Origin: Lytechinus pictus
Lineage: Eukaryota
Direction: 5' to 3'
Assembly (NCBI RefSeq): GCF_037042905.1
Contig: NW_026974241.1
Coordinates: 1-64,000 of the forward strand
DNA length: 64,000 nucleotides
Shown: piece by piece, positions 1 to 64,000 of the stretch
How the letters are laid out: each line of letters begins with the position of its first letter
Position numbering within the stretch: the stretch's first letter is position 1
Notes under the pieces: generated by a model
Told to the model about the DNA's origin: nothing
What the model saw: the letters and a program-made list of their open reading frames with translations, nothing else
Databases searched by the model: none
Position numbers and translations under genes: made by a program

Positions 1-1
1 T

Positions 2-256
2 GTTGCCGGGAATCAGCGGTCTGTGGAAGAACTAAGGGTCAAATTGTATAACCTTAAATCAACGGTTAAAAAAGCTTACAAGTAATAGAAGCAGCTAATG
101 GGAGGAACAAGATGTGGACCACCACAACCTGCTCTTCTCCTCCCATGGCAGGAGCTTCTGATAGACTTCATAGGTCAAGAAGCACTTGACGGTGTCCAAG
201 GCGGAATGGAGACACCAACAGGATTCTCAGCCGACACTTCAAAGGCATGCGAATAA
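2..256 (+). pseudogene. Degenerate Myb/SANT-like (MSANTD, Harbinger ORF1-type) coding fragment
   Basis: Frame from nt 2 reads VAGNQRSVEELRVKLYNLKSTVKKAYK**KQLMGGTRCGPPQPALLLPWQELLIDFIGQEALDGVQGGMET. This resembles the C-terminal helix and tail of Harbinger-associated Myb/SANT proteins, with two in-frame stops. Confidence 0.55.
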
Positions 257-1108
257 GATAACGCCCTAACTACTCTAGCCAGCTTAGCCACGGGCAGGAA
301 GAAGATGTCATATGGTACACAACTCAACTGTGTTAGGACATGCATATATTTTTATATCAATCATAATTATAGAATGGATGGGAAAATCCCTGCAATCTGA
401 TTGGTTGAGAGCAATGCAAGAATTTTTACTGGGCTGCATGAACGATATCCCGATAATCAAAACGATATCCACTGTAAACAAGCTATCGTCCGAAAAGGTC
501 ATTGTGATGTCATCGCGCATGTACTGTTACGCTTGTTTACGTCAAAATTTTGAATTTTCGATCAAGGCAGAATGAATCAAATAAAGGATGCAAAATGATC
601 TGTAAGTACAAATACGTTACCGTAATTCATAGGGATTAAAACTGCCTGCATACTCGTTAGTTGAGAAGTCCAGACATACGATCTAACGTTTATAGATCTA
701 CTGGCACTGCCCTGGGCTGGCTGTGCACAGCCAAATCTCCAGTGCGGGCCCAGGCAGCCGTAGGCACTGGCCACCGGAGCGGCCCGGGCATACACACACA
801 GCTATGGCTGCCTCATAGATCTTGTCAATGCAAAGCTGTATCTGGCATTTTGGGTATAATGATGCCTTTGTGCCAACATATTATCAAGTTAGGCATACAT
901 ATTTATGTTTTCCAGGGTTATCAAAGGGTCTGCATTACATTTTGGAATTTTCATGCATCCGGTAAAAAATCATGCGTCCAGTAAAAAAAATCAAAGTCCA
1001 GTAAATATTTTCATGCGTCCAGTAAATTGAATTTACTGGACGCATGAAATTATCATGCATCCGGTAAATCATTAATTTTGTGGTTTATTCAATAAAATTT
1101 TTCCATTC

Positions 1109-1284
1109 TATAAAACAGATGATGCATGGGTTTCTTTCGTGGGTCAGTGGAACTGTGTGCACGCGGTAACTTTGGCATTATGGGCTAAACCCACTCGGCT
1201 GCGCCTCGTGGGTTAAACCATGCCAAAGTTACCTTGTGCACACAGTTCCTACTGACCCACTCTAACCCATGCATCATTTGTATA
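1109..1284. mobile_element. Palindromic non-autonomous element (foldback MITE)
   Basis: Arms atgatgcatggg...gtgggtcagtggaactgtgtgcac...ggtaactttggca and tgccaaagttacc...gtgcacacagttcc.actgacccac...cccatgcatcat surround a central ctcggctgcgcctcgt. A similar centre occurs at 12742-12760. Confidence 0.7.
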
Positions 1285-1584
1285 TTGTTGCATGGGTATG
1301 AAAAATATGTACATTACAAAACTCATCATTCGCAATGGTGTCTAAAGTAGTTTCCCGATTATCAGTCTTTTTTTTTTAAAGAGCGATAGGGAAAATAATG
1401 AGAATGGAAGGATATACATGTAGACCTAAGTGAGTCCATGGCACCCGACCGGCCTAACGATCTTGACAAGACTGCTTATTCATCTGCATCTACATGTACA
1501 TTTACATCTACAACTCCAAAGAAATCATCAAAAAAGAAGACACCATGCAAGTAAAAGATAAAAGGAGAAGCAATCATAAACCCT

Positions 1585-1715
1585 CGAAGAGTTGTTGACA
1601 ATGCTTTTGGCATTTTAGCGAACAGGTTCAGAGTCCTTCTAACAACGTAGCACTTGAACCTAAGAAAGTTACTACAATAGTTCTGTGCACCTGTGCATTA
1701 CATAACTTCCTAAGC
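1585..1715 (+). pseudogene. PIF/Harbinger transposase fragment
   Basis: RRVVDNAFGILANRFRVLLTT, then after a stop/frameshift ALEPKKVTTIVLCTCALHNFL. Matches the HARBI1-like RxxVENAFGxLxxRFR and LHN motifs. Confidence 0.75.
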
Positions 1716-2601
1716 TTACACAAGACGGCAGCTGAGGTATATATAATTAAAAGTCATCTTGTTCTATTTGTTGTTCTTGTTTACGGAGGAAGGCGATTAA
1801 ACACAGAAGATTGAATAAGTACAGTACCCCCCCATGATTTTTCTTTTTTGCAACAACCCCACTTCAAGCATTAGGCTAAAAAAGTTTTTTTTTAATTTAA
1901 ATTTGACTAGGAAAAAGGTGATGACCGACTCTAATTTCATTGCTTTCCCTACATCTCTCTTCTTTTCTCATTTTTTTACTGGCACATTGTGCAATAGAAC
2001 ACCACTATCTGGAAAGAAACCTCGATCTCTATTTGACTATATTGTTCGATTGCGTATGTTTATGCGTCTGCGTAAATGTGAGGAGTCCCTGATGCATGCA
2101 AAAACTCTGTCCAAGTGGGAGAAGTCAGTGGGTTTCCCCCTATATTTAAAGGAATGCTTCAGAGGGTTGTGTCTAAGAAAAGGGAGTACATAGATTCTGA
2201 ATTTGACATCCTATCCATGGGACTTTTCAACATAACCTGTGTCTACGAAACAACTAATTAGTCAGTGGGTATCCCCTTAAATACAAATGAATATTAAAGA
2301 GAACTCTTATGGTATAAGGAAGTTACTTTCTCCTTCAAAGGATTTTCTTTTAACATCCTATCCGTGGGACAGAGTGCTGTCCATTGTAACCTACCCTGAA
2401 ACAATGCAAAGACATGTTAACAAATGTTCGCCTAAGTCATCCACCTGGATCGGATTCGAACCACTTATCTTTTAGTTCTTCTTCACATCTTAAGGCAGAC
2501 ATTTATAAAATGAGCTAACTGAACTTATCTGCTAACTCTTAGGGTTAACATGTATCTGTCGTTTTGTCCTCCGTCCTAGTCCTAGCTAGAAATCAGTTGT
2601 G

Positions 2602-5600
2602 TCATTTCTTGGAAGCGGAGTCCAGTTTTGCCTTCTTGGACCAGCTGGGTCCCCCCTCCTCCTCCTCTTCTTCTTCATCTGATTCATGGAAGATGGGGTT
2701 GGGCTGAGTACTGTAAAAAAAAAAAAGATAAAAAAATCGAAGTGTGATAAAGCAGTACAGTGTATTTGTGTATTTATGTCAAATTTCAAACTAAGAAAGA
2801 ATTTTCCCTTTCCATCTCCTAGAGACTCAGACTATTGCATTATAACTTGAATCCTGGACTAGACTCAAGCCCTAGACTACTGAGTATGCGTACAAGTCCT
2901 GCATCCAAGTCTCAAGTCCTGGACTTGAATTTATGGGTCTGATTGCATGACCGAGCCCAGACTCAAGCCCAACTCTTACTGAATGGACTCCCATCTCCTT
3001 CACGCACTCATGCTGAGTGTCACATGACATCTACGAACCAATAGAAACCTATATTGAATATCACTCACTGTTTATAGGCTGGTGCAATCCACAACGGATT
3101 CTCCTCCGCATCCTTGGCATGTCTCAAGATGGCGTCCCGAGCACTGATGTTAGGATCGACCTTCTTCGTGAGGGCGATATTGATGGCAACGTAGCGTGAA
3201 AGGGTGCTACCTCCAGCCGCGATACGACCTCCTTGACCTGACGAGGGTTGAGAATAAGAGAAACATTGTAGACAGTTCAACGAACCTGGCTTAATCTATA
3301 GAGCTCTCCAAAAGTTACCCACAACTTTACGACTGGAACATGTTCTTATGTATAATTCGGCTACATATGGATATATAATTTAGCCAAGAACAGATCACCA
3401 GTCGTGCATGAAGTCATTTGTAATTATGAACACCTTCATGAAATACCACCCATCATTTGTGGCACTTCTGTGAGATTTTCCCCTTGCATTTCGTTTGACT
3501 ACAATTCCTGAAGTTTTATGTCCTAACATGAGTGTGATACACGTATATCAATGACATATTCATGTAGACAGCACCTAAAATGACCTGACATGTCTTAATC
3601 ATCACTTCCCTATGCACATGCTAATATGCTACAGTCAGGGGTGTGAGTGGTCACAAATAAAAAGATGAAGAGTGTTGAAAAAGTCTGAAATAGAAAGAGC
3701 TCCCATACTTTTTGAACAGAGGAAGGCCAAAAATAAGCTGAAATTAAGCTGAAAATCAAAACAAAAAAAATCTGAAATCAGATAAAAATCTGAACTCTCA
3801 CACCCCTGTACAGTGTACACACAAACCTGAGTTTAGATTTGTTTATGTGCTTTTATTTCTGTATTCAAAGTAATTCAATTTATAATATAAAATGTGTTTA
3901 CATACACAATATACAGAAAAATGCACAATATAATTTATGAGCTGCAAAAGGGAATTCATATTTATGGTGCCAGCTCCCTTCCAACAAACCACCAACTAGA
4001 TTGACTCATGGTAATTTAAACAACGGCTTCATCAAATACATGGAGCTTGCAGAAAGGCGTTAGATGTGCATATGCTGTAATTTTCAATACATGTGTAGCT
4101 GGTATAAGGGTACTGGCTGAAGCATGTGCTAGGTCATATGTACAGTGCTGGCAACAGTTAAAGGTCAAGTCCACCCTACAAATATTCTTATTTGAATCAA
4201 TATAAGAAAATCAATCAAGCAAAATGGTGAAAATTTAATCAATAAGAAAGTTGTGACATTTTACAATTTCGCTTATTTTTCACAAAATAGTTACATGCAC
4301 AACTCAGTGATATGCAAATGAGAGTTGATAGTATCCCTCAATCAGTATTTCTTTTGTTTTTTATTGTTCAAATTATACAACTTTTACAGATTTTACAATA
4401 AGGACCAACTTGACTGAACCATAAAATGTTGAAATAAATGGTAAATTCCATATTTTGGGAGGAATTAAACTCTTCTTCACAAGACAATAAGAATTTTTTT
4501 CTTTTCATATTTCATATAATAAGATACAAAAGATATAGTGAGTGTGTAACATCATCAATCCCCTTATTTGCAAACTGACCAGGATGTGCAAATAACTGCT
4601 TTGTGAAATTAACAAAAACTTCTAAATGTCACAACTTTTTTACTTTACATCCGATTATTATAAGTGTTATGCTTGTTAGATTTTTAAAATCATTTAATCA
4701 AAATCAAAGTTTTATTCGGGTGAACTTGTACTTTAATGACCTCTTCCCTGACCTACAGGAATGGAAATTGATATAAGCATAAATACTATAGCCCTTCTGC
4801 CAACCAGGCAGAGACATCTCCTATGACTTTCCAGGACATACCTTGTTTGATGGGTAGATCAGGCTTCCTTGACTTCACAGGATCTTGTCTGTCTTTCATC
4901 TGCTTCTTATAAGCCATAATCTCCTGAGGCTCCTCCCTGTTACGATGTCTCCCTCTTCTTGACATGACAGCTGAAGGGAGATATAAGAATAATATCATTA
5001 ATTAGAACATCTGTTTCTTATAAGCCATAATCTCCTGAGGTTCCTCCGTCACAATGTCTCCCTCTCCTCGACATGACAGCTACAGGGAGATACAAAGAAT
5101 AATTGTTTAAATCAGAACATCTGTTTCTTATAAGCCATAATCTCCTGAGGCTCCTCCCTGTTACGATGTCTCCCTCTCCTCGACATGACAACTACAGAGA
5201 GATACAAAGAATAATATTATTCATTAGAACATCTGTTTCTTATAAGCCATAATCTCCTGAGGCTCCTCCCTATTACAATGTCTCCCTCCTCGACGTGACA
5301 GCTACAGGGAGATACATAGAATAATAGTTTAAATCAGAACAGAACCCTGAGGTAAAAAAAATAAATTTCCTATTGGGTTTGTGTTCATGGTACGGTAAGA
5401 TCCAAGCCTGAGCTGCCTTGAGTTCTGTGCGATTGAACCGTCGATATCCTTACGCTGGATGGAGCTCATTGTGCGCTGCTGCATGCATGACCTTGAGGCA
5501 AAGGAAAAGTACTCCAAGTACACAATTAACAGTATATACAGGGCCATACCAAAGCGTAAAGTACTCTATGCGCAATGCACAGAAACGCACACATAATTTT

Positions 5601-8600
5601 AAAAAGTGTGCAACTCCGTGCATCTTTTGACCTTTTGGACTACTTTTTTTTTTACTAAAATGAGCACGTTGTGGCTCTATTCACCTACTGATATCGATGG
5701 ATTGAACAGACTGGGATCTGACAAACATATTTCTTATGTAAATTGGACTCGAACAGTGGAACACCGTCTTAGATTTGTGGTACATTCGTTTTATCTAGCG
5801 ATACTCAACGAAGACGATTAGAAAACCTGTAAAGCAATGATTATAAAATCGTAAATCTTGATTCCAATCAAATTCCGAACAAAAAGTGATGCAAAATCAC
5901 CTCAAATGAATGAAATAATATTGATCAACAAGACCATCAACAGCAATGTTAGTCTGGATCATTTCACAACAAAGAGTGCTTAGAGACCTGTGATATGATT
6001 GTCGATTAAGATGTCAATATGCAGGACTTTCCTCAAATGTAATGATCATCTCTAATTCGTGCTTCATGACAAGGTGGAATGCCTATCATGGCTTGAGTAG
6101 TGCATGAAGTGAATTAAGAATACAGAAAACTTGGGCGCGGACATACAGAAAGGTTGGTTATATTATTAAATTGCATATGTCATTACAATTTTTTTTTTCT
6201 GACTTATGATTTTTCATTAAAGATCGAGCGTGCAATCTTAAACACATAGGAGTAATGCCGAAACTTTGTTTTCAAATCTTTTTCCTGTTTCATTTTAACT
6301 TACGAGCAACGATGTGTTCGCTCTTGACAATGTCAGGCTCCACCCTCTTTCTCCTCTTCTTGACCATACATAGTTTGGCTCCTCTGCAAAAAGCAGTAAT
6401 AATAGTAAAGACAGTGAGATATTCAAATATATCAATCAGTTTACACATGTTTTAACATTATTTTCATATCAAATAACTACCATAAGCATTAATTCTAAAG
6501 ATAACTACCAAAATTAAAACTATGTGGTGTATTAAGCAACACAGTATATTCCCTACCTCTAACTTAAAGCAAAGGCTAACATTACAATGGTCTTATTTTT
6601 CAAAAAAATCCTGAACTTTTATTCATGTTGTATTTAATATTGTTCATATGGATGAAAACACAGCCAGGAAAAAAAATTATGAAATCACAGCAGGTTTCAA
6701 GATGTCTGTGACTGAAATATCATTATTCAATAAATCTCTGCATCAGATGATATTAAGATGGTGTTTCCGATCACTTTATATAATTCACCTTTTTTAAAGC
6801 ACTAAATAAGGATCTTGGGGTGCCATTTTTTTTATGTGCTTCGTTTTTATAACATATCACATACACAGGTGACAAGTGGGACCTTACAGCTCAGATTTTA
6901 AAAAGTAACATCAATATCAAGCTTTGCCTTTAACTCACTGACTACTACTTTGTGTAATTCCTATATGGTAATTCCACAAAATAATCAACCTTTTTGTACG
7001 TCAGACCCCCATTTTTCTTGAGTTTTACCTCACTTCATAAACTGACCAAGGCATGGTCATTTGAGAGCATTAGAGACTGTCAAAAGAACAAGAAATCAGA
7101 GACCGAGAATTTAATAAAAGTCCCACAAATAGGGGGTCGGACGTACATATTTTATGGAATTCGCCTATAGGATTTTAACAGGAACCAGTTTGTTACATTA
7201 TAAGTACAATGGTGCATTAATTTCATGCCAACCGACTGAAATGAGAAACTGATCAGAATTGTACTATTGAAAGAGAGCACCTTGGTATTATATAAGAAGA
7301 GAAAACAAAACCAATACTGCTTGTTTTGAGGATAATACATTTTTCCCTGTAACATTATCAGAACAAATCAATCTTAAAAGGTTTCATAAGATAATAACAA
7401 TGTAAAGGTATTCACATACCTGTGACTTCTGTTGGGATCATAGAAGACCTTTGCGAGTCCACTGCCAGAGCCAATGATGATCTGATTTAACTTTGGATGC
7501 CACATACATCGCACTACACTCTGTAATCATAGACAATGTTTGTTAATTTATCAACAAAGATCATGTGCTGTGATTACAAGATAGTGGTGCTGTTTGAATG
7601 TACTGAATCATGTTGTCCCAATGTACATAATTGATTTCATTAAGTAAAGTAGACTAATATTCAATATTATACTGCATACGATATCTAATCATCAATCACA
7701 TAATGATTCTGCAGAATCTTTCAGATCATTTTTGCCAATTCTGAGAGAAAAGTGAAGGAATATTCTTTAAAATATGGAGAACGGACAAATATGAATTAAA
7801 TGTTGAATGCAAAAATACACTACACTAGAAATATGAAACCACACTTTCATGATATTCTCTTTGAACATGCACCCGATGGATGGCCAGTTCGACATGAATA
7901 TGCATATCACTACACAATAAAAATTTTCCTTTTCACTTTTTTTTTATTTCGACTTTCACATCCTCAAACCTATCCCTAACATCACAACATGACTGATCAA
8001 TATATTAACCAAGACTTCAACCATATTTCATAAAGCTTTATTTAATAACAGATTATTAACAAATCATTGCCACAATTTAAATATATCTTAAAAGTAGCTT
8101 ATAACTTATTTATTTAAAAAAAATTCATTACTAATGGCCTTGGAACTGAGATAGCAAAGTAATGTAATTCTTACTCCTTGTCCACATTCTAATTCTGTGA
8201 TTTTCTTGAAGGTGTGTCTGTCATAGAACATTAGTTTTCCTTCTTGCTCTCTCCTCACCGACTGACCAGCTAAAATCATCTGATCATCTGGACTAAAGCA
8301 ACATTCAGCTCTGTGAACAAAAAGAAGTACATTTTATAATAGAACATATGCATAATAATACAATACATTGCTGGGGAAATTTAGCATGTGGAAATTGACA
8401 GTTTCAAAACACCACACTTTAACCCTATCTTAACTGGGCTATTTCAGACCAGTATATACGGGGGGGGGGGGGGGGGGGGTAAATTTGACCCCCCCCTCAG
8501 ATCTCGGCCGCTGATCACGCGGTTGCCGCGAAAATTTGCATGCGTGTAGAGCCTGATGTAAACTACAAGACTGTATGGTAAAATTTAAACAAAATTAATT

Positions 8601-11600
8601 CTTTATATTTTTAATTAATTAATTATGCAAATAAGCGTATGAAATTTGCCCCCAATTTTTTTTTTGTATGTTTTTGCCTTTAACTCAATTTATATAGCTA
8701 GTAGAATGCTAATTTTTGGTTGGAGTATCAATTATTACATTTCTAACAAATATCTACAAAAAAATTGCAAAAATATAATTCATTTCTTATGTATTTTATT
8801 GTCTTTTTAATTCTTATGTATTTCTTTGTTTGTTCAAACCTTTGTTTTTTATTGTTTTTTCCAATGAACTTTGTCAGGGACCCTTCTGCGATCATAAATA
8901 GCATAAAATATATCCATTCAAACCAACAAAAGTAAAAATAATCATACATCTATGATTTTTGGTTCAAAAACACAATATGCATTGACTTTGTACACGGAAT
9001 CACGTTTTTGAGCAATTTCGGGTCTGACATGCACTTACAAAATGTTGCGTAATTTCAGAACCGCGTCCCCGGGAGTCGCAATTTTGGTCTCAAAAGATGC
9101 GCAAGACTTGAAAGTAAAAAGTCAGTGAGCGCCGCGATAAAAAAATCTTTGCGCGACGGCGTAGTGATGAAATTTGTCGAGGGGGGGGTCAATTTGACCC
9201 CCCAGTTTAATAAGGGTTAAAATTTATATCATTCAAACAGTTCTTGATGAATTTATCACACACATATAACACTCATTGTCTGTGATCGTAAATCATATAA
9301 TAACAAAAGTAAAACAAAAACATGCATTTATAGATTCCATTATAAAAAAACATACTTGTGTTAGATTGGTAAAAATATTATTATTTTGAGCAATGATGGG
9401 TTATCACAAGTTTGAGCAAGTGACTCAAAACAATAACATTATTTAACGTTGCAGTAATATCTTTTCACAATAAAGATTTCTGATAAAATTATTGAAGGTT
9501 TTTTTTTTTAGACCCCAGTCCAAAGTATTTGTTAGGATTATGCATTTTGCAGAGTGAACAGAACAAATTTAATTATCATAAAATGTGTTAAGAATTGATT
9601 TAAAACTCACACTGGATAGAAGCTTTCAAGGCCAGTCACAACATTAACCGGTCTCTTGAAGTTTCTAAGATCCCAGGATTTCATTGTGTCATCACCTGTA
9701 GAGAATTTGATAAAAAGACAAGAATATATGTAACTTGTGAAGGTTTCCATGGCGAAGAAGAAGAGTGTAGTGGTTTCATGGTACACATTGTATTCTTTTG
9801 TGGGCAATTGGTGGTCCTGGGGTCCTGAAAAGGACCAGCCAAACTCGACGTTTCAACAAGCGTGTTCTTGTCGTCTTCAGGAGAATGGGGCGAGTTTGGG
9901 TGGTCCTTTTCACAACAAACAGTTGCCCAAGGAAGAATACATGGTGTACCGATAGACAAGAACATACTTTTCCAGGGTACAATATATGATTTGTATAAGG
10001 CATCATTTACTTAAATTATTAATAATTGAAGTTAAAGCAAAATGTTAAAGCAAAATGTTGATTTGAATTGATAGAGAAATATCAAACAAGCTTAATGCTG
10101 GAAATTTCATCAATATCAGAAAAAAATACTTTCAAATCCTGAATGAATTTAACAACCCTTTAATCGGTTGTCTATACTACTTACCACCTCTTGTAACAAA
10201 GATCAGATTATCATATGAGAATGTGATGCAGGATGTATCCGTACCCATGCCATGAGCGTTCTTTTGTTGATAGGTCGGTCTTACCTGTCACAAAAAAAAA
10301 TGATTAGACATGAAGCCAGGTTTAACACTATCTAGGGTTCATGAACTTGTATAGATCATGAAAGTCATAGTAACTGATCAAACAATCTGAAATATTTTAG
10401 CATGACCACATCAATTAAATATCAGAAAGACTAATATTCATGATTCATTTCTGTTAATTTAAAAAAAAAAAAATTTTTGTCTATGTCCAGTGAGGATTTT
10501 TGATCAGTTTTCATTCATTTTGGGCACTTACGGGTGGAATTCTAGGATACAATTACACGCAAGATACAGTAGGCTCATAGCAACAATTTCCAATCATTCT
10601 TATATTTACATATTCATTGGTCATTATTGTCCCCTCAAACATAAAATCAGCAAGCATAAAGTGCCTCACCAATGAGTACTTCATATCCCAGAGTTGTACA
10701 CTTGTAAACTTAGCATCTCTGCTGTATAGGCAGCATGTCGGATTGATCTTCTATTTATCATTACCCCTTCAAACAAGAATTTAACAAATGTCTTACCAAA
10801 GGTCTCTTCATATCCCAGAGTTGTATACTGCCATCCTGACACCCTGCTCCGATAAGCTTAGCATCTCTGCTGTATACGCAGCAGGTCGGATTGGTCTTCT
10901 GACCCCCTTGACCTCTGAACTTGATGACCTGCTGCTGCTTCCACGCCTGATTTACATCCCATAACCTCACCGTGCTGGAAGGTTGAATTGATAGAGTAAA
11001 TACAATGATGATTAAAAGTACCAATAAGAAACAGGATACTTCTTTCATCACATTCTGCTTTGTAAACAGAAAAGACTTTGTCCCTTACCCGACTCTCTGT
11101 CTAAGCAGAACGTTATGGCACCATTCCCCCAGGCGACATACTACACAGGAGTGAAAAAGATTCCATGACATTTGCTCTGGCGATGATTACTCCGATGGAA
11201 AATATGCATGTAAAGTCAGGCATACAACCTAACCTCCAAAAGTAAATAAACCCTTATCATAATCTCTACTTTACTCTGAACCAAAAACTCTATTAAAATC
11301 CTATGCCCTCTGAGATATTAAGACCAGGGCAAATGTCGCAGGAGCATATGTTGTGTCACAGTGAAAACATGGTAGCCTACATGCATTGTATGAAATCAAT
11401 GTAAAAGAAAATCAAACAAAACATAGGCACGTTTGTCTTACCCATCATTTGCACAAGTGATGAATTCTTCTTTTACTTTCGGATTCCAGCAGCCTCCGTT
11501 TAACATTGCAGTATGTCCCTGAAAAGAAAAACAAAAAATACTCTTACATCAATAAATAATAATACACAATAGTATAGTATTAGTAAAGACATTAGGTTTT

Positions 11601-14600
11601 AATGGGTTTCCAATGAAACTTTGATGCTCACTGGGTGATAATTTAATAAGAGGAAGGAAAAATAATTTACAACATTAGTAACCTTGTTTCAAGTGCTTGA
11701 CACAAGATTAATTGTTCATAATTTAGCTGTCATATCATTATTTTTTTACATCTTTAACAAACAAATAATCAATACATTACTTGGATATTTGGTACACAAG
11801 AAACTTGTTATAATTTGCAACACTTCATTTTCCCGCAACTGTAAGTCATCCTAAAAGCTGGCCAAAAGAAATTGGTTGTATTCAAAACCTACATAGCCCG
11901 GGCTGTTTTAAAATTGCAATGGGGGGGGGGGGCCTTTGTTGCCCCCCTCTTATCTCAGTCGTTGATAATGCATTTGCAATGAAGACTGGCACGCACGTCA
12001 CTCATGACATAATCCCCACACTGGATAATTAATAGTACCAAACTTAATCAAATTAATTTCTAATTAATTAATTATGCTAATTTAAACATAAAATCATAAT
12101 ATGGCTGTAATTCTTTAAAGGTAGCATACCTTAGTCTTGGCCATGTCAACGATGTACTGGTCACCTTTGACACACTCCATGACCTCAAAGCCATCCCGGT
12201 CAACGACCTTTGCCTGAGGTTTTGCTGCCACCATGAGTATCCTGTCTCCCGTGATGCTGTACTGTAAGGTTCGAATCTGATGGCTAAGGTGGATAAAAAA
12301 TGATAATTATAGTTACAGTTATATAGCGCTTATTGTACAACGCCTACTTAGCTTGTTGTACGCGAGCAAATGGGAGGCTGAATGTCAAACATTCGTACCG
12401 TTGCACAAAAGACGTACCATCCAAAATGTACCGTTGCACGGCTTTAGGAGGTGACGTCACAATACGATTTAATTCATTGCGCTCGGTAAAAATGAACAAT
12501 ACGCGTATAAGCCAGCTGGCTAAATGCGCAAGGCTGCCCAAGGTCTTGTGCGCTTGTGGGATTTTGCTTTCTGCTTTCGGTATTTTTGCTCCCTTTTCAT
12601 AGATTACTATAGGGATAAACTCTTTGTTTTTTCATATTTTCGCTAAATTCCGAGGCGTTGTACAACACAAATAGCGAATATTCTTATTCGTGCAATGGTG
12701 CGAGATTTTGCATTCGGTGAAAGAAAGAAACGCTCTATTCAACTCGGCTCACGCCTCGTTGAATAGAGCATCTTTCTTTCACCTCATGCGAAATCTCGCA
12801 CTCATGCCTATTCGCTATTTGTATATTACATTCTGTTACCAACTGTTTTACATTGCAATTATTATTATCTTGGTCATCAGACCCTGGCATGCCCGCAAAG
12901 ACAATGTATGCAGTTCCATGAATTTTCTCCAGTTTCTCCAGTGGAAAGTCTGCATGTTCCGCCAAACCTAAAACTTAACCTCCCGAGTCTAAATAAACCC
13001 TAATCCTTATCTTTATTATTATGAATCAACAACTCTATTGCAATGCTAACTCTCACCCTATGCCCTCTGAGATAATAAGACCAGAGCAAAGGTCGTGTCA
13101 CCATGTATGCACCCTCTCCACTCCCTGGGGAGCATTCCAACAAGATTCAATTACTAGGCATACTACATAGGCTTTCACATCCTACCGGGTACCCATTTAA
13201 CACCTGGGTGGAGAGTGACAAAGTGTTGACTGATGCCTTGCCAAAGGACGCTAGGTACAGGGATTTGAACAAACGACCCTCTTACTACGAGGTGAGAATC
13301 TGAACTGGTACACAACGCTTCCAAATAAGGCTTGTCTATAGACATTGATACATGTAACTAAGTGTTTGGTGTTAGACAAACTACCCCACTATGGCTAGTA
13401 TTCTGAACTCCAGTTTAACTTAATCCACGGTCTAAGTTAGTCTGCATGCGCAGACTGAAATTTGACACTTTAACCAGTTATACCATGTCAAGCGTGAACT
13501 TAGGCTCGACTCCAAACTCTGTCTGTGTCATTCATAGTACATACATGTAGCACACCTATTCTCATTACCCCAGACTATGCAAATTGTCAAAACCAAAATT
13601 CTGTGCCTGCAGACTAGGTCAAGTCTAGACTAAAACTATGGTAAGCTGTGAGTGTCAAGTATGTGTTTGCTTCTTGTAACTCTTTTTTTTACTGAGATGT
13701 TTCCTATGATTTTATTATTAAGAAAACTAGTTAGAGAGATCTGCATCCCATATGGCTCCCCATAGATAAACCAAAATTTTAGACAACAGCAAAAACCAAC
13801 AATAAAACCATAGTTCAGAATATGGGTCATTCTCAATAAACACACAATTCGAGGTTTCTAAAATCTTACCACAGACACCTACGTATGTTTTACTTACAAC
13901 TTAATCAGACTCTACCAATTACTGGAGAACTGCTAACATGTTCACATTAATTTAGATTACAAAACATAAACGCCTTCAACTCCCTTAAAATAATTCCAGG
14001 TTTACATCAACTTTCATCAGCCCTGACCAGCCCTGTGTATCAATGTGTAATCATGAAATCCTTCCAATTACTGCAGAAAAAAGCTTTATTTACATTTATT
14101 GTAACCACAAGATCTGGGGACTGTTTCATGAAAGTTGCCAGCACTGACAAGTTATCATCTGACAGTTACCATAGTAACAGTCAGGCAACTGTAATTCATA
14201 AGCAAATTAAGACCATAGATAGCTATCAGATCTGACATCTTGGTCCTGTTGCAGAAAGAATTCAGTTTAAGGACGTTCCACAGTTAAAGTGAAATCCATG
14301 TCATTTTCACCAAACTTTGCACATAGATACTTTAGAACCTTAATATTTGAAATATGCAAAAGTTAATATAGGTCCATGTGCTTGATTTTTTGCTATAGAG
14401 CTTCAAAGTTCACCTAAATTGATGTTCTTAAAAATTGCGCATTCAAAAGAATTTGGCATTTTTAGACCGCCCAAGATTACTACAATGAGTTTAAACCTTT
14501 ATTACTCAGTCAAAATACATGAAAAAGTCATCAAATTTCGCAAGAGAGTTAATAATTGTATCGTTAGAATGGAGAATCTATTTATAGTGCTATTTGTTTG

Positions 14601-16910
14601 CAATTTTAAGTTTAACAGCACTGCCAGTTCTTAAAAATGGCGTAAAAGATAACAAAATCCCAATCTAAACAAGTGGAATGCCTCTGGCCGTCTCACCTGC
14701 ATCACGCGATTCAATATAGCAGCAGTGCTGATTTTGAAAACTACTATAACTCGCACAAGATGTTCAGTGATACTTGGTTACTCTTATTTCCACGTTTTAT
14801 GAACTAGACCAATACACTTATAGAGATATGATGGCAATTCAACAAATACCCCCAACGTGGCCAAAGTTCTTTGACCTTACATGACCTTTGACCTTGATCA
14901 TGTGACCTGAAACTCGCACAGGATGTTCAGTGATACTTGATTACTATTATGTCCAAGTTTTATGAACTAGACCAACACACTTTCAAATTTATGGCTGTAA
15001 TTCAACAAATACCCCAATTTGGCCAAAGTTCATTGACCCTAAATGACCTTTGACCTTGATCATGTGACCTGAAACTTGCACAGGATGTTCAGTAATACTT
15101 GATTACTATAATGTCCAAGTTTCATGAATCAGATCCATAAACTTTCAAAGTTATGATGGTAATTCAACAGATACCCCCATTCGGCCAAAGTTCATTGACC
15201 CTAAATGACCTTTGACCTTGGTCATGTGACGTGAAACTCATGCAGGATGTTCAGTGATACTTGATTAACCTTATGTATAAGTTTCATGAACTAGGTCCAT
15301 ATATTTTCTAAGTTATGATGACATTTCAAAAACTTAACCTTAGGTTAAGATTTTGATGTTGATTCCCCCAACATGGTCTAAGTTCATTGACCCTAAATGA
15401 CCTTTGACCTTGGTCATGTGACATGAAACTCAGGCAGGATGTTCAGTAATACTTGATTAACCTTATGGCCAAGTTTCATGAACTAGGTCCATATACTTTC
15501 TAAGTTATGCTGTCATTTCAAAAACTTAACCTCAGGTTAAGATTTGGTGTTGACGCCGCCGTCGCCGTCGCCGCCGTCGCCGTCGGAAAAGCGGCGCCTA
15601 TAGTCTCACTCTGCTATGCAGGTGAGACAAAAATGTGAAATTTCAGTAACAAACTACAAACGTACAATAAATGCTGCACTTTATTCAAAATCCATGTCAT
15701 TTTCACCAAAATTTGCAGAGTTGTAAAGGAAGGTATACCTAAGAGGTACAAACATTAAAAAATAGGGGTTCATGTGTTGTTTTTAAACTATCAGCATTTT
15801 TATTAGAGCAAATGTGCTTTTTAAAACACCAAAAATGCGCCGAATAATTTGTATCTATGTGAAGAAAAAATCAAAACCACTCTACCATTTATTCAAACTC
15901 GGGGTAATATCCGTGATTCTTGGCAGCACTGCAGAGTAAAGTATTTTGAAATTGTAGATAATTTTTTTTAATCGTCCATGGAATAATTCCACTTTTTAGC
16001 TTCATGAAATAACACATCGGATCTGCAGTTAAAGTGCAGAAGATGAGAAAAATCAGCTCATACCCGCAGCTAATTAATCACCTGTTCATCCATTGTGACG
16101 TCAGCGCGCAGTGTAAACTATGCGCAGATCATAATGCGCACAAACATAACTGTGGAACGTCCTTAAATGCAATTTTAAAAAGAATCAAGTGCAAGTCCCA
16201 AGTAAGTGTTTTTGATGTGTTAAAAATCAAGTTGCAATTGATTTTTGAGTTGCGTTTGATTGCAACTGTTAATGCAGTGGGCCCCTTGTTAGATGACAAA
16301 TAATAATTGAACGTCCATCAGAACTCCATTTTTTTCAATAGGCTGGCTTACCATTCAAAAGGTTGGAAAGACCTGAAGGAGTTCAATGAAGGATCCATAG
16401 CAGCAAAGTCCCAGAAACGCACATCAAAGTCATAACCACCAGTCACAAGCCTAGAACCTGATGGATCCAGAGCTACAGCCGATACCTGAGCAGGGGGCGT
16501 AACACAAGTAGATAATATAATCAACATGCTTAATACAATGTTTGTACTTACTATGCATTATTACCCTGACTTTAGCACAGCTACCCTGATAGGAAGCTTG
16601 AGCATTCAAGGAATTCCTTTCTACAAAGTACCCATTTACTACACCTAGGTGGAGAGTAAGGCAAATGAGGATAAACATCTTGCCAAAGGATGTGAGTGCT
16701 GCAGTGGGATTTGAGAGATACGTATTTAGTCAAATTAAGTTTGCGCATTGCATTACTTATCATGTACGCGTCAAAGTGCGACTCGAAGTCATACTTAAAT
16801 CTTTGTGAAACACCCCCTGATTACTTAAAACTGAGAAAAATTATACTCACTGATTTATTGCCGTGATTCAGCACTATCTCATGGGTTGCAGGAATCTTTT
16901 TCTCTGGAGG
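2602..16910 (-). CDS. WDR70: WD repeat-containing protein 70 (13 exons; 5' exons not found in window)
   Basis: GT-AG exons with consistent phases: 16910-16851, 16485-16352, 12283-12130, 11518-11442, 10974-10797, 10284-10185, 9695-9611, 8310-8175, 7520-7420, 6383-6304, 4970-4842, 3237-3069, 2710-2602 (TGA); 503 aa. WDR70 motifs: KIPATHEIVLNHG, VSAVALDPSGSRLVTGGYDFDVRFWDFAAMD, DRDGFEVMECVKGDQYIVDMAKTKGHTAML, SVVRCMWHPKLNQI, RDAILRHAKDAEENPLWIAPAY. Confidence 0.93.
4162..4732. mobile_element. Kolobok-type MITE (TTAA TSD, AGG terminus) in WDR70 intron
   Basis: TTAA|aggtcaagtccaccc ... gggtgaacttgtact|TTAA. Confidence 0.75.
4897..5341. repeat. Tandem repeat, 4 x ~111 bp, spanning a WDR70 splice acceptor and exon start
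   Basis: Units beginning catctg(c/t)ttcttataagccataatctcctgagg start at 4897, 5008, 5118 and 5230. Confidence 0.9.
8423..9216. mobile_element. piggyBac-like MITE
   Basis: TTAA|ccctatcttaactggg ... cccagtttaataaggg|TTAA; CCC/GGG termini. Confidence 0.75.
12320..12825. mobile_element. Palindromic non-autonomous element (two nested hairpins)
   Basis: Inverted pair ttgtacaacgcc / ggcgttgtacaa, plus a long hairpin aaatagcgaata...gctctattcaac-tcggctcacgcctc-gttgaatagagc...tattcgctattt. Confidence 0.6.
13115..13322 (-). mobile_element. tRNA-derived SINE (degenerate)
   Basis: Minus strand shows a B-box-like gttcaaatcc and core ctccacccaggtgttaaatgggtacccggtagg, shared with the SINE at 37200. Confidence 0.65.
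14271..16162. mobile_element. Non-autonomous TTAA-specific TIR element (Kolobok-type GG terminus)
   Basis: TTAA|ggacgttccacagtta ... taactgtggaacgtcc|TTAA; perfect 16-bp TIR. Confidence 0.85.
14667..15633 (-). mobile_element. Helentron-associated (HINE/DINE-1-like) non-autonomous element with internal tandem repeats
   Basis: Subterminal IR gtctcacctgcat (14690-14702) / atgcaggtgagac (15616-15628); partial IR gtctcac at 15603; GCC/GTC microsatellite at 15555-15585; ~162-bp repeat units at 14759, 14922, 15084, 15246, 15438; A/T-run ends without a TSD. Confidence 0.75.
16540..16710 (-). mobile_element. tRNA-derived SINE fragment
   Basis: Minus-strand core ctctccacctaggtgtagtaaatgggtac resembles the other SINE copies in the window. 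Confidence 0.5.
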
Positions 16911-17170
16911 CTTTAAAAGAACAAGACATAAAATAAAAATATTATATTCTAAATGCAAACACTTCAATGCTTAAACTGATTGTGGTGTGGTTGGCAAACT
17001 CAAAAAAATTTATTATGATGTAGTATATGCAATTTTTCATGCTGAATACGAATCTGGCAATTGTTTCCCGTAATTTTGTCTCAATTCGACACAAATCAGG
17101 AAAAAGACCACGGTTAGGGAACGCCCACTAAAATTGTTCAAAAGTCTACCGATTACGTAATCGTTGTGTG

Positions 17171-17186
17171 ACGTCATCAAGGGAAT
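17171..17186 (+). promoter_or_regulatory. Subterminal inverted motif ACGTCATCAAGGGAAT upstream of KolX (overlaps CRE TGACGTCA at 17169-17176)
   Basis: Exact reverse complement at 31287-31302, upstream of the transposase ATG. Function is inferred. Confidence 0.55.
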
Positions 17187-17277
17187 ATCAAGCAGTGGGA
17201 TCGCTCGGCCAAGCGCGCGTATCCATTGAATTTTCACAACAAGTTCTCGCGAAACATTTTAAATTCAAGCACAAATC

Positions 17278-18956
17278 ATGAGTGATCTTTCAGGATCAGA
17301 GAGTGAATATGATCCTGCCCACTTGTCATCTGATCAAGATTCTCCATGGTCGAATTCAGAGAGTGAGCAAGAAGAAGAATTTGCCAGAGAAAATCAAGTA
17401 GAGGCCGGTCCTGATATTCCTGCTGGCATGCAAGCAGCGGGTATTTTGCCGTACCAATTCGAGCCCGAGTTCCAACCAGGGGAAGAAATTCAGAATGTTG
17501 GTGCCATCCAAGAAAATGACATTGAGGGTAGACTTGGAAACAACAATTGGTAAGATTATCTCATACATAATCGTATTATTAATACTCCGTAACTAGTACC
17601 CTGAGTGTCTGAAAAAGATGTCTCATCTGAGAAGGTCGGATTGGAAGTGACGGAGCACTAGCGTGCGCTGCAGCCGCTGCTACCCGACGCTTCCGGCTGG
17701 AAACACAGCTCAGTTACGTTGCTATTAAAAGCCGAAACGAGGCTGGTGAACGGATCTGAGCTGTGGCTGCTGCCCGATGCTTTGACCTGAGCTGAGGCGC
17801 TTCGAATTCGATGGAGTGAACTAGGAATCATTTTACTTGACCTAACACTTGGTATCTTGCAGTCTAATAAATGTTTTCATTTTGTTTTTCAAATTTCTGT
17901 TGTTCATGCAGGTGTTCATGCAGCGGAGGATGCCAAGCGATGCCTCGAGTTGTCGAGTCGTACTGCTGCAAAGAAGTGGCTCAGGTAGTGGCGATGATGG
18001 ACCAGTACACTGCTGCAGAACTGAACTGCATCACAGAGCACCCTGGCTTTGAAGGGGTTTGTTTAAATCCGTGGGTTTTAGACACTGCATACTTAGGGTA
18101 TCGTCAGCAATATGGTGACAGAGCACGGCATGATGCAACTGAAAATGAGTGAGTGTTTTTTCATGAACAATTGCACTTATTTTCTGCAATCTAATATTGG
18201 AATAAGAAAAAAATTATAAAAAAAAACATGATTTTTATCAACTCAAAATACTCAATTGTCCTGAATGGTATCATGTTTTATATCATTTAAAATTATGAAA
18301 ATATGTATCATAAGACATAAGGTAAGTGTTGTAATGAGCTACGGTGATATATATTTTTGAATGGTTATTTCCATTAGCAGTCTTCAATTTTATTCTTTTT
18401 TGACTCAGAGGTGTTAACTACAACCCCCTCCTTACTTATGAATCACCTAAAATATATGCACATGTAGTAGTCAGCATAGGCGGGGGGGGGGGAGGGAACG
18501 TGTCCCCACCCCCTAAATTTGAGGTGGGGGGACGATCCCCCCTAAATTTTTATTTGATCACCTTTTTTTTGCTTGTCAAAAGATTTTCTTGTCCCCCCCC
18601 CCTAAAATTTTGGTTGATAACTTTTTTTATTGGGGGGGGGGGGGTTGCTTGTCAAAAAATGTTGGTAATCCCCCTAGATTTTTTGACTTCCGCCGCTAAT
18701 GGTAGTCAGTAGGATTTAGGGGAAATTTTAATGATGTAGATTTAGAAATCATGTGATGTTCTGTATCTGATTTACTTATTTTTAATTTCTATTTATTTTT
18801 TGTAGGAAACACAGGCACGTTGGCTATCGGCAGCTCGCAAGATGGTGTTGGGGATTTCTAGGGAGATCTGTGCGCGTCCCCCTACCTTCCTGTGCGGTGA
18901 CTCACATCCGAGCTACTTATCCATCGGACATTTACAGAGGTTTTGAAGATGCGTAG
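17278..18956 (+). CDS. KolX-type transposon accessory protein with P2X7 C-terminal ballast-like Cys-rich domain (219 aa, 3 exons)
   Basis: Exons 17278-17549, 17912-18148, 18806-18956 (TAG); GT-AG, phases 2/2. Acidic N-terminus with PYQFEP, then WCSCSGGC..ESYCC..CITEHPGF..VCLNPWVL..NEKHRHVGYRQLARWCWG..LPSCAVTHIRATYP..YRGF. AATAAA at 19306. Confidence 0.88.
18475..18701. mobile_element. hAT-like MITE in KolX intron 2
   Basis: 8-bp TSD GTAGTCAG on both sides (18467-18474 and 18702-18709); ends cataggcgg / ccgctaatg. Confidence 0.7.
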
Positions 18957-20010
18957 ACCTTTTTTATGTTGATTTCAATGAAGGCGCCTCTGAATCAACA
19001 GAGACATACATGATTGATTCCATGACAAGGACTGGATGTACTTAAGTCTTAAACATTTTATCGAGTGCCATTATTTTGTGATCTCTCAACTAGAAGTACA
19101 TGTAATTTGAAAGAAATTTTTTGCCAAGTATACCTGGTGTGTAGAAGAAAATTTCTTTTTGTCACATTTTTGACTGATAAAAAGTCATAAAGATTCTGAT
19201 GTTTTTATCACTGTGCTAAAGACAAGCACTCAGAGTTGTTTTATTATTGTATGTTTTGATGAAATAACAGGGAAGTGCTGATTGTATTTATTTCTGTTTT
19301 CTTTAAATAAAGGTGTTCAAACCAACTTAATTTTCTTGCGTTCTTTTCCAAAGTCAGTTTAGGCAGTCTTACTACAGTCCACTTCTGTTATAATCTTAAT
19401 ATTTATGGCAGCACTCATGCAGTACATATGAAATTGGTACTGGAAAACTGCCTGTCATTATAAATTACTTTATCTGATTATCATTATAACAAGAGTGAAC
19501 TAATGAAACCAAACATTTTGGGTATGTTTGGCCTATAATCTAGGCAGCGGCTGGTGCTATTGTCTTTTGCTGCCAACTGTTAATGTAAACAAACAACGAT
19601 TTGCAGCCCACAGCTTATACTACAGTTAGCGTTGGTCAATTTTTTTAAATTATGGTCAACAAATAGGTGTGGAAGTTTCATACTAAAATTATGTGTTGTC
19701 TGTTGTTGATAAACAACGGCAACTATTAATGCAGGACCGGAGTGTATAGGCTGTGCTACTTTGTAGCCCACTGTTAACAGTTGAACGCAAAAGACAATGG
19801 CAGTAGCCCCGGGCAAGACTACAGGCTAGGAAATGTTGGATGATAGATGAATGATTGAATGTTGCAAAATTGCTTTGACTTAGATGAATATAAGGTAGAC
19901 TTAGGCAGAGTTATCTGTATTTAAATTCAGAGGTAAGAGCATTGTACAATGTAGATTTGATGGAAGTGGAGAACATGTGAAAGAGGGACAAAAGAGCGAT
20001 AGTGGAATCT

Positions 20011-20167
20011 GGGGCCCGTTTCATAAAGAACTGTGACTGTTGTAACTTTGCCATTATGGAAATTACCATGGTAACATTGCTCAGCAGCCAATCAAAATCA
20101 AGGTTACCATGGTAGTTGCCATAATGACAAAACTACCAACTGTTGTTACTCTTTATGAAACAGGCCC
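20011..20167. mobile_element. Harbinger-like palindromic MITE in the Kolobok intergenic spacer
   Basis: ggggcccgtttcataaaga ... tctttatgaaacaggccc. Confidence 0.6.
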
Positions 20168-21062
20168 AAGGGGCAAGAGTGCATGTAAAGAGGAATCCAA
20201 CCAAGATAAAAAGTTGTTAAAAGAGGGGAAAGAAAAATAATACAATAGGTGAAAGTGTATTATATCGGAGTAACAAGAAAGTTATGAATTTCTGAAAGTT
20301 GTAAAAATTTGTAATTTGTATACCATTAACTATCATGGAGGCTTCACCGTATTGATGCTGTCATCTTGATGGAGGGAATATTTTCCATTTGCCCAATATA
20401 CACAAATGTGTATTGCATAAAAAGTTATTTTTATTCACATTTTTACTTAAAATTATATATGGTATTTTTGCTCAGGAACATAAAAGATGCTGATATTTCA
20501 AGTACTACCGGGAGGGGGCCCTACTTATGGGTAATACACAATTCCCTGAGAACTGAGTATACAGCCCATTGGAAAGTTGTCCCTACCACTTGTTATAATT
20601 TACTTTCCAAATTGCCAACTTGCAATGTACAGTCTCGGTGATCTCATTTTTAAAACCTACATATAAAAATCCTTTATGGTTGTCAACAATATTCAGTCTA
20701 AAATTACAATAGTCCACTCCCATTATAATAAGACTTTCCAGGCCAAATCAATTACCTCTAAATAAATGCGGCATTGATTTTACACTTTATACTTGCATAA
20801 AAAATATGCCAATGCACAGTTTAGACATTTGGAGCATTGCAACAAGAGCGTCCTTCCAGTGCACATATAATGGTAGTGGACTGTATTACCATAAACTATG
20901 CAGTAGCTGTAGAAAGACAAGAGACAGAATGCTTTTTTTTTTGTTAAAAAATCCTGCAAACTATTATATTCTCAGAGAAGCATTGATTTGCAAGTAGAAA
21001 TGAGTGCAAGAGACATAAATATGAATAAATATAAGCTGGTCAATAGACATGTTATGGCTTAA

Positions 21063-21450
21063 CTCGTTCAGGACAATCGACCTTAAGTGGTTAAGGTAAA
21101 TCATTTTTGTTTCAGAGCTCTAAAAATTACACCAGGTACATTAGTAAAAGAGAGAAAAAAAAACTATGCATACATTGCACTCATTGTTGAGTGACCATAC
21201 TGCCAGGAATTTTATGAGGATAATCTTTAAACTCCTCAAATTGGCAACACATTGGAAGAATTGAAGACCAGAGTTTTTCATCGAAATTGGCGTTTAAAAA
21301 ATATTATCCAAGTTCCAAACCATGTATGTTGGTTTCAAAGACATCACATTCAATTGGAAGCATGTAGCATTAAAATAAATATTGCTGTTGCCCATTTGAG
21401 GAACGAAATGTGATCACTTTAGTTGTTAATTAATTCCTGTCCTGAATGGG
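21063..21450. mobile_element. piggyBac-like MITE in the Kolobok intergenic spacer
   Basis: TTAA|ctcgttcaggaca ... tgtcctgaatggg|TCAA (one TSD mismatch). Confidence 0.55.
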
Positions 21451-21479
21451 TCAAGATAAGTATAACCATGGAGGTAGTT

Positions 21480-21955
21480 TACAGAGTTGCTTGTACAAAT
21501 GCTTGAAAAAATTGGGGGGAAAAAAATGTTTTCCAATTTTAGTAGATGTTACATCAGGGAAGATTTTGGAAGCTACCTGAATCATCAAATTCAGCTGTTT
21601 AAAACATGGAACACTTTGAAATGCATTTCAAATGTATTTCTACCACTTCACCTACATTTATAAACACAATAACATTCATACAAAGAAATATCTATGTAAT
21701 ACATGCTATATAACTTCTTACAGAGTTGCTTGTAAAAATGCTTTAAAAAAATGTTTTCTGATTTTAGTAGCCGTTGCTTCAGGTCATGCAAGATTTTTTT
21801 TAAGCTACACGACACATATCCGAGTCATCAAATTCAGCTGGCTAAAACGTGAAATACTTTGACATGCATATCAAATGTACTTCAACTACTTCATCTACAT
21901 TTATAAATACAATCACATTTATGTAAAGAAATATCTACTTATTACATGCAAATAA
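21480..21955. repeat. Diverged tandem duplication, ~240-bp period
   Basis: acagagttgcttgta(c/a)aaatgctt at 21481 and 21720, followed by parallel downstream sequence. Confidence 0.65.
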
Positions 21956-22629
21956 CACAGTAGAGAAAACATTCTGATAATGCTCTTAAATCTTCAAAAT
22001 TTTATACAATTATTGCAGTTACTAGTATTCCGAAATTGTATAGACCATGAAAGTTTTCTTTTGGAAACCACTGTTGGAGCTACAGTGGTCGTAACCGGCC
22101 AGCATGAGAGATTTTGAACCACAACTCATCATGATAATCATTGACCAACGTTTCAAATGAATAGTATTTCTAACAAAACTCCTTGCAAAGAAGAATTGTA
22201 CATGTGTTACTGTTGAACAAATCTTTCCCAACAATATTTCCTTAAAATTATGTAACTGATCACTCACAAGTATGTGGTCGACTTTACTGTTGAACAAAAC
22301 TTAAACAAATATAATTCCATAATAGATATGATTCTTTTTGTTTAATAATTTTGAAGCAAAGGTATCAAATTGCTCAGTCATCTGTTTTGCCTTCACAATG
22401 TTATTTGTACAACTACATGTACATCAGAGATGTATGTCTTCATATAAAATTCGCTAAAAAATATAGTTCATCAGATGAAAATGGCATGTTTAATCATAAG
22501 GAATCTTTTCTTCAATAGAGTAACTAAATTTTCTCTTAAATGAACTTATGTGTTCAATCTTTCATTCGTTCCAATTTATCATGAAGCTGTATACGATATT
22601 AGCATGATAGGGTTTACAGTTCGCTTATT

Positions 22630-25600
22630 TTAATTAAAACGACTTCGGTGATCCTGAACAAGTTCCTCCTTGGGAGGAAAGGTATATTCACTGCATAAAG
22701 ATGGCGGGGCTTCCTTCCTCTCTGGCAGTTGAGATGATCCTGTGCACAATCGTCTGACCTCATCCATCAGATCATCAACAAATTCTGAGATACAAAAAGG
22801 TTAAAAAGTGAGGTTCAACATGTACAGGTCAGCTAGACCAGCTAATGGATATACAAATATGTTGGATGGTATTGATTTACCAGTGTTTTTCTTATGCCAT
22901 GTTAGTATGCTATAAAATGTACCACCAATGGGCATCAAGGAAAAAAAAAAGCTCTTTAATCTTTATAGATTATATTGTTGAGAACAGTTATAGTGATCAA
23001 CATAACACATGAGAAAAGTAGGATTTAACTGATGTTACTCTAGTAATGAATCATTGCCATGGAATCATCCTTTTTCATAATATGTTTCTGATATGATGAT
23101 GAACCTATAGTCGATAACACACAGAACAAAATAAACTCACTGAATGTTTTTGCTTCCTTAACAGCTTTCACTGATGCCTTCCCTGGCTTGTACTTTGGTT
23201 TGCTGACCATGTACCGCTTGTCCCCTTTCAACGTTTTTGCCTGCTGTCGGTTGCCATTTTCATTGAAGTCCATAGCAGCAAGTCTGAGCCTGAATGATAA
23301 CCAGAAAATAAATGCACATAGTAAAAGCATGTCTAATACAGTGCGTAAACACAATGCAACATGCAAATTGCTTTTATTTTTCACCCGGTTTAACTCAGAA
23401 GATTTTTCATTCTTGCACAAGAAAAACAGTTCAAAGAAAGGATACCAAAAAGTCACTTATCAGGGCTATCTGAATTTTAAACATAAAACTGTCTGCTCTT
23501 TCATTTGATACCCATACCACATGGAATGATCACGAAATACCAAAGTTAAGTTTATTCAAACTAATGCTTGAATTTTAATTTTATAAAATGAATGTGGCCT
23601 CTTACCACTAGCGTACCTACGGGGGGGACGAGCAACAACCCATACAAAATACATATCACTGCCCCCCCCCCCTGACGAGCTTGAAAGACCTTTTATGCCC
23701 CCCCCCCCCTGACGAACTTGAATACCTTTATTGCCCCCCCTGACGAGCTTGAAGACCTTTTTTTTTTTTTTTTGCTTTTTCAATTTTTTTTCAATAACCT
23801 TTATTTTTTATTGAAGACCTTTTTTTTCTTTCTTTTTTTCTGGTACAATAACCTTTTATTTTTCATTGAAGACCTTTTTTTTCTTTTTTTTTTCTGGTAC
23901 AATAACCTTTTATTTTTTATTGAAGACCTTTTTTTTTTTTTTTTTTTGGCGGCCGATTTTGCCCCCCCCCCCCCCCTGTGGAAAATCCTAGGTACGCCAC
24001 TGCCTCTTACTATCTGTCAGACTTTTTTTGGGGGGGGGGGTTATAAAACCATTTGCATTATTCCATATGGGTTTTAATCCAAACATTAGATCTACCCTTT
24101 TTAATAGAGTCCTATAAATATCCACTTTTGCTTGGAATTACCCACATTATTTTGTGTGTATGCTAAATAAAGAAACATGGTCCAATGTAACTCTTCTCAT
24201 AGAATATATAGTGCATTTACCTGCTAGTCATTCCTTCATACGAATAGGACTTCAGCTTGGGCGCATACCGGTTCACCAGACTGTGATATGACTCCAGGGA
24301 AGATGTCTGTTGGTCTCCAGACAACTTTTTCACATCGTTCAACAACATGGTGCTTTGCACGATACCTGTTAGTTTTTCACAGACTTTTGTGCCTGAAAAA
24401 TGGATACAAAAGGAGCGGAATCATTAAACAATTGTTGCCTTAGGTAACCAGTGTATCATGCTTAATGAGCAGGTAACGTCATAATTACAGTTTTCAAAAT
24501 GGAAAAAATGCAATAAAATTGAATCAACATACTTTATGAGAGTAATGGCATAAATTGATAATGAATGGTATTGGTAGGTAAGGAAAATACAATATTCATA
24601 AGGTTTGATTTTTCTTGTTTCATATGATACAGATCTAACATTAAACAAATGAATCTTATTCATGAATTTACCTGGTGTGAGCCATTTTTTCTTGCGACCT
24701 TGAGCTTGCAAGTCACCATGAAGACACTTGGGAAAGACTTCAGAATGACCTTCATGGATCCCTTGGATGTGGTTCATAAGAGACTTCCACTTGGCCACCC
24801 TCAGATCGTCTTCATCCTCTTCACAAGTTGCAGCCACCCAATACATGTGGTTGGTGATGCTTGGTTCCCATTGCACAAGTTCTTCACAATCCTTTTGCTT
24901 CGCCAAGGCATGCACCTTCTTTCCAACACCTAATATAGGTAATAAAAAATATACCAAAACTAAAAACAAAAACAACAAAAATGCCTTAATTGATGACATC
25001 ATGCGAAATGTTTATCATAGATAACTGCCTCACGTATTTATATGAAAAACCAAATGCAAGCATGATGCAAAAGAGAAACAAGGAGATGGAATGTGAAATA
25101 GAAGCATTAATTTTTGGACTAAATCACTACTCGCTTCACATGAAATGACATCACAGAATTCAGGCCTTTGACAAGTGAGATACTGCTGTTTTTTGAAGCT
25201 CGCTAATTTGAGTGCTTGTAAAGCAAAAAACTCACTTGGTAAGCAATTAAATTAGATAAAACTCACATTGTTTTCTGAGTACTTGCAGCATTCTAGCAGT
25301 GTATAGTTGCTTTTGCTTAGGACCAGGAGTTTAAGCACTAAATATTTAATCATAAACAAGTCGAATTAATATTTCATTTTAAATATATTTTGCAAGACAC
25401 AAATGTATGATAATTACTCACCTTTGGATACATGCCAGACATCATACACATGAATAATGTGTGGAAGTGTGATTCTGATGTATTTGGCAAGTTGTCTATG
25501 TCGGTCCGTTACCAACTTCCTGATTACTAGTCCCTTGTCATCAAGAAAGTTGACAACTCTCTTGAAACCTTCCAACTCCATGTGGTACGAACCCTTCACC

Positions 25601-28600
25601 TCATTACTCTATGAAAAAACAAAATACAAAATATAAATCAACATTGCATAACACACAATAGTGATAACATGAAATAACAGTTTGGGGCTGGAACATCAAA
25701 ATAGCCTTTAAATTTAATCAATTTAAATTGGCAGACATGAATATAATAAGTAACCAAGACAAGAGGAATTGTGTTTCAACTTAACCCGTCTTGGCAAAAA
25801 TGCAGATTCTTTATATTTACTTTCTATTTCATGAAATAAAACTAGGCACTTGTGGTCATATGTATCATGGGAACATGAACTAAGGACAGAAAATCAGACC
25901 CACCTGAACCAGCTGAAAATCAACAATCTTGTTGACATTCAATTCTAGGGCAGTGTATACCCCAAACTTTGCAGAATGTCCTGGACTGTCCGCTCTCCCA
26001 TCTCCCCCAATGGTGAGTGGCAGACCCCGTTCACACAGTTCAGTGAGCAGATGGTTCTGTTGCTTCTGCCATTGATTGGTGATAGCTGGATGCAAAACTT
26101 TCTGCTGGTGTCGGAAGAAAGTCCTGCGTGTGTGCGTTGCTACGTTAAAATGCTTCAGCACTCGCAGCGACTCACTGGGGCTCCCGCCAGCAAACAGGAT
26201 TGCCGCTGACAGCTGGAGGTTGCCAGCAGGATAGGGGCCTATCCATGGCTGGCTCTCCCATGTTGTCGACTTCTGGTCACAAGACAGGCACTCCCTTGTC
26301 ACAGAAAGGAGGCTTCCAACTTCCCTCTTTACAAGGGACACATTTGCAGACTTGCAGGATGGGCAAAACTGCAACAGCTCCAAAAGCTTAGACTCGTATA
26401 CAATGTATTTTTTTTCCTTGTGTGGAGGAATACCTTGGGCTGGGGCTTCCCATGTGGCCTTTTTGCTTGATCGCCTTTTCCTGTATTTGAAATAAAAGAC
26501 AAAAAATAAAATTGTTTAGAAATACAAAAAAAATCCTAAAAGACGATGTAAGAATTTCATCAGCCTGCTGTTGCTGTAATATATAAGAAAAATTATCTAA
26601 AATGCTTTATTTATTAAATCACTATGATATGTGTCTGAGGTTTTTCTCAAAAGAATTTACAGTACTAGTATTGATTTTGAACAGGATAATGAAAGAACTA
26701 ACCGTTTTCTCTGTCTTTTTTGTGGCTTGGCAATAACACGCTCATCTGATGATGAAGATGAAGATGATGGTGGTTTGTATCCAGGTGAGGAGGGTTCTGC
26801 GGCGTCACTTTCTGGAGATGATAACCTTTCTTCCTCCGCTTCCTTCGCATCAACTTTCTCTTCTGGTATATCCCCTTTGTCAAAAGAGGTCCCTCTTGAA
26901 ATAAAGGCTGGAATATCGGGTGGTATCTGTGAACCTGTGTTCTGCAGAAGTACAACCCTTTGGGACCCTGAAAATGTCCATGTATATTTTACTTTTACTT
27001 TGGTTGTGAAACAAATTTTCAGACATAGGGGAACACAACATATCTGCAATCCAGGGTGTAAGTTATCTGTGGCCCGGACTACTGCGTAGGACTTATTCTT
27101 CAAGTGGAATTGCAACATTTACACCTTCAAATTGGTACCCGTAACTTATCTTTCTAGCAACATTGTGAATAATATGTGACATACTGAGCATGACTCCTGT
27201 TAATGGTTTTGGTACTGCGCATATGCAAATCAGCAAAATCGCTTGCAAGTATCCAAAAATATACAAGGAACACAGAATGATGCAGTATTCTATTAAATGT
27301 AAATGTATAATAGCTATAGATGTTCATGACTATCATAGCCAAGTTAATTAAACTACATGACACTGATTCTGTCAGATTGGGAATGAATATCAGTAATTCA
27401 ATATTTATAGCCTCAATAAATATATTATCTAGAGCATATGTTTACAAAAACTTTCCACAACTTAGCAGCACCAGCCTCAAAAGGAAAATTGACAATATAG
27501 ATAAACAGATGAAAAATAAACTTACGTTTAACTCTTGTTGCTACAGAGACCTGTATCCCAACAGAGGTTGTATGGCCATGCTGCTGAAATTCCATAGCTG
27601 GATCTTTGAACGGCTGTTAATTGGATATCAATACAGTAGCCAAAATATGCTGAATACATGTACATACCACTACCAGTGACATGCAAAAAAATTATATACA
27701 TAAATAAAGTATGGTTTCCAGCACAAATACTAATCAAAACTACACCTGAATCAATTTTGGGATAAACTGTAATTTCAGTCACAGCCAGGTATGTTAAGAC
27801 TTGGAAGACAAGTATTATGAGTTTTTCATGAACCATATGTCTTGTTTGAATCACATGCATAAAGGTTTTGGTTTCTTTGGAAAGAAAAAAATGTCAATAT
27901 AATTTACATGTATCCTAAATTCTGCTAAATTCATTGTGGTTGATAATTTACTCAATATTATCCCTTATTTGCTGCTAAATTACCTTTTATGTTTGTTTGC
28001 TTTCATGTCTTTTCACGGGGAGGGGGTGCACAATTTGAAAACAAATTTATACCTGTTCATCAAAGGATTCTTCAGACTCAGATGAATGTTCATCTGTCCA
28101 TTGGCTGCATCCTGGCTCATCAGTGTCTGATGGACTTTCCATTGATGCAGGCTCCACTGCTGACCCTTGCTCCTCAGCATCCCTAGCTTCAACAGATGTT
28201 GACAGCAATTCATCCAGCATCTGTGAGAATAATTTAAATAAAAAATGAGAGAAAAATATACACAATAGCCATGTGTTCTTATTTCTAAAATAATAAACTT
28301 AAGGAATTAATAACATATTAACATGCTAATTTCAGCCTTAAGTTTGGGCTGTGTAACATGTATTTTTTTTAATATGAAATAAACCATGATTGAATTGAAT
28401 GGAATTAGAAATCATCTTCCTTCAGATCTATTTTTCATTCAGACCTCAGTTAGATTTCACTACCTACTTTATGATGTATGGCAGTGAGTACAAACTGTTG
28501 CAAAGTCACCCTACATAATTTCATATATGCATTGTATGGAGTAATCATTGGTGGGATAAGAAAGTCCAAATATTACATTTTAAATTTTCAGTACGAGAAA

Positions 28601-31139
28601 TTAGATGTATGCATATTTATGCAAATTGGAGCACCTAATTTGCTTAATTGGTAAAATGAGCATTAAGTATTTATTACAATTATTAAAAATCATAGAAAAT
28701 AAAAAAAGTGAGAAATTAAACATTGGTGGGACATGGAACCTCTAACGCTCTAACATTTTATTATTGAGGGCTATCTATATTAATATGCAAATTAAGTAAT
28801 GTCAAAAGACAAAATGATCTATATGTAATACTTTGGGGACATTTTAAAACTTATTTCCCGGAGTACAATACTTGCATTATTGCATCTTTAGGCAGACTTT
28901 CTGACTTATCAAGTATAAAAATGTAATACCACGAAAATAATCAAAAATACAAATTCGTTTTTTTTTCAAATAAAATTGTCAATTCATTCATTCCACTGTA
29001 TCTTCAACCATGACAATTGAGATGTTTCATTGTATTTATATCTCATTCAACCAAATAACTTAATTTAATTATATTTTGCACATTGTATCTCTACATTAAT
29101 CCCTGTATTGTAATTATTAAATCAATTCAGTTATGTTGTATTTGCTATCACAAAGATAATTTTCATGCCTTATTGTATATCCAAATCAATTCTTATAGAG
29201 CCCAATAGTTCATCCCATTTTCATTATTTCTGTACACTCTTTAAAAAAATTTTATTTCTATCAAAAAAAATTTCTTCTAAAAAATATAGATCTACATGTA
29301 TAGCTCCATGGTATAAACTATTTCTACAATCATTATTGTGAATCTTTTAACTCTGTATATTATTGCATGAACAATTTTGTCCAAACTTATAATATCATGT
29401 TGTTTAGAAGGTTCCTTTCATGCAGATTTGTTTACCCTTCTCATGACTTTGTAAAACAAACACTGAATTGAATTCATTTCTTTTCCATTAAAATATACAA
29501 AATCAAGACAAAGAAACATTACAAAACATAAAAATGAGACAATATACAATATGATATTAGGCCTGGAATCTGGATCTGGAATAAAAAAAAAAACTTTTTG
29601 GCTTTTTAAAAAAAAGGTAAAAATAATCTAACGTTTTAATTCCCAGGGTAGCCACTTCAGTTAGGAAACTGTTCTACCACCGGGCCCTGCATAACATAAT
29701 AATTAATACCTGAATGTAATTGTAATTATTATCCTTCTCCAATCTAAATGCTGAGTGCCTAGTATTTTAGTAAGGCAGGAGGTCCCTTTTTTAATGACTC
29801 GGTCGGGTATCGAACCCAAGACCTCCCGTTCATGAGGCAGGCGCTTTACCACTAGAGCCACCATACCCCCAAAAGAGTTTGTATATTTCCTTACTTGAGA
29901 AATGAACCACAATGGCACAAACAACTGAAACAAGAAAACTTTTAGACCTAACGTTGGGCCTACTGTACCTCTTCACAGCACTAGCCACGTACTACAATGT
30001 AGATCCTGTCTTGAAATACAACTCACAATTAATAGGATTTCTAATTCGCAACAGAAATTTAGAATTCGTAGACCTGTTTCCAATGTCATGAATGTGGAGC
30101 CTGGACTCTTGAGGAAAGTTTGAGGATCACTTCAATTTCCTTTTTTATTTTCGAGGCGTATCCTATGGCAAGTTCCCCCAAGTCTACGCACACGCGTATC
30201 AGCGCAATTCTAGTAAAAGAAGATACGCAACGAGCACGAGCTCTACACATGCAATACCTAGCCATAGCCTAGGTCTACAGGCTGACAGGTATTTAAAAAA
30301 AAATCTGACTCAAAATGATGGATTTAGGGCATTTCATGTGACGGCATCAAAATGCAGCCTTTCTCATCAAAATCCCCGAATCGTGTGCAAAGATTGAGTG
30401 CGCAGACATGGGCTCGGGGTAGGCCTACCATTTTTTGACAAATCTGAAAATTACAGTAGGCCTACGAGGTTTTTCCAAGAAAATCCTATAGGCCTATTTT
30501 CTTTCATTTTTTTAATGAGAAATTTAGTACAATTACTAAAATACTAATAATAATATAAGGAACATTATTAACGGAAAGATTTTGTTAATAAATAATAAGA
30601 AGAAATTCATGTTAATCTAAACTCAAATTGTTTGATGCGCAGACTTGGGGCCCACCATCATAAACACCTTCAAAATAAAAAATAAATAAAATAAGGAAAT
30701 TGACGTGATCCTCACACTTTCCGTCGTTGAACTTGAACTGACTGACCACAACAATTGCAAAGATAAACTTTAAACAAAGTCTATTACTAATAGATAATAT
30801 GCTCACCCTCATTTTCTTTCGTTTGTCCGCTGCTGTCCGTGACCCACTCCTCTTTACTTGCATTGATGACCCACTCTTTATTTTAGGCACAGCGTCGGGC
30901 TTCAGCCGCCGGGTCCTCTTCATGCCAAAAGCAGCATGCAACCCGTCATCAAAATCCGCATCTTCGAAGTGGCTACTGCACACCACGCTCCAGTCACTGG
31001 GGCCGCTCCAATTTGCTCGGGTCAACTTCACTTTCGAGACCCATATTCTGCGTAAATTTGCATCTTTGGGAAACAAATGCAAGCTGGCACCATCCTTCGT
31101 AGTGTTGCTGCAACCTCCGACGATGCATCTCGCCGGCAT
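22630..31139 (-). CDS. Kolobok-type transposase: THAP + C4 zinc finger + DDE nuclease (783 aa, 10 exons)
   Basis: Exons 31139-30807, 28220-28053, 27613-27526, 26967-26703, 26480-25904, 25608-25422, 24929-24672, 24392-24221, 23289-23141, 22784-22630 (TAA); all GT-AG, 2352 nt open. THAP: CIVGGC..FP..W..CSSHF..AVP. C4 finger: CPSC..CLSC. Catalytic motifs: GDGRADSPGHSAKFG, LVTDRH, DVWH, TSSLESYHS. Also NHxxxxH..CLH. The low-complexity exons 2-4 are the least certain. Confidence 0.88.
23606..24002. mobile_element. hAT-like MITE in transposase intron 8
   Basis: 8-bp TSD CCTCTTAC (23598-23605 and 24003-24010); TIR cactagcgtaccta / taggtacgccactg; internal gaagacc-poly(T) repeats. Confidence 0.8.
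29643..29866 (-). mobile_element. tRNA-derived SINE in transposase intron 1
   Basis: Minus-strand A box tggctctagtgg and B box ggttcgataccc, followed by a non-tRNA body. Confidence 0.7.
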
Positions 31140-31286
31140 CTTGATATTATCGCAAATATCACAAATGTACAAAACTTTTCCAAAAAGAACTCGGTAAACT
31201 TTCTCAACAATACAGCGCTACAATACGTAAACATAATAGACGAAAACTTTTTACGTGCGCGATGATCGAGTTTGCAGAGCTGCCAG

Positions 31287-31357
31287 ATTCCCTTGATGAC
31301 GTATAGTCACGTGACTAGCGAGCTCGAGAGTTTTCGATCTTTTTCTGGAGGCGGGGC
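31287..31357 (-). promoter_or_regulatory. Putative transposase promoter
   Basis: 16-bp mirror motif (31287-31302), perfect palindrome TAGTCACGTGACTA (E-box/CLEAR-like, 31304-31317) and GC box GAGGCGGGGC (31348-31357), ~150-220 bp upstream of ATG 31139. Confidence 0.5.
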
Positions 31358-34300
31358 TTATGAGCGTGAGAAACTATGAAATTAACTTCTAAAACCAGCA
31401 ATATCTTATTAATCCTAGATAAATAAATCATATTAATAATGTTAAAATTCTTAGAAAAACAATTGAAAACTAATAAGAGCAAAATATAGTTGCATGACTC
31501 AGAACCTTTAAGCCTCCCACCTCTCCAACTACTCAAGCTTCTCAACTCTTTCTGATTTCCAGTCCTTTTGAGAAATACACTCATTTCCGAAAATTACTCT
31601 ACTTTCTAACCTCCACTTTCTCGCCTATCCATTTTAATTCTACCTCTATTCTGCATTTTTACTTTTCTTTTTTTGTGTGTGTGTGTTTAAAAAAAAATTG
31701 TCCTCCACATCACATGGACATTGCCTCTTGGTTGATTTGAAGAAAATCTTCCGGGGTGGGTGGGAAGGGTTAATTTAGCCGCATATGACACGTACTCTCT
31801 ACTACACAATTGGCAGAAGTTTACATTTTATGTGTAAGTTGGGGAGTTGCCAATTTAGTCATACTATTTTCACTGATTAAAGGTAATTAAAAGTACCTGT
31901 CAGAGACCTTTAACGCCTACATATTTGTCCTTGATTTCTTTAACCTTTACGTTTGTTTCGTGACCATCAAACCTCAACGACTTTATTTGATTTGTGGTTT
32001 TTTTTCTATATCAACTACTCAAGGAAAAGATTTGCTCAGTGAAGCAGAGATATAAAATTGATAATATCCCATAGGTATAAGAGGGAGTCAAATACTTAAA
32101 ACAATAATATCATTGTCGCTATAAGCATAGGACGGGAAATAAAATATAAGAGCGTTTTCATAAGTTTTCTGTGTATACAATTTACATGTTATATATAATC
32201 AAGTTTTAAACAGAGATGCAGAATGAAATGTAATTGGACAGATTACACAATCAAGGTAATGGAATTACAATAAATGTCGATCCATAAACATGAGTAAAAA
32301 AAATCCTTACTAATTTATAAGCTACCTCAATGTCATTCAAAACTTTAATTAGAGGACTGGTGACGTTTCAGCTGAGTCTATATATTAATAAATAGCTGAG
32401 TCTATATATTGATAAATAGGTTTTTAAGAAAAAGCAAGGAGATACGACCTCTAAACCCCCTTGGAATAAGGCAGTAGCGCAATTAGCCCATAATAAATTT
32501 AGGCGGCAAGACATGGTGTATGGGGCCCAATTAAAAAAAGTTGCGATTGAGTGAAGCGAGCGAGCAAAAATGTTGACCTGTTTCAATACAAAAATCTAAT
32601 TTTGTTATATATTTTGACTTATTCAGAGAAATAATATCATTTTTCCTTTCATTCCCCTTTCTTTCTCTTTCCCTTTTTTTCTTGGTCGTCATGTTTTTTA
32701 GGGCGGATTCATGGCCCGAGCCCCCCTTCCCATCTTTACGCAAGTGGATTAAGCACCCCTTATTTCAATTTTCTAATAATTGTTAAAGATCATGTTATCA
32801 TAAAACGGCAAAGAAGATCATCCAGAAGCATGAGAAGTATAAGCAATAAAATTGTTCACTATGAGGGACATTCTGTATTCCATTCAAAGAAAAATGACAA
32901 TACATAATGTTATGATATTGATAATATATTATCACTGAATAACATTTCATGTATCATTTGAATGTCGTTAACTATTAAAGAGTTTATGTAATGGAAATGA
33001 CCATGAAAACCTACAAGTTAGAGTGCTTCTAATTTTCTGGTCAATTTTTCAAAAGATTTCAGTTCGCGCTTTGGGTTCTTATTAATATTTACATGTACAT
33101 AGTACCTAGTCTTGTTGTAGAAATGAGCTTAAAAAAAAAAGATCAGCTGGAAGGATTGACCCCCCCCCCGCTGGCCTTCATATGTGGGGCTTGGGACCCC
33201 CCAAAAAAAAATGAATGAAGGAGAATTTTTGCTCGCTCATTCGCAACTTTTTATAAATTTTGCCCTTTATAAAATTATTATGCTAACCCTTAAAAATTTT
33301 TGCTTAAAAATAAGCAGCAATTACTTTAGAATGGATACAATTTTCATCACACTGGATAAATAAAAATGCCCAAAAGAAATGCCCAATGTTGTTTGGACAC
33401 AAAATTACCCTCATGGAGCCACTGACCCCCCCCCCCCTCTAAATAAAAAAAAATCCCTCAGAGAAAATTTGTATCAGTCATCCCCCCCCCCGCTACCATG
33501 AACACCGATCGACACCCATACTTCAGTCGCCAACCGACCACGTACAAAATAACAAGCCCTTTGAATACATACCCTTATTCAAATATAATTTCAGAAAGAC
33601 TGATGCCTGATACAAAAGAACATCTTGCATGCTGAACCACCTGCTGAACCGGATCCAATTTACGAAAGAAAAGAAAATCGTTACCTTGTAAAATGATTTA
33701 CCACTATCAGGGAATGCTTGTTTGCTGTATGAATTTCATCACGTACACTTACTTCATGGGCTGGTGCGTTTTATATGCTATCCTACCACCAATCTACGTA
33801 CGGGTGAACTTTCTCACGATAAAACACCATTATTTTCCAAACTTCCAAATAAAGCATCTATTTGTTTATCAATTTTTTTCAAATCGTATGTGGTTGATAA
33901 ACTTCTTGCGAATCAAGTAAATGTCAATAAATGTGGTCAGCGTTTACGCACTTGCCATTCTTAATTATAAATAGATTGATTTGTTTTGACAGGTGTTTAT
34001 TGCTATCTGAAACAGCCCCCCCCAAAAAAAAAAAAAAATGTCAATCAATTTCGTCGAAAGTTGGTGGACTGGGATAGCAGATCATCTGAAGATTTGCACC
34101 GGACAAACAATTGCAAATAATTATGTCGTTGCACATGTGCAAGAGATTCCAATGCAGTCCCGGTCTACCAACTTTCGATAAAAGCCTCCCAGCTCTCCAT
34201 TGTGATTTAACTTGCATTTTCAAAGGAATTGGTGCGTTGTAGAGAGTTCCCCCGTAGTAAATGCGAAAACTCTCTATTTTCTCCTTTAAGAATTAAAATT

Positions 34301-34619
34301 AAGTGTCAAATTATAATATAAAAGATGTACTTATCATAAATTTAAAATCTTACCACGATAATTCCAACTTTCGATTTTCCTGGAAGCAAAATCCTCAAAA
34401 CCATCAAAAACTTTTCCCTTTGGTTAATTACAGAATTATCACCTCAACGATCTTTTCCTTGCTATTCCCGGGCTAATCACGTGAGCGAGAAAAGAAACCA
34501 AACCAATAACTTCACGACAGAGTATATTTCCTTTTATAAAATCACCACAATGCACTGGACGGTCTCGAGGTATATTCATAATGATATAAGTGAATCCAGA
34601 CATAATGATCTCAGTGAAA

Positions 34620-34815
34620 CAAAAATAATAATTCCAATGGAAACTTTTCGCATCAATGTTAGAAGTTTAAAATCGCTCCATTTCCCGATACCCACTTTCT
34701 TGCAAAGAACCTCAATTCCAGATGAGCAGAGCATGCGCAAATTCTCAGACATGCTTTTGAGAGACTCATCAGAGAGTGAGAATACATGGTTTACCGTAAA
34801 TTCACTACACTCTTG
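34620..34815 (+). pseudogene. LINE apurinic endonuclease N-terminal fragment (degenerate)
   Basis: INVRSL and SENTWF resemble the APE motifs NxRSL and xETW. Confidence 0.45.
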
Positions 34816-34994
34816 AGTTTTGTTCACTGTTCGTAGAATTCCTATACTTCTTTCCTCCACTTTCTCTTCTCTCCCAGATCGGTAGCAGTCAGATCATTTG
34901 TGGGGTAAATCTGGAGGCCTTTCAGCAGTTCCAGGGCTTGTTTACTTTCCTTCAGGAATCAGGATTCTTATTTTGTCCCGATATGAGAGTATCT

Positions 34995-35268
34995 TCACAA
35001 GCACATGTGGTGGTATATATATTAAGAATAGCAAAGGCCCTAACACTGTACCTTGGGGGACGCCCGATCTTACTGGAACAGAGGCTGATGCTTTGCCTTC
35101 TAATACTACCCTCTGAGACCGTTTAGTAAGGAAGTTTCTAATCCATATTTGAAGGGGTCCTGTGATGCCTGATTGGTTTAGCCTAAGAAGAAGTCTCTGG
35201 TGAGGGACAGTGTCAAAGACCTTGTTGAAGTCAGTTATGATAACATCTACTTGACCCTGGTGATACAA
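34995..35268 (-). pseudogene. CR1/L2-clade LINE reverse transcriptase fragment
   Basis: QVDVIITDFNKVFDTVPHQRLL...WIRNFLTKRSQRVVLEG...SGVPQGTVLGPLLFLIYI; truncated before the YADD motif. Confidence 0.88.
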
Positions 35269-37199
35269 AGCTCAGAATCTTAAGACTATCTGCTGTCCCG
35301 GTTCACCAAAGTCCTACCTCTCAGCTGTCATTGTGGTTTGATGGGCATTTTCATTAGTTTTTGTATGTTGTAGAATCCGTCTCCGTTGCGATTGCGAAAA
35401 CTCGCTATTGGTGGTGAATACAATGACATGAAATTTGATAGGAGAAATTTCGGAGGGTCTACGGGAAAGCGTTTCTCTCGCTATGTATACATCAAAATTT
35501 CACTGTCATGTCGTTTCACCAAAATAATGGGGTTTTTTAATCTAATTTTAGATTCAAATAACTTTTCATTGTGGAAAAAAGAAAAAAAAAGAGGAAAAGG
35601 GGGAGGGGAACAGAAGAAAATAGAATGGTGAAGAGTTTACAAATAGAGAGGCCGGACATATTTATTATTCAACAGAGGAGAAGAAAAGTCACTTTGAGGA
35701 CACCCCCCCCCCCCCCGCCGCTTCTCCCATCTCAACCATCATCAATACAATCTGGCATCACTAAGTCTGGGGCTGCTTTACAAATTAAAAAAAACAGAAC
35801 AGATTAAAGAGATTTGAATATTAACCCTCAATTTAACTGTATACAACATGTTTATATATTCTTTATATGGTGTCTCAATGGCAGAAATTTATTCACTTCA
35901 CGTGATAATAATTATGATTAATCTGCATATTTTAACAAATGAATTTCGTATTCTATGTCATTCAGTTTTATTTAGGAGAACCTATATTTACAAGCTATGC
36001 TTTCCAGGAGGTCCCCCATTTGATTTCAATATTTTGTCTTATTTTGTACCGTAATCGAATTTGGAATGAAATAAAACCTTTATCAATCAACCCGTAAATA
36101 TTATCCATTTATCTCTTTTGTGTGGTGACATAAGTTTTATGATGATATATATCATAATCATCTTTCGGTTAAAAAACTTGGATGAACTTCCTCCATTTAG
36201 ACTACTCTTTGACACCACATTGTGCTATCACTTGATTGTTCTCCTGCCTTAAAGCACATATTTGATCAGTTCTATTCAGTGAATTTGGTGTCAGCGTACA
36301 AAACATGACTATTTGCGTAGCTCACGACATACCTTCATAACATCACATGTACGAGGTAAACATGGAACATTCATTTGCAAGGTCACAGTAAAAGTGCACA
36401 TAATGGTATGCACATTAGTTATGACTGTATAAAGGTGAATAATGAAGTCATAAGGGACTTCTTATACATATCAGCAAGAATATAATAATATAACGGAATA
36501 AAGGACGTATAACAGCGCTGCTTAAAAAGAGAGCTTAATTCATAATTATGCAACATTGCTCATAGAGCGCTGAAAAATTCTGATCGAGTAATACTAGGTC
36601 CTACAAGTCATTATAATTAAATTGATTTCGACTACCCTCGCGAAATGCGATAGCAAGGGGATTACAAGAAATGCTCCATGGTGCTAGGTGGTTCTGTCCC
36701 AAAACTCGTTTAAGGCATTATGGGAGAAGGGTAAATAGGCAAATACTTTGAATACAAGTTAAAGAGAAGAAGTCACCCGGGTTTATTTAAAGGTTTAATG
36801 CTGTTTAGATTGTTATTGACCAAGTGACTTATCAAGTTAGTCCAAAGAGAATGAGAGAAAGTAGTCATATTATGAGGGACATGAGCTTGCAAATACTGGA
36901 CTTACGTGGGATTTCAATTGGTGACGGATCCTAATTCACGTTTCATAAAATATGAAAGGCAACATGTGCAAACACTCTATGATAAATACTATTGATCAAT
37001 CAAGGAAGGCCAACGTGTATCAGCAATCGAAGTCAAACACATTATTTCCATTTAATATATTTTAAGTTTATCTTTCATCATGTTCATAGCGGGTTTTTCT
37101 CCATTGTCGATGCATTGTAAAGCCTGATTTGTAATGACCAAATATATTTGATTTCTATATAACTTTCCACGCTAATTTGTTAAATATAAATTTGTTTGT

Positions 37200-37470
37200 G
37201 GAGCGTTGTGGCCCATTGGATGAGTCTTCGGATTTTGAAACAGAGGGTCGTGGGTTCGAATCCCAGCCATGGCGTAATTTCCTTCGACAAGAAATTTATC
37301 CACATTGTACTGCACTCGACCCAGGTGAGGTGAATGGGTACCCGGTAGGATTTATTCCTTGAACGCTTTAGCGCCTATTAATATGGCGGCTTAGCTGCAG
37401 CCGGGGTAATAACATGATATCAAGTATCAAAGCGCAGTTGAGTATATGCACATAGTTACTGCGCTATATA
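37200..37470 (+). mobile_element. tRNA-derived SINE
   Basis: A box tggcccattgg; B box ggttcgaatcc (37253-37263); core ctcgacccaggtgaggtgaatgggtacccggtagg. Confidence 0.8.
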
Positions 37471-37527
37471 AATGGACATATTTATCATTAAGGCAATTGT
37501 ATTGATTCGTTGTGCTTAAGTATAAAA

Positions 37528-38129
37528 AGGATAATCCAACTATGGTCATACAATGTTGCGTTAGAAAAGAGAAAATTAAGAATAACAGAATGGTGAAAGT
37601 TTGAAAGAAATCGAACAAGAAATAAGAAAGTTATGGCTGCTTTAAAATTGATATCCTAACGACTATGTAGATTTCAAATTGGCAGCTGGGTAAGTAAATT
37701 ATGACAAGGGGCAAAGACAACTTTCCCAAAGGCCATGTACATAATTATTATGATTTTGTGGTTTTCTCCCAAGTTCCTATTCCCCTGGGGCAGTAATCAA
37801 TCAAAATATTACCCAGGTAGCATATTATTTTATGTCCTCATGAAAAGAAAAAATAAATTTGAAGTAAAACTGTTTAAAAAATGACATTTTAGCCATTACA
37901 CACATTGGAATAAGTGGAAGAGTGCATAGTCATTGCCTTACATCACTATGACATCACAAATGCAGCCAATTTGAACTCTCCATGGGTATAGTTATTACCA
38001 ATTTTTACAGCTTAAAAAAAATCATAACTTTCTTATTGTTTATCCGATAATGTTCAAACTTCCACGTATCGACTTTTCTGATTTTTCCTTTTCCTCTAAA
38101 AACAACTTTTCATTTGGGTAGGATTCCCT
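37528..38129. mobile_element. Degenerate Kolobok-type MITE
   Basis: Ends aggataatccaac / gtaggattccct. Subterminal blocks (aaagtttgaaagaaatcgaacaagaaataagaaagttatg and its reverse complement) resemble 4162-4732 and 62899-63480. Confidence 0.5.
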
Positions 38130-38798
38130 TCAAATTTTATTTTGATCAATAAAAAATGAAAGAGGAAAGTTACTCATCCGACAAGATTCCAGTAGCCATT
38201 TGCCTTCATATTCAATTCAATTCACTTCATTTGTTTGACATCCTTTAAAACAAACGCATGTATAAGGATAATAAGATACAACAAAAAAGATTACAAGAAT
38301 TTAAATAACAATATAAGCAATAAAAATAGTAGAAATTTAAAAGAAATGAAAAGAAAATGTAGTGGCTGTATATGAAGTCAGAAAGGCCTGTCAAAGCCGA
38401 CTACCTTGGTTACTACATTATTGTACAATTAAAATACAAATAGAATAGTGCCAAACCGACACGAACAATACTTTTAATTTTGTCAATGATTATCAAAAGT
38501 TTTCTTTAAAATCTTCCCGAACTTTGCTTATGTTTTTGTCTAAGAATATAGGCATAATCGATTTGAACTTCAGAACAAAAAAAAGAAAGGGGACATCATA
38601 AAAATCTGTATATGAACCCTCATAAAGCGCTATATACTCTTTTCACATGATTATTTGACAACACTATACCGTGACTTCACGGGGCTTCTCCCCCGATTCG
38701 TGTATTTCAAAGAAAGTAAACAGATAGGCATGACAGGAGAAGAATGAAAATGGAAGTGTTTTTTTTCCCCAACCTTTCAGTGGGGCATGAAATGACGC

Positions 38799-38814
38799 AT
38801 TGCGCATGCGCAAT
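38799..38814. promoter_or_regulatory. NRF1/P3A2-type palindrome upstream of SLC1A
   Basis: Perfect 16-bp palindrome ATTGCGCATGCGCAAT, ~365 bp upstream of ATG 39177; contains the NRF1 consensus TGCGCATGCGCA. Confidence 0.5.
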
Positions 38815-39176
38815 AAGTTCTAAAACAAGAAAGTTTCTCTACAAACTTCGCACTGCATGTTGACACCAGATCTGATCACTCGCTGAAAGAAGAACTCAAG
38901 TTTTAGGAACTCTCCGACAAAAAAACTATGCAAGCAATTGCAGTTCGAGACTAGCTGTATGCACCTTTGAAAGTTGGCTCCACCTGTTAAATATCCATTT
39001 AAAAGTTCTGCATTATTCATTTCTCACCAAACATACGAGGGTGTCTTCTGCATTTGAGACAAACACCCTGGAAAGATTGTCATTCGGAAAACCGTTTCGG
39101 AGTTAAGTTCGAGATCTTTTAGAAACTTAAGATTTCAGCAGACTGATTGAACCTACCTTTTCAAAACAACAGCAAC

Positions 39177-42100
39177 ATGGCAGACACGGAAATGGGGGTA
39201 AAAGATGCAGGAGATGCGAAATCTGAGAAAACATTCTGTCAGAAGTTAACAGAATTTCTCTTCAAGAACCTCCTCCTTATTCTCATGATCCTGTCCCTAA
39301 TTCTTGGATGCTGTGTTGGTTTTGGGATCAAGCTCGGATCTGATCGCGATTTCACTTCGGACGAGATCAAATATATCAGCTTTCCAGGGACAATCTTTCT
39401 CAACATGCTCAAGGTATGGAATGACAATTTCATTTTATTTCTGCCCTACCTGTATTCACTCGCTTCGTTCGCTCGTAGCCTTTAAGAAATTTTGCCCCAT
39501 ACGCCATGTCTGGTCCCTCTATTTTTTCTTTGCCTCATTACGCTACTGTACCCATCAATGAGGAAGTTCAAATTGAATCAATTGATCAAAGTGATCAGTG
39601 CGGTTGCGATACAACTCACAAAATGCAATTTATGAATACAATTTATCATTTTTATTGCGATACGATATGAGTCGAGAAATGGAGGATGTACAGCGGCACC
39701 TGTTCTTTTAAAGGGTGCGTTAAGCACGTTTAGAGAGACGATGTATGTTTTTCTATGTATAATGAAGAAACGAAAGAACAAATAATTTCTTGAAAAGGCT
39801 ATTTAAAAAAAACAGGGGATATACTTTACAGAAAGAGGACACAAGGAGCTGCACTAAAAAACAAATCAGTCAAAAATGACTAGTTCATAGGGTCAGCTGG
39901 GTGCAACTGTTATTCTAGTCATATTTGACTATTATCTAGTCGTATTTTACTAGAACATGGTTATTTCTGACTAGAATATATGTCAGAAATGTGACTAACA
40001 GTGATTGCCATATCAGTTGCACCCAGCTGACTACTGGTCTAGTCAATTTGACTAATTTGTTTTAAGAGTGCGGGGACTCTTTGGGGTGTAGAGAAGGGAA
40101 AATGTAGGCTTATCATTCTTTTGGGTTCACTAAACTATTTTCAGATAGTTGTATTTCAGTCTTTAGAACCTGAGATTTTATTTCCATTTCAAACAACTAA
40201 AGATTATACTAAGATTGACATAATGGCCCGTATTCTGAAGTCGGGTTTAACTTAAACTCAGGTTTAAAGTGGTGGTTTAAGTATGGAGAGCCAATTGTTA
40301 CATAAATCACTAACAGAAGGGATATAATATTTCAGCTCATTTGGCTCTCAATTAAATCATTCATTATTGTCTATAGGAAGTATATATAGATTATTGTCTT
40401 CACCATCGATGAATCCGGAAAGAGCACAGCAAACATAAGAAACGTACAACTTAATAAAAAAAATTGATACTTTTGGCTGTCCATACTTAAACCACAACTT
40501 TAAACCTGAGTTTAACTTAAACCTGACTTCAGAATACGGGCCAATGTATTTTCTTCTAAGGTGATGATCATCCCCCTGGTCGTCACCAGTTTGATCGCCG
40601 GTATGGCGTCGCTTGACAGGCAAGCCTCGGGCAAGCTGGGTCTCCGAGCTGTCCTCTACTATTTCACGACCACTTTTATCGCAGTCATCCTCGGGATCAT
40701 CCTCGTGATGACCATTCAACCAGGCGCTCGAGGAAGCAAGGACGACATCGACTCCTCAGGCGACGTCGAAAGTGTCAACACGGCTGATGCCTTCCTCGAT
40801 CTCCTGCGGTAAGTTAAAACATCCCAAAGTCCAATCCTCGCGACTTCATCAAGTCAAGCTCAAACGAAGTATTTAATGCCTAAAACTATTCTTTCAAACG
40901 TTGTTTAATCCGATAGTTTTAAACATCTTCCTAATGTTATGAATGATTGCATTTTACTTTTGCTAATGCAAAAGATACTTCTTAAAGGTTGTCTGTCGAA
41001 AGATTAGCCATTCTTTTACAATAGTGTGTTTTCTTGAATGTCTTCATACTAGGTGAGAGAGAGAAAAAAAAAAATCAGATTTCATGAACCCTTAATCGTT
41101 TTCTTTAAATGAAATTTATACGGGGTCCCCTACAAAAATGGGATGGGATCTATCAAATATTGTTGTATTACTTTCCCCGATCACCAACTCCCCTGTTATA
41201 TAAGCCATTTGAAACAGACCTCATGTAAATATATATTATAAAAATAGAAGGTTATTATTGTATGTTTGCTTATATTATCAAAATAATTATAGTCAGTAAT
41301 GATCAGTTAGTCCATTCATATCCGTTTCGATTTCTTTCAACGTTGTAAATATTATTGTTCATGGCACTAGTGCTATCAATGCCAGACTATAAAGTAATAC
41401 AAAAGTGAAACCAATACTTGAGAAAAAAAGACAATTTCTTTTATAATGAGAATACTTTAAAATCATTTCTAGATTAACCGGATCTGCATTATTTACAGGA
41501 AGTTGGAAGGTGATTAGGAAATCCGAATAATTATTTGAGGAAAAATCTTTATAATCCCTAAATTATTTCAAGGCAATTTCCTAATTCCGTTCTCTCCAAG
41601 AACAAGCATGCAATATCAATACACTTTGTGTTCATATTTTTCTATTTCTTTGTTGTTTATTGCTAAAGGTCATGTTTGTGTACTTTATGTGCATTTATGT
41701 TTGCAATTGTTTATGATGCTGATTTGTTGCAATATTACATAAGAGTATGTGAAGGTCATGTATCATTAAGTTATTTTCATGTTGAATTGACATGTACTCT
41801 TGTATATATTTTGATATTTTGTGATATTTTGTTTGTGTTTTTCAATCATTTAACTGTATGAAACTGAAGAAGATGGAATAAAAAAATGGAATAAGGAAGT
41901 AAGTAAATGGTGTAAAAAAAGACGGAATTTTTCTTTGCACTCATCTGGGTGGGCAAAATTATCAGTATATTTGCGACACCACATGGCATATGGTTTGCTT
42001 AAATATATATATATTGTATATATATATATATTTAAGGTTATTATTGTATGTTTGCTTATATTATCAAAATAATTATAGTCAGTAATGATCAGTTAGTCCA

Positions 42101-45100
42101 TTCATATCCGTTTCGATTTCTTTCAACCCCCCCCCCATTTTTTTCAAAAGCCGTGTACAAAAACGTTTAAAAAAATGACCATATAATTGTGATTTTTTGC
42201 ATGGTCAGCCCCCCCCCCCCATTTTGAAAACCGTTCCGCGGCCCCTGTAAAAAATTACTAATCAAAAGAGGAAAATTCTTTGGTATATTATTGAACTCAA
42301 GGTCTATCGTTTTACGACGTCGAATAATAAAATATCTGTTTTGTAAATATTTCTCTTGGAGTCATTGCGGAATAAATCCGATTATTATACGGGGCCGGGA
42401 TCAGCAATAAATAGGCCAATTTATTAACAATATTATGATACACAGGTCTGGAAGATTGAATGCATGAATGGAAAATTTCAGTATTGTCCAAAATGAGTTA
42501 TATGGTGTCTGTTGATGCTTCATTTACAATATGAGCATGAAAAAACAAATTTAAAATCATCCCAAAAGTGCCCTATAAAAGGACTCTGAAATATGAGGCA
42601 GTGATTCTGGGGACGTCGGAGTGGGATGGGTAGGGGATGAGTTTGGTAGAAAATTATATTTACGATATTGGTTATTGCAGTCCCCTTCCACGCTGGTAAA
42701 CGTAAATCTTGAATCCGGGGGATTCTTATTAATAAAAGGGCCATTTTCCAATGAAATGGGACAAATCTCAGAGATAAATATCATTGACGGACATTAATAT
42801 GATTAAAATGGGCACTTTTCACATTACCATTTTATCATGTTTTTTATACACCAGGACCAAGATGCAAAACAGTAATTTTATCTCTGATCTTGTGAACCTG
42901 TTTGAATATGTGTGAATAAATTGTATTGATTCAAAAGAAAATGAAAAGTAAATAGATTGTAAAATATACATGTATGATTCTAGCTTGGTTGACCATGGAT
43001 GGAACATGGGGCTTCACTTGTTTGTACTCCTGGGGGGGGGGGGGCGTTTCATCAACATTTTTGTCCGACAAGTTGTCTGATCTGACATCTTTCCTTGATT
43101 TTGATTGGCTGAGAAGCACTGTAACTATGGTAACTGTCGGATAAAACGTCTGACATGTCCTTTCATGAAATGTTCCCCTGGTTATGCACTGTGTCAATGC
43201 TCTTTTAATGATGGGTCTTTATAGATCGTTGCTGATAATTCATGATCTATACAAATACGTTTATGAGAAGAAGGTGATGTTTTTATGGTACGATTAAAAT
43301 CAAGCATAAAAGATAGATATAGGCCTAACACAATATGTTTCAGCCAAGGTAAACCGTATTTCTAGAGATGTAAATGTGTTTGGTTTTTTTGCTTTTTTTT
43401 TACAATATAACTCAAACACGATCGGATGATGGTGACCAGGGCCCCGTCTTACAAAGAATTACGATTGATCCGATCAATCGTAACTCTATGGAAATCCATC
43501 AGTGTCATAATTTTTTTCTACGAAAAATTTGCACAATGTCCTTTGTATGCAAAGAGAAGCACAGTGAATTTTCAAGAAAACAATGAATGCATGAATATAC
43601 ATCACAGCTTGAAAATATTTTGAACAAACATGCGTAATAGATGTTGACGTTGCTGGCCGTCCATAGTTGCGATTGAACGGATCAATCGTAACTCGTTGTA
43701 AGACGGGGTCCAGGGGTGGATGCAAGGGCTTGCATCGGGGTCTCGATTCCCCCTTAAAAGATAATAATAAATAAATAAAACAAAACAATTGCTTCTATTG
43801 TGGTAACCTTTGAACTCTTTTTTTTTTATTCTTTTTTTTTTTTTGGGGGGGGGGGCTAAATTTTGCATATTACCTCCTCACTCCGCACTTCGACCCGGCT
43901 CCTCTCCCCGATGGTAAAAAACACGAGTTTTCCTGTCTCACCCATTGACTGCATCTGCAATGTGTTGGCGGCAAACAGGTAGAAAATTGAATTACAAATA
44001 CAGTAAGAACTGCGGCTGTGTTTGCTATAATGACGGAAGAACAAACATTAAAATCAAAAGTATAATCCATACTGAAAGATTAAGGATGAATTTCTTCCCT
44101 TTTATCACGATGTTTGGTTAAGCAGATCTCTCTACCTACACCTTCGTACATCACAAAGGAACCTCAAACCCGGATTGTAGGAGAATCAAATATTTAGTTA
44201 ATTTTACAAACATTTGAAGAGAGGACCACACCCACTCTTTATAAACATCTTTCACTCCTTGTTCAAATCATCTTAGTTTCGAAAAGTTTGGAAAACGGTA
44301 ATATTTGCGGTCTCTACACAGTAACAATGCTGTTTAGAATTCTATCCAACGTTGTTTATTATATGGACCTTGCAGTAATTGTTTAAGGCCCGTATTTTGA
44401 AGTCGGGTTTAACTTAAACTCAGGTTTAAAGTTGTGGTTTAAGTATGGATAGCCAATTGTTACATAAATCACTAACAGTAGAGATATCATATTTCAGCTC
44501 ATTTGGCTCTCAAATCATTCATAATTGTCTAGGAAGTATAAATAATATGATTGTCTTCACCATTGAAGAATCAGGAAAGAGCACAGTAAATATAAAAAAC
44601 ATACAAATGGCTCGTATTCTGAAGTCAGGTTTAATTTAGACCATGATGTAATTCATGAAGAGAATACGAAGCACTTAATTTGCCTTGTGAAATAATGTGA
44701 GCGCACAAGTGCGAGCTGAAAATGTTTGATAATCAGTACTTTTTTGTAAGCATGAACATAATGAAAATCTTTCTCAAACAAAAGAATGAAAACTCGAATC
44801 GCGAGCAAAATTATTTGTGTATATTTACTTTAAAATGTGATATTTAAAGCTCCATGTAGTTCTCTTGAAAGGATTATCTCCATGAAAAGGGAATGCGAGC
44901 GCGAAGCGCGAGCGAAACTTCTATATTTATATAATGATTTTTATTTTTTTTATTTTCCAATTATTCCTCTCCCCTTATTTCATTCACATTTCTTTTTTTT
45001 CTTATCTTGCTCCAATATATATAAGTGGGAAATGAGGGGGTTTGAAGAGAAAAATGAGGAAATCCGAGCTGTGCTGCACCATCCCGAGTTTGCTCAATCT

Positions 45101-48100
45101 CGAGATTTTAGCCCGATCGGCCCACTTCGCGATTAATCTCGAGATTCAAGAAACCCCGTTAGACGGGTCAATATACGACCAAAAATAGCCTTACCCGGAA
45201 CAAATTGCAACAAATGATTTTTCAACGGTATTTTGTACTATTTGACCTCAGGAATAACATACTAAAAATCTACCAAAATCCGCATCCGGGAAAGTGGTTA
45301 TTTTCAAGATGGCGTCCAAAATGGCCGCCATTCACTGAAAATGGATACAACTGACACATTATCCACCCTAGAATACTATTTCGGTTCATATTCCATGGTC
45401 TGGGGTACAAACATTGATTTAGGCTAGGATGCATTATGAGCCCTCCAGTGTACCAGGCAAATCCAAGATGGCGCCCAAAATGGCTGCCGTAGGCTGAAAA
45501 TCCACAATTAATCTAAATTAGTTTTTTATTTAATGCTTTTAAAGGTGAAATAGTACATTGAAACAAGTTACAAGGACAGCCAGTGGTCGAGTGTGTCCAA
45601 AAATCCAAGAAGGCTTCCAAAAAATGAGTTTAAAATGGCTGTTGATAATTAAAATGGACATAGTTCATTTTATATCCGCCTGGGACATAATGATTTTGGT
45701 GTCTAGACCATGATTTCAATGGTCAAATAAGACATTGGGATAAGTTACAAGGACAGTCAGTGGAGTAGTATGTTCAAAAATCCAAGATGGCTTCCAAAAA
45801 TGGAGTCGAAAATTGCTGTTGCTACTTAAAAAAACCCGACATAGTTTGCTCAATGTCCAGAAATATGATTTTTGTGTCTATACCATGGTTAAATGGGTCA
45901 AATAATACATTGGGGCAAGTTACAAGGAAAGTCAGTGGTCTGGTATGTGCAAAAATCCTAGATGGATTCTAAAAATTGATTCTGAAACGGCTGCTAATAC
46001 TTAAAGCGGACAAAGCTCATTTCATTTTGGCCTGGATATGTGATTTTGATGTATAAACCACTGGTTTCAAGGGTCAAATAATATATTAGGATAAGTTACA
46101 AGGACAGTCAATGCTATGGTATGTCCAAAAATCGAAGATGGCGTCCAAAAAATGGTATTAGAAATATGCTGCTGATACTTAAAGCGGATCAAGCTCCTTT
46201 CATATCGGCCTGGAAATGTGATTTTGGTGTCTAAACCACTAGTTTCAAGGATCAATTAATACGTTAGGGCAAGTTACAAGGAAAGTCAGTGGCCTGGTCG
46301 GTCAAAAAATCTAAGTTGGCTTCCAAAAATTGATTCTAAATTGACTGCTGCTACTTAAAGCGGACATAGCTTATTTCATATCGGCATGGGAGATGCAATT
46401 TTGGTATCTAAACCACTGGTTTAAGGGCCAAAATAATACATTAAGACATGTTTTAAGGCCAGTCAGTGGTCTGGTATGACCAAAAATCCAATATGGCTTC
46501 CAAAACTTGATTCTTAAATGGCTGTTGATACTTTAAAGTGGCATAGCTCATTTTCAATCCGCTGTGAGATATGATTTCGGTGTCTAAACTATGGTTTCAA
46601 GGGTCAAATTATATAAATGGACAATACAATGGCAGTCAGTGGTCTAGTATGTCAAAAATTACAAGATGGCTTCCAAAAATGGAGTAAAAATATGTCTGAT
46701 GTTACTTATAAAAGGACATAGTTTGTTTAATATCTGTCTGGGGAATATGAGTTTGGTGTTAAAAGCATTGTTTAGAAGGGTCAAGTAATACACTAGGGTA
46801 AGTTACAAGACCAGTCAGTTGTCTGTTTAAAAAAAAATCCAAGATTACTTCCAAAAAATGGGGTGTAAATTGACTGTTGCTACTTAAAAGTATGCATAGT
46901 TTATTATAAATACACCTTGGAGGTATGATTTTGCTGTCTATACTAGAGTTTACAGGGTCAAGCAATACCTTGGGTTAAGTTGAAAGGACAGTCAGGTGTC
47001 AGGTATGTCCAAAAATCAAAGATGGATTTAAAAATAGGGGTCTTAAATGACTGCTGTTACTTAAAAGTGGATGTAGAACATTATAAATACACCATGGGGA
47101 TATTATTTTGGTGTCTACACTAGGGTTTCAAGGGCCAAACAATACTTTGGGACTGGTTACCATGATATGCAGCTATCCATTTTGCCTTAAAATCCAAGTT
47201 GGCTTAAAAAATGGGTTCTAAAGTGACTACTGTTACATAAAATATCTACCTGTTAGAAATAATCTTGGTGCCTACACTTAAATGCATGGGGACAAGTTAT
47301 CATATTGTTTAATGAGTTGGTAACAGCACCCATTTTGATGAAATTTTAGAATCCATCATGGATTATTTGACAAAATGGAGTACTAACCATCCTGTTTACT
47401 TGTCTGAATGTATCATTTGACCCTTCATACCACAATTTGGACACCAACATTATTTCTTGCAGATGAATATTGTAGAACTCTGACCACTATTGAATGATAT
47501 GAGTCGTTTTAGATTCCTTTAAAAACCCTCTTGTGTTTTAGGTGAACTGGACAACTGCATATCAATGTAACCAGTCCAAACGTATTATTTTAACCATGAA
47601 ACCATAGTGTGGACACCGAAATCATATCTCCTAGGTGGATTTTAAATGAACTATGTCCATTTTAAAAGTAACAGCAGTCATTTAGACTCCGATTTTTGGA
47701 AGCCATCTTGTATTTTCGACATACTGGACCACTGACTGTCCTTGTAACTAATTTTCTGCCTTTTGAAACCATGATATAGGCAACAAAATCATATGCCCTT
47801 GACGAATAAAACATGAACTATGTCCATTTTTAAATACCATCGCGGCTAATTGATACTATTTTTTAAGCCACCGTGGACTTTTGGACATACTTGACCACCA
47901 ATCGTTCTTGTAACTTATCCCAATTTATTATTTGACCCATTCAACCATGGTATAGGCACAAAAAATCATATTCCCGAATATTGAACAAACTTTGTTGGTT
48001 TTTTTTTAAGTAGCAACAGCATTTTTTACTCCATTTTTGGAAGCCATCTTGGATTTTTGAACATACTGGACCACTGACTGTCCTTGTAACTTGTCCCAAT

Positions 48101-51100
48101 GTATTATTTGACAATTGAAACCATGGTCTAGACACCAAAATCATATCTCTCAGGTTGATGTGATATGAGCTATGTCCATTTTAAGGATTAACAGCCATTT
48201 TAAACTCAATTTTTGGAAGCCATCTTGAATTTTTGGACACACCAGACCACTGGCTGTCCTTGTAACTTGTCCCGACGTACTACTTCATCATTAAAACAAT
48301 CGGATGGAAACCAAATTAAAGCCACTTAAGTAAGTAATAGATGAATTGTGGAGTTTTTAGACTACGGCATCCATTTTGGGCGCCATCTTGGATTTTCCTG
48401 GTACCCTGGAGTGCTAATATTCACTCTAACTTGTATAAATAAATTATTTTACCCATTGGACCATGGAATATGAACCCAAATATGATTCTAGGGTGGATAA
48501 TGAGTGAGTTATATCAATTTTTAGTGAATGGCGGCCATCTTGGATGACATCTTAAAAATAACCACTTTCCCGGATGCGGATTTTGGTAGATTTTTAGTAT
48601 GTTATTCCTGAGGTCAAATAGTACAAAATACCGTTGAAAAATCATTTGTTGCAATTTGTTCCGGGTCAAACCATATATTGACCCGTCTACGTCTCCACCA
48701 TCGCAAGAAGAGCGATTCCTGCTCGAGCGAGGCAACAAGCCCGATGTTACGAGCATGCGCACTTTCGGATCTTGGAGTTTCAACGGCCCGCGCTTTTGAA
48801 TAACTTCCCGCGAGTACTCCTTTCACTAGCACTTTCGCCGAATTCGACCGGTGTTATGCAACAATCCTCTCAGCTCAGCGAGTGAAGAAGTGATGTATTC
48901 TTCGTTAAATATGATGGCGGAGTAGGAGGCAACGACAGAGAGAGAGAGAGAGGGAGAGAAGGAGGAAAGAAATGCTATTTGCTCACATTTTGCGAAGGAA
49001 TAAAACAACACTGCTGTCAGTGTTGTTATTGAATATGACCATCGTCGATGAGCGCCTCCCCCTTCGGTCTGGTCTCTCCCAAAATCCATTCACTGGTGGG
49101 ACACCATCGTTGCTTATTAGGCAATTGATGAACGCTATTCGCATGTATAAAGTTGACTTTCGCACGTGTTTATGTTTTGACCAAGGCGGAAGTGGAACGC
49201 GAATTGCATTATGGACTGACGTCATGAATAAATTACCCCGAGTCCAATCTCGAGTGCGTCTGCACCGACGAATTAGCGGGATAATTCGTAAAATAGCGCG
49301 CTATTTTGCAAATAAACCCGAGTTGACTTGGGATTGCAATCTCGAGATTAATCCTACGAACTAGCGCGATAATTGCGTCTCCACCGCCAACTATCTCGAG
49401 ATTTTTCAGATCGGGATAATTTGCCGGATCAGAAATAGCGCGCTAATTTGAAAACTCGGGATGGTGCAGACGGCCCTTCTAGAGTGAGTTTGAAAATTTC
49501 CGCGTATTTTCAGATTCAAATCTATTTCCTTCAATATTTTGTATTTCCAGTCTTTTCACCCCTATAAGTATATTCGTAATTTTCCTTACAACATTGCATT
49601 ATGAAGGGTGAAAATTCCCGAAAAAGACATAGCCATGGGAAGCGTGGGAGTAGAATCATCGATTTTTATGAAAATGTTTTCTTTCTCTCTTTCATTTTTA
49701 GAGATGTGCCCCCGCTCCTCCTTCCGCTTCCACCGCTTTTGTTAACAGGTCCGTTTGCAGACCGGTATATTAAATATTTCACCTCGCGCTTCGCGCTCAG
49801 AAGGATAGTTGAATCGTTCATGATTTCAAAAGCTGCCCAAATTTGCCCAATTTTCTGGTCTAAATATATGAAATATCCAAAAGTTGGAACTCGCACTTCG
49901 TGATAGCATGATATTTTTCAAGGGATAACCGTTATCATGTTTGTAAGAATGAAGCTAAGGCGTACTTAAGGCTTCAGTCTTTTAGTCAGGATTAACCCCT
50001 AAAAAACAAACAAACAAACAACTAAAATCAGATTTTGGCGGCCTATCGGGGGAAAATCAGAATGAAAAAAGTTCCGCCTACATGAAAACTGGATCTGCAT
50101 GCCCCTGGGTATGACGAAAGAAAATATAACTGAGGTGAATGAGGAACATGCACTAATACCTTGCATGACTCATGGTTATCGGACGTAAATAATCGGTACC
50201 GATTTCTTTCGGTAATCAGGACCTCCAACTCCCCCACCCCCTCCTGGAAATGGCGCCCATCTACAACCCGAATTTCACCCAATCTCGCCAAAAGTTTAAC
50301 GTAAAATTTTCCGAAACTTAAAGAAATTGCTGGATATTATCAGGGGATTTTATATACGCCTGTATGCAGAACTAACCCGTTGGATATCAAACACACTATG
50401 CCAAAATGTATTGTTCTTTTAAATAAAAATGAATGACATAACTGCTGACATTACTGAAAAGATTACATTGTTTGATCTAATGATAGTATTGCCAATACTG
50501 CATGCAGGATAGTCATTCCAATATGGTAGTGTGTCTTTCCAATTTTTTGCTAACATAGCTGAAAAGGTTTAAACTTGGTTATATATTATTTCCTGATATT
50601 TCCTCTAATACAAACATGTTGATTGTAAATTTTGTTTGTCCATATTCATTCTCACTCCAACATGAGTAAACACCTGTCATGTTTTCAGTAATGTTATCAA
50701 TGAAAAGAGCATGGTTGGGAAGAATAGATACCCCTTCTGGAAAGGTGTCTTCCATAGAGAGAGGTTGCCGCCCACGATATGTCACTGACTAGTGAATTAA
50801 GTAGGATGTGACAAATCACAGTTTTAACTTTTTAAACAACTTTTCTTTAATTGTTTAAACAGTTTAAACAATAGTTGTTACAGTGATGGGCTTAAACAAC
50901 GTACTTAAAATATTAAACAGCGTTTTTACAGTGTTGGGCGAGGTAGCTCGATCATTGTTTCACCAATAAATGAAATTAGAGTGTGATCCAGTCCCGAGCA
51001 CCTCTGTAGTCACATGTCCAAAATATATGCAACAAATTTAACAACTTTGATAAGTTTTAGGCCAGGAATAGTTCTTTTAAATACAAAGAGAAAAGAGGTA

Positions 51101-54100
51101 AAATTCGAAAAAAAAATATCTACACACTGTTTCTCCATTTGAAAAAAAATTAATGATTTTGTTGTACCTTTTTTATCCATTAACAGAATGATGTTCCCGC
51201 CAAATATCATCGAGGCAACATTCAGGACTGTAAGTCAATAATCAATCAATCAACCGATCGATTGAATTGATTGTTTGATTGTTTGATTCACATTCATTTC
51301 TTCATTCACTCATTGCGTTTTTATGCAATTTTGTTTATTTAAATCTTTTGTTTATTCTGTTAATTTATTCCCTTCATTTCTCTATTCGTTCAGTTATTTT
51401 TATTTTCAACTGCATTATATTTACCTACATTTCTTTAGGTCAATAATATAGTGGAAAAAATTATCACGTACTCTCGATAAAGTGTGATTAATTGGTATGC
51501 TTAATTGTCTTGTTTAAAATGGTCGCTCGCATTTCTGCTTACTTCTTTGCTTATGATTACTACTTTTTTGTGTGGAGATTTTATGAATAAAAAAAAGAAA
51601 TGAATATAATAAACCTCTATGAATCAATTTGTCTATGGCGAGACCTCACTACTAAAAACGCTAATAATTTGATACAAGTCAACTCAAGGTAGCAAATATT
51701 GACTCAGTGTCATTTGATCAGTTTCCATTTTTCTTTCTTCTTTGTAGGTCAGATTTCCCTTGACTTTGCCTATCATTTTTAAAACAAATATTTCGGGGGG
51801 GGGCGGGTGCTCAGTGCAGTAATGAGCCAAACATTTTGAGGGGGCAGATATGGATATATGGTGGATGGAGCAAAAGTTCTAGAATGATGAAAGTGCGAGG
51901 GAGCAATATTTTGTTAACCAAAATATTATTTTTTGATAGATTTCGACATAATATCCAGAAATCAATATAATATGTCACTTTTTCCCTTTCCATCTATTCT
52001 CATTTTTTTTAGACGGGGGAAACTTTTTAGGGGCCATGGCCCCCAACCCCCCCCCCCCCCACACCATATGTGCGCCAGTGGGTTACCCATTAAAAAATCG
52101 TAACAATATTGCAATAGATATAATTAATAATGCTTGAATTAATTTTCATATATCTTTATCTACCCGTCTATTTGAATGAATGACACAACAAGCCCATGAG
52201 CGCAAATATAACTTTGAATTTGACGTGTCTAAGCGGCTGGAATATATACATGTAACTACGATATGACATGTAAATCCAAAATATCTGAATCAATAAATGG
52301 CAAAGAAATACATCGGATATGAATTTGATCCGAGTTAATGGCATGGATCATATTCCATAAAATAGTAATCCAAAAAGGAGCAAGATAGTATTATGTCCAT
52401 GCAAGTTAAGGGCAAATAAGAGTACATGTGTCCTGGGTATTTGCTAATCCAATTATAAGTTGATTGATTATCTGCTAGGTTGTTGATTGGGAAGTTCATC
52501 CTGACGAAAGTTTCTACAAAAAAATACCGGAAAAGGTTTGAGGAAAATCCATTAAAAATTAACAAAATTATCAGGATCATGTTTTTTTTATTTGTGACGT
52601 CATATACGAGCAGATGCCCAATATGTTATGTATTGTAAAATACATAGATTTCATATTTTTAGTAGTTCATGACGACTATTTTTTTTTACTTTCAAGAGCG
52701 GTATTTTGTTTCTGTTGATACACTTGAAGGTACAATAAAACCTATTTTCAATTTTGAAAAGAAAATTACATTTCATTGATGTTTTTTATTCACGATACAT
52801 TGGAAGCTGTTTGCAGATGACGTCACAGATAAACAAATTGAAATTCTATTAACTTTTAAAATCTTTGATGGATTTTCTCAAACCTTCATCAATAGGCCTG
52901 TATTTTATATTTTTGGAGGGGTAATGTTTGCGATAAAATTTAGTTATGGAGAACTTCCTCCCATTTTACTCAATGCCAATTTTTGTGCTCTACGTAAACA
53001 AGAATCAACAAGTTATAAGAGTGAAAAGGTGAAGTAAAGGAAGAAAAAAGAAGAAGGAAGAGGGAAATAAAAAAAAGAATATCAAGAAAATGCAACATGA
53101 AAATAACGAAAAGTACAAGAAGAAAAGGGAAATAGAACAAAGAAATTACATAAGAAGGGCAAATAAAAGCGAAAGAAAATACTGGATGATAATTGAAACA
53201 AAAGAGAAAAGAAAAATAGGAAAAGGGTACATTAAAGGAAGAAAATAATACTTCGATTTTAAGAAAATTAACAATGTATTCATGATAGTATTGCTTCCCT
53301 CCTAATTTTAACTTTGTCAGTTCTTATCTAACAGCTGGCAGTTCTTGAAATAACTACAATTATGATTAATATCGCTAATAATGCTTTATATTTTAGTTTA
53401 GATATATATGTTTTAATACCCTGAATCTATTTTGAGATGATGAAATTGTGACATGTTCGATCGAATTATGATGAAGTATCAACATTTAGAATCAACTATT
53501 AAAGTATGTCCCTATGTAAAAGAATGAATAGAACAAAATGATTTGTACAAAGACGTTAGACTTTATCGATACTCCACAGGAAACGTGTGTTACAAGACAA
53601 TTAAATATGAGTAATTTTGAGTAAATAATGAGTAATTAATTAGTAGCGGACATGTCTTTAATTAACCCGGTAAAAACCTACCACATTATTTCTAGCAAGA
53701 AAAAGACAAACTGATTAAAATATCGGGGAAACTCGCGATTGAATTATTTTGGCGAACAGGTTTGCTCAGAAACGATTATGACAGGAAATGTGTGTTTTAA
53801 ACCGAATCTACTTTTAGCTGTTTTTAGCTCATGGCCCTGGGAAGGTTTTTCAAGATTTTTCTTGGCGTAGTAGTACGTGTGTTATACGCCATAGGGAATC
53901 AGGTTGATATGCTAAATTGCAGTTTTGTCCAGAATCACCTCCTTTTCAAATTACGTTCAATTCCAAATCAAACTTTTAAGTCTCCAAATTGCGCGTTATT
54001 GGCTGCTGTAGGATGGTGGGAGGTTTTTTTCAAGGGCAAATACACAATTTTATTATAAATCTCATTCTATTTTATTTCATGTTTTGAGGGGGAGGGGTAA

Positions 54101-57100
54101 CAGCTCTCCGAAACCCCTATTCTCCTGACCTGAGCAATATATCCCCCAATTTGTTTATTTTTAGTACAAGACACGGCAGATTACAGAGGTTGTCGAAGCG
54201 ACGATGATGCCGATGATGACACAGACCACAGACATGATGACGGACTCGATGACCACGGACATGATGAATACCACGGGGATGATGAACTCGACAACGATGA
54301 CGGGTCCCATCACCATCGTGTATTCGAGTGGGGGTTATGAGTACAAGTCCAATATCCTGGGCCTGGTCGTGTTCTCCTGCGTGTTTGGTGCTGTACTCGG
54401 GCGTCTTGGTGAGAAGGGGGTACCCTTCAAGGCCGTGGTCGAGTCCATCATGGAATGCGTCATGGTCATCGTCGGCTATATCATCTGGTAAGTGATCACA
54501 GTTGTGATCTATCGTCATGTACAGTGGCGGATCCAGCTATAGAATCCAGCAAAATTATGCAGACACCTATTTTGTTTCTATATGTACCATTGTTTTCTTT
54601 CATTCAGTTGGCATCTCAACAATTCGTTTACGTCATGCCATAGGACTTTACGTTATCACCATATCATATTAATGGGAAAAGATGATCCAAGATATTTCAG
54701 AGGATAAAACAAATGAGCTAAGTTTATAGTACTGAAATTATACATGTATATTTCTTAAAGTCAATTTTAATCCATTTGCCAATATCTAGGATCATTATTT
54801 TCACTGTCTAAAGATGAAAATTTTAATTCGTTAATCGTATACAGGCATCTCCTTCAAGGTGCAAAAATATACACTTTTTAAAGTCCGTCTTGGCATTTTA
54901 GTAATCACTTCGCAGACGTTTTCTATAACGCAGAGAATCTATTGTCAAAAGCCCTTCAATGACAAACAGCCTTTGTCGAAAATCGGTGAATCAAAACATC
55001 AGTGTCGTCCTGGACTCTGAAAAAACGACATCTTTGCATTTTTTAGTCTAGTCCGAAATCTTAAGAAGAGGTGCTGTCTCGGTTCACCAACTTTCGACAA
55101 AAACCTCTCAGCTGTCCATTGCGATTTGACGGGCATTTTCAATAGATTCTCAACGTTGCAGAAAGCGTCTGCAAAGTGAGTGCTAAAAAACGTTAATGTC
55201 TTAGTTGTCGATAGTTGAATAATCATACATTCAAACTTCGTTCTTTGGTTATCTCCTGTGGGTGTATTTTCATATATTTTTCTGTAGATTATCTCCTACA
55301 AGGTTTAAGTAACAAAATATATACAGTACTTTGTAAAAATCCTTCTTTTTTTCTTTTGTCGGTGTCAAGATTCATCATGTTGATAGCAGTTACTCTTAAA
55401 CTTCTTTCTTTAGGTTATCCCCCATTGGAGTATTCTTCCTGGTCCTTGGTAAGATCCTCAGTATGGATGATTGGGCCTTGGTCTTCCAACAAATCGGGAT
55501 GTACTCCGCCACTGTCATCCTGGGTCTTCTCATCCATGGGTTTATTATTCTACCGCTCCTCTACCTCATCTTCACCCGGTCCAACCCCTTCACCTTCCTC
55601 AAGGGTGTGGCCCCAGCCATGGTGACGGCCTTTGCCACCGCATCAAGGTAAGATCGTCCTCAGGGTTTTCACTCAAGCGAGTCATCGCTCAACGACGTAC
55701 GGAGGATTCCAGAACTGAGTAAATGTATTGATAATACTCGTTAAATGACATAGAACAGCTCGGGGTCTTTGCCCCCCAAAATGATCATTCTGAACAGTAG
55801 TTTTGTCGTAAGTTTCAGATCTGACGAAAAATATATTGTTTGTCCAAGAATCAAGGCCTGAACTGCTATTTTGATTCACCAATTTTCGACAAAGACTTCT
55901 TTGTTGCTCTTTGTCGTGACGGGCAATACATTTTCTCTGTTCTCGAATCCTCCTTACGTCGCTATGCGAACTTTACAAAATTACGACGGGATCCTTTCTG
56001 ACACCGGGGCTCCTAACCATGTTAACACAAAGTTTGCGAAGGATATGAAAGAACACTTCTGATTGGTTCCTGTTTAATGTTTTGAACAAAATGCGCATGT
56101 GACATTGATCTCAATTGGCCATTGCAATTTAACGATTGATTGTAAGCCAAGGTATCACAGAGCTTCCCCCTACTGATGGAAAGAAACACATTTTTCCACA
56201 GTGTGTTCACATTGTAGAACACAATGTAAGATCATCTTCATACTGTTTAATTTTCAACAACTGTGTGAATCACATACTCTACTATGCCAACACACTGAGC
56301 ATCCACACCATATAGGTAGCCGCAGTGTGAAATTCCTTTTACACTGCTAAATTTGACCATTTAACTGTGTGAATAATATTTTCACATTGTCCACTATGTG
56401 AACACACTGTGTGACACTGTGTTATGTGTAACAGGGTTAGTAGGTCTGTGAACAATTCAACAACATGGACCAACCATATCAAATAATTCTTCTGAGCATA
56501 CCGGAACCCTACCGCATTCCTTATTCATGATTTTCATGAGATTATTCGGACAAAATCATGGGTGGTTTTTTTTTTCTGTGAGAAAAACGCAACTATACAA
56601 ACCAATAGAAAATATGCCCATTATATACAGTTTCGACATAAACGGAGGAGGGGGAGTTCGGAAGTGTATGTGTGACTTTGTTTCGAATGTCCTCAGGTTC
56701 GATATTTAGTAAAATCGAATCCGGTCTGAGAAAGACTCTAAAATTGATTTCAGAGCCCTGATAAAAAGCATGTCATTGCTAAACTAAGTAAGAAGATTGT
56801 GCCAAATAGCCATCTATAGTATAAAATGTGTAATTCCGAGTGTTATGGAGCTGGTTATTCATTTCAAGTGATGACGTCTGTCCCTGCACATTTTGGAAGC
56901 AAAAGACTTCACAAAACAGAATGTCTTTGTTAAACACACAGTAAATTTTTTTTTAAGTTTGCTAATGAAGTTTTGACGTTGCTGGCTCTTCAAATGTGCT
57001 AATTAAATTTAGTCTGTCGAAAACGTTTATAAGACCGGAGTTTATTAATATGAAATTTACTATTTGAAAATGAGTGAATGAAATCGGTAAACTGGGCGTA

Positions 57101-60100
57101 AATATATAAGTCTATTCTATTCTATTCTATTCTATTGACCTGCTGCTTTTATTAATTCTCAAAGTATGGTGGCGTGATGACTTTTAGGTGGCTGATCACG
57201 GTAGGAACTGGTTGGTTGATAGGGTCAATATTTACTTGTTGGAAATCCACGCCTTTGAAAGAGAGAACATAAATAAGTCGTAACAAATATATAGGTCAAA
57301 GTAGATTGACAGGTGCAATATCTGGGGTTATATTCTATTTTGTGTCATCATGGTCATCTAATTATCAAAAACAAACTTTTTTTGTTGTCAGAGAGCTGTC
57401 GTCCCAAACGATGATTATTCCGTCAAAACGCAACCTTATAAAGTCGACAAACCGTGAATGCTCGGAATACATTGCGGTTTTTCACCTTCCTTTATTTACA
57501 CAATTGCAGTAAAAACAGATCCAGTACATTTTTATACGATATCCAAGGTTCATTCCTAATAAACGAACTATTTATTTATATAGCATCTCCGAGCCCACTG
57601 GATTCTGAAATACCTCACTAAGCACGGGGAAGCAAGGAAAGGGTTAAACAATAATGTATTTACATACAGTACTACAAGGCTGTATTAATTTTGATTTTAC
57701 TGTCAAAATGGAATCTTTGTTTGCTGGTTAATATTATCTGGTTGTATGATCGTGACACTTAGGAAAATCCCTGCCCCTCTCTTTATTAGGGAGATTTCGC
57801 AACACTACGCAGACGTTTTCTAGAACGCTGGGAATCTATTGTCCAAAGCCCTTCATGGCATAACCTTTGTCGAAAATTGGTGAATCAAAACAGCAGTGTC
57901 GTCCTGGACTCTTGACAAACGACACATTTGCAATTTTTCGTCAGCTCCGAATCTCAAGACGATCTGCTGTCTCGGTCCACCAATTTTCGACAAAGACCTT
58001 TCAGCTGTCCATTGTGATATGACAGCCATTTTCAATAGACTTAAACATGTTGTAGAATTCGCCCCTCTTGCAATTGCGAAAACTTAATTGCTACTTACAC
58101 TTCTACCTGCACCAATTCGCCTATATCTCTTTCTCACTCTCTTCTTTCTTTGTCCTCTATTCTTCACTATTTGGTATTATGATTGTCTTACTTTTTGTCC
58201 TTCATTGGTTATAATGTTTAATATTTTATGTAGCATTTTTTATTGTCTTCTGTTCTCTTCATCATTTTGCATACCAGCTTGTTTCAACGGTTCCATGACA
58301 TTTGCTCCTCCACACACTAATCGAAAGACCAACTTCAACACTGGATTTAACACTATACCCTATCCTAAACCTAACCCTAAACCTAACATAAACCCCTACT
58401 GCAACACTAAACCCAACTCTATATCTTAGACGAAATAAAGCCCGGAGCAATTGTCGCTGGAGCAAATGTCGTGTCACCTGTTTGTTTCAACATGTACTAA
58501 GTTGAAACAAGTCTCAAAGGATTGCCTTTCATACAAGCATACAGCTTTTCTTTTCTTTTTTTACTTACTTTTGACAAAGTATTATAGCTACGTGCGAATT
58601 TTTCTTTTCTTCTACTTTGTTATCAATTTACGATTGACCTACTTTGGGATATATTTGACTTTGTTATGTTACTCGGTTAAGTGAACGTGAAATTATTAAT
58701 ACAAATACCAGAAGCGGATCTAGAGGGGGGGTTGGTGGGTTGCAACCCCCCCCAAAAAAAAAATCCGGGGACCATTTTTTTTAATCTTATCTTTTTTTTA
58801 AAACTTGTAATTTTATTTTATTCTATTTTATGCAAGAAAACGCCATTTTCACACACAGATTTTCAAAAATTTTCCCTACTGTGGGAGGGGGGACACCCCC
58901 CTCCCACACCCTCCCCCCTCGCTCGCTCTGCTCGCTTGGACTCGGTCGCTACGCTCCCTCGCATACCACCCCAACCCCCCCCTTTATAAAAAGCTGGATC
59001 CGCCCCTGAATACAGGTAACCACACCTCCATTTTGAATTACAAAGCAAGATTTAAGATGTCATCATTTTGCTCAACACCACAATGGCCGATGTTGTTATG
59101 AATGCAAATATACTGATATACTGCTTTTTAAAGTCCAGATGTAAAAAAAAAATCTGAAGAAATATCAGGAAATAATTGACTTAAGTAATAATGTCAGTCA
59201 AATAACAAAGGAGGCTATATAAGTTACAGAAACCGAACAATTAATGTAATTTTCCATCTTTCTCGCTTCCCTTATTGAAAATCGTAGGGGGTGATTACTA
59301 TAAAAATAGTATATGTATATGTGTATATATCCCTTTATTTCTTTGTCTCTTTTCTCCCGTATAGCTCGGCCACTCTACCCGTAACCATCACAAGTCTTGA
59401 GAACAATAATAAGATTGATAAAAGAGTCACTCGTTTCGTACTTCCCATTGGTGCAACCATTAACATGGACGGAACAGCCCTCTACGAAGCCGTGGCAGCC
59501 ATCTTCATTGCCCAGGTCAACGACTACAGCCTCGACGCCGTCGACGTCATCGTCATCAGGTACGGAAGGGAATGTTCTCATTGGTCAATTTTGAAACCTA
59601 TGTGCGATGAGCTCGGTAACATAAAGCATAATGATCGATCGTACGTGAGATTTATACGATTAATCACAGAAAAAAGATCTGTGCAATAAATCGATTGAAT
59701 CAACCCTCCATTTAATTCCGCTTTTTTATGCTTTACGTTCATGTTCTTTCAACTTTATTTAAACAAAAACAATAAATAAAAAAACATACATCCGAAATAC
59801 ATAAAGCGTGAAACAACGACAAATAACTTCACTGCAAACAAATGTTCAGATTTTCTGACAAAATCTTTATACATTTTCCTTGAGAGTTTGAAGGGCTCTG
59901 AAGTCGATATGTATCTTGTAAAATATAACGGTATTAATGTTACTGTAAGCGTATTTTCGAATTGAATGCAAAATTGTGGGATCAAACACAATCCATTTGG
60001 TTTAAGCATTTTTGTTCCGATCAGCAAACGATTATCGTTGGTGAATATGGATGAATTATACAGAGTAACTATAAGCTTGTAGGGATCGCTGTGAAAGTGC

Positions 60101-61667
60101 ATGCATTACCAACTGATCTATGAATCAAAAGTGCTGAATATTCTTTGAAATTAAATGATCCTGTAAAAAAAGAAAGGACAATCCAATGTTGTAAGAATGA
60201 TTGATAGATTTGAGGGGCGTCCTTTTCAAGCCTTTGTGCTTATGACTGTTCCCTCCCATGCAATGATTGTTTATTGTTATTTTACCATGAGATATTGTCA
60301 ATATATTTTTCTGTTGTACGATTTATTTTTGCATGGAAATAAAGAATCAATCAATCAATCAATTTGTTCAATTTGAAAAAAAGTGTATTGGGTATATTAT
60401 CAGCACGCGAATCGATTTACTCATCACTGCTCATTGAGTGTACGTGGACAATAAGAGATCAACGACATACACATCTTGGAATTGTCTTCACTCTAAAACA
60501 ATATTTGGGGAAAATGCTCCGTGAGGGTAATTATGTGTCCAACCAACATTGCGCATTTCTTTTGGGCATTTTTATATATCAAGTGTGATGAAGATTCGGC
60601 CCATTCTAACGTTATTACTGCTTATTTTTTAACCTTACTGCACAATATGCTTCCCACATTGGGTGAAATACTGCCCAAAATTGGTTGGACACATAATTAC
60701 CCTCGTTCTGGTTAAAATTTTACCCAATATGTTTTTACAGTGTTGAACGCGTTTGGGATCTGCAGCTGGCGAACTCCGTTTACGCGTATTCCTATATCCT
60801 CTGAGGGAGGGCGCTATGAGATTATTGCGTCACAGACAAGGGTTTATATTCTTGGAATAATTTGTTCTTTCTCCCACAGTATCACAGCTACCCTTGCTAG
60901 TGTCGGGGCAGCAGGCGTGCCACAAGCCGGTCTCGTAACCTTAGTAATCGTCCTCAACGCAGTGGGTCTACCAGCCGATGACATCACTCTTATCCTCGTC
61001 ATTGATTGGTTTCTGTAAGTGACGTCATTTCGATTTATATTCTCCTTTGTGTGCATTAGGTAGAAATAATCAAAACAAAAATCTTAAACTTTGGATGGTG
61101 TCTTTTGCTTTCAGAATTCAGATGAATCAGATATTTGTAAGAGTGTTTTATTTTACATTATTGTTTAACAGAAACATTTTAAATAACTTATACACTTGTT
61201 CGTTTTTATTGTGATGCTGATATGGATCCTTAACAACCAAAATATGAGTTCAAATCAAATTATCAAACAGATTCTGTATAAAAAAAAATGTGCCTGCTCA
61301 ATTTACCAATAACCACTTTAATTGGGATACCGCTCCCTCTACTTCAGTTATTCGATCCCTTGGTTCGTTTTAAAGTCCCTTGTCTCCTTATGTATGAATG
61401 TAATTGATTTGAAATAAAATATTGGGAAAGTTAAGTTACCATGTCCTTATTCGGCCTCTTTTCCACAGGGACCGTGTCCGTACCACAGTCAACGTAGAGG
61501 GCGACTCGTTCGGTTGCGGCATAATTTACAAGTACACCAAACCTGACTTTGACCGCATCGACCAAGAGAATATGGAGAAAGCATTGACGAACGGTTACCA
61601 CAACGAGAAGAAAACCCCCATTGATATGCTGGATGGTAACATCTCCGGAGACGACACACGCTTGTAA
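39177..61667 (+). CDS. SLC1A-family excitatory amino acid (glutamate/aspartate) transporter, 537 aa, 8 exons
   Basis: Exons 39177-39413, 40561-40808, 51187-51229, 54165-54487, 55414-55647, 59365-59559, 60880-61014, 61469-61667; GT-AG with consistent phases. Motifs: [77 protein letters not shown]. The specific vertebrate ortholog cannot be assigned by eye. Confidence 0.95.
39852..40070. mobile_element. CACT-terminated palindromic MITE
   Basis: cactaaaaaacaaatcagtcaaaaatgactag ... ctagtcaatttgactaatttgttttaagagtg. Confidence 0.6.
40225..40542. mobile_element. Harbinger-like MITE, 18 nt upstream of SLC1A exon 2
   Basis: TIR ggcccgtattctgaagtc / gacttcagaatacgggcc with 3-bp TSD AAT. A truncated second copy is at ~44386-44640. 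Confidence 0.85.
41248..42127. repeat. Identical 94-bp direct repeat (41248-41341 and 42034-42127)
   Basis: aaggttattattgtatgtttgc...ccgtttcgatttctttcaac occurs twice. Confidence 0.85.
45066..49476. mobile_element. Harbinger-like TIR element split by an Academ-like insertion
   Basis: Inverted ends ctgcaccatcccgagttt / aaactcgggatggtgcag(acggccc); repeated internal aatctcgagatt palindromes. Confidence 0.6.
45160..48689. mobile_element. Academ-like non-autonomous foldback element with ~177-bp internal repeats
   Basis: Termini TAGACGGGTCAATAT / ATATTGACCCGTCTA with 3-bp TSD CGT. Near-identical inverted blocks at ~45195-45340 and ~48520-48665. Units gttacaaggacagtcagtgg run forward in the left arm and reversed in the right arm. 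Confidence 0.75.
50419..50785 (-). pseudogene. Orphan Ig I-set domain C-terminal half plus a hydrophobic (GPI-signal-like) tail, antisense within SLC1A intron 2
   Basis: ...[36 protein letters not shown] (Ig E-F-G strand pattern). In another frame, 50558-50419 reads [45 protein letters not shown]. No canonical donor joins the two. Confidence 0.5.
54900..55195. repeat. Interspersed repeat (further copy at ~57790-58085; fragments near 34050-34260, 35285-35410 and 55860)
   Basis: Shared cgcagacgttttcta..gaatctattgtc..ctttgtcgaaa..ggtgaatcaaaaca..gtcgtcctggactct..ttcgacaaa..cagctgtccattg. Confidence 0.7.
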
Positions 61668-62898
61668 ACCGACATCCCGCCGACATCGATTTCGAGTTCA
61701 AAGACCAATTGGTGCAAACCATTCTACTTTCTACATTCTACATTCTAGTTTCGTAGGCCTTCTTTGAAAACGCAATGCATTTCAGAATGCTCTAGTGGGC
61801 GGAAATCCTAGGGGGACAGGGGGACGCGTCCCCCCTACCCCAAATAGCAGGGGGACACAATATCAAATGTCCCCCTACTATTTTTAGTCTTTTATGATGG
61901 AAAGAATTACATCATTCAAAATCGAAATAAAACATGCATTTTTTTTGCTTGTCAAATTTATTTTGGTCGAAATGACCTTACATTGGGGTATTAACCTTTT
62001 TTTTCCAGCCCTTGGTCCCTCTACCTTTGGGGAGAGATTTCCGCCCTTGGCTCTCATACGAAAGCAAAAGCATTCTACTATTTGATTTTAACTTCTAAGG
62101 CAATATCACTTCTCATCTTTCGACAGGTAACGAATGGAGCTCAAATTTTTGTTGTTACGTAATGACCACTTTCAGTTGCTCAATAGGAAATTAGAATACG
62201 AGGCCTTTGAAAACACGAGAACCGCACAAAATGTTACTGTTTTCATAATTTAGACATAAATTTCAAAGTAATGTCTAAATCTTCGAGAAGCAAATGTAGT
62301 CTACGCAATATCGAATCTAAAAATGTTTACTCAGAATTTTCCTGTATTATAATTTTTTGAAGCATATTGTATTTCTTTATTTTTTCACGGTTAATCGTAT
62401 AAAGTTTTGCTGTGCTTTGTTTTATTATAATCGCATAATGTAATTTGATATTACCTACAAATTGATATCAAGCATTTTATGCATTATTTTTCTGTTACCC
62501 AGTGACCACCCCTCTCTCCCCTCTCTTTCTCCCTCTCTCTTTCTCTTCCAAACATGAGTGCATTTTTCCAAAGAGAGCATTACGCACATGATAAAATCCA
62601 GAACTTTATTTCATTTAAATACTGAATTACTTTATCGCCTGTAATGCTTTAACTTTTCATGCTTTTCAACAGGTTAATTACTAAAAAAATTGAATCTTCT
62701 TTTGTGAACCATGGTCACCTACATCCTTTTTATCGTTTATGTCTTTCATTTTTGTTTCATATTGTATATATATATTATACTATAACGATGAGTATATTTG
62801 TATATTTTAGTACTTTCGTATAGTTTTATCGCAGCTTGCTATATACATATTTCGCAATTTACTCCAAATCTCTATGTAGGGTTGTTTTTCAGCCTAAA

Positions 62899-63480
62899 AG
62901 GGATGGTCCAGGCTGAAAGTATTCATAGCTTAATAAATAGAGTAGAATTCACTGAGCAAAATGCTGAAAATTTCATCGAAATCGGATAACAAATAACAAA
63001 GTTATTGAATTTTAAAGTTTAGCAATATTTTGTGAAAACAGTCGTCATGAATATTCATTACGTGGGTTGATGATGTCACATCTCCACTTATTATTTTGTA
63101 TTTTATTATATGAAATTAGGTTTATTCAATTTTTTTCCTCCAAGAACTAGAAAAATTGGATTGACAACTGATTTAGTGCATTAGATATTTATTGCTGCAA
63201 CTTATTTCATTATAAGGGAGATATATTATTCACACAAGTATGAATTAATGAAAAAATATGATTTTATGTAATAACATAAGAAAACAGAAAGTGGAGATGT
63301 GACATCATCAGCCCACCTAATGAATATTCATGACGACTGTTTTCACAATATATTGCTAAACTTTAAACTTCAATAACTTTATTATTTGTTATCCGATTTT
63401 GATGAAATTTTTTGGCATTTTGCTCAGTGAATTCTACTCTATGTATTAAGATATAAATATTTTCAGCCCGGACCATCCCT
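62899..63480. mobile_element. Kolobok-type palindromic MITE
   Basis: TAAA|agggatggtccaggctgaaa ... tttcagcccggaccatccct|TTAA; inverted arms of ~200 bp. Confidence 0.8.
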
Positions 63481-64000
63481 TTAATAGCACAACTCAAAAT
63501 GCTACTCTGGTGAAAAATCCCCCCCCCCCAAAAAAAAAAAAGTAATCTGAGGTTAATTTACACTTTGAAATATCCCACAATTTTAACATGATGCTGCTGC
63601 AATATTGTGAACTCTTATTTCTGTTATTACCAGATTAAGAATTCTTACCAAAAAAATTTGACACCGAGATCAATAAGGTGTCAAAATAATATCTAAATGT
63701 CGCCCTCATTTTCATTTAGATTTTGTTACGTATGTAATCGAACTATTTACAAGTCTGCTATATGCTTGGCAACCAAGACATCTGAAAAATTCGTGCACTT
63801 CCTCATTGGTAAAACCTAAAACACATAAAGGAGTATATTTTTGGCAGGGGCGGACCCGGACCCGCAAGGGGAGAGGTAAATGCCCCTATGATCTAAAAAT
63901 CATAGGAAAGGGAGCGATAGAGATTGAAAAGGAAAGGCAAAATATAGGTTTAGATATTTCAATACCACTTTGTATGATAAAATTGACCGTATTGCCCCTT

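What the first reader, a model, noticed from the sequence alone, without database searches (positions are those of the whole stretch)
16851..31139. 5'-incomplete WDR70 abutting a one-ended Kolobok: possible adjacent deletion and THAP-WDR70 fusion
Seen: the first WDR70 exon present (16910, PPEKKIP...) is an internal phase-0 exon. I found no exons for the WDR70 N-terminus (MGFxGFGKK, acidic tract, GPPLP) in 16911-64000. The Kolobok starts ~65-90 bp upstream, and its left TIR tip is replaced (actgattgtggtgtggttggca instead of aggttctgagtcatgc, with possible agreement resuming at aact). The transposase gene is on the same strand, and its exon 1 (THAP), exon 2 (acidic) and exon 5 donors are all phase 0. 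Inference: a deletion or rearrangement at the transposon end removed the WDR70 promoter and 5' exons. Splicing 28053 to 16910 would give an in-frame ~670-aa THAP + acidic + WD40 protein driven by the transposon promoter, i.e. transposase capture by a chromatin/repair factor. Alternatives: 5' exons beyond the window with SLC1A nested in a giant intron, a segmental duplicate, or a misassembly.
Basis: partly seen in the sequence, partly recalled or inferred. Interest (0 to 1): 0.8.

Follow-up and report, generated by a model that had tools for sequence, protein, structure and literature searches.

The report
WDR70 fragment beside a Kolobok transposon
In this sea-urchin DNA the conserved gene WDR70 lacks its first ~170 codons and promoter, and a large Kolobok jumping gene with a damaged end sits 64 bases upstream of the first exon present. 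Whether the gene is broken here or only stretched over a huge intron cannot be settled from this window, and nothing shows a transposase-WDR70 fusion protein.

Summary
WDR70 (minus strand) starts at 16910-16851 with an internal phase-0 exon. Its boundaries match the sea-star exon NLVNRIPASHEIVLNHGAKT exactly. Thirteen further exons run intact to the stop near 2605. The conserved N-terminus (MGFxGFGKK, FDxxxMFExTRR, GPPxPP, acidic tract) is absent from all 64 kb. I tested this with tool-derived N-termini from a sea star, a fish, another invertebrate and a coral; the controls hit.

A 14.5-kb two-gene Kolobok of the known Kol0 type (THAP transposase plus KolX) occupies 16975-31507, with TTAA on both sides. 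Its right tip is canonical. Its left tip starts AC and shows no inverted-repeat match. SLC1A (plus strand, 39180-61667) lies further upstream.

In the sea star the whole gene spans 9.7 kb. I therefore favour a structural break at or near the transposon's left end, meaning a deletion, rearrangement or recent partial copy (about 0.45). The main rival is an intact gene with an intron over 47 kb that holds SLC1A (about 0.3). An assembly artefact is about 0.1.

The THAP-WDR70 fusion is frame-compatible but has no supporting evidence (about 0.03). Earlier notes of this scan describe this same element and other Kol0 copies elsewhere in this genome.

The parts
16851..16910 (-). First WDR70 exon present (PPEKKIPATHEIVLNHGNKS). 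It is an internal exon, phase 0 at both ends.
   Evidence: Same length and phases as the Patiria exon. tblastn controls hit here.
2605..16485 (-). Rest of WDR70: 13 further exons. Core coding segments are 16354-16485, 12130-12282, 11441-11518, 10797-10976, 10183-10257, 9613-9696, 8175-8303, 7419-7517, 6308-6382, 4840-4935, 3068-3238 and 2605-2709, followed by the stop.
   Evidence: 190 of 226 near-invariant ortholog columns are kept, against 200 of 226 for Patiria. WD40 Pfam hit.
16911..16974 (-). 64 nt of retained intron with the polypyrimidine tract and acceptor. It ends in TTAA (16971-16974).
16975..16996 (+). Non-canonical left tip of the Kolobok. It starts AC, not RR, and has no match to the right inverted repeat.
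   Evidence: The terminus rule comes from PMC9587614.
16975..31507 (.). Two-gene Kolobok element of the Kol0 type, 14,533 bp, flanked by TTAA on both sides.
   Evidence: Paper PMC9587614.
17278..18953 (+). KolX (P2X7-ballast-like) gene. Exons are at about 17278-17550, 17900-18146 and 18801-18953.
   Evidence: Pfam P2RX7_C, E = 2.4e-6, above the curated cut-off.
23100..31139 (-). THAP-DDE transposase gene. Exon 1 is 31139-30807 (THAP) and exon 2 is about 28220-28053 (acidic). Further exons include 26383-25904, 25599-25414, about 24900-24600, 24360-24217 and 23456-23100.
   Evidence: THAP Pfam hit, E = 7.8e-17. Donors are phase 0.
17171..17186 (+). 16-nt motif ACGTCATCAAGGGAAT, 196 nt from the left tip. 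Its inverted twin is at 31302-31287, 205 nt from the right tip.
31488..31511 (-). Canonical right tip AGGTTCTGAGTCATGCAACT, preceded by TTAA (31508-31511).
31512..39179 (.). Stretch between the Kolobok and SLC1A. It holds no WDR70 exon. It holds repeats and a reverse-transcriptase fragment (34945-35271, minus strand).
39180..61667 (+). Complete SLC1A/EAAT-type transporter gene, oriented divergently from WDR70.
   Evidence: Pfam SDF hits on three exons, E = 1e-12 to 1e-20.

Best explanation
The window holds a promoter-less, 5'-incomplete but otherwise intact WDR70. Most likely the continuity of the gene is broken at or next to the left end of a young Kol0 Kolobok transposon.

Under this reading WDR70 and SLC1A were divergent neighbours. 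A Kolobok landed at the TTAA at 31508-31511. A later repair or rearrangement event at its left end removed or displaced the terminal inverted repeat, the WDR70 promoter and the exons for residues 1 to about 170. What remains is 64-86 nt of intron in front of the KKIP exon. The event could have been a deletion, another rearrangement, or the edge of a recent partial duplication.

The remaining exons are undamaged, so the event is recent. This may be one haplotype or one copy only. The break is inferred, not shown. No chimeric product is implied.
For: - The N-terminal exons are absent from all 64 kb on both strands, while control exons hit.
- The N-terminus is conserved from protists to vertebrates and is present in an echinoderm.
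- In Patiria the whole gene is 9.7 kb, and the N-terminal exons lie within 2.4 kb of the homologous exon. The intron in front of that exon is about 310 nt.
- All other WDR70 introns in the window are 4 kb or shorter.
- The left tip of the otherwise open element fails the RR rule and has no inverted-repeat match (PMC9587614).
- The element end lies only 64 nt from the acceptor. That is very unlikely for a random insertion into an intron over 47 kb, but expected if the junction is itself a breakpoint (inference).
- SLC1A is a complete, oppositely oriented gene with its own start. This fits a former head-to-head neighbour.
Against: - Nothing beyond 64,000 can be seen, so upstream exons may exist there.
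- TTAA flanks both ends, and the tip-to-motif distances are nearly equal (196 against 205 nt). Both are what a simple complete insertion with a locally damaged tip would give.
- WDR70 is probably essential, so a homozygous truncation is unlikely.
- The exons show no decay, which also fits a working gene.
- The true left end of this Kolobok family could not be defined, because no other copy could be fetched.
Confidence: 0.45

Rival explanations
1. The gene is intact with a giant intron. The 5' exons lie beyond the window, so SLC1A and the Kolobok sit inside one WDR70 intron longer than 47 kb. The Kolobok is an ordinary intronic insertion whose left tip was damaged locally.
For: - TTAA on both flanks and matching arm lengths.
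- All 14 exons are intact and as conserved as in Patiria.
- The acceptor and its polypyrimidine tract are intact.
- Nested genes are noted elsewhere in this genome by earlier, unchecked notes.
Against: - The homologous intron is about 310 nt in Patiria and about 1 kb in a fish.
- The other introns here are 4 kb or shorter.
- Nesting of a 22-kb multi-exon gene is required.
- A transposon end within 64 nt of the acceptor of so large an intron would be a roughly 0.3% coincidence (inference).
- The non-canonical tip needs a separate explanation.
Confidence: 0.3
2. Assembly artefact. The junction near 16975-16996 is a chimeric join or a haplotype switch in the contig, not a real molecule.
For: Young, long, multi-copy elements are classic places for misjoins. 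Sea-urchin genomes are highly heterozygous (general knowledge). The similarity between the ends stops exactly at the tip.
Against: - There are no N runs in the window.
- A repeat-mediated misjoin would switch inside the repeat and leave normal ends, not a novel 19-22-nt tip.
- No templated or duplicated source for the tip exists in the window.
Confidence: 0.1
3. Transposase capture. Transcripts from the Kolobok transposase promoter splice from 30807, 28053 or 25904 to 16910 and produce a THAP(-acidic)-WD40 protein of about 660 aa that replaces or supplements WDR70.
For: The genes share a strand. The three donors and the acceptor are canonical and phase 0. The THAP domain is intact.
Against: - No transcript or protein evidence exists.
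- The donors have nearer cognate acceptors.
- The transcript would have to pass the transposase terminal exon with its AATAAA signals, about 6 kb of secondary insertions, and the convergent KolX gene.
- Phase 0 at 3 donors is about what chance gives.
- The product would lack the deeply conserved WDR70 N-terminal motifs.
Confidence: 0.03

Closest known systems
Kol0-lineage Kolobok DNA transposons encoding a transposase plus KolX (Mob DNA 2022, PMC9587614)
   Same: Two convergent genes: a THAP-bearing DDE transposase and a KolX protein that matches the P2X7 ballast domain. TTAA on both flanks. The right terminus begins with RR (AG).
   Different: The left terminus begins AC and has no inverted-repeat partner. 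The element is intron-rich and carries secondary insertions.
Transposon-associated flanking deletions and rearrangements, such as P-element or Ac/Ds flanking deletions and imprecise-excision footprints (general knowledge)
   Same: A breakpoint coincides with one transposon end, and host sequence expected next to it is missing.
   Different: Classical intramolecular transposition keeps the inverted repeat intact at the new junction. Here the tip itself is lost or replaced, which fits end-joining repair better. The deletion itself was not observed.
Host-transposase fusion genes formed by splicing, such as SETMAR, CSB-PGBD3 and KRABINER (general knowledge)
   Same: A transposase DNA-binding domain and host exons lie on one strand with compatible phases.
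   Different: The known cases are supported by transcripts and conservation, and most join host 5' exons to a transposase exon. Here the order is reversed and no transcript is known.
WDR70 / GAD-1 family (Patiria miniata P0230; coral cDNA L004)
   Same: Exon boundaries, WD40 core and C-terminal motifs are conserved from residue 173 of the Patiria protein (P0230) to the end.
   Different: The N-terminal 170 residues, with the MGFxGFGKK and GPPxPP motifs, are not encoded within 47 kb.

Membership tests
Kolobok superfamily, Kol0 lineage | TTAA target-site duplication | tested here: met
   TTAA at 16971-16974 and at 31508-31511. The left one could be a chance TTAA in AT-rich intron.
Kolobok superfamily, Kol0 lineage | Termini 5'-RR ... 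YY-3' with terminal inverted repeats | tested here: not met
   The right end meets the rule (AG......CT on the plus strand). The left end starts AC, and no inverted-repeat match was found. The rule comes from PMC9587614. This copy is therefore defective at one end.
Kolobok superfamily, Kol0 lineage | DDD/E transposase, often with an N-terminal THAP domain | tested here: inconclusive
   THAP is clear (E = 7.8e-17). The catalytic exon gives only a weak Mutator-like Pfam hit (E = 0.0025, below the curated cut-off). No Kolobok transposase was available for comparison.
Kolobok superfamily, Kol0 lineage | Second gene, KolX, with the P2X7 cytoplasmic ballast fold | tested here: met
   Pfam P2RX7_C, E = 2.4e-6, 28.1 bits against a cut-off of 23.5, on the last KolX exon.
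WDR70 / GAD-1 | Conserved N-terminal motifs (MGFxGFGKK, FDxxxMFExTRR, GPPxPP, acidic tract) | tested here: not met
   Absent from the window. Present in Patiria, a fish, invertebrate L002 and coral, with variants in protists.
WDR70 / GAD-1 | WD40 core and C-terminal region collinear with orthologs | tested here: met
   tblastn with Patiria residues 173-664 gave 13 collinear hits from 16898 to 2617. Conservation is comparable to Patiria.
Host-transposase fusion gene | Chimeric spliced transcript or protein on record | not testable with these tools
   No RNA data are available. Exact-product look-ups of window ORFs found nothing. The sea-urchin WDR70 protein could not be retrieved.
Host-transposase fusion gene | Same strand and compatible splice phases | tested here: met
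   Donors at 30807, 28053 and 25904 and the acceptor at 16910 are all phase 0 and canonical.

The most novel reading that the evidence does not exclude
A recent deletion at a Kolobok end removed the promoter and first ~170 codons of WDR70. The remaining gene is now transcribed from the transposon, either as a THAP-acidic-WD40 fusion or as an N-terminally truncated protein driven by the left-end promoter region. This would be a transposase capture caught at birth, in the reverse orientation to known cases.
Probability: 0.03. Interest if true: 0.75.

Novelty: new member of a known kind. Interest (0 to 1): 0.3.

Why it matters
If the break is real, this is a natural allele in which a cut-and-paste transposon has disabled a deeply conserved chromatin and repair factor. 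It would also document a one-ended Kol0 element produced by failed excision and repair. That helps in understanding how Kolobok elements damage genomes, and it flags a possible error or null allele in the reference. If the gene is merely stretched over a huge intron, the case is ordinary. The fusion idea would matter for how transposase domains are captured, but it has no support yet.

Tried and rejected
It returned only bacterial multi-WD40 proteins.
- Exon-level protein searches found two close, probably echinoid, ENA fragments (P0151, P0152). Their contigs could not be fetched. One of them has two unexamined plus-strand ORFs 3-4 kb upstream of exon 2.
- KolX exon 1 has no relatives of suitable length in the protein collection.
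- Exact look-ups of the KolX exon-1 ORF and a 192-aa transposase ORF found nothing. No other copy of this Kolobok family could therefore be obtained to define its true left end.
- A filler-plus-exon alignment, meant to get past the length window of the protein search, was shredded by MAFFT and dropped.
- A clean profile (coral cDNA plus five window exons, A7) worked. It listed 120 orthologs, none from a sea urchin.
- Scan-note look-ups by sequence were blank.
- No repeat spans a reconstructed empty site.
- No templated source for the left tip was found.
- There is no synteny with the Patiria flanks.
- GPGPPLPK at 63856 is a repeat, not an exon.
- The MAFFT suggestion of a degenerate inverted repeat at 16944 was rejected as chance.

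Full report
**Layout.** The window has no N runs.

- On the minus strand, WDR70 coding exons run from 16910 down to a stop near 2605.
- A two-gene Kolobok occupies 16975-31507.
  - A KolX gene lies on the plus strand, with its ATG at 17278. Its last exon matches Pfam P2RX7_C at E = 2.4e-6.
  - A THAP-bearing transposase gene lies on the minus strand, with its ATG at 31139. THAP scores E = 7.8e-17.
- Further right are repeats and a reverse-transcriptase fragment at 34945-35271.
- A complete SLC1A/EAAT gene lies on the plus strand at 39180-61667. Pfam SDF hits three of its exons.
- Earlier notes of this scan name the genome as Lytechinus pictus and the element type as the published Kol0/KolX kind. 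I did not verify the species. I read the 2022 paper myself (PMC9587614).

**The first exon present.** Exon 16910-16851 encodes PPEKKIPATHEIVLNHGNKS. It sits behind a good polypyrimidine tract and AG, and in front of GTGAGT. The stop-free frame reaches back only to the TAA inside the TTAA at 16971-16974, and it has no ATG. It therefore cannot be a first coding exon. In the sea star Patiria miniata the homologous exon NLVNRIPASHEIVLNHGAKT has the same 20 codons and the same phase-0 boundaries.

**Is the N-terminus in the window?** I obtained real N-termini rather than relying on memory.

- A fish locus (L001) and an invertebrate locus (L002) came from exon-level protein hits.
- Full-length intron-less coral-like WDR70 cDNAs (L004, L005) came from a metagenome scan.
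- The Patiria protein P0230 came from a profile search built on L004 plus five window exons.

All of them share MG(F/V)xGFGKK followed by F(D/N)xxxMFExxxR. All but the invertebrate and coral sequences have a GPPxPP motif, and all have an acidic tract before the KKIP-type exon.

tblastn of these pieces against the window gave nothing better than E = 0.02, apart from low-complexity D-rich hits on the wrong strand. The control exon hit 16898-16839 at E = 4.5e-7 to 2.6e-5. Regex and charged-ORF scans were also negative. So the exons for roughly 170 residues are not within 47 kb upstream.

**Comparative gene structure.** Patiria WDR70 is a compact 9.7-kb gene. Its N-terminal exons lie within 2.4 kb of the KKIP-type exon, and the intron just before that exon is about 310 nt. 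In the fish they lie within 3.5 kb, and in L002 within 1 kb. In the window all other WDR70 introns are 4 kb or shorter. The Patiria flanks show no synteny with the window.

**The transposon ends.**

- Read on the minus strand, the right end is TTAA|AGGTTCTGAGTCATGCAACT. This is canonical for Kolobok (TTAA, 5'-RR).
- Read on the plus strand, the left end is TTAA|ACTGATTGTGGTGTGGTTGGCA.
- The right-tip 20-mer occurs once, allowing up to 3 mismatches.
- Local alignment of the right terminal 49 nt to 16900-17060 scored 12, against a shuffle mean of 14.6. No inverted pair joins the ends.
- The only significant shared sequence is a 16-mer, ACGTCATCAAGGGAAT. It lies 196 nt from the left tip and 205 nt from the right tip. 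Two shorter motifs, GAATCTGGCA and GCAAACTC, are shared out of order.
- The odd left tip has no source elsewhere in the window.
- I could not fetch any other copy of this family, so its normal left end remains unknown.

**Condition of the retained gene.** The 13 core exon peptides keep 190 of 226 columns that are at least 95% invariant among 114 orthologs. Patiria keeps 200 of 226. There are no stops or frameshifts. The fragment is therefore either functional or only recently disabled. An old pseudogene copy is excluded.

**Weighing the readings.** This part is inference.

- *Giant intron.* A simple insertion into a giant intron fits the TTAA on both sides, the near-equal arm lengths and the intact exons. 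It also requires three unlikely things. An intron must have grown more than 150-fold relative to the sea star. That intron must hold a whole 22-kb gene on the opposite strand. And a transposon end must have landed within 64 nt of its acceptor, with the tip damaged separately.
- *Break at the left end.* A break explains the missing exons, the abutment and the lost tip together. It also fits SLC1A as a former head-to-head neighbour. It requires a null or rearranged allele, or a recent partial copy, of a probably essential gene in the reference haplotype.
- *Repeat-mediated misassembly.* This would leave normal ends, so an artefact is less likely, though not excluded.
- My estimates are: break about 0.45, giant intron about 0.3, artefact about 0.1, and other or unknown for the rest.

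**The fusion idea.** Donors at 30807 (AGG|gtgagc), 28053 (CAG|gtataa) and 25904 (CAG|gtgggt) and the acceptor at 16910 are all phase 0. A protein of about 660 aa made of THAP, an acidic stretch and the WD40 body is therefore arithmetically possible.

Phase 0 is the commonest phase. Each donor has a nearer cognate acceptor. The transcript would also have to run past the transposase's last exon and several AATAAA signals, through about 6 kb of secondary insertions, and across the convergent KolX gene. The product would lack N-terminal motifs conserved across eukaryotes. No transcript or annotated protein could be examined. I put this reading at about 0.03.

**Comparison with what is known.** The element is a member of the published Kol0/KolX kind with one defective end. 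The gene is a genuine WDR70 ortholog fragment. Transposon-associated truncation and intronic insertion are both well-known kinds of event. The case is a new example, and only read-level or transcript data can say which kind it is.

Noticed in passing
4897-5341: Four tandem copies of about 111 nt repeat the acceptor region and 5' part of the WDR70 exon near 4935. Each copy encodes ...SRRGRHRNREEPQEIMAYKKQM. These are possible alternative acceptors or exon-duplication debris.
   Followed up: no
10664-10750: A degenerate partial copy of WDR70 exon 10797-10976 lies in the next intron. It is 47% identical to Patiria, and a 48-nt repeat links 10705-10752 with 10853-10900.
   Followed up: partly
14748-15545: A tandem array with a period of about 162 nt lies inside the 4-kb WDR70 intron.
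   Followed up: no
45193-48666: An element with 208-nt, 94% inverted ends is filled with a satellite of about 176 nt, inside an SLC1A intron. A CpG-rich block at 48.4-50.4 kb adjoins it.
   Followed up: no
17153-17186 and 31287-31320: Both Kolobok ends carry palindromic promoter-type motifs next to a shared 16-mer. The left end has ATTACGTAAT and TGACGTCA, and the right end has GTCACGTGAC. The two divergent promoters may be symmetric and possibly bidirectional.
   Followed up: partly
62967-63411: A MITE-like pair of 131-nt inverted repeats (93%) lies downstream of SLC1A.
   Followed up: no
L021:10001-19683: Patiria miniata WDR70 is compact (9.7 kb). It is flanked by a sulfotransferase gene and a GT4 glycosyltransferase gene, and no SLC1A lies within 10 kb.
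   Followed up: yes
L004:2-1768, L005:19-1995: JGI metatranscriptome contigs carry full-length, intron-less coral-type WDR70. They are useful as a scaffold for profile searches with exon pieces.
   Followed up: yes
30837-30920 (minus strand): The basic tail of the THAP exon (KRTRRLKPDAVPKIKSGSSMQVKRSGSR) weakly resembles the basic stretch after the FEQTRR motif of Patiria WDR70. At E = 1.1 this is not significant, and it is probably compositional.
   Followed up: no

What the first reader, a model, noticed from the sequence alone, without database searches (positions are those of the whole stretch)
16975..31507. Intron-rich, fully open two-gene Kolobok transposon: THAP-DDE transposase facing a P2X7-ballast-like partner
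Seen: scattered ORF fragments splice through 11 canonical GT-AG introns into two uninterrupted convergent genes (783 aa and 219 aa). The THAP, C4 finger and catalytic motifs (GDG, TDRH, DxWH, LESY) are all present, and the right end is AGG.../TTAA. Established: Kolobok elements target TTAA and encode a THAP-containing DDE transposase plus a second protein, KolX. Inference: this is a ~14.5 kb autonomous-type member of that family. Gene pipelines would probably mislabel it as an uncharacterised THAP protein plus a 'P2X purinoceptor 7-like' gene.
Basis: partly seen in the sequence, partly recalled or inferred. Interest (0 to 1): 0.82.

Follow-up and report, generated by a model that had tools for sequence, protein, structure and literature searches.

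The report
Recently active two-gene Kolobok transposon
This is one of four identical copies of a 14.5-kb Kolobok "cut-and-paste" transposon in the sea urchin Lytechinus pictus; it carries a transposase gene and the known P2X7-tail-like KolX gene, and it is a well-preserved, recently mobile member of a kind described in 2022.

Summary
Eleven GT-AG introns join the fragments into a 783-aa THAP/zinc-finger/DDE transposase (minus strand, 10 exons) and a 219-aa KolX protein (plus strand, 3 exons). My transposase model is 100% identical to a RefSeq L. pictus protein (LOC129279419). The assembly's gene call for the partner has the same range and length and carries Pfam P2RX7_C.

The interpretation also holds. 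This is a Kolobok element of the Kol0 lineage (transposase + KolX, TTAA target, AGG termini), a kind published by Kojima & Bao in 2022.

New details:
- The assembly holds three more copies that are 100.000% identical over 14,513 nt. Each sits at a different TTAA site with both termini.
- L. variegatus has a 12.3-kb copy in a different gene (ASCC3 intron). Between the two, dN/dS is 0.10 for the transposase and 0.09 for KolX.
- The family is therefore mobile and was active very recently.
- The window copy lacks the last 20 bp on its KolX side. Its true left edge is 16999, not 16975, and the TTAA at 16971 is chance. It is probably stuck but still codes and is transcribed.
- The window also holds a probable excision footprint at 61437/61438.

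This scan has already found this kind on other DNA of the same genome. Verdict: new member of a known kind, moderate-to-low interest.

The parts
16999..31507 (-). Kolobok (Kol0) element DNA retained in this copy: 14,509 of the canonical 14,529 bp
   Evidence: 100.000% identical, with 0 gaps, to three sibling copies L005, L006 and L007 over window 16999-31511. Colinear with the L. variegatus copy L003 at 85-93%.
31492..31507 (-). Transposase-side terminus (reads AGGTTCTGAGTCATGC inward), intact
   Evidence: Identical in all four L. pictus copies and in L. variegatus. Similarity to every other locus stops exactly here.
31508..31511 (.). TTAA target-site copy flanking the transposase-side end
   Evidence: TTAA abuts this terminus in all five copies, and the DNA beyond it differs at each locus.
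16975..16998 (.). 24 nt that are not element DNA. They stand where siblings carry the 20-bp KolX-side terminus (GTGACAATGTCAGAAAACCT) followed by TTAA
   Evidence: No match to the canonical L. variegatus KolX-side terminus anywhere in the window. Self-comparison finds no TIR partner.
30807..31139 (-). Transposase exon 1 (aa 1-111): THAP zinc finger with C-x4-C-x42-C-x2-H and the AVP box
   Evidence: PF05485 E=2.5e-16. Foldseek matches THAP2 and THAP1. An RNA contig joins 30807 to 28220 and extends 5' to 31226.
28053..28220 (-). Transposase exon 2 (acidic linker)
   Evidence: Exact RNA contig joint. Same exon in L. variegatus.
27526..27613 (-). Transposase exon 3 (88 nt, linker), the least obvious exon
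   Evidence: Needed to keep the frame. Present in both RefSeq isoforms. Conserved with AG/GT in L. variegatus.
26703..26967 (-). Transposase exon 4 (Ser/acid-rich linker, basic patch). RefSeq isoform X2 uses an acceptor 60 nt further in
25904..26480 (-). Transposase exon 5: C4 zinc finger and first catalytic D (GGDGRADSPG)
   Evidence: Covered over 25904-26479 with no mismatch by a 3,244-nt RNA contig, i.e. to the donor edge and to within 1 nt of the acceptor edge. 3,351 homologues found. Invariant columns.
25422..25608 (-). Transposase exon 6: second D (TDRH) and DVWH signature
24672..24929 (-). Transposase exon 7: zinc finger between DxxH and E
24221..24392 (-). Transposase exon 8: catalytic E (LESYH)
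23141..23289 (-). Transposase exon 9 (HFNEN-type C-terminal region)
22630..22784 (-). Transposase exon 10 with stop codon
17278..17549 (+). KolX exon 1 (acidic N-terminus, ends in the W of the W-C-x-C motif)
   Evidence: The assembly's gene call has the same range.
17912..18148 (+). KolX exon 2 (Cys cluster, CC, CITEHPGF)
   Evidence: Agrees with published KolX Figure S6.
18806..18956 (+). KolX exon 3 (YRQ...W...LG...LPSC...IR...Y.GF) and stop
   Evidence: PF20478 P2RX7_C at 28.1 bits against a cut-off of 23.5, E=2.3e-6, profile positions 146-191 of 192. Weak match in the right place to P2X7 chain 9e3m_A residues 546-592.
17150..17186 (+). KolX-side promoter-like block: 14-nt palindrome (17150-17163) plus the 16-mer ACGTCATCAAGGGAAT (17171-17186)
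   Evidence: A perfect inverted copy of the 16-mer lies at 31287-31302. Both copies are conserved in L. variegatus. CpG observed/expected is 1.53 here against 0.5 for the whole element.
31287..31317 (-). Transposase-side promoter-like block: the 16-mer (31287-31302) plus a 14-nt E-box palindrome (31304-31317)
   Evidence: CpG observed/expected 1.61. The 5'UTR reaches at least 31226.
18953..20469 (.). 1.5-kb block absent from the L. variegatus copy. It starts at the KolX stop and makes the protein tail 6 aa shorter than in L. variegatus
30095..30722 (.). High-copy MITE-like repeat nested in intron 1 (39-nt inverted arms at 30113-30151 and 30684-30722)
29642..29864 (.). High-copy short repeat nested in intron 1, itself split by a 92-nt insert
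   Evidence: depth, joints, loose ends.

Best explanation
The stretch is a copy of an autonomous Kolobok DNA transposon of the Kol0 lineage in Lytechinus pictus.

The canonical element is 14,529 bp long. It starts and ends with imperfect AGG-type inverted termini and inserts into TTAA, which it duplicates. It carries two convergent genes, each read inward from a CpG-rich promoter about 200-400 bp inside an end:
- a 783-aa transposase with an N-terminal THAP DNA-binding finger, a disordered acidic/serine linker, a C4 finger and an RNase-H-like DDE core with the DxxH signature and an inserted zinc finger;
- the 219-aa KolX protein, which belongs to the same family as the zinc-binding cytoplasmic 'ballast' of the P2X7 receptor.

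Shown here: the gene structures, their transcription, the family assignments, the TTAA duplications, four copies identical over 14.5 kb at four different sites, a copy at a non-orthologous site in L. variegatus, and strong purifying selection on both genes.

Inferred: the THAP finger and core bind the ends, cut the element out and paste it into a new TTAA. KolX is needed for propagation, because it is conserved as tightly as the transposase, but its biochemical role is unknown. The shared 16-mer and palindromes near both ends act as promoter and/or transposase-binding sites.

This particular copy has lost the last 20 bp on its KolX side. It can probably no longer be excised as a unit, but it can still supply both proteins in trans.
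For: Gene models:
- Built.
- The transposase model is identical to RefSeq P0382.
- The partner gene is called at 17278-18956 as 219 aa with PF20478.

RNA:
- A contig joins exon 1 to exon 2 exactly, and another covers exon 5 to its donor edge and to within 1 nt of its acceptor edge.
- RNA runs of the same species hold 0.17-0.26 of the words of a stretch that is 24% exon, and 0.32-0.51 of the KolX stretch.

Family:
- THAP at E=2.5e-16.
- 3,351 homologues.
- Invariant D445, D512, D533-W-H and E659 plus the finger residues.
- AlphaFold model with pLDDT above 90 in the THAP domain and the core.
- Best solved-structure matches are the IS256-family ISCth4 transposase (E=1.8e-5), THAP2, Hermes and the P element transposase.
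- Motif-by-motif agreement with Kolobok-2_DR and Kolobok-1_XT in Kojima & Bao Data S5, and with KolX in their Figure S6.
- PF20478 on KolX exon 3.

Mobility:
- Three sibling copies are 100.000% identical over 14,513 nt. Each is flanked by TTAA and by different host DNA.
- The L. variegatus copy lies in an ASCC3 intron with TTAA on both sides.
- The window holds an unoccupied counterpart of the L005 site.

Selection (L. pictus copy against L. variegatus copy):
- Transposase dN/dS is 0.105 with dS 0.116. KolX dN/dS is 0.09.
- There are no indels in 2,352 coding nt against 69 gap events in about 5.2 kb of intron.

Truncated end.
Against: - No transposition assay exists for this or, to my knowledge, any Kolobok. 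Activity is inferred from identical copies.
- Some of the four copies lie on unplaced scaffolds (the window itself is a 72-kb unplaced scaffold). Part of the copy count, or the truncated junction at 16998/16999, could be an assembly product.
- Raw RNA reads of one 2026 sample barely cover the exons, so expression is low or stage-specific.
- The two KolX introns were not checked with reads.
- KolX's role is unknown.
- The termini are only 10 of 16 alike, as in other Kolobok families.
Confidence: 0.9

Rival explanations
1. The window copy is a complete element bounded as the reader wrote (16975-31507), with TTAA duplications on both sides and a very degenerate left inverted repeat.
For: TTAA lies at 16971-16974 and at 31508-31511. 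The shared 16-mer sits about 200 nt from each proposed end (196 and 205 nt).
Against: Three siblings are identical up to 16999 and then carry 20 nt of canonical terminus plus TTAA. The window instead has 24 unrelated nt. TTAA occurs about once per 100 nt in this region.
Confidence: 0.04
2. The pair is a domesticated host locus (two Kolobok-derived genes kept by the sea urchin for its own use), not a mobile element.
For: Both reading frames are intact and under strong purifying selection. Both are transcribed. Both promoters are CpG islands. Domesticated Kolobok transposases and KolX derivatives (Nanor, P2X7 tail) are known (PMC6004289, PMC9587614).
Against: There are four identical copies at four different TTAA sites in one assembly. 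The L. variegatus copy lies in another gene, and at least four L. variegatus loci fall in the same 90% cluster. The termini are conserved.
Confidence: 0.03
3. The missing 20-bp end, and perhaps some of the four 'copies', are assembly artefacts: a chimeric contig or a haplotig duplication on unplaced scaffolds. The real locus would hold a complete element.
For: The window is an unplaced 72-kb scaffold, and part of it (51815-64000) duplicates a chromosomal region at 99.99%. 100% identity over 14.5 kb is also what collapsed or copied repeat consensus would give.
Against: The four copies have four different pairs of flanks. A breakpoint 20 bp inside a repeat end is an odd place for an overlap-based misjoin. 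The assembly's WD40 gene model starts inside the element and splices to the exon at 16910, though I could not see whether RNA supports that model.
Confidence: 0.12

Closest known systems
Kol0 lineage of Kolobok DNA transposons (Kolobok-1_XT type; Kapitonov & Jurka 2007; Kojima & Bao 2022, PMC9587614)
   Same: Two genes (DDE transposase plus KolX), TTAA target duplication, RR...YY termini, a C/DxxH signature and a zinc finger between the second D and E, and a KolX protein related to the P2X7 ballast.
   Different: The paper lists Kol0 from vertebrates, annelids, cnidarians and sponges, and its figure adds lancelet and acorn worm. Echinoderms appear there only for KolobokP. This element is longer (14.5 kb), largely because of its 11 introns and nested repeats.
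Kolobok-2_DR (zebrafish) transposase row in Data S5 of PMC9587614
   Same: Closest by eye among the published rows I read: HSAKFG.YT, IVD.QL.QSNE..GSYHME.EG, VTDRH, YDVWH, FPKC.H, KKW..PG, QTSSLE.FHS.
Xenopus XKol full-length elements and T2-MITEs (PMC6004289)
   Same: TTAA flanks, AG(G) termini, imperfect 16-nt terminal repeats and sizes of 7-14 kb. The urchin KolX-side terminus contains TTCTGACAT, which also lies in the XKol-A1 left terminus.
   Different: Different host phylum. In the frog many transposase genes are domesticated. Here the copies are identical and flanked by duplications.
P2X7 receptor cytoplasmic ballast / zebrafish Nanor (Pfam PF20478)
   Same: KolX keeps the W-C-x-C...C, CC, C-I-T and P-S-C cysteine pattern and the C-terminal YR...W...LG...IR...Y.GF block.
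   Different: KolX is a stand-alone 219-aa protein with an acidic N-terminus and no channel part. There is one extra residue in the first Cys cluster. Zinc or GDP binding was not tested here.
IS256-family transposase ISCth4 (PDB 6XG8) and the MuDR/P/hAT group
   Same: Best solved-structure match to the core (E=1.8e-5, TM 0.46-0.50 by target), so it has the same RNase-H-like DDE architecture. There are weak Pfam Mutator/MULE hits.
   Different: 13-15% sequence identity. ISCth4 has no THAP domain, no partner gene and a different target duplication. This is a relative in fold, not the same family.

Membership tests
Kolobok superfamily | DDD/E transposase with an RNase-H-like core and three catalytic acidic residues | tested here: met
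   D445, D512 and E659 are invariant or nearly invariant across 44 homologues. The model is confident in the core. Foldseek matches DDE transposases and integrases.
Kolobok superfamily | [quoted passage not shown] | tested here: met
   DVWH at 533-536, with D533 invariant and W535/H536 at 90% or more. Same place as in the published Kolobok rows.
Kolobok superfamily | [quoted passage not shown] | tested here: met
   H593, H598, C608 and H610 are conserved. They align with the H...H...C.H block of Kolobok-1_XT and Kolobok-2_DR.
Kolobok superfamily | TTAA target-site duplication | tested here: met
   TTAA lies on both sides of L005, L006, L007 and the L. variegatus copy, with different host flanks at each. 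In the window copy only the transposase-side TTAA is genuine.
Kolobok superfamily | Termini 5'-RR ... YY-3' (AGG type), short imperfect inverted repeats | tested here: met
   Canonical ends begin AGGTTC... and AGGTTT..., and 10 of 16 positions agree. The window copy keeps only the first; the second is deleted.
Kol0 lineage | A second gene, KolX, of the P2X7 ballast family | tested here: met
   PF20478 scores above the gathering cut-off on exon 3. It is also recorded for the 219-aa gene product in all four loci. An unannotated KolX lies tail-to-tail with the transposase in L. variegatus and in a pipefish.
Kol0 lineage | Placement with Kolobok-1_XT and relatives in a transposase phylogeny | not testable with these tools
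   Repbase sequences cannot be loaded. Only motif strings from the paper's supplement could be compared.
Domesticated Kolobok-derived host gene | A single copy at a syntenic site, without termini or target duplication | tested here: not met
   Four identical copies at different sites. A different gene context in L. variegatus.
piggyBac (the other TTAA-targeting superfamily) | piggyBac-type DDD transposase and CCC...GGG termini | tested here: not met
   No piggyBac Pfam hit on any exon. The termini are AGG...CCT. The fold matches are IS256, hAT and P types.

The most novel reading that the evidence does not exclude
The window may record a recent chain of Kolobok events on one haplotype.
- First, an imprecise excision left a 13-bp deletion with 3-nt microhomology at 61437/61438.
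- Second, an abortive or one-ended cleavage at the KolX-side end of the copy at 16999 removed 20 bp of the terminus together with flanking host DNA that held the 5' exons of WDR70.
- As a result, the element's CpG-island promoter, read backwards, now supplies the first exon (ATG at 17177) of a 5'-truncated WDR70.

If true, this would be direct evidence that a Kolobok is active now. It would also show what its excision footprints and adjacent deletions look like, which is not documented for this superfamily.
Probability: 0.25. Interest if true: 0.5.

Novelty: new member of a known kind. Interest (0 to 1): 0.3.

Why it matters
The architecture (THAP-DDE transposase plus a P2X7-ballast-like KolX gene, TTAA target) was published in 2022, so the kind is not new. 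This scan has also met several such elements in the same genome.

Three things are useful here.
- The family looks alive. There are four copies without a single difference over 14.5 kb, both genes are transcribed, both are under strong purifying selection, and there is an unoccupied or footprint allele. I found no Kolobok for which transposition has been reconstituted, so this is a concrete candidate for doing so.
- KolX is conserved as tightly as the transposase (dN/dS about 0.1). This argues that the ballast-like protein is needed for propagation, and the element gives a tractable system to ask what that fold does.
- For genome annotation, the RefSeq 'uncharacterized' gene LOC129279419 and the 219-aa partner gene called next to it are transposon genes.

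Tried and rejected
- Self-comparison of the two ends for inverted repeats found only the internal 16-mer. The reason became clear later: the left terminus is deleted.
- I considered a near-palindromic flank (GGAGGC-TTTAA on the left, TTAA-GCCTCC on the right) as a longer TIR or a palindromic target. I dropped it because the left half is the start of a WDR70 exon and sibling copies have other flanks.
- KolX exon 2 alone, and a 5-sequence profile, gave no significant PDB or Pfam hit. Exon 3 did.
- The L. pictus protein LOC135153414 (88% to KolX exon 2) led to locus L001. That locus is not a copy but a tandem array built from KolX exon-2 fragments.
- A search for N-terminal WDR70 exons to the right of the element, by open frames and motifs, found none. 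I had no WDR70 reference protein, so this is weak.
- I considered a THAP-WDR70 fusion transcript because exon 5 ends in phase 0, like the WDR70 acceptor. I judged it unlikely. In the 3,244-nt RNA contig, the length left after exons 6-10 (1,688 nt) ends exactly at a genomic A10 run at 20942, which fits a plain 3'UTR. This was not tested directly.
- The first protein-library job was lost and was re-run.
- The spliced proteins could not be handed to Pfam, PDB or structure tools, because they have no reference. I used exon pieces and the identical RefSeq proteins instead.

Full report
WHAT IS THERE

I translated both strands of 16-32.5 kb and read the splice sites.

On the minus strand, ten exons join through nine GT-AG introns into an open frame of 2,352 nt (783 aa). 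The exons are 31139-30807, 28220-28053, 27613-27526, 26967-26703, 26480-25904, 25608-25422, 24929-24672, 24392-24221, 23289-23141 and 22784-22630.

On the plus strand, three exons (17278-17549, 17912-18148, 18806-18956) give 219 aa through two GT-AG introns.

The least obvious exon is the 88-nt exon 3. I found it only because the frame demands an exon of length 1 mod 3.

INDEPENDENT SUPPORT FOR THE GENE MODELS

- A profile search that included the window's exon pieces (alignment A2) found a 783-aa L. variegatus RefSeq protein that is 97.2% identical without gaps (P0265).
- The 90% cluster of that protein contains an L. pictus RefSeq protein, LOC129279419/LOC129279622 isoform X1, that is 100% identical to my model (P0382).
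- Isoform X2 differs only by an acceptor 60 nt inside exon 4, and it keeps the 88-nt exon.
- On the window's own scaffold the partner gene is called at exactly 17278-18956, as 219 aa with Pfam P2RX7_C.
- All 13 exons map onto the L. variegatus copy with the same lengths and AG/GT flanks. The one exception is an in-frame 9-nt indel in KolX exon 1.
- RNA-derived contigs of the same species join 28220 to 30807 without a mismatch and extend the 5'UTR to 31226. A 3,244-nt contig covers exon 5 over 25904-26479, i.e. to its donor edge and to within 1 nt of its acceptor edge.
- RNA runs of that species hold about the exonic share of the words of both genes.
- Raw reads of one 2026 sample hardly touch the exons, so expression is not high everywhere.
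- The two KolX introns were not checked with reads.

WHAT THE PROTEINS ARE

Transposase:
- Exon 1 is a THAP finger (PF05485, E=2.5e-16).
- The core exon finds 3,351 proteins in the 1.8-billion-protein library. Homologues break at the same exon borders.
- In a 44-protein alignment the following are invariant or nearly so and present here: the C4 finger (C324, C327, C349, C352), D445 (GGDGRADSPG), D512 (TDRH), D533-x-W535-H536, a second finger (H593, H598, C608, H610) and E659 (LESYH).
- None of the 22 residues that differ between the two Lytechinus proteins falls on these columns.
- An AlphaFold model of the L. variegatus protein is confident in the THAP domain and in residues 300-750. The linker 125-299 is disordered.
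- Its best solved-structure matches are the IS256-family ISCth4 transposase (E=1.8e-5), the THAP2 and THAP1 fingers, Hermes, the P element transposase and retroviral integrase cores.
- The published Kolobok alignment (Kojima & Bao 2022, PMC9587614, Data S5) shows the same motif string block by block. It is closest to Kolobok-2_DR and Kolobok-1_XT.

KolX:
- Exon 3 alone passes the Pfam cut-off for P2RX7_C (28.1 bits). It aligns, weakly but in the right place, to residues 546-592 of P2X7.
- The whole protein follows the KolX rows of the paper's Figure S6.
- The same paper states that Kol0 elements carry a transposase plus KolX, duplicate TTAA and end in RR...YY, and that KolX has the ballast fold.

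WHERE THE ELEMENT ENDS, AND WHETHER IT MOVES

Comparing the window's two ends with each other gave no terminal repeat. Other copies settled the question.

The L. variegatus gene lies in an intron of an ASCC3 helicase gene. Its locus is colinear with window 31519-17009 at 85-93%. That copy is 12,338 bp long, with TTAA on both sides and AGG-type termini.

In the L. pictus assembly the identical 783-aa protein is encoded at four places:
- One is the window itself, which is the first 64 kb of the unplaced scaffold JAZDCF010000121.1.
- The other three (L005 and L006, 109 kb apart on CM073236.1, and L007 on another scaffold) are 100.000% identical to window 16999-31511 over 14,513 nt with no gap.
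- Each of the three is flanked by TTAA and by its own host DNA.

The canonical element is 14,529 bp, and its termini agree at 10 of 16 positions. The KolX-side terminus contains TTCTGACAT, which also occurs in a Xenopus XKol terminus.

Four copies without one difference over 14.5 kb, at four sites, mean transposition in the very recent past.

The 90% protein cluster also holds four L. variegatus loci on different chromosomes.

Between the L. pictus and L. variegatus copies:
- dS is 0.116 and dN/dS is 0.105 for the transposase and 0.09 for KolX.
- The coding sequence has no indel, against 69 gap events in about 5.2 kb of intron.

Both genes are therefore kept by selection while the element moves. 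This is the pattern of a living transposon lineage, not of a domesticated locus.

WHAT IS SPECIAL ABOUT THE WINDOW COPY

Identity with the siblings stops at 16999. The siblings continue with 20 nt of terminus and TTAA. The window continues with 24 unrelated nt and then, by chance, a TTAA at 16971. No match to the L. variegatus form of the KolX-side terminus occurs elsewhere in the window.

Sixty-odd nt further left lies the acceptor of a WDR70 exon (16910-16851). The rest of WDR70 runs down to about 2605 on the minus strand.

I found no upstream WDR70 exons to the right of the element. The assembly's 510-aa WD40 gene model starts at an ATG at 17177 inside the element's KolX-side promoter and splices from TAC|GTAATC to 16910.

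A deletion that removed the element's tip together with host DNA is a reasonable reading. A misassembly on this unplaced scaffold is not excluded.

A SECOND TRACE OF ACTIVITY

The flanks of L005 equal window 51815-61442 and 61433-64000 at 99.96-99.99%. The window therefore carries the unoccupied counterpart of that insertion.

Compared with the filled site collapsed to one TTAA, the window lacks 13 nt that include the TTAA, and the break is bounded by a 3-nt repeat. This looks like an excision footprint repaired by microhomology, not a never-used site. I mark that as inference.

REGULATORY-LOOKING FEATURES

A perfect 16-mer (ACGTCATCAAGGGAAT) lies in inverted orientation about 200 nt inside each canonical end. 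Each copy sits next to a 14-nt palindrome with an ACGT core. Both 16-mers are unchanged in L. variegatus.

The two regions upstream of the start codons have CpG observed/expected of 1.5-1.6, against 0.5 for the whole element and 0.35 for exon 5. They are probably promoters and may also hold transposase-binding sites. Neither role was tested.

OTHER TAXA

The pipefish homologue P0029 sits in a 6.4-kb element. It has TTAA flanks, AG termini matching at 17 of 25 positions, and an unannotated KolX gene tail-to-tail with the transposase. This is the same architecture in a distant animal.

VERDICT

- Observation: confirmed.
- Interpretation: supported, with the left boundary and the completeness of this copy corrected.
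- It is a new, very well-preserved and apparently active member of a known kind.
- The scan had already reported the same kind, and apparently the sibling L005, on other DNA of this genome.

Noticed in passing
window 61425-61445: This is the unoccupied counterpart of the chromosomal insertion site of sibling copy L005. It lacks 13 nt (ACATTAAAGCTAC, including the TTAA) and the break is bounded by a TAC microhomology. It is a probable Kolobok excision footprint.
   Followed up: partly
window 2605-17177, minus strand: A WDR70-like WD40 gene. Its recognisable exons run from 16910-16851 down to the stop near 2605. No N-terminal exons were found upstream. The assembly's 510-aa model takes its first 7 codons (ATG at 17177) from inside the transposon's KolX-side promoter palindrome.
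   Followed up: partly
window 17150-17186 and 31287-31317: A perfect 16-nt inverted pair, each next to an ACGT-core palindrome (TTACGTAA type on one side, CACGTG type on the other). Both sit in CpG islands (observed/expected 1.5-1.6) inside an otherwise CpG-depleted element. The 16-mers are unchanged in L. variegatus.
   Followed up: partly
L001:9469-11797 (L. pictus CM073228.1): A tandem array of about 74-nt and about 170-nt units derived from KolX exon 2 (85-94% to window 17987-18151), followed by a decayed KolX exon 3. A small satellite has formed from a transposon gene, and one unit is annotated as the 57-aa protein LOC135153414.
   Followed up: partly
window 18953-20469: A 1.5-kb block absent from the L. 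variegatus copy begins at the KolX stop codon. It shortens the protein tail from ...FEEAQEHKRC to ...FEDA. The block contains several short inverted-repeat (MITE-like) units.
   Followed up: partly
window 31512-31694: A very high-copy short repeat (depth tens of thousands in L. variegatus DNA contigs) starts right after the TTAA at the transposase-side end. The element therefore landed in, or next to, a common repeat.
   Followed up: no
window 34945-35271, minus strand: An open fragment of a non-LTR retrotransposon reverse transcriptase (…FDTVPH…GVPQGTVLGPLLF…).
   Followed up: no
window 39177-61018, plus strand: Exons of a sodium:dicarboxylate symporter (SLC1-type, Pfam SDF) gene. The sibling copy L005 sits just beyond the end of the called stretch of the chromosomal version of this gene.
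   Followed up: no
L002:9712-16104 (Corythoichthys intestinalis): A compact 6.4-kb Kol0 element inside a dynein heavy-chain gene. Its KolX gene (15387-14858, minus strand) is not annotated.
   Followed up: partly

Follow-up and report, generated by a model that had tools for sequence, protein, structure and literature searches.

A probable KolX gene of a Kolobok transposon in Lytechinus pictus, with an acidic tail and a predicted stand-alone P2X7-type ballast domain

What does a small protein that resembles the cytoplasmic ballast of the P2X7 receptor do when its gene lies beside that of a transposase? The question is raised by a locus in a stretch of Lytechinus pictus DNA of 64,000 nucleotides, referred to here as the window, which corresponds to positions 1-64000 of scaffold JAZDCF010000121.1 in assembly GCA_037042905.1. 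A first-pass annotation had read the locus as a transposon accessory protein that might serve the transposase as a guanine-nucleotide-binding cofactor. Both halves of this reading touch on published work. Rump et al. (2020) defined the domain concerned, which they termed the ZCD, and traced it across Metazoa, with a sea urchin among its carriers (PMC7016195). Kojima and Bao (2022) subsequently recognised such proteins as the KolX proteins of Kol0 Kolobok transposons, with a ballast fold, and proposed a KolX origin for both the P2X7 ballast and zebrafish Nanor (PMC9587614). The resemblance between KolX and the ballast, which the annotation describes as noted before, is indeed published in the latter study; within the literature searched, KolX in this transposon sense is mentioned nowhere beyond that paper.

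The KolX gene is transcribed and spliced (gene structure in Table 1). Its spliced product is identical over 219/219 residues to an NCBI protein of L. pictus (P0063, found by cluster look-up), which is annotated there as an "uncharacterized protein" and is represented by four accessions under three LOC numbers; the three loci with an identical KolX protein may be in part assembly duplicates. Two assembled-transcript records (X1 and X2) cover positions 17000-17548, 17911-18148 and 18806-19100/19300 with zero mismatches, and both introns are absent from them, having been removed at the GT..AG junctions of the model. Raw stranded RNA-seq (run X21) adds six sense reads from the + strand that span the junction between exons 1 and 2, with read depth upstream of the gene rising from about 17154-17230. 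About 6% of each raw RNA run was sampled, and exon 3 has hardly any raw-read coverage at this sampling. Since run X21 carries variant letters, its RNA may derive from another allele or copy. The RNA reads also reveal a differing 3' end after exon 2; its sequence is absent from the window, and this alternative end is therefore assigned to another locus. The span 17547-18956, to which the first-pass annotation was attached, opens with the last codon of exon 1 and runs through exon 2 and intron 2 to the end of exon 3, and the acidic N-terminus encoded by exon 1 lies just outside it.

Table 1. Positions of the KolX gene, its transposase partner and the enclosing element in the window
Feature	Position	Strand	Details
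KolX gene, 3 exons, product of 219 aa	17278..18956	+	spliced CDS of 660 nt; GT..AG introns; Pfam PF20478, E 1.2e-12
KolX exon 1: acidic disordered N-terminal tail (residues 1-90), P58-Y-Q-F-E-P63 motif	17278..17549	+	ATG to TG/gtaag
KolX exon 2: C92, C94, C98, C109, C110, C130, first predicted ballast-fold helices	17912..18148	+	cag/G...GA/gtgagt
KolX exon 3: predicted C-terminal helices, R173, H174, Y177, R205, C199, G215-F216 end	18806..18956	+	tag/G...TAG
Kolobok THAP-DDE transposase gene, multi-exon, convergent (tail-to-tail) with KolX	22633..31139	-	THAP E 2.5e-16; Kolobok motifs
Kolobok element, left 20-nt terminus missing	16999..31507	.	identity to chromosomal copy L003 begins at 16999; right end at 31507
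TTAA adjoining the right terminus	31508..31511	.	terminus read inward begins AGGTTCTGAG
16-mer ACGTCATCAAGGGAAT upstream of the KolX start codon	17171..17186	+	inverted twin at 31287-31302, upstream of the transposase start codon

To which family does the encoded protein belong? The whole protein matches the Pfam family PF20478 (P2RX7_C) over residues 84-216 with a score of 48.6 bits, which exceeds the curated gathering threshold of 23.5 bits. Exon 3 by itself matches the same family at E 2.3e-6, whereas exon 2 by itself has no match in Pfam, and for this part of the domain the whole protein is required. Single exons compared with PDB sequences gave nothing significant: exon 2 reached unrelated proteins at E 0.5, and exon 3 reached P2X7 at a non-significant E of 0.8, yet at the correct position, its sequence aligning with residues 546-592 of human P2X7. 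A word search collected 57 relatives, 51 of which carry PF20478, from echinoderms, molluscs, cnidarians, amphioxus, a hemichordate and fishes. The family profile and all residue frequencies given below were built on 49 of these 57. This profile finds the human, mouse and rat P2X7 chains at E 2e-10 to 1e-9 (1.9e-10 for the human chain), over P2X7 residues of about 470-594. PF20478 is the sole Pfam domain in the 219 residues; the P2X ATP-gated channel domain with its two transmembrane helices is absent, and the NCBI name 'P2X purinoceptor 7-like', given to relatives of KolX, is misleading.

The predicted structure leads to the same family. An AlphaFold2 model was built with P0010 as the first sequence of the family alignment; this protein is 98.6% identical to the window's KolX, and its three substitutions spare every cysteine and pocket residue. 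Model confidence (pLDDT) is 84-97 at residues 80-219 and about 47-55 in the disordered N-terminus. In a Foldseek search with this model the 14 best matches were all P2X7 with a probability of 1.0, and the remaining matches had E > 4. Superposition with VIA-align gave a Z score of 10.5 and an rmsd of 3.5 A over 123-125 residues; in this alignment the stretch 66-215 of the model corresponds to P2X7 389-589. When the model was compared exhaustively with 48,161 representative solved chains, the sole chain with a Z score of at least 5 was P2X7 (9.9), the runner-up reaching 4.1. The first-pass annotation had staked its reading on such a superposition, and the modelled fold does superpose on the ballast. 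On the strength of this model, the KolX domain is a stand-alone ballast fold of the P2X7 type (ZCD, PF20478).

How much of the ligand chemistry of P2X7 does this domain retain? All of the motifs that had been listed for the locus are found in the spliced protein: W91-C92-x-C94-x3-C98, E106-x-x-C109-C110, C130-I-T and L196-P-S-C199, together with R173-H174-x-x-Y177-R178, W183-x-x-G186, I204-R205-x-x-Y208-P209 and Y213-x-G215-F216. By profile alignment, C92, C94 and C98 correspond to C477, C479 and C482 of human P2X7, C109 and C110 to C498 and C499, C130 to C506 and C199 to C572. All seven zinc-ligand positions (7/7) are thus occupied by cysteine, in three clusters and in the order of the ballast, as the annotation had it, the first cluster being one residue longer. 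Among the 49 relatives these seven positions are cysteine wherever they are covered, with a single exceptional sequence at C109 and another single exception at C199.

The further claim, that the motifs of the GDP pocket are retained, stands for one part of the pocket and falls for another. The GDP ligands of P2X7, as they are cited in PMC7016195, are R546, H547, R574, R578 and K583; the lists of zinc and GDP residues used in this comparison follow Rump 2020 and Durner 2023. Three of these five side chains are kept in the window's KolX (R546, H547 and R578, as R173, H174 and R205), whereas V201 and S210 stand in place of R574 and K583. The wider family follows the same division: the equivalents of R546 and R578 are each arginine in 47 of the 49 relatives, that of H547 is histidine in 35 and tyrosine in 12, and that of Y550 (Y177 in the window) is conserved in 47-48, whereas the equivalent of R574 is valine in 44, that of K583 is proline or serine in 40, and neither is basic in any relative (0/49 at each). 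GDP also contacts A567 and L569 of P2X7 (PMC9859053), and the stretch aligned to them is kept as V194-P-L196; G215 and F216 correspond to G590 and F591. The cavity of P2X7 additionally uses helix alpha-9 from the neighbouring subunit (PMC9859053), which a monomeric KolX would, by analogy, be without. C141, C184, R182, K/R190 and R193, for their part, are conserved in the KolX family and absent from P2X7. Judged from the aligned residues, the predicted zinc site is wholly kept, whereas the predicted GDP pocket has been remodelled and survives in part. For sea-urchin homologues, Rump et al. reported conservation of all zinc cysteines and of the counterparts of R546, H547 and R578, with R574 and K583 not conserved, and the same authors ask in print whether ZCDs, these homologues included, bind GDP (PMC7016195).

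Ahead of the domain lies the acidic N-terminus that had also been pointed out. Residues 1-85 hold 21 D+E against 2 K+R, with a pI of 4.05 and a net charge of -19; the last 50 residues have a pI of 9.7, and the ballast domain overall is near neutral (pI 6.55). An acidic tail, with a net charge of -12 to -25, occurs in all of the full-length relatives checked (18/18). Each of these 18 also carries the motif PYx[FY]EP, placed 31-64 residues N-terminal of the first cysteine cluster (31-46 in 17/18). The acidic tail with its embedded short motif is a conserved trait of the KolX family.

The partner of KolX is equally recognisable. The NCBI model of the convergent transposase has 783 residues, and Pfam finds in it THAP and a faint Mutator match, with no P-element-type GTP-binding domain. 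Its exons contain GDGRADSPG, VTDRH, DVWH and LESYH; the same motif blocks occur in the published alignment of Kolobok transposases, where Kolobok_1_AP_2p reads GDGQYDSPG, DRH, DVWH and LESYHN. The convergent arrangement of the two genes recurs at four further loci: a chromosomal L. pictus copy (L003, CM073236.1) that matches the window at 100% identity over 11,958 bp from window position 16999, an L. variegatus copy (L007) whose aligned blocks are 88-93% identical, a paralogous L. pictus family (L001) whose KolX protein is 64% identical and whose two-gene layout is the same, and a locus of the starfish Acanthaster planci (L004). KolX is accompanied by a partial transposase in the oyster Ostrea edulis (L005) and by transposase remnants only in the soft coral Xenia sp. 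(L006). With its convergent THAP-DDE transposase and a TTAA-flanked element around both genes, the locus bears out the description of KolX as a Kolobok accessory protein.

The ends of the element point in the same direction. Published hallmarks of Kolobok are a TTAA target, 5'-RR...YY-3' ends and, in the Kol0 lineage, the presence of KolX (PMC9587614). At the right end of the window's element TTAA is followed by AG, and the left ends of the chromosomal and L. variegatus copies consist of TTAA and then a 20-nt terminus starting AGGTTTT, the flanks being unrelated. These ends fit the published TTAA target and purine-purine termini. The AGGTTTT-starting terminus is absent throughout the window; the window's copy, being without it, is therefore probably unable to move by itself, and a repeat search in the window detected no terminal inverted repeat because this left terminus is missing. 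When the two subterminal regions of the element were aligned, nothing was found in common except the 16-mer listed in Table 1, of which the window holds two exact copies against 0.09 expected by chance. Raw RNA read depth starts shortly downstream of this 16-mer, which represents a promoter element common to both genes or, alternatively, a subterminal repeat. The copy number of the family is low.

Is KolX maintained for the benefit of the element? Comparison of the window's copy with that of L. variegatus gives a dN/dS of 0.16 for KolX as a whole, 0.10 for the ballast domain (dS 0.137, with four conservative changes, none at a cysteine or pocket residue), 0.50 for the tail, where changes are few, and 0.13-0.16 for the D2 and E exons of the transposase. 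Purifying selection on the ballast domain is hence about equal to that on the catalytic exons. Constraint on KolX thus matches that on the catalytic core in copies at different loci, which argues that KolX serves the element.

Taken together, these findings make it very likely that the locus holds the KolX gene (ORF2) of a Kolobok DNA transposon of the Kol0 lineage, encoding an acidic disordered tail of ~85 residues followed by a stand-alone ballast domain. We propose that KolX acts alongside the transposase during transposition, which we regard as probable. The ballast domain is predicted, with considerable assurance, to bind two zinc ions. The surface formed by R173, H174, Y177 and R205, together with the family-specific R182, K/R190 and R193, would likely hold a ligand that carries phosphate. 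Homology puts a guanine nucleotide, tentatively, ahead of any other single candidate for this ligand, the chief competing possibility being DNA or RNA of the transposon. The acidic tail, together with its motif, may dock on the transposase or mask the basic surface.

The strongest competitor, which we consider possible without thinking it probable, dispenses with the nucleotide. KolX would here be a zinc-stabilised adaptor or regulator that binds DNA or RNA of the transposon ends with its basic C-terminal helices. Its acidic tail would mask these helices or mimic DNA towards the transposase, thereby tuning or limiting transposition. The opposed charges of the last 50 residues (pI 9.7) and the tail (net charge -19) are consistent with such an arrangement, as are the basic positions R182, K/R190 and R193, which the family conserves and P2X7 lacks, and the presence of the tail and its motif in every full-length relative. 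Nevertheless, the ballast domain taken whole is near neutral, no DNA-binding fold was matched, structures other than P2X7 reaching a Z score of 4.1 at most, and the tail evolves faster than the domain, albeit with few changes from which to judge. A role of the tail as a DNA mimic, which the first-pass annotation had also entertained, is purely conjectural.

Taken in full, the first-pass annotation leads to the thought that KolX could be a guanine-nucleotide-binding subunit, which would give the Kolobok transposase in trans a GTP dependence like that which the P element has in cis; we judge this unlikely. In the P element a guanine nucleotide is a proven cofactor, and the GTP site lies within the transposase itself, in a fold unlike the ballast. 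This GTP-binding insertion domain, which the P-element / THAP9 transposase carries, was reportedly described by Ghanim et al. in 2019, and no homology between it and the ballast was found. The P element and Kolobok both have THAP-bearing cut-and-paste transposases, but the guanine nucleotide is proven for the former and proposed for the latter; to our knowledge, no GTP requirement has been described for Kolobok, and none was reported in the literature searched on Kolobok transposition. The common THAP domain is all that this parallel draws upon. In favour of the thought, the equivalents of R546, H547, Y550 and R578 are conserved, the A567/L569 stretch is kept, and the window's transposase has no P-element-type GTP-binding domain of its own that Pfam detects. 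The C-terminal half, which bears the pocket, is moreover kept by piggyBac-encoded KolX-like proteins too (PMC9587614). Against this, the equivalents of R574 and K583 are basic in none of the 49 relatives, and the P2X7 pocket is partly inter-subunit (PMC9859053).

Very improbable, finally, is a KolX domesticated as a host gene, like zebrafish Nanor, that merely neighbours a transposase and has ceased to work for the transposon: low copy number, the lost left terminus of the window's copy, transcription of the gene and the earlier ballast domestications in P2X7 and Nanor (PMC9587614) would suit it, but the gene sits inside a TTAA-flanked element, the flanks around the L. pictus and L. variegatus copies are unrelated, a second copy is 100% identical, and a paralogous family has the identical two-gene layout.

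It is nonetheless worth considering what would follow for the preferred reading, that of an element-serving KolX with a phosphate-bearing ligand, if KolX were a true sensor of guanine nucleotide, or of another phosphate ligand, that the Kolobok transposase needs in trans. We hold the odds of this to be poor. Were it true, the GDP site of P2X7 would be the relic of a transposition cofactor, and the KolX-like C-terminal modules of Kolobok and piggyBac, which are unrelated and both insert at TTAA, would reflect a common reaction step. As a small and soluble protein that is both expressed and under selection, KolX would be easy to test for zinc and nucleotide binding; in a two-gene Kolobok element, transposition itself offers a direct functional readout.

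Set against known systems, little here is new, since the identity of KolX, its ballast fold and its pattern of cysteines and GDP residues have already been published. The sole new element is the suggestion that KolX might supply a guanine nucleotide to the transposase, a hypothesis by analogy with the GTP of the P element. The locus adds a well-preserved example of KolX and statistics for its family, and no new principle.

The P2X7 receptor is medically important, and KolX is the likely ancestor of its ballast domain. The ballast of P2X7 (rat 6u9v/6u9w, human 9e3m) and KolX compare at Z 10.5, with 27-30% identity over about 125 residues. They have in common the seven zinc cysteines as well as R546, H547, Y550, W556, P570, I577, R578, F/Y581, P582, G590 and F591. 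Conversely, KolX is without the P2X channel, the C-cys anchor and the trimer context; R574, K583 and C573 are missing; the spacer between CC and CIT has 19 residues against 6 in P2X7; and the additional conserved positions C141, C184, R182, K/R190 and R193 go beyond P2X7. The stand-alone ZCD / Nanor-like proteins (Panther PTHR36981; PMC7016195) belong to the same protein family as the window's KolX, although PMC7016195 regards them as host genes, their transposon context unrecognised.

The closest comparison is with published KolX itself (Kolobok-1_XT, _Aqu, _SKow, _BF and _AP, among others; PMC9587614), which, like that of the window, accompanies a THAP-DDD/E Kolobok transposase as a second ORF. 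Both have the ballast fold, which for the window's protein is a modelled one, and seven conserved cysteines, and the elements of both have a TTAA target and purine-purine ends. Figure S6 of PMC9587614 shows the ballast part only, the acidic tail and the PYx[FY]EP motif lying outside it. Unlike published KolX, the window's KolX represents a new echinoid family, and its first cysteine cluster is one residue longer (C-x-C-x3-C). Among the sequences of that figure, it is closest, as judged by eye, to Kolobok-1_Aqu_2p, with which it shares HPGF..VCL, YRQL..WCW and LG+..RV.LP.CAV..IR.

The window's Kolobok copy, in which the KolX gene and the transposase gene converge, adjoins a WD40 (WDR70-like) gene at 16999, and the 20-nt left terminus of the element is absent at this point. 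Nevertheless, this truncated copy and the intact copy (L003) are 100% identical across 12 kb. Loss of the terminus combined with such identity implies that the copy was truncated very recently, that the event was one-ended, or that the junction is an assembly join.

When reverse-complemented, positions 61433-64000 at the other end of the window correspond to the left flank (7131-9721) of L003, the chromosomal L. pictus copy that retains TTAA and the left terminus, with an identity of 99.96%. At the point matching this flank, the window has a clean TTAA (61431-61434) and the element is absent. Either L003 and the window form a filled-versus-empty site pair, or the scaffold has been rearranged or mis-joined. 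If the former, the pair would reflect either a local hop or a haplotype difference, at a distance of 30 kb from the truncated copy.

In the L. variegatus copy (L007), the exon bearing the first catalytic D (18425-18957) shows a gap of 1 nt when compared with the window, and there NCBI divides the transposase into two models, neither with a Pfam match. In L007 the transposase may be broken and KolX intact.

KolX is also transcribed in a truncated form. Past the end of exon 2 (18149-18151), some RNA reads and contigs run into sequence absent from the window, and these divergent transcripts encode ...ENEWNKPSQR-stop, as does the NCBI protein of LOC135153414. A KolX fragment without the pocket helices is thus transcribed from another locus. 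Repeat units with G- and C-runs, present in both gene regions of the element (see table), are covered by RNA reads of both strands with loose ends, indicating that they belong to a dispersed repeat.

Features located in the window
Feature	Position	Strand	Remarks
Exact inverted 16-mer ACGTCATCAAGGGAAT	17171-17186	+	Upstream of KolX start codon
Same 16-mer	31287-31302	-	Upstream of transposase start codon
KolX C141	18060-18062		Cys in 48/49 of KolX clade
G-run/C-run repeat units	18465-18700		Inserted in KolX intron 2
KolX C184	18846-18848		Cys in 45/49 of KolX clade
G-run/C-run repeat units	23660-24055		Inverted orientation; within transposase gene region
Host-gene exon, SLC1A type (excitatory amino acid transporter)	59291-59689	+	

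The left copy of the inverted 16-mer is embedded in a perfect TGACGTCA (CRE-like) site. The 16-mer is either a promoter element common to the two genes or a subterminal repeat to which the transposase binds.

The further cysteines C141 and C184, nearly invariant in the KolX clade and both missing from P2X7, may be joined by a disulfide or make up a third metal site.
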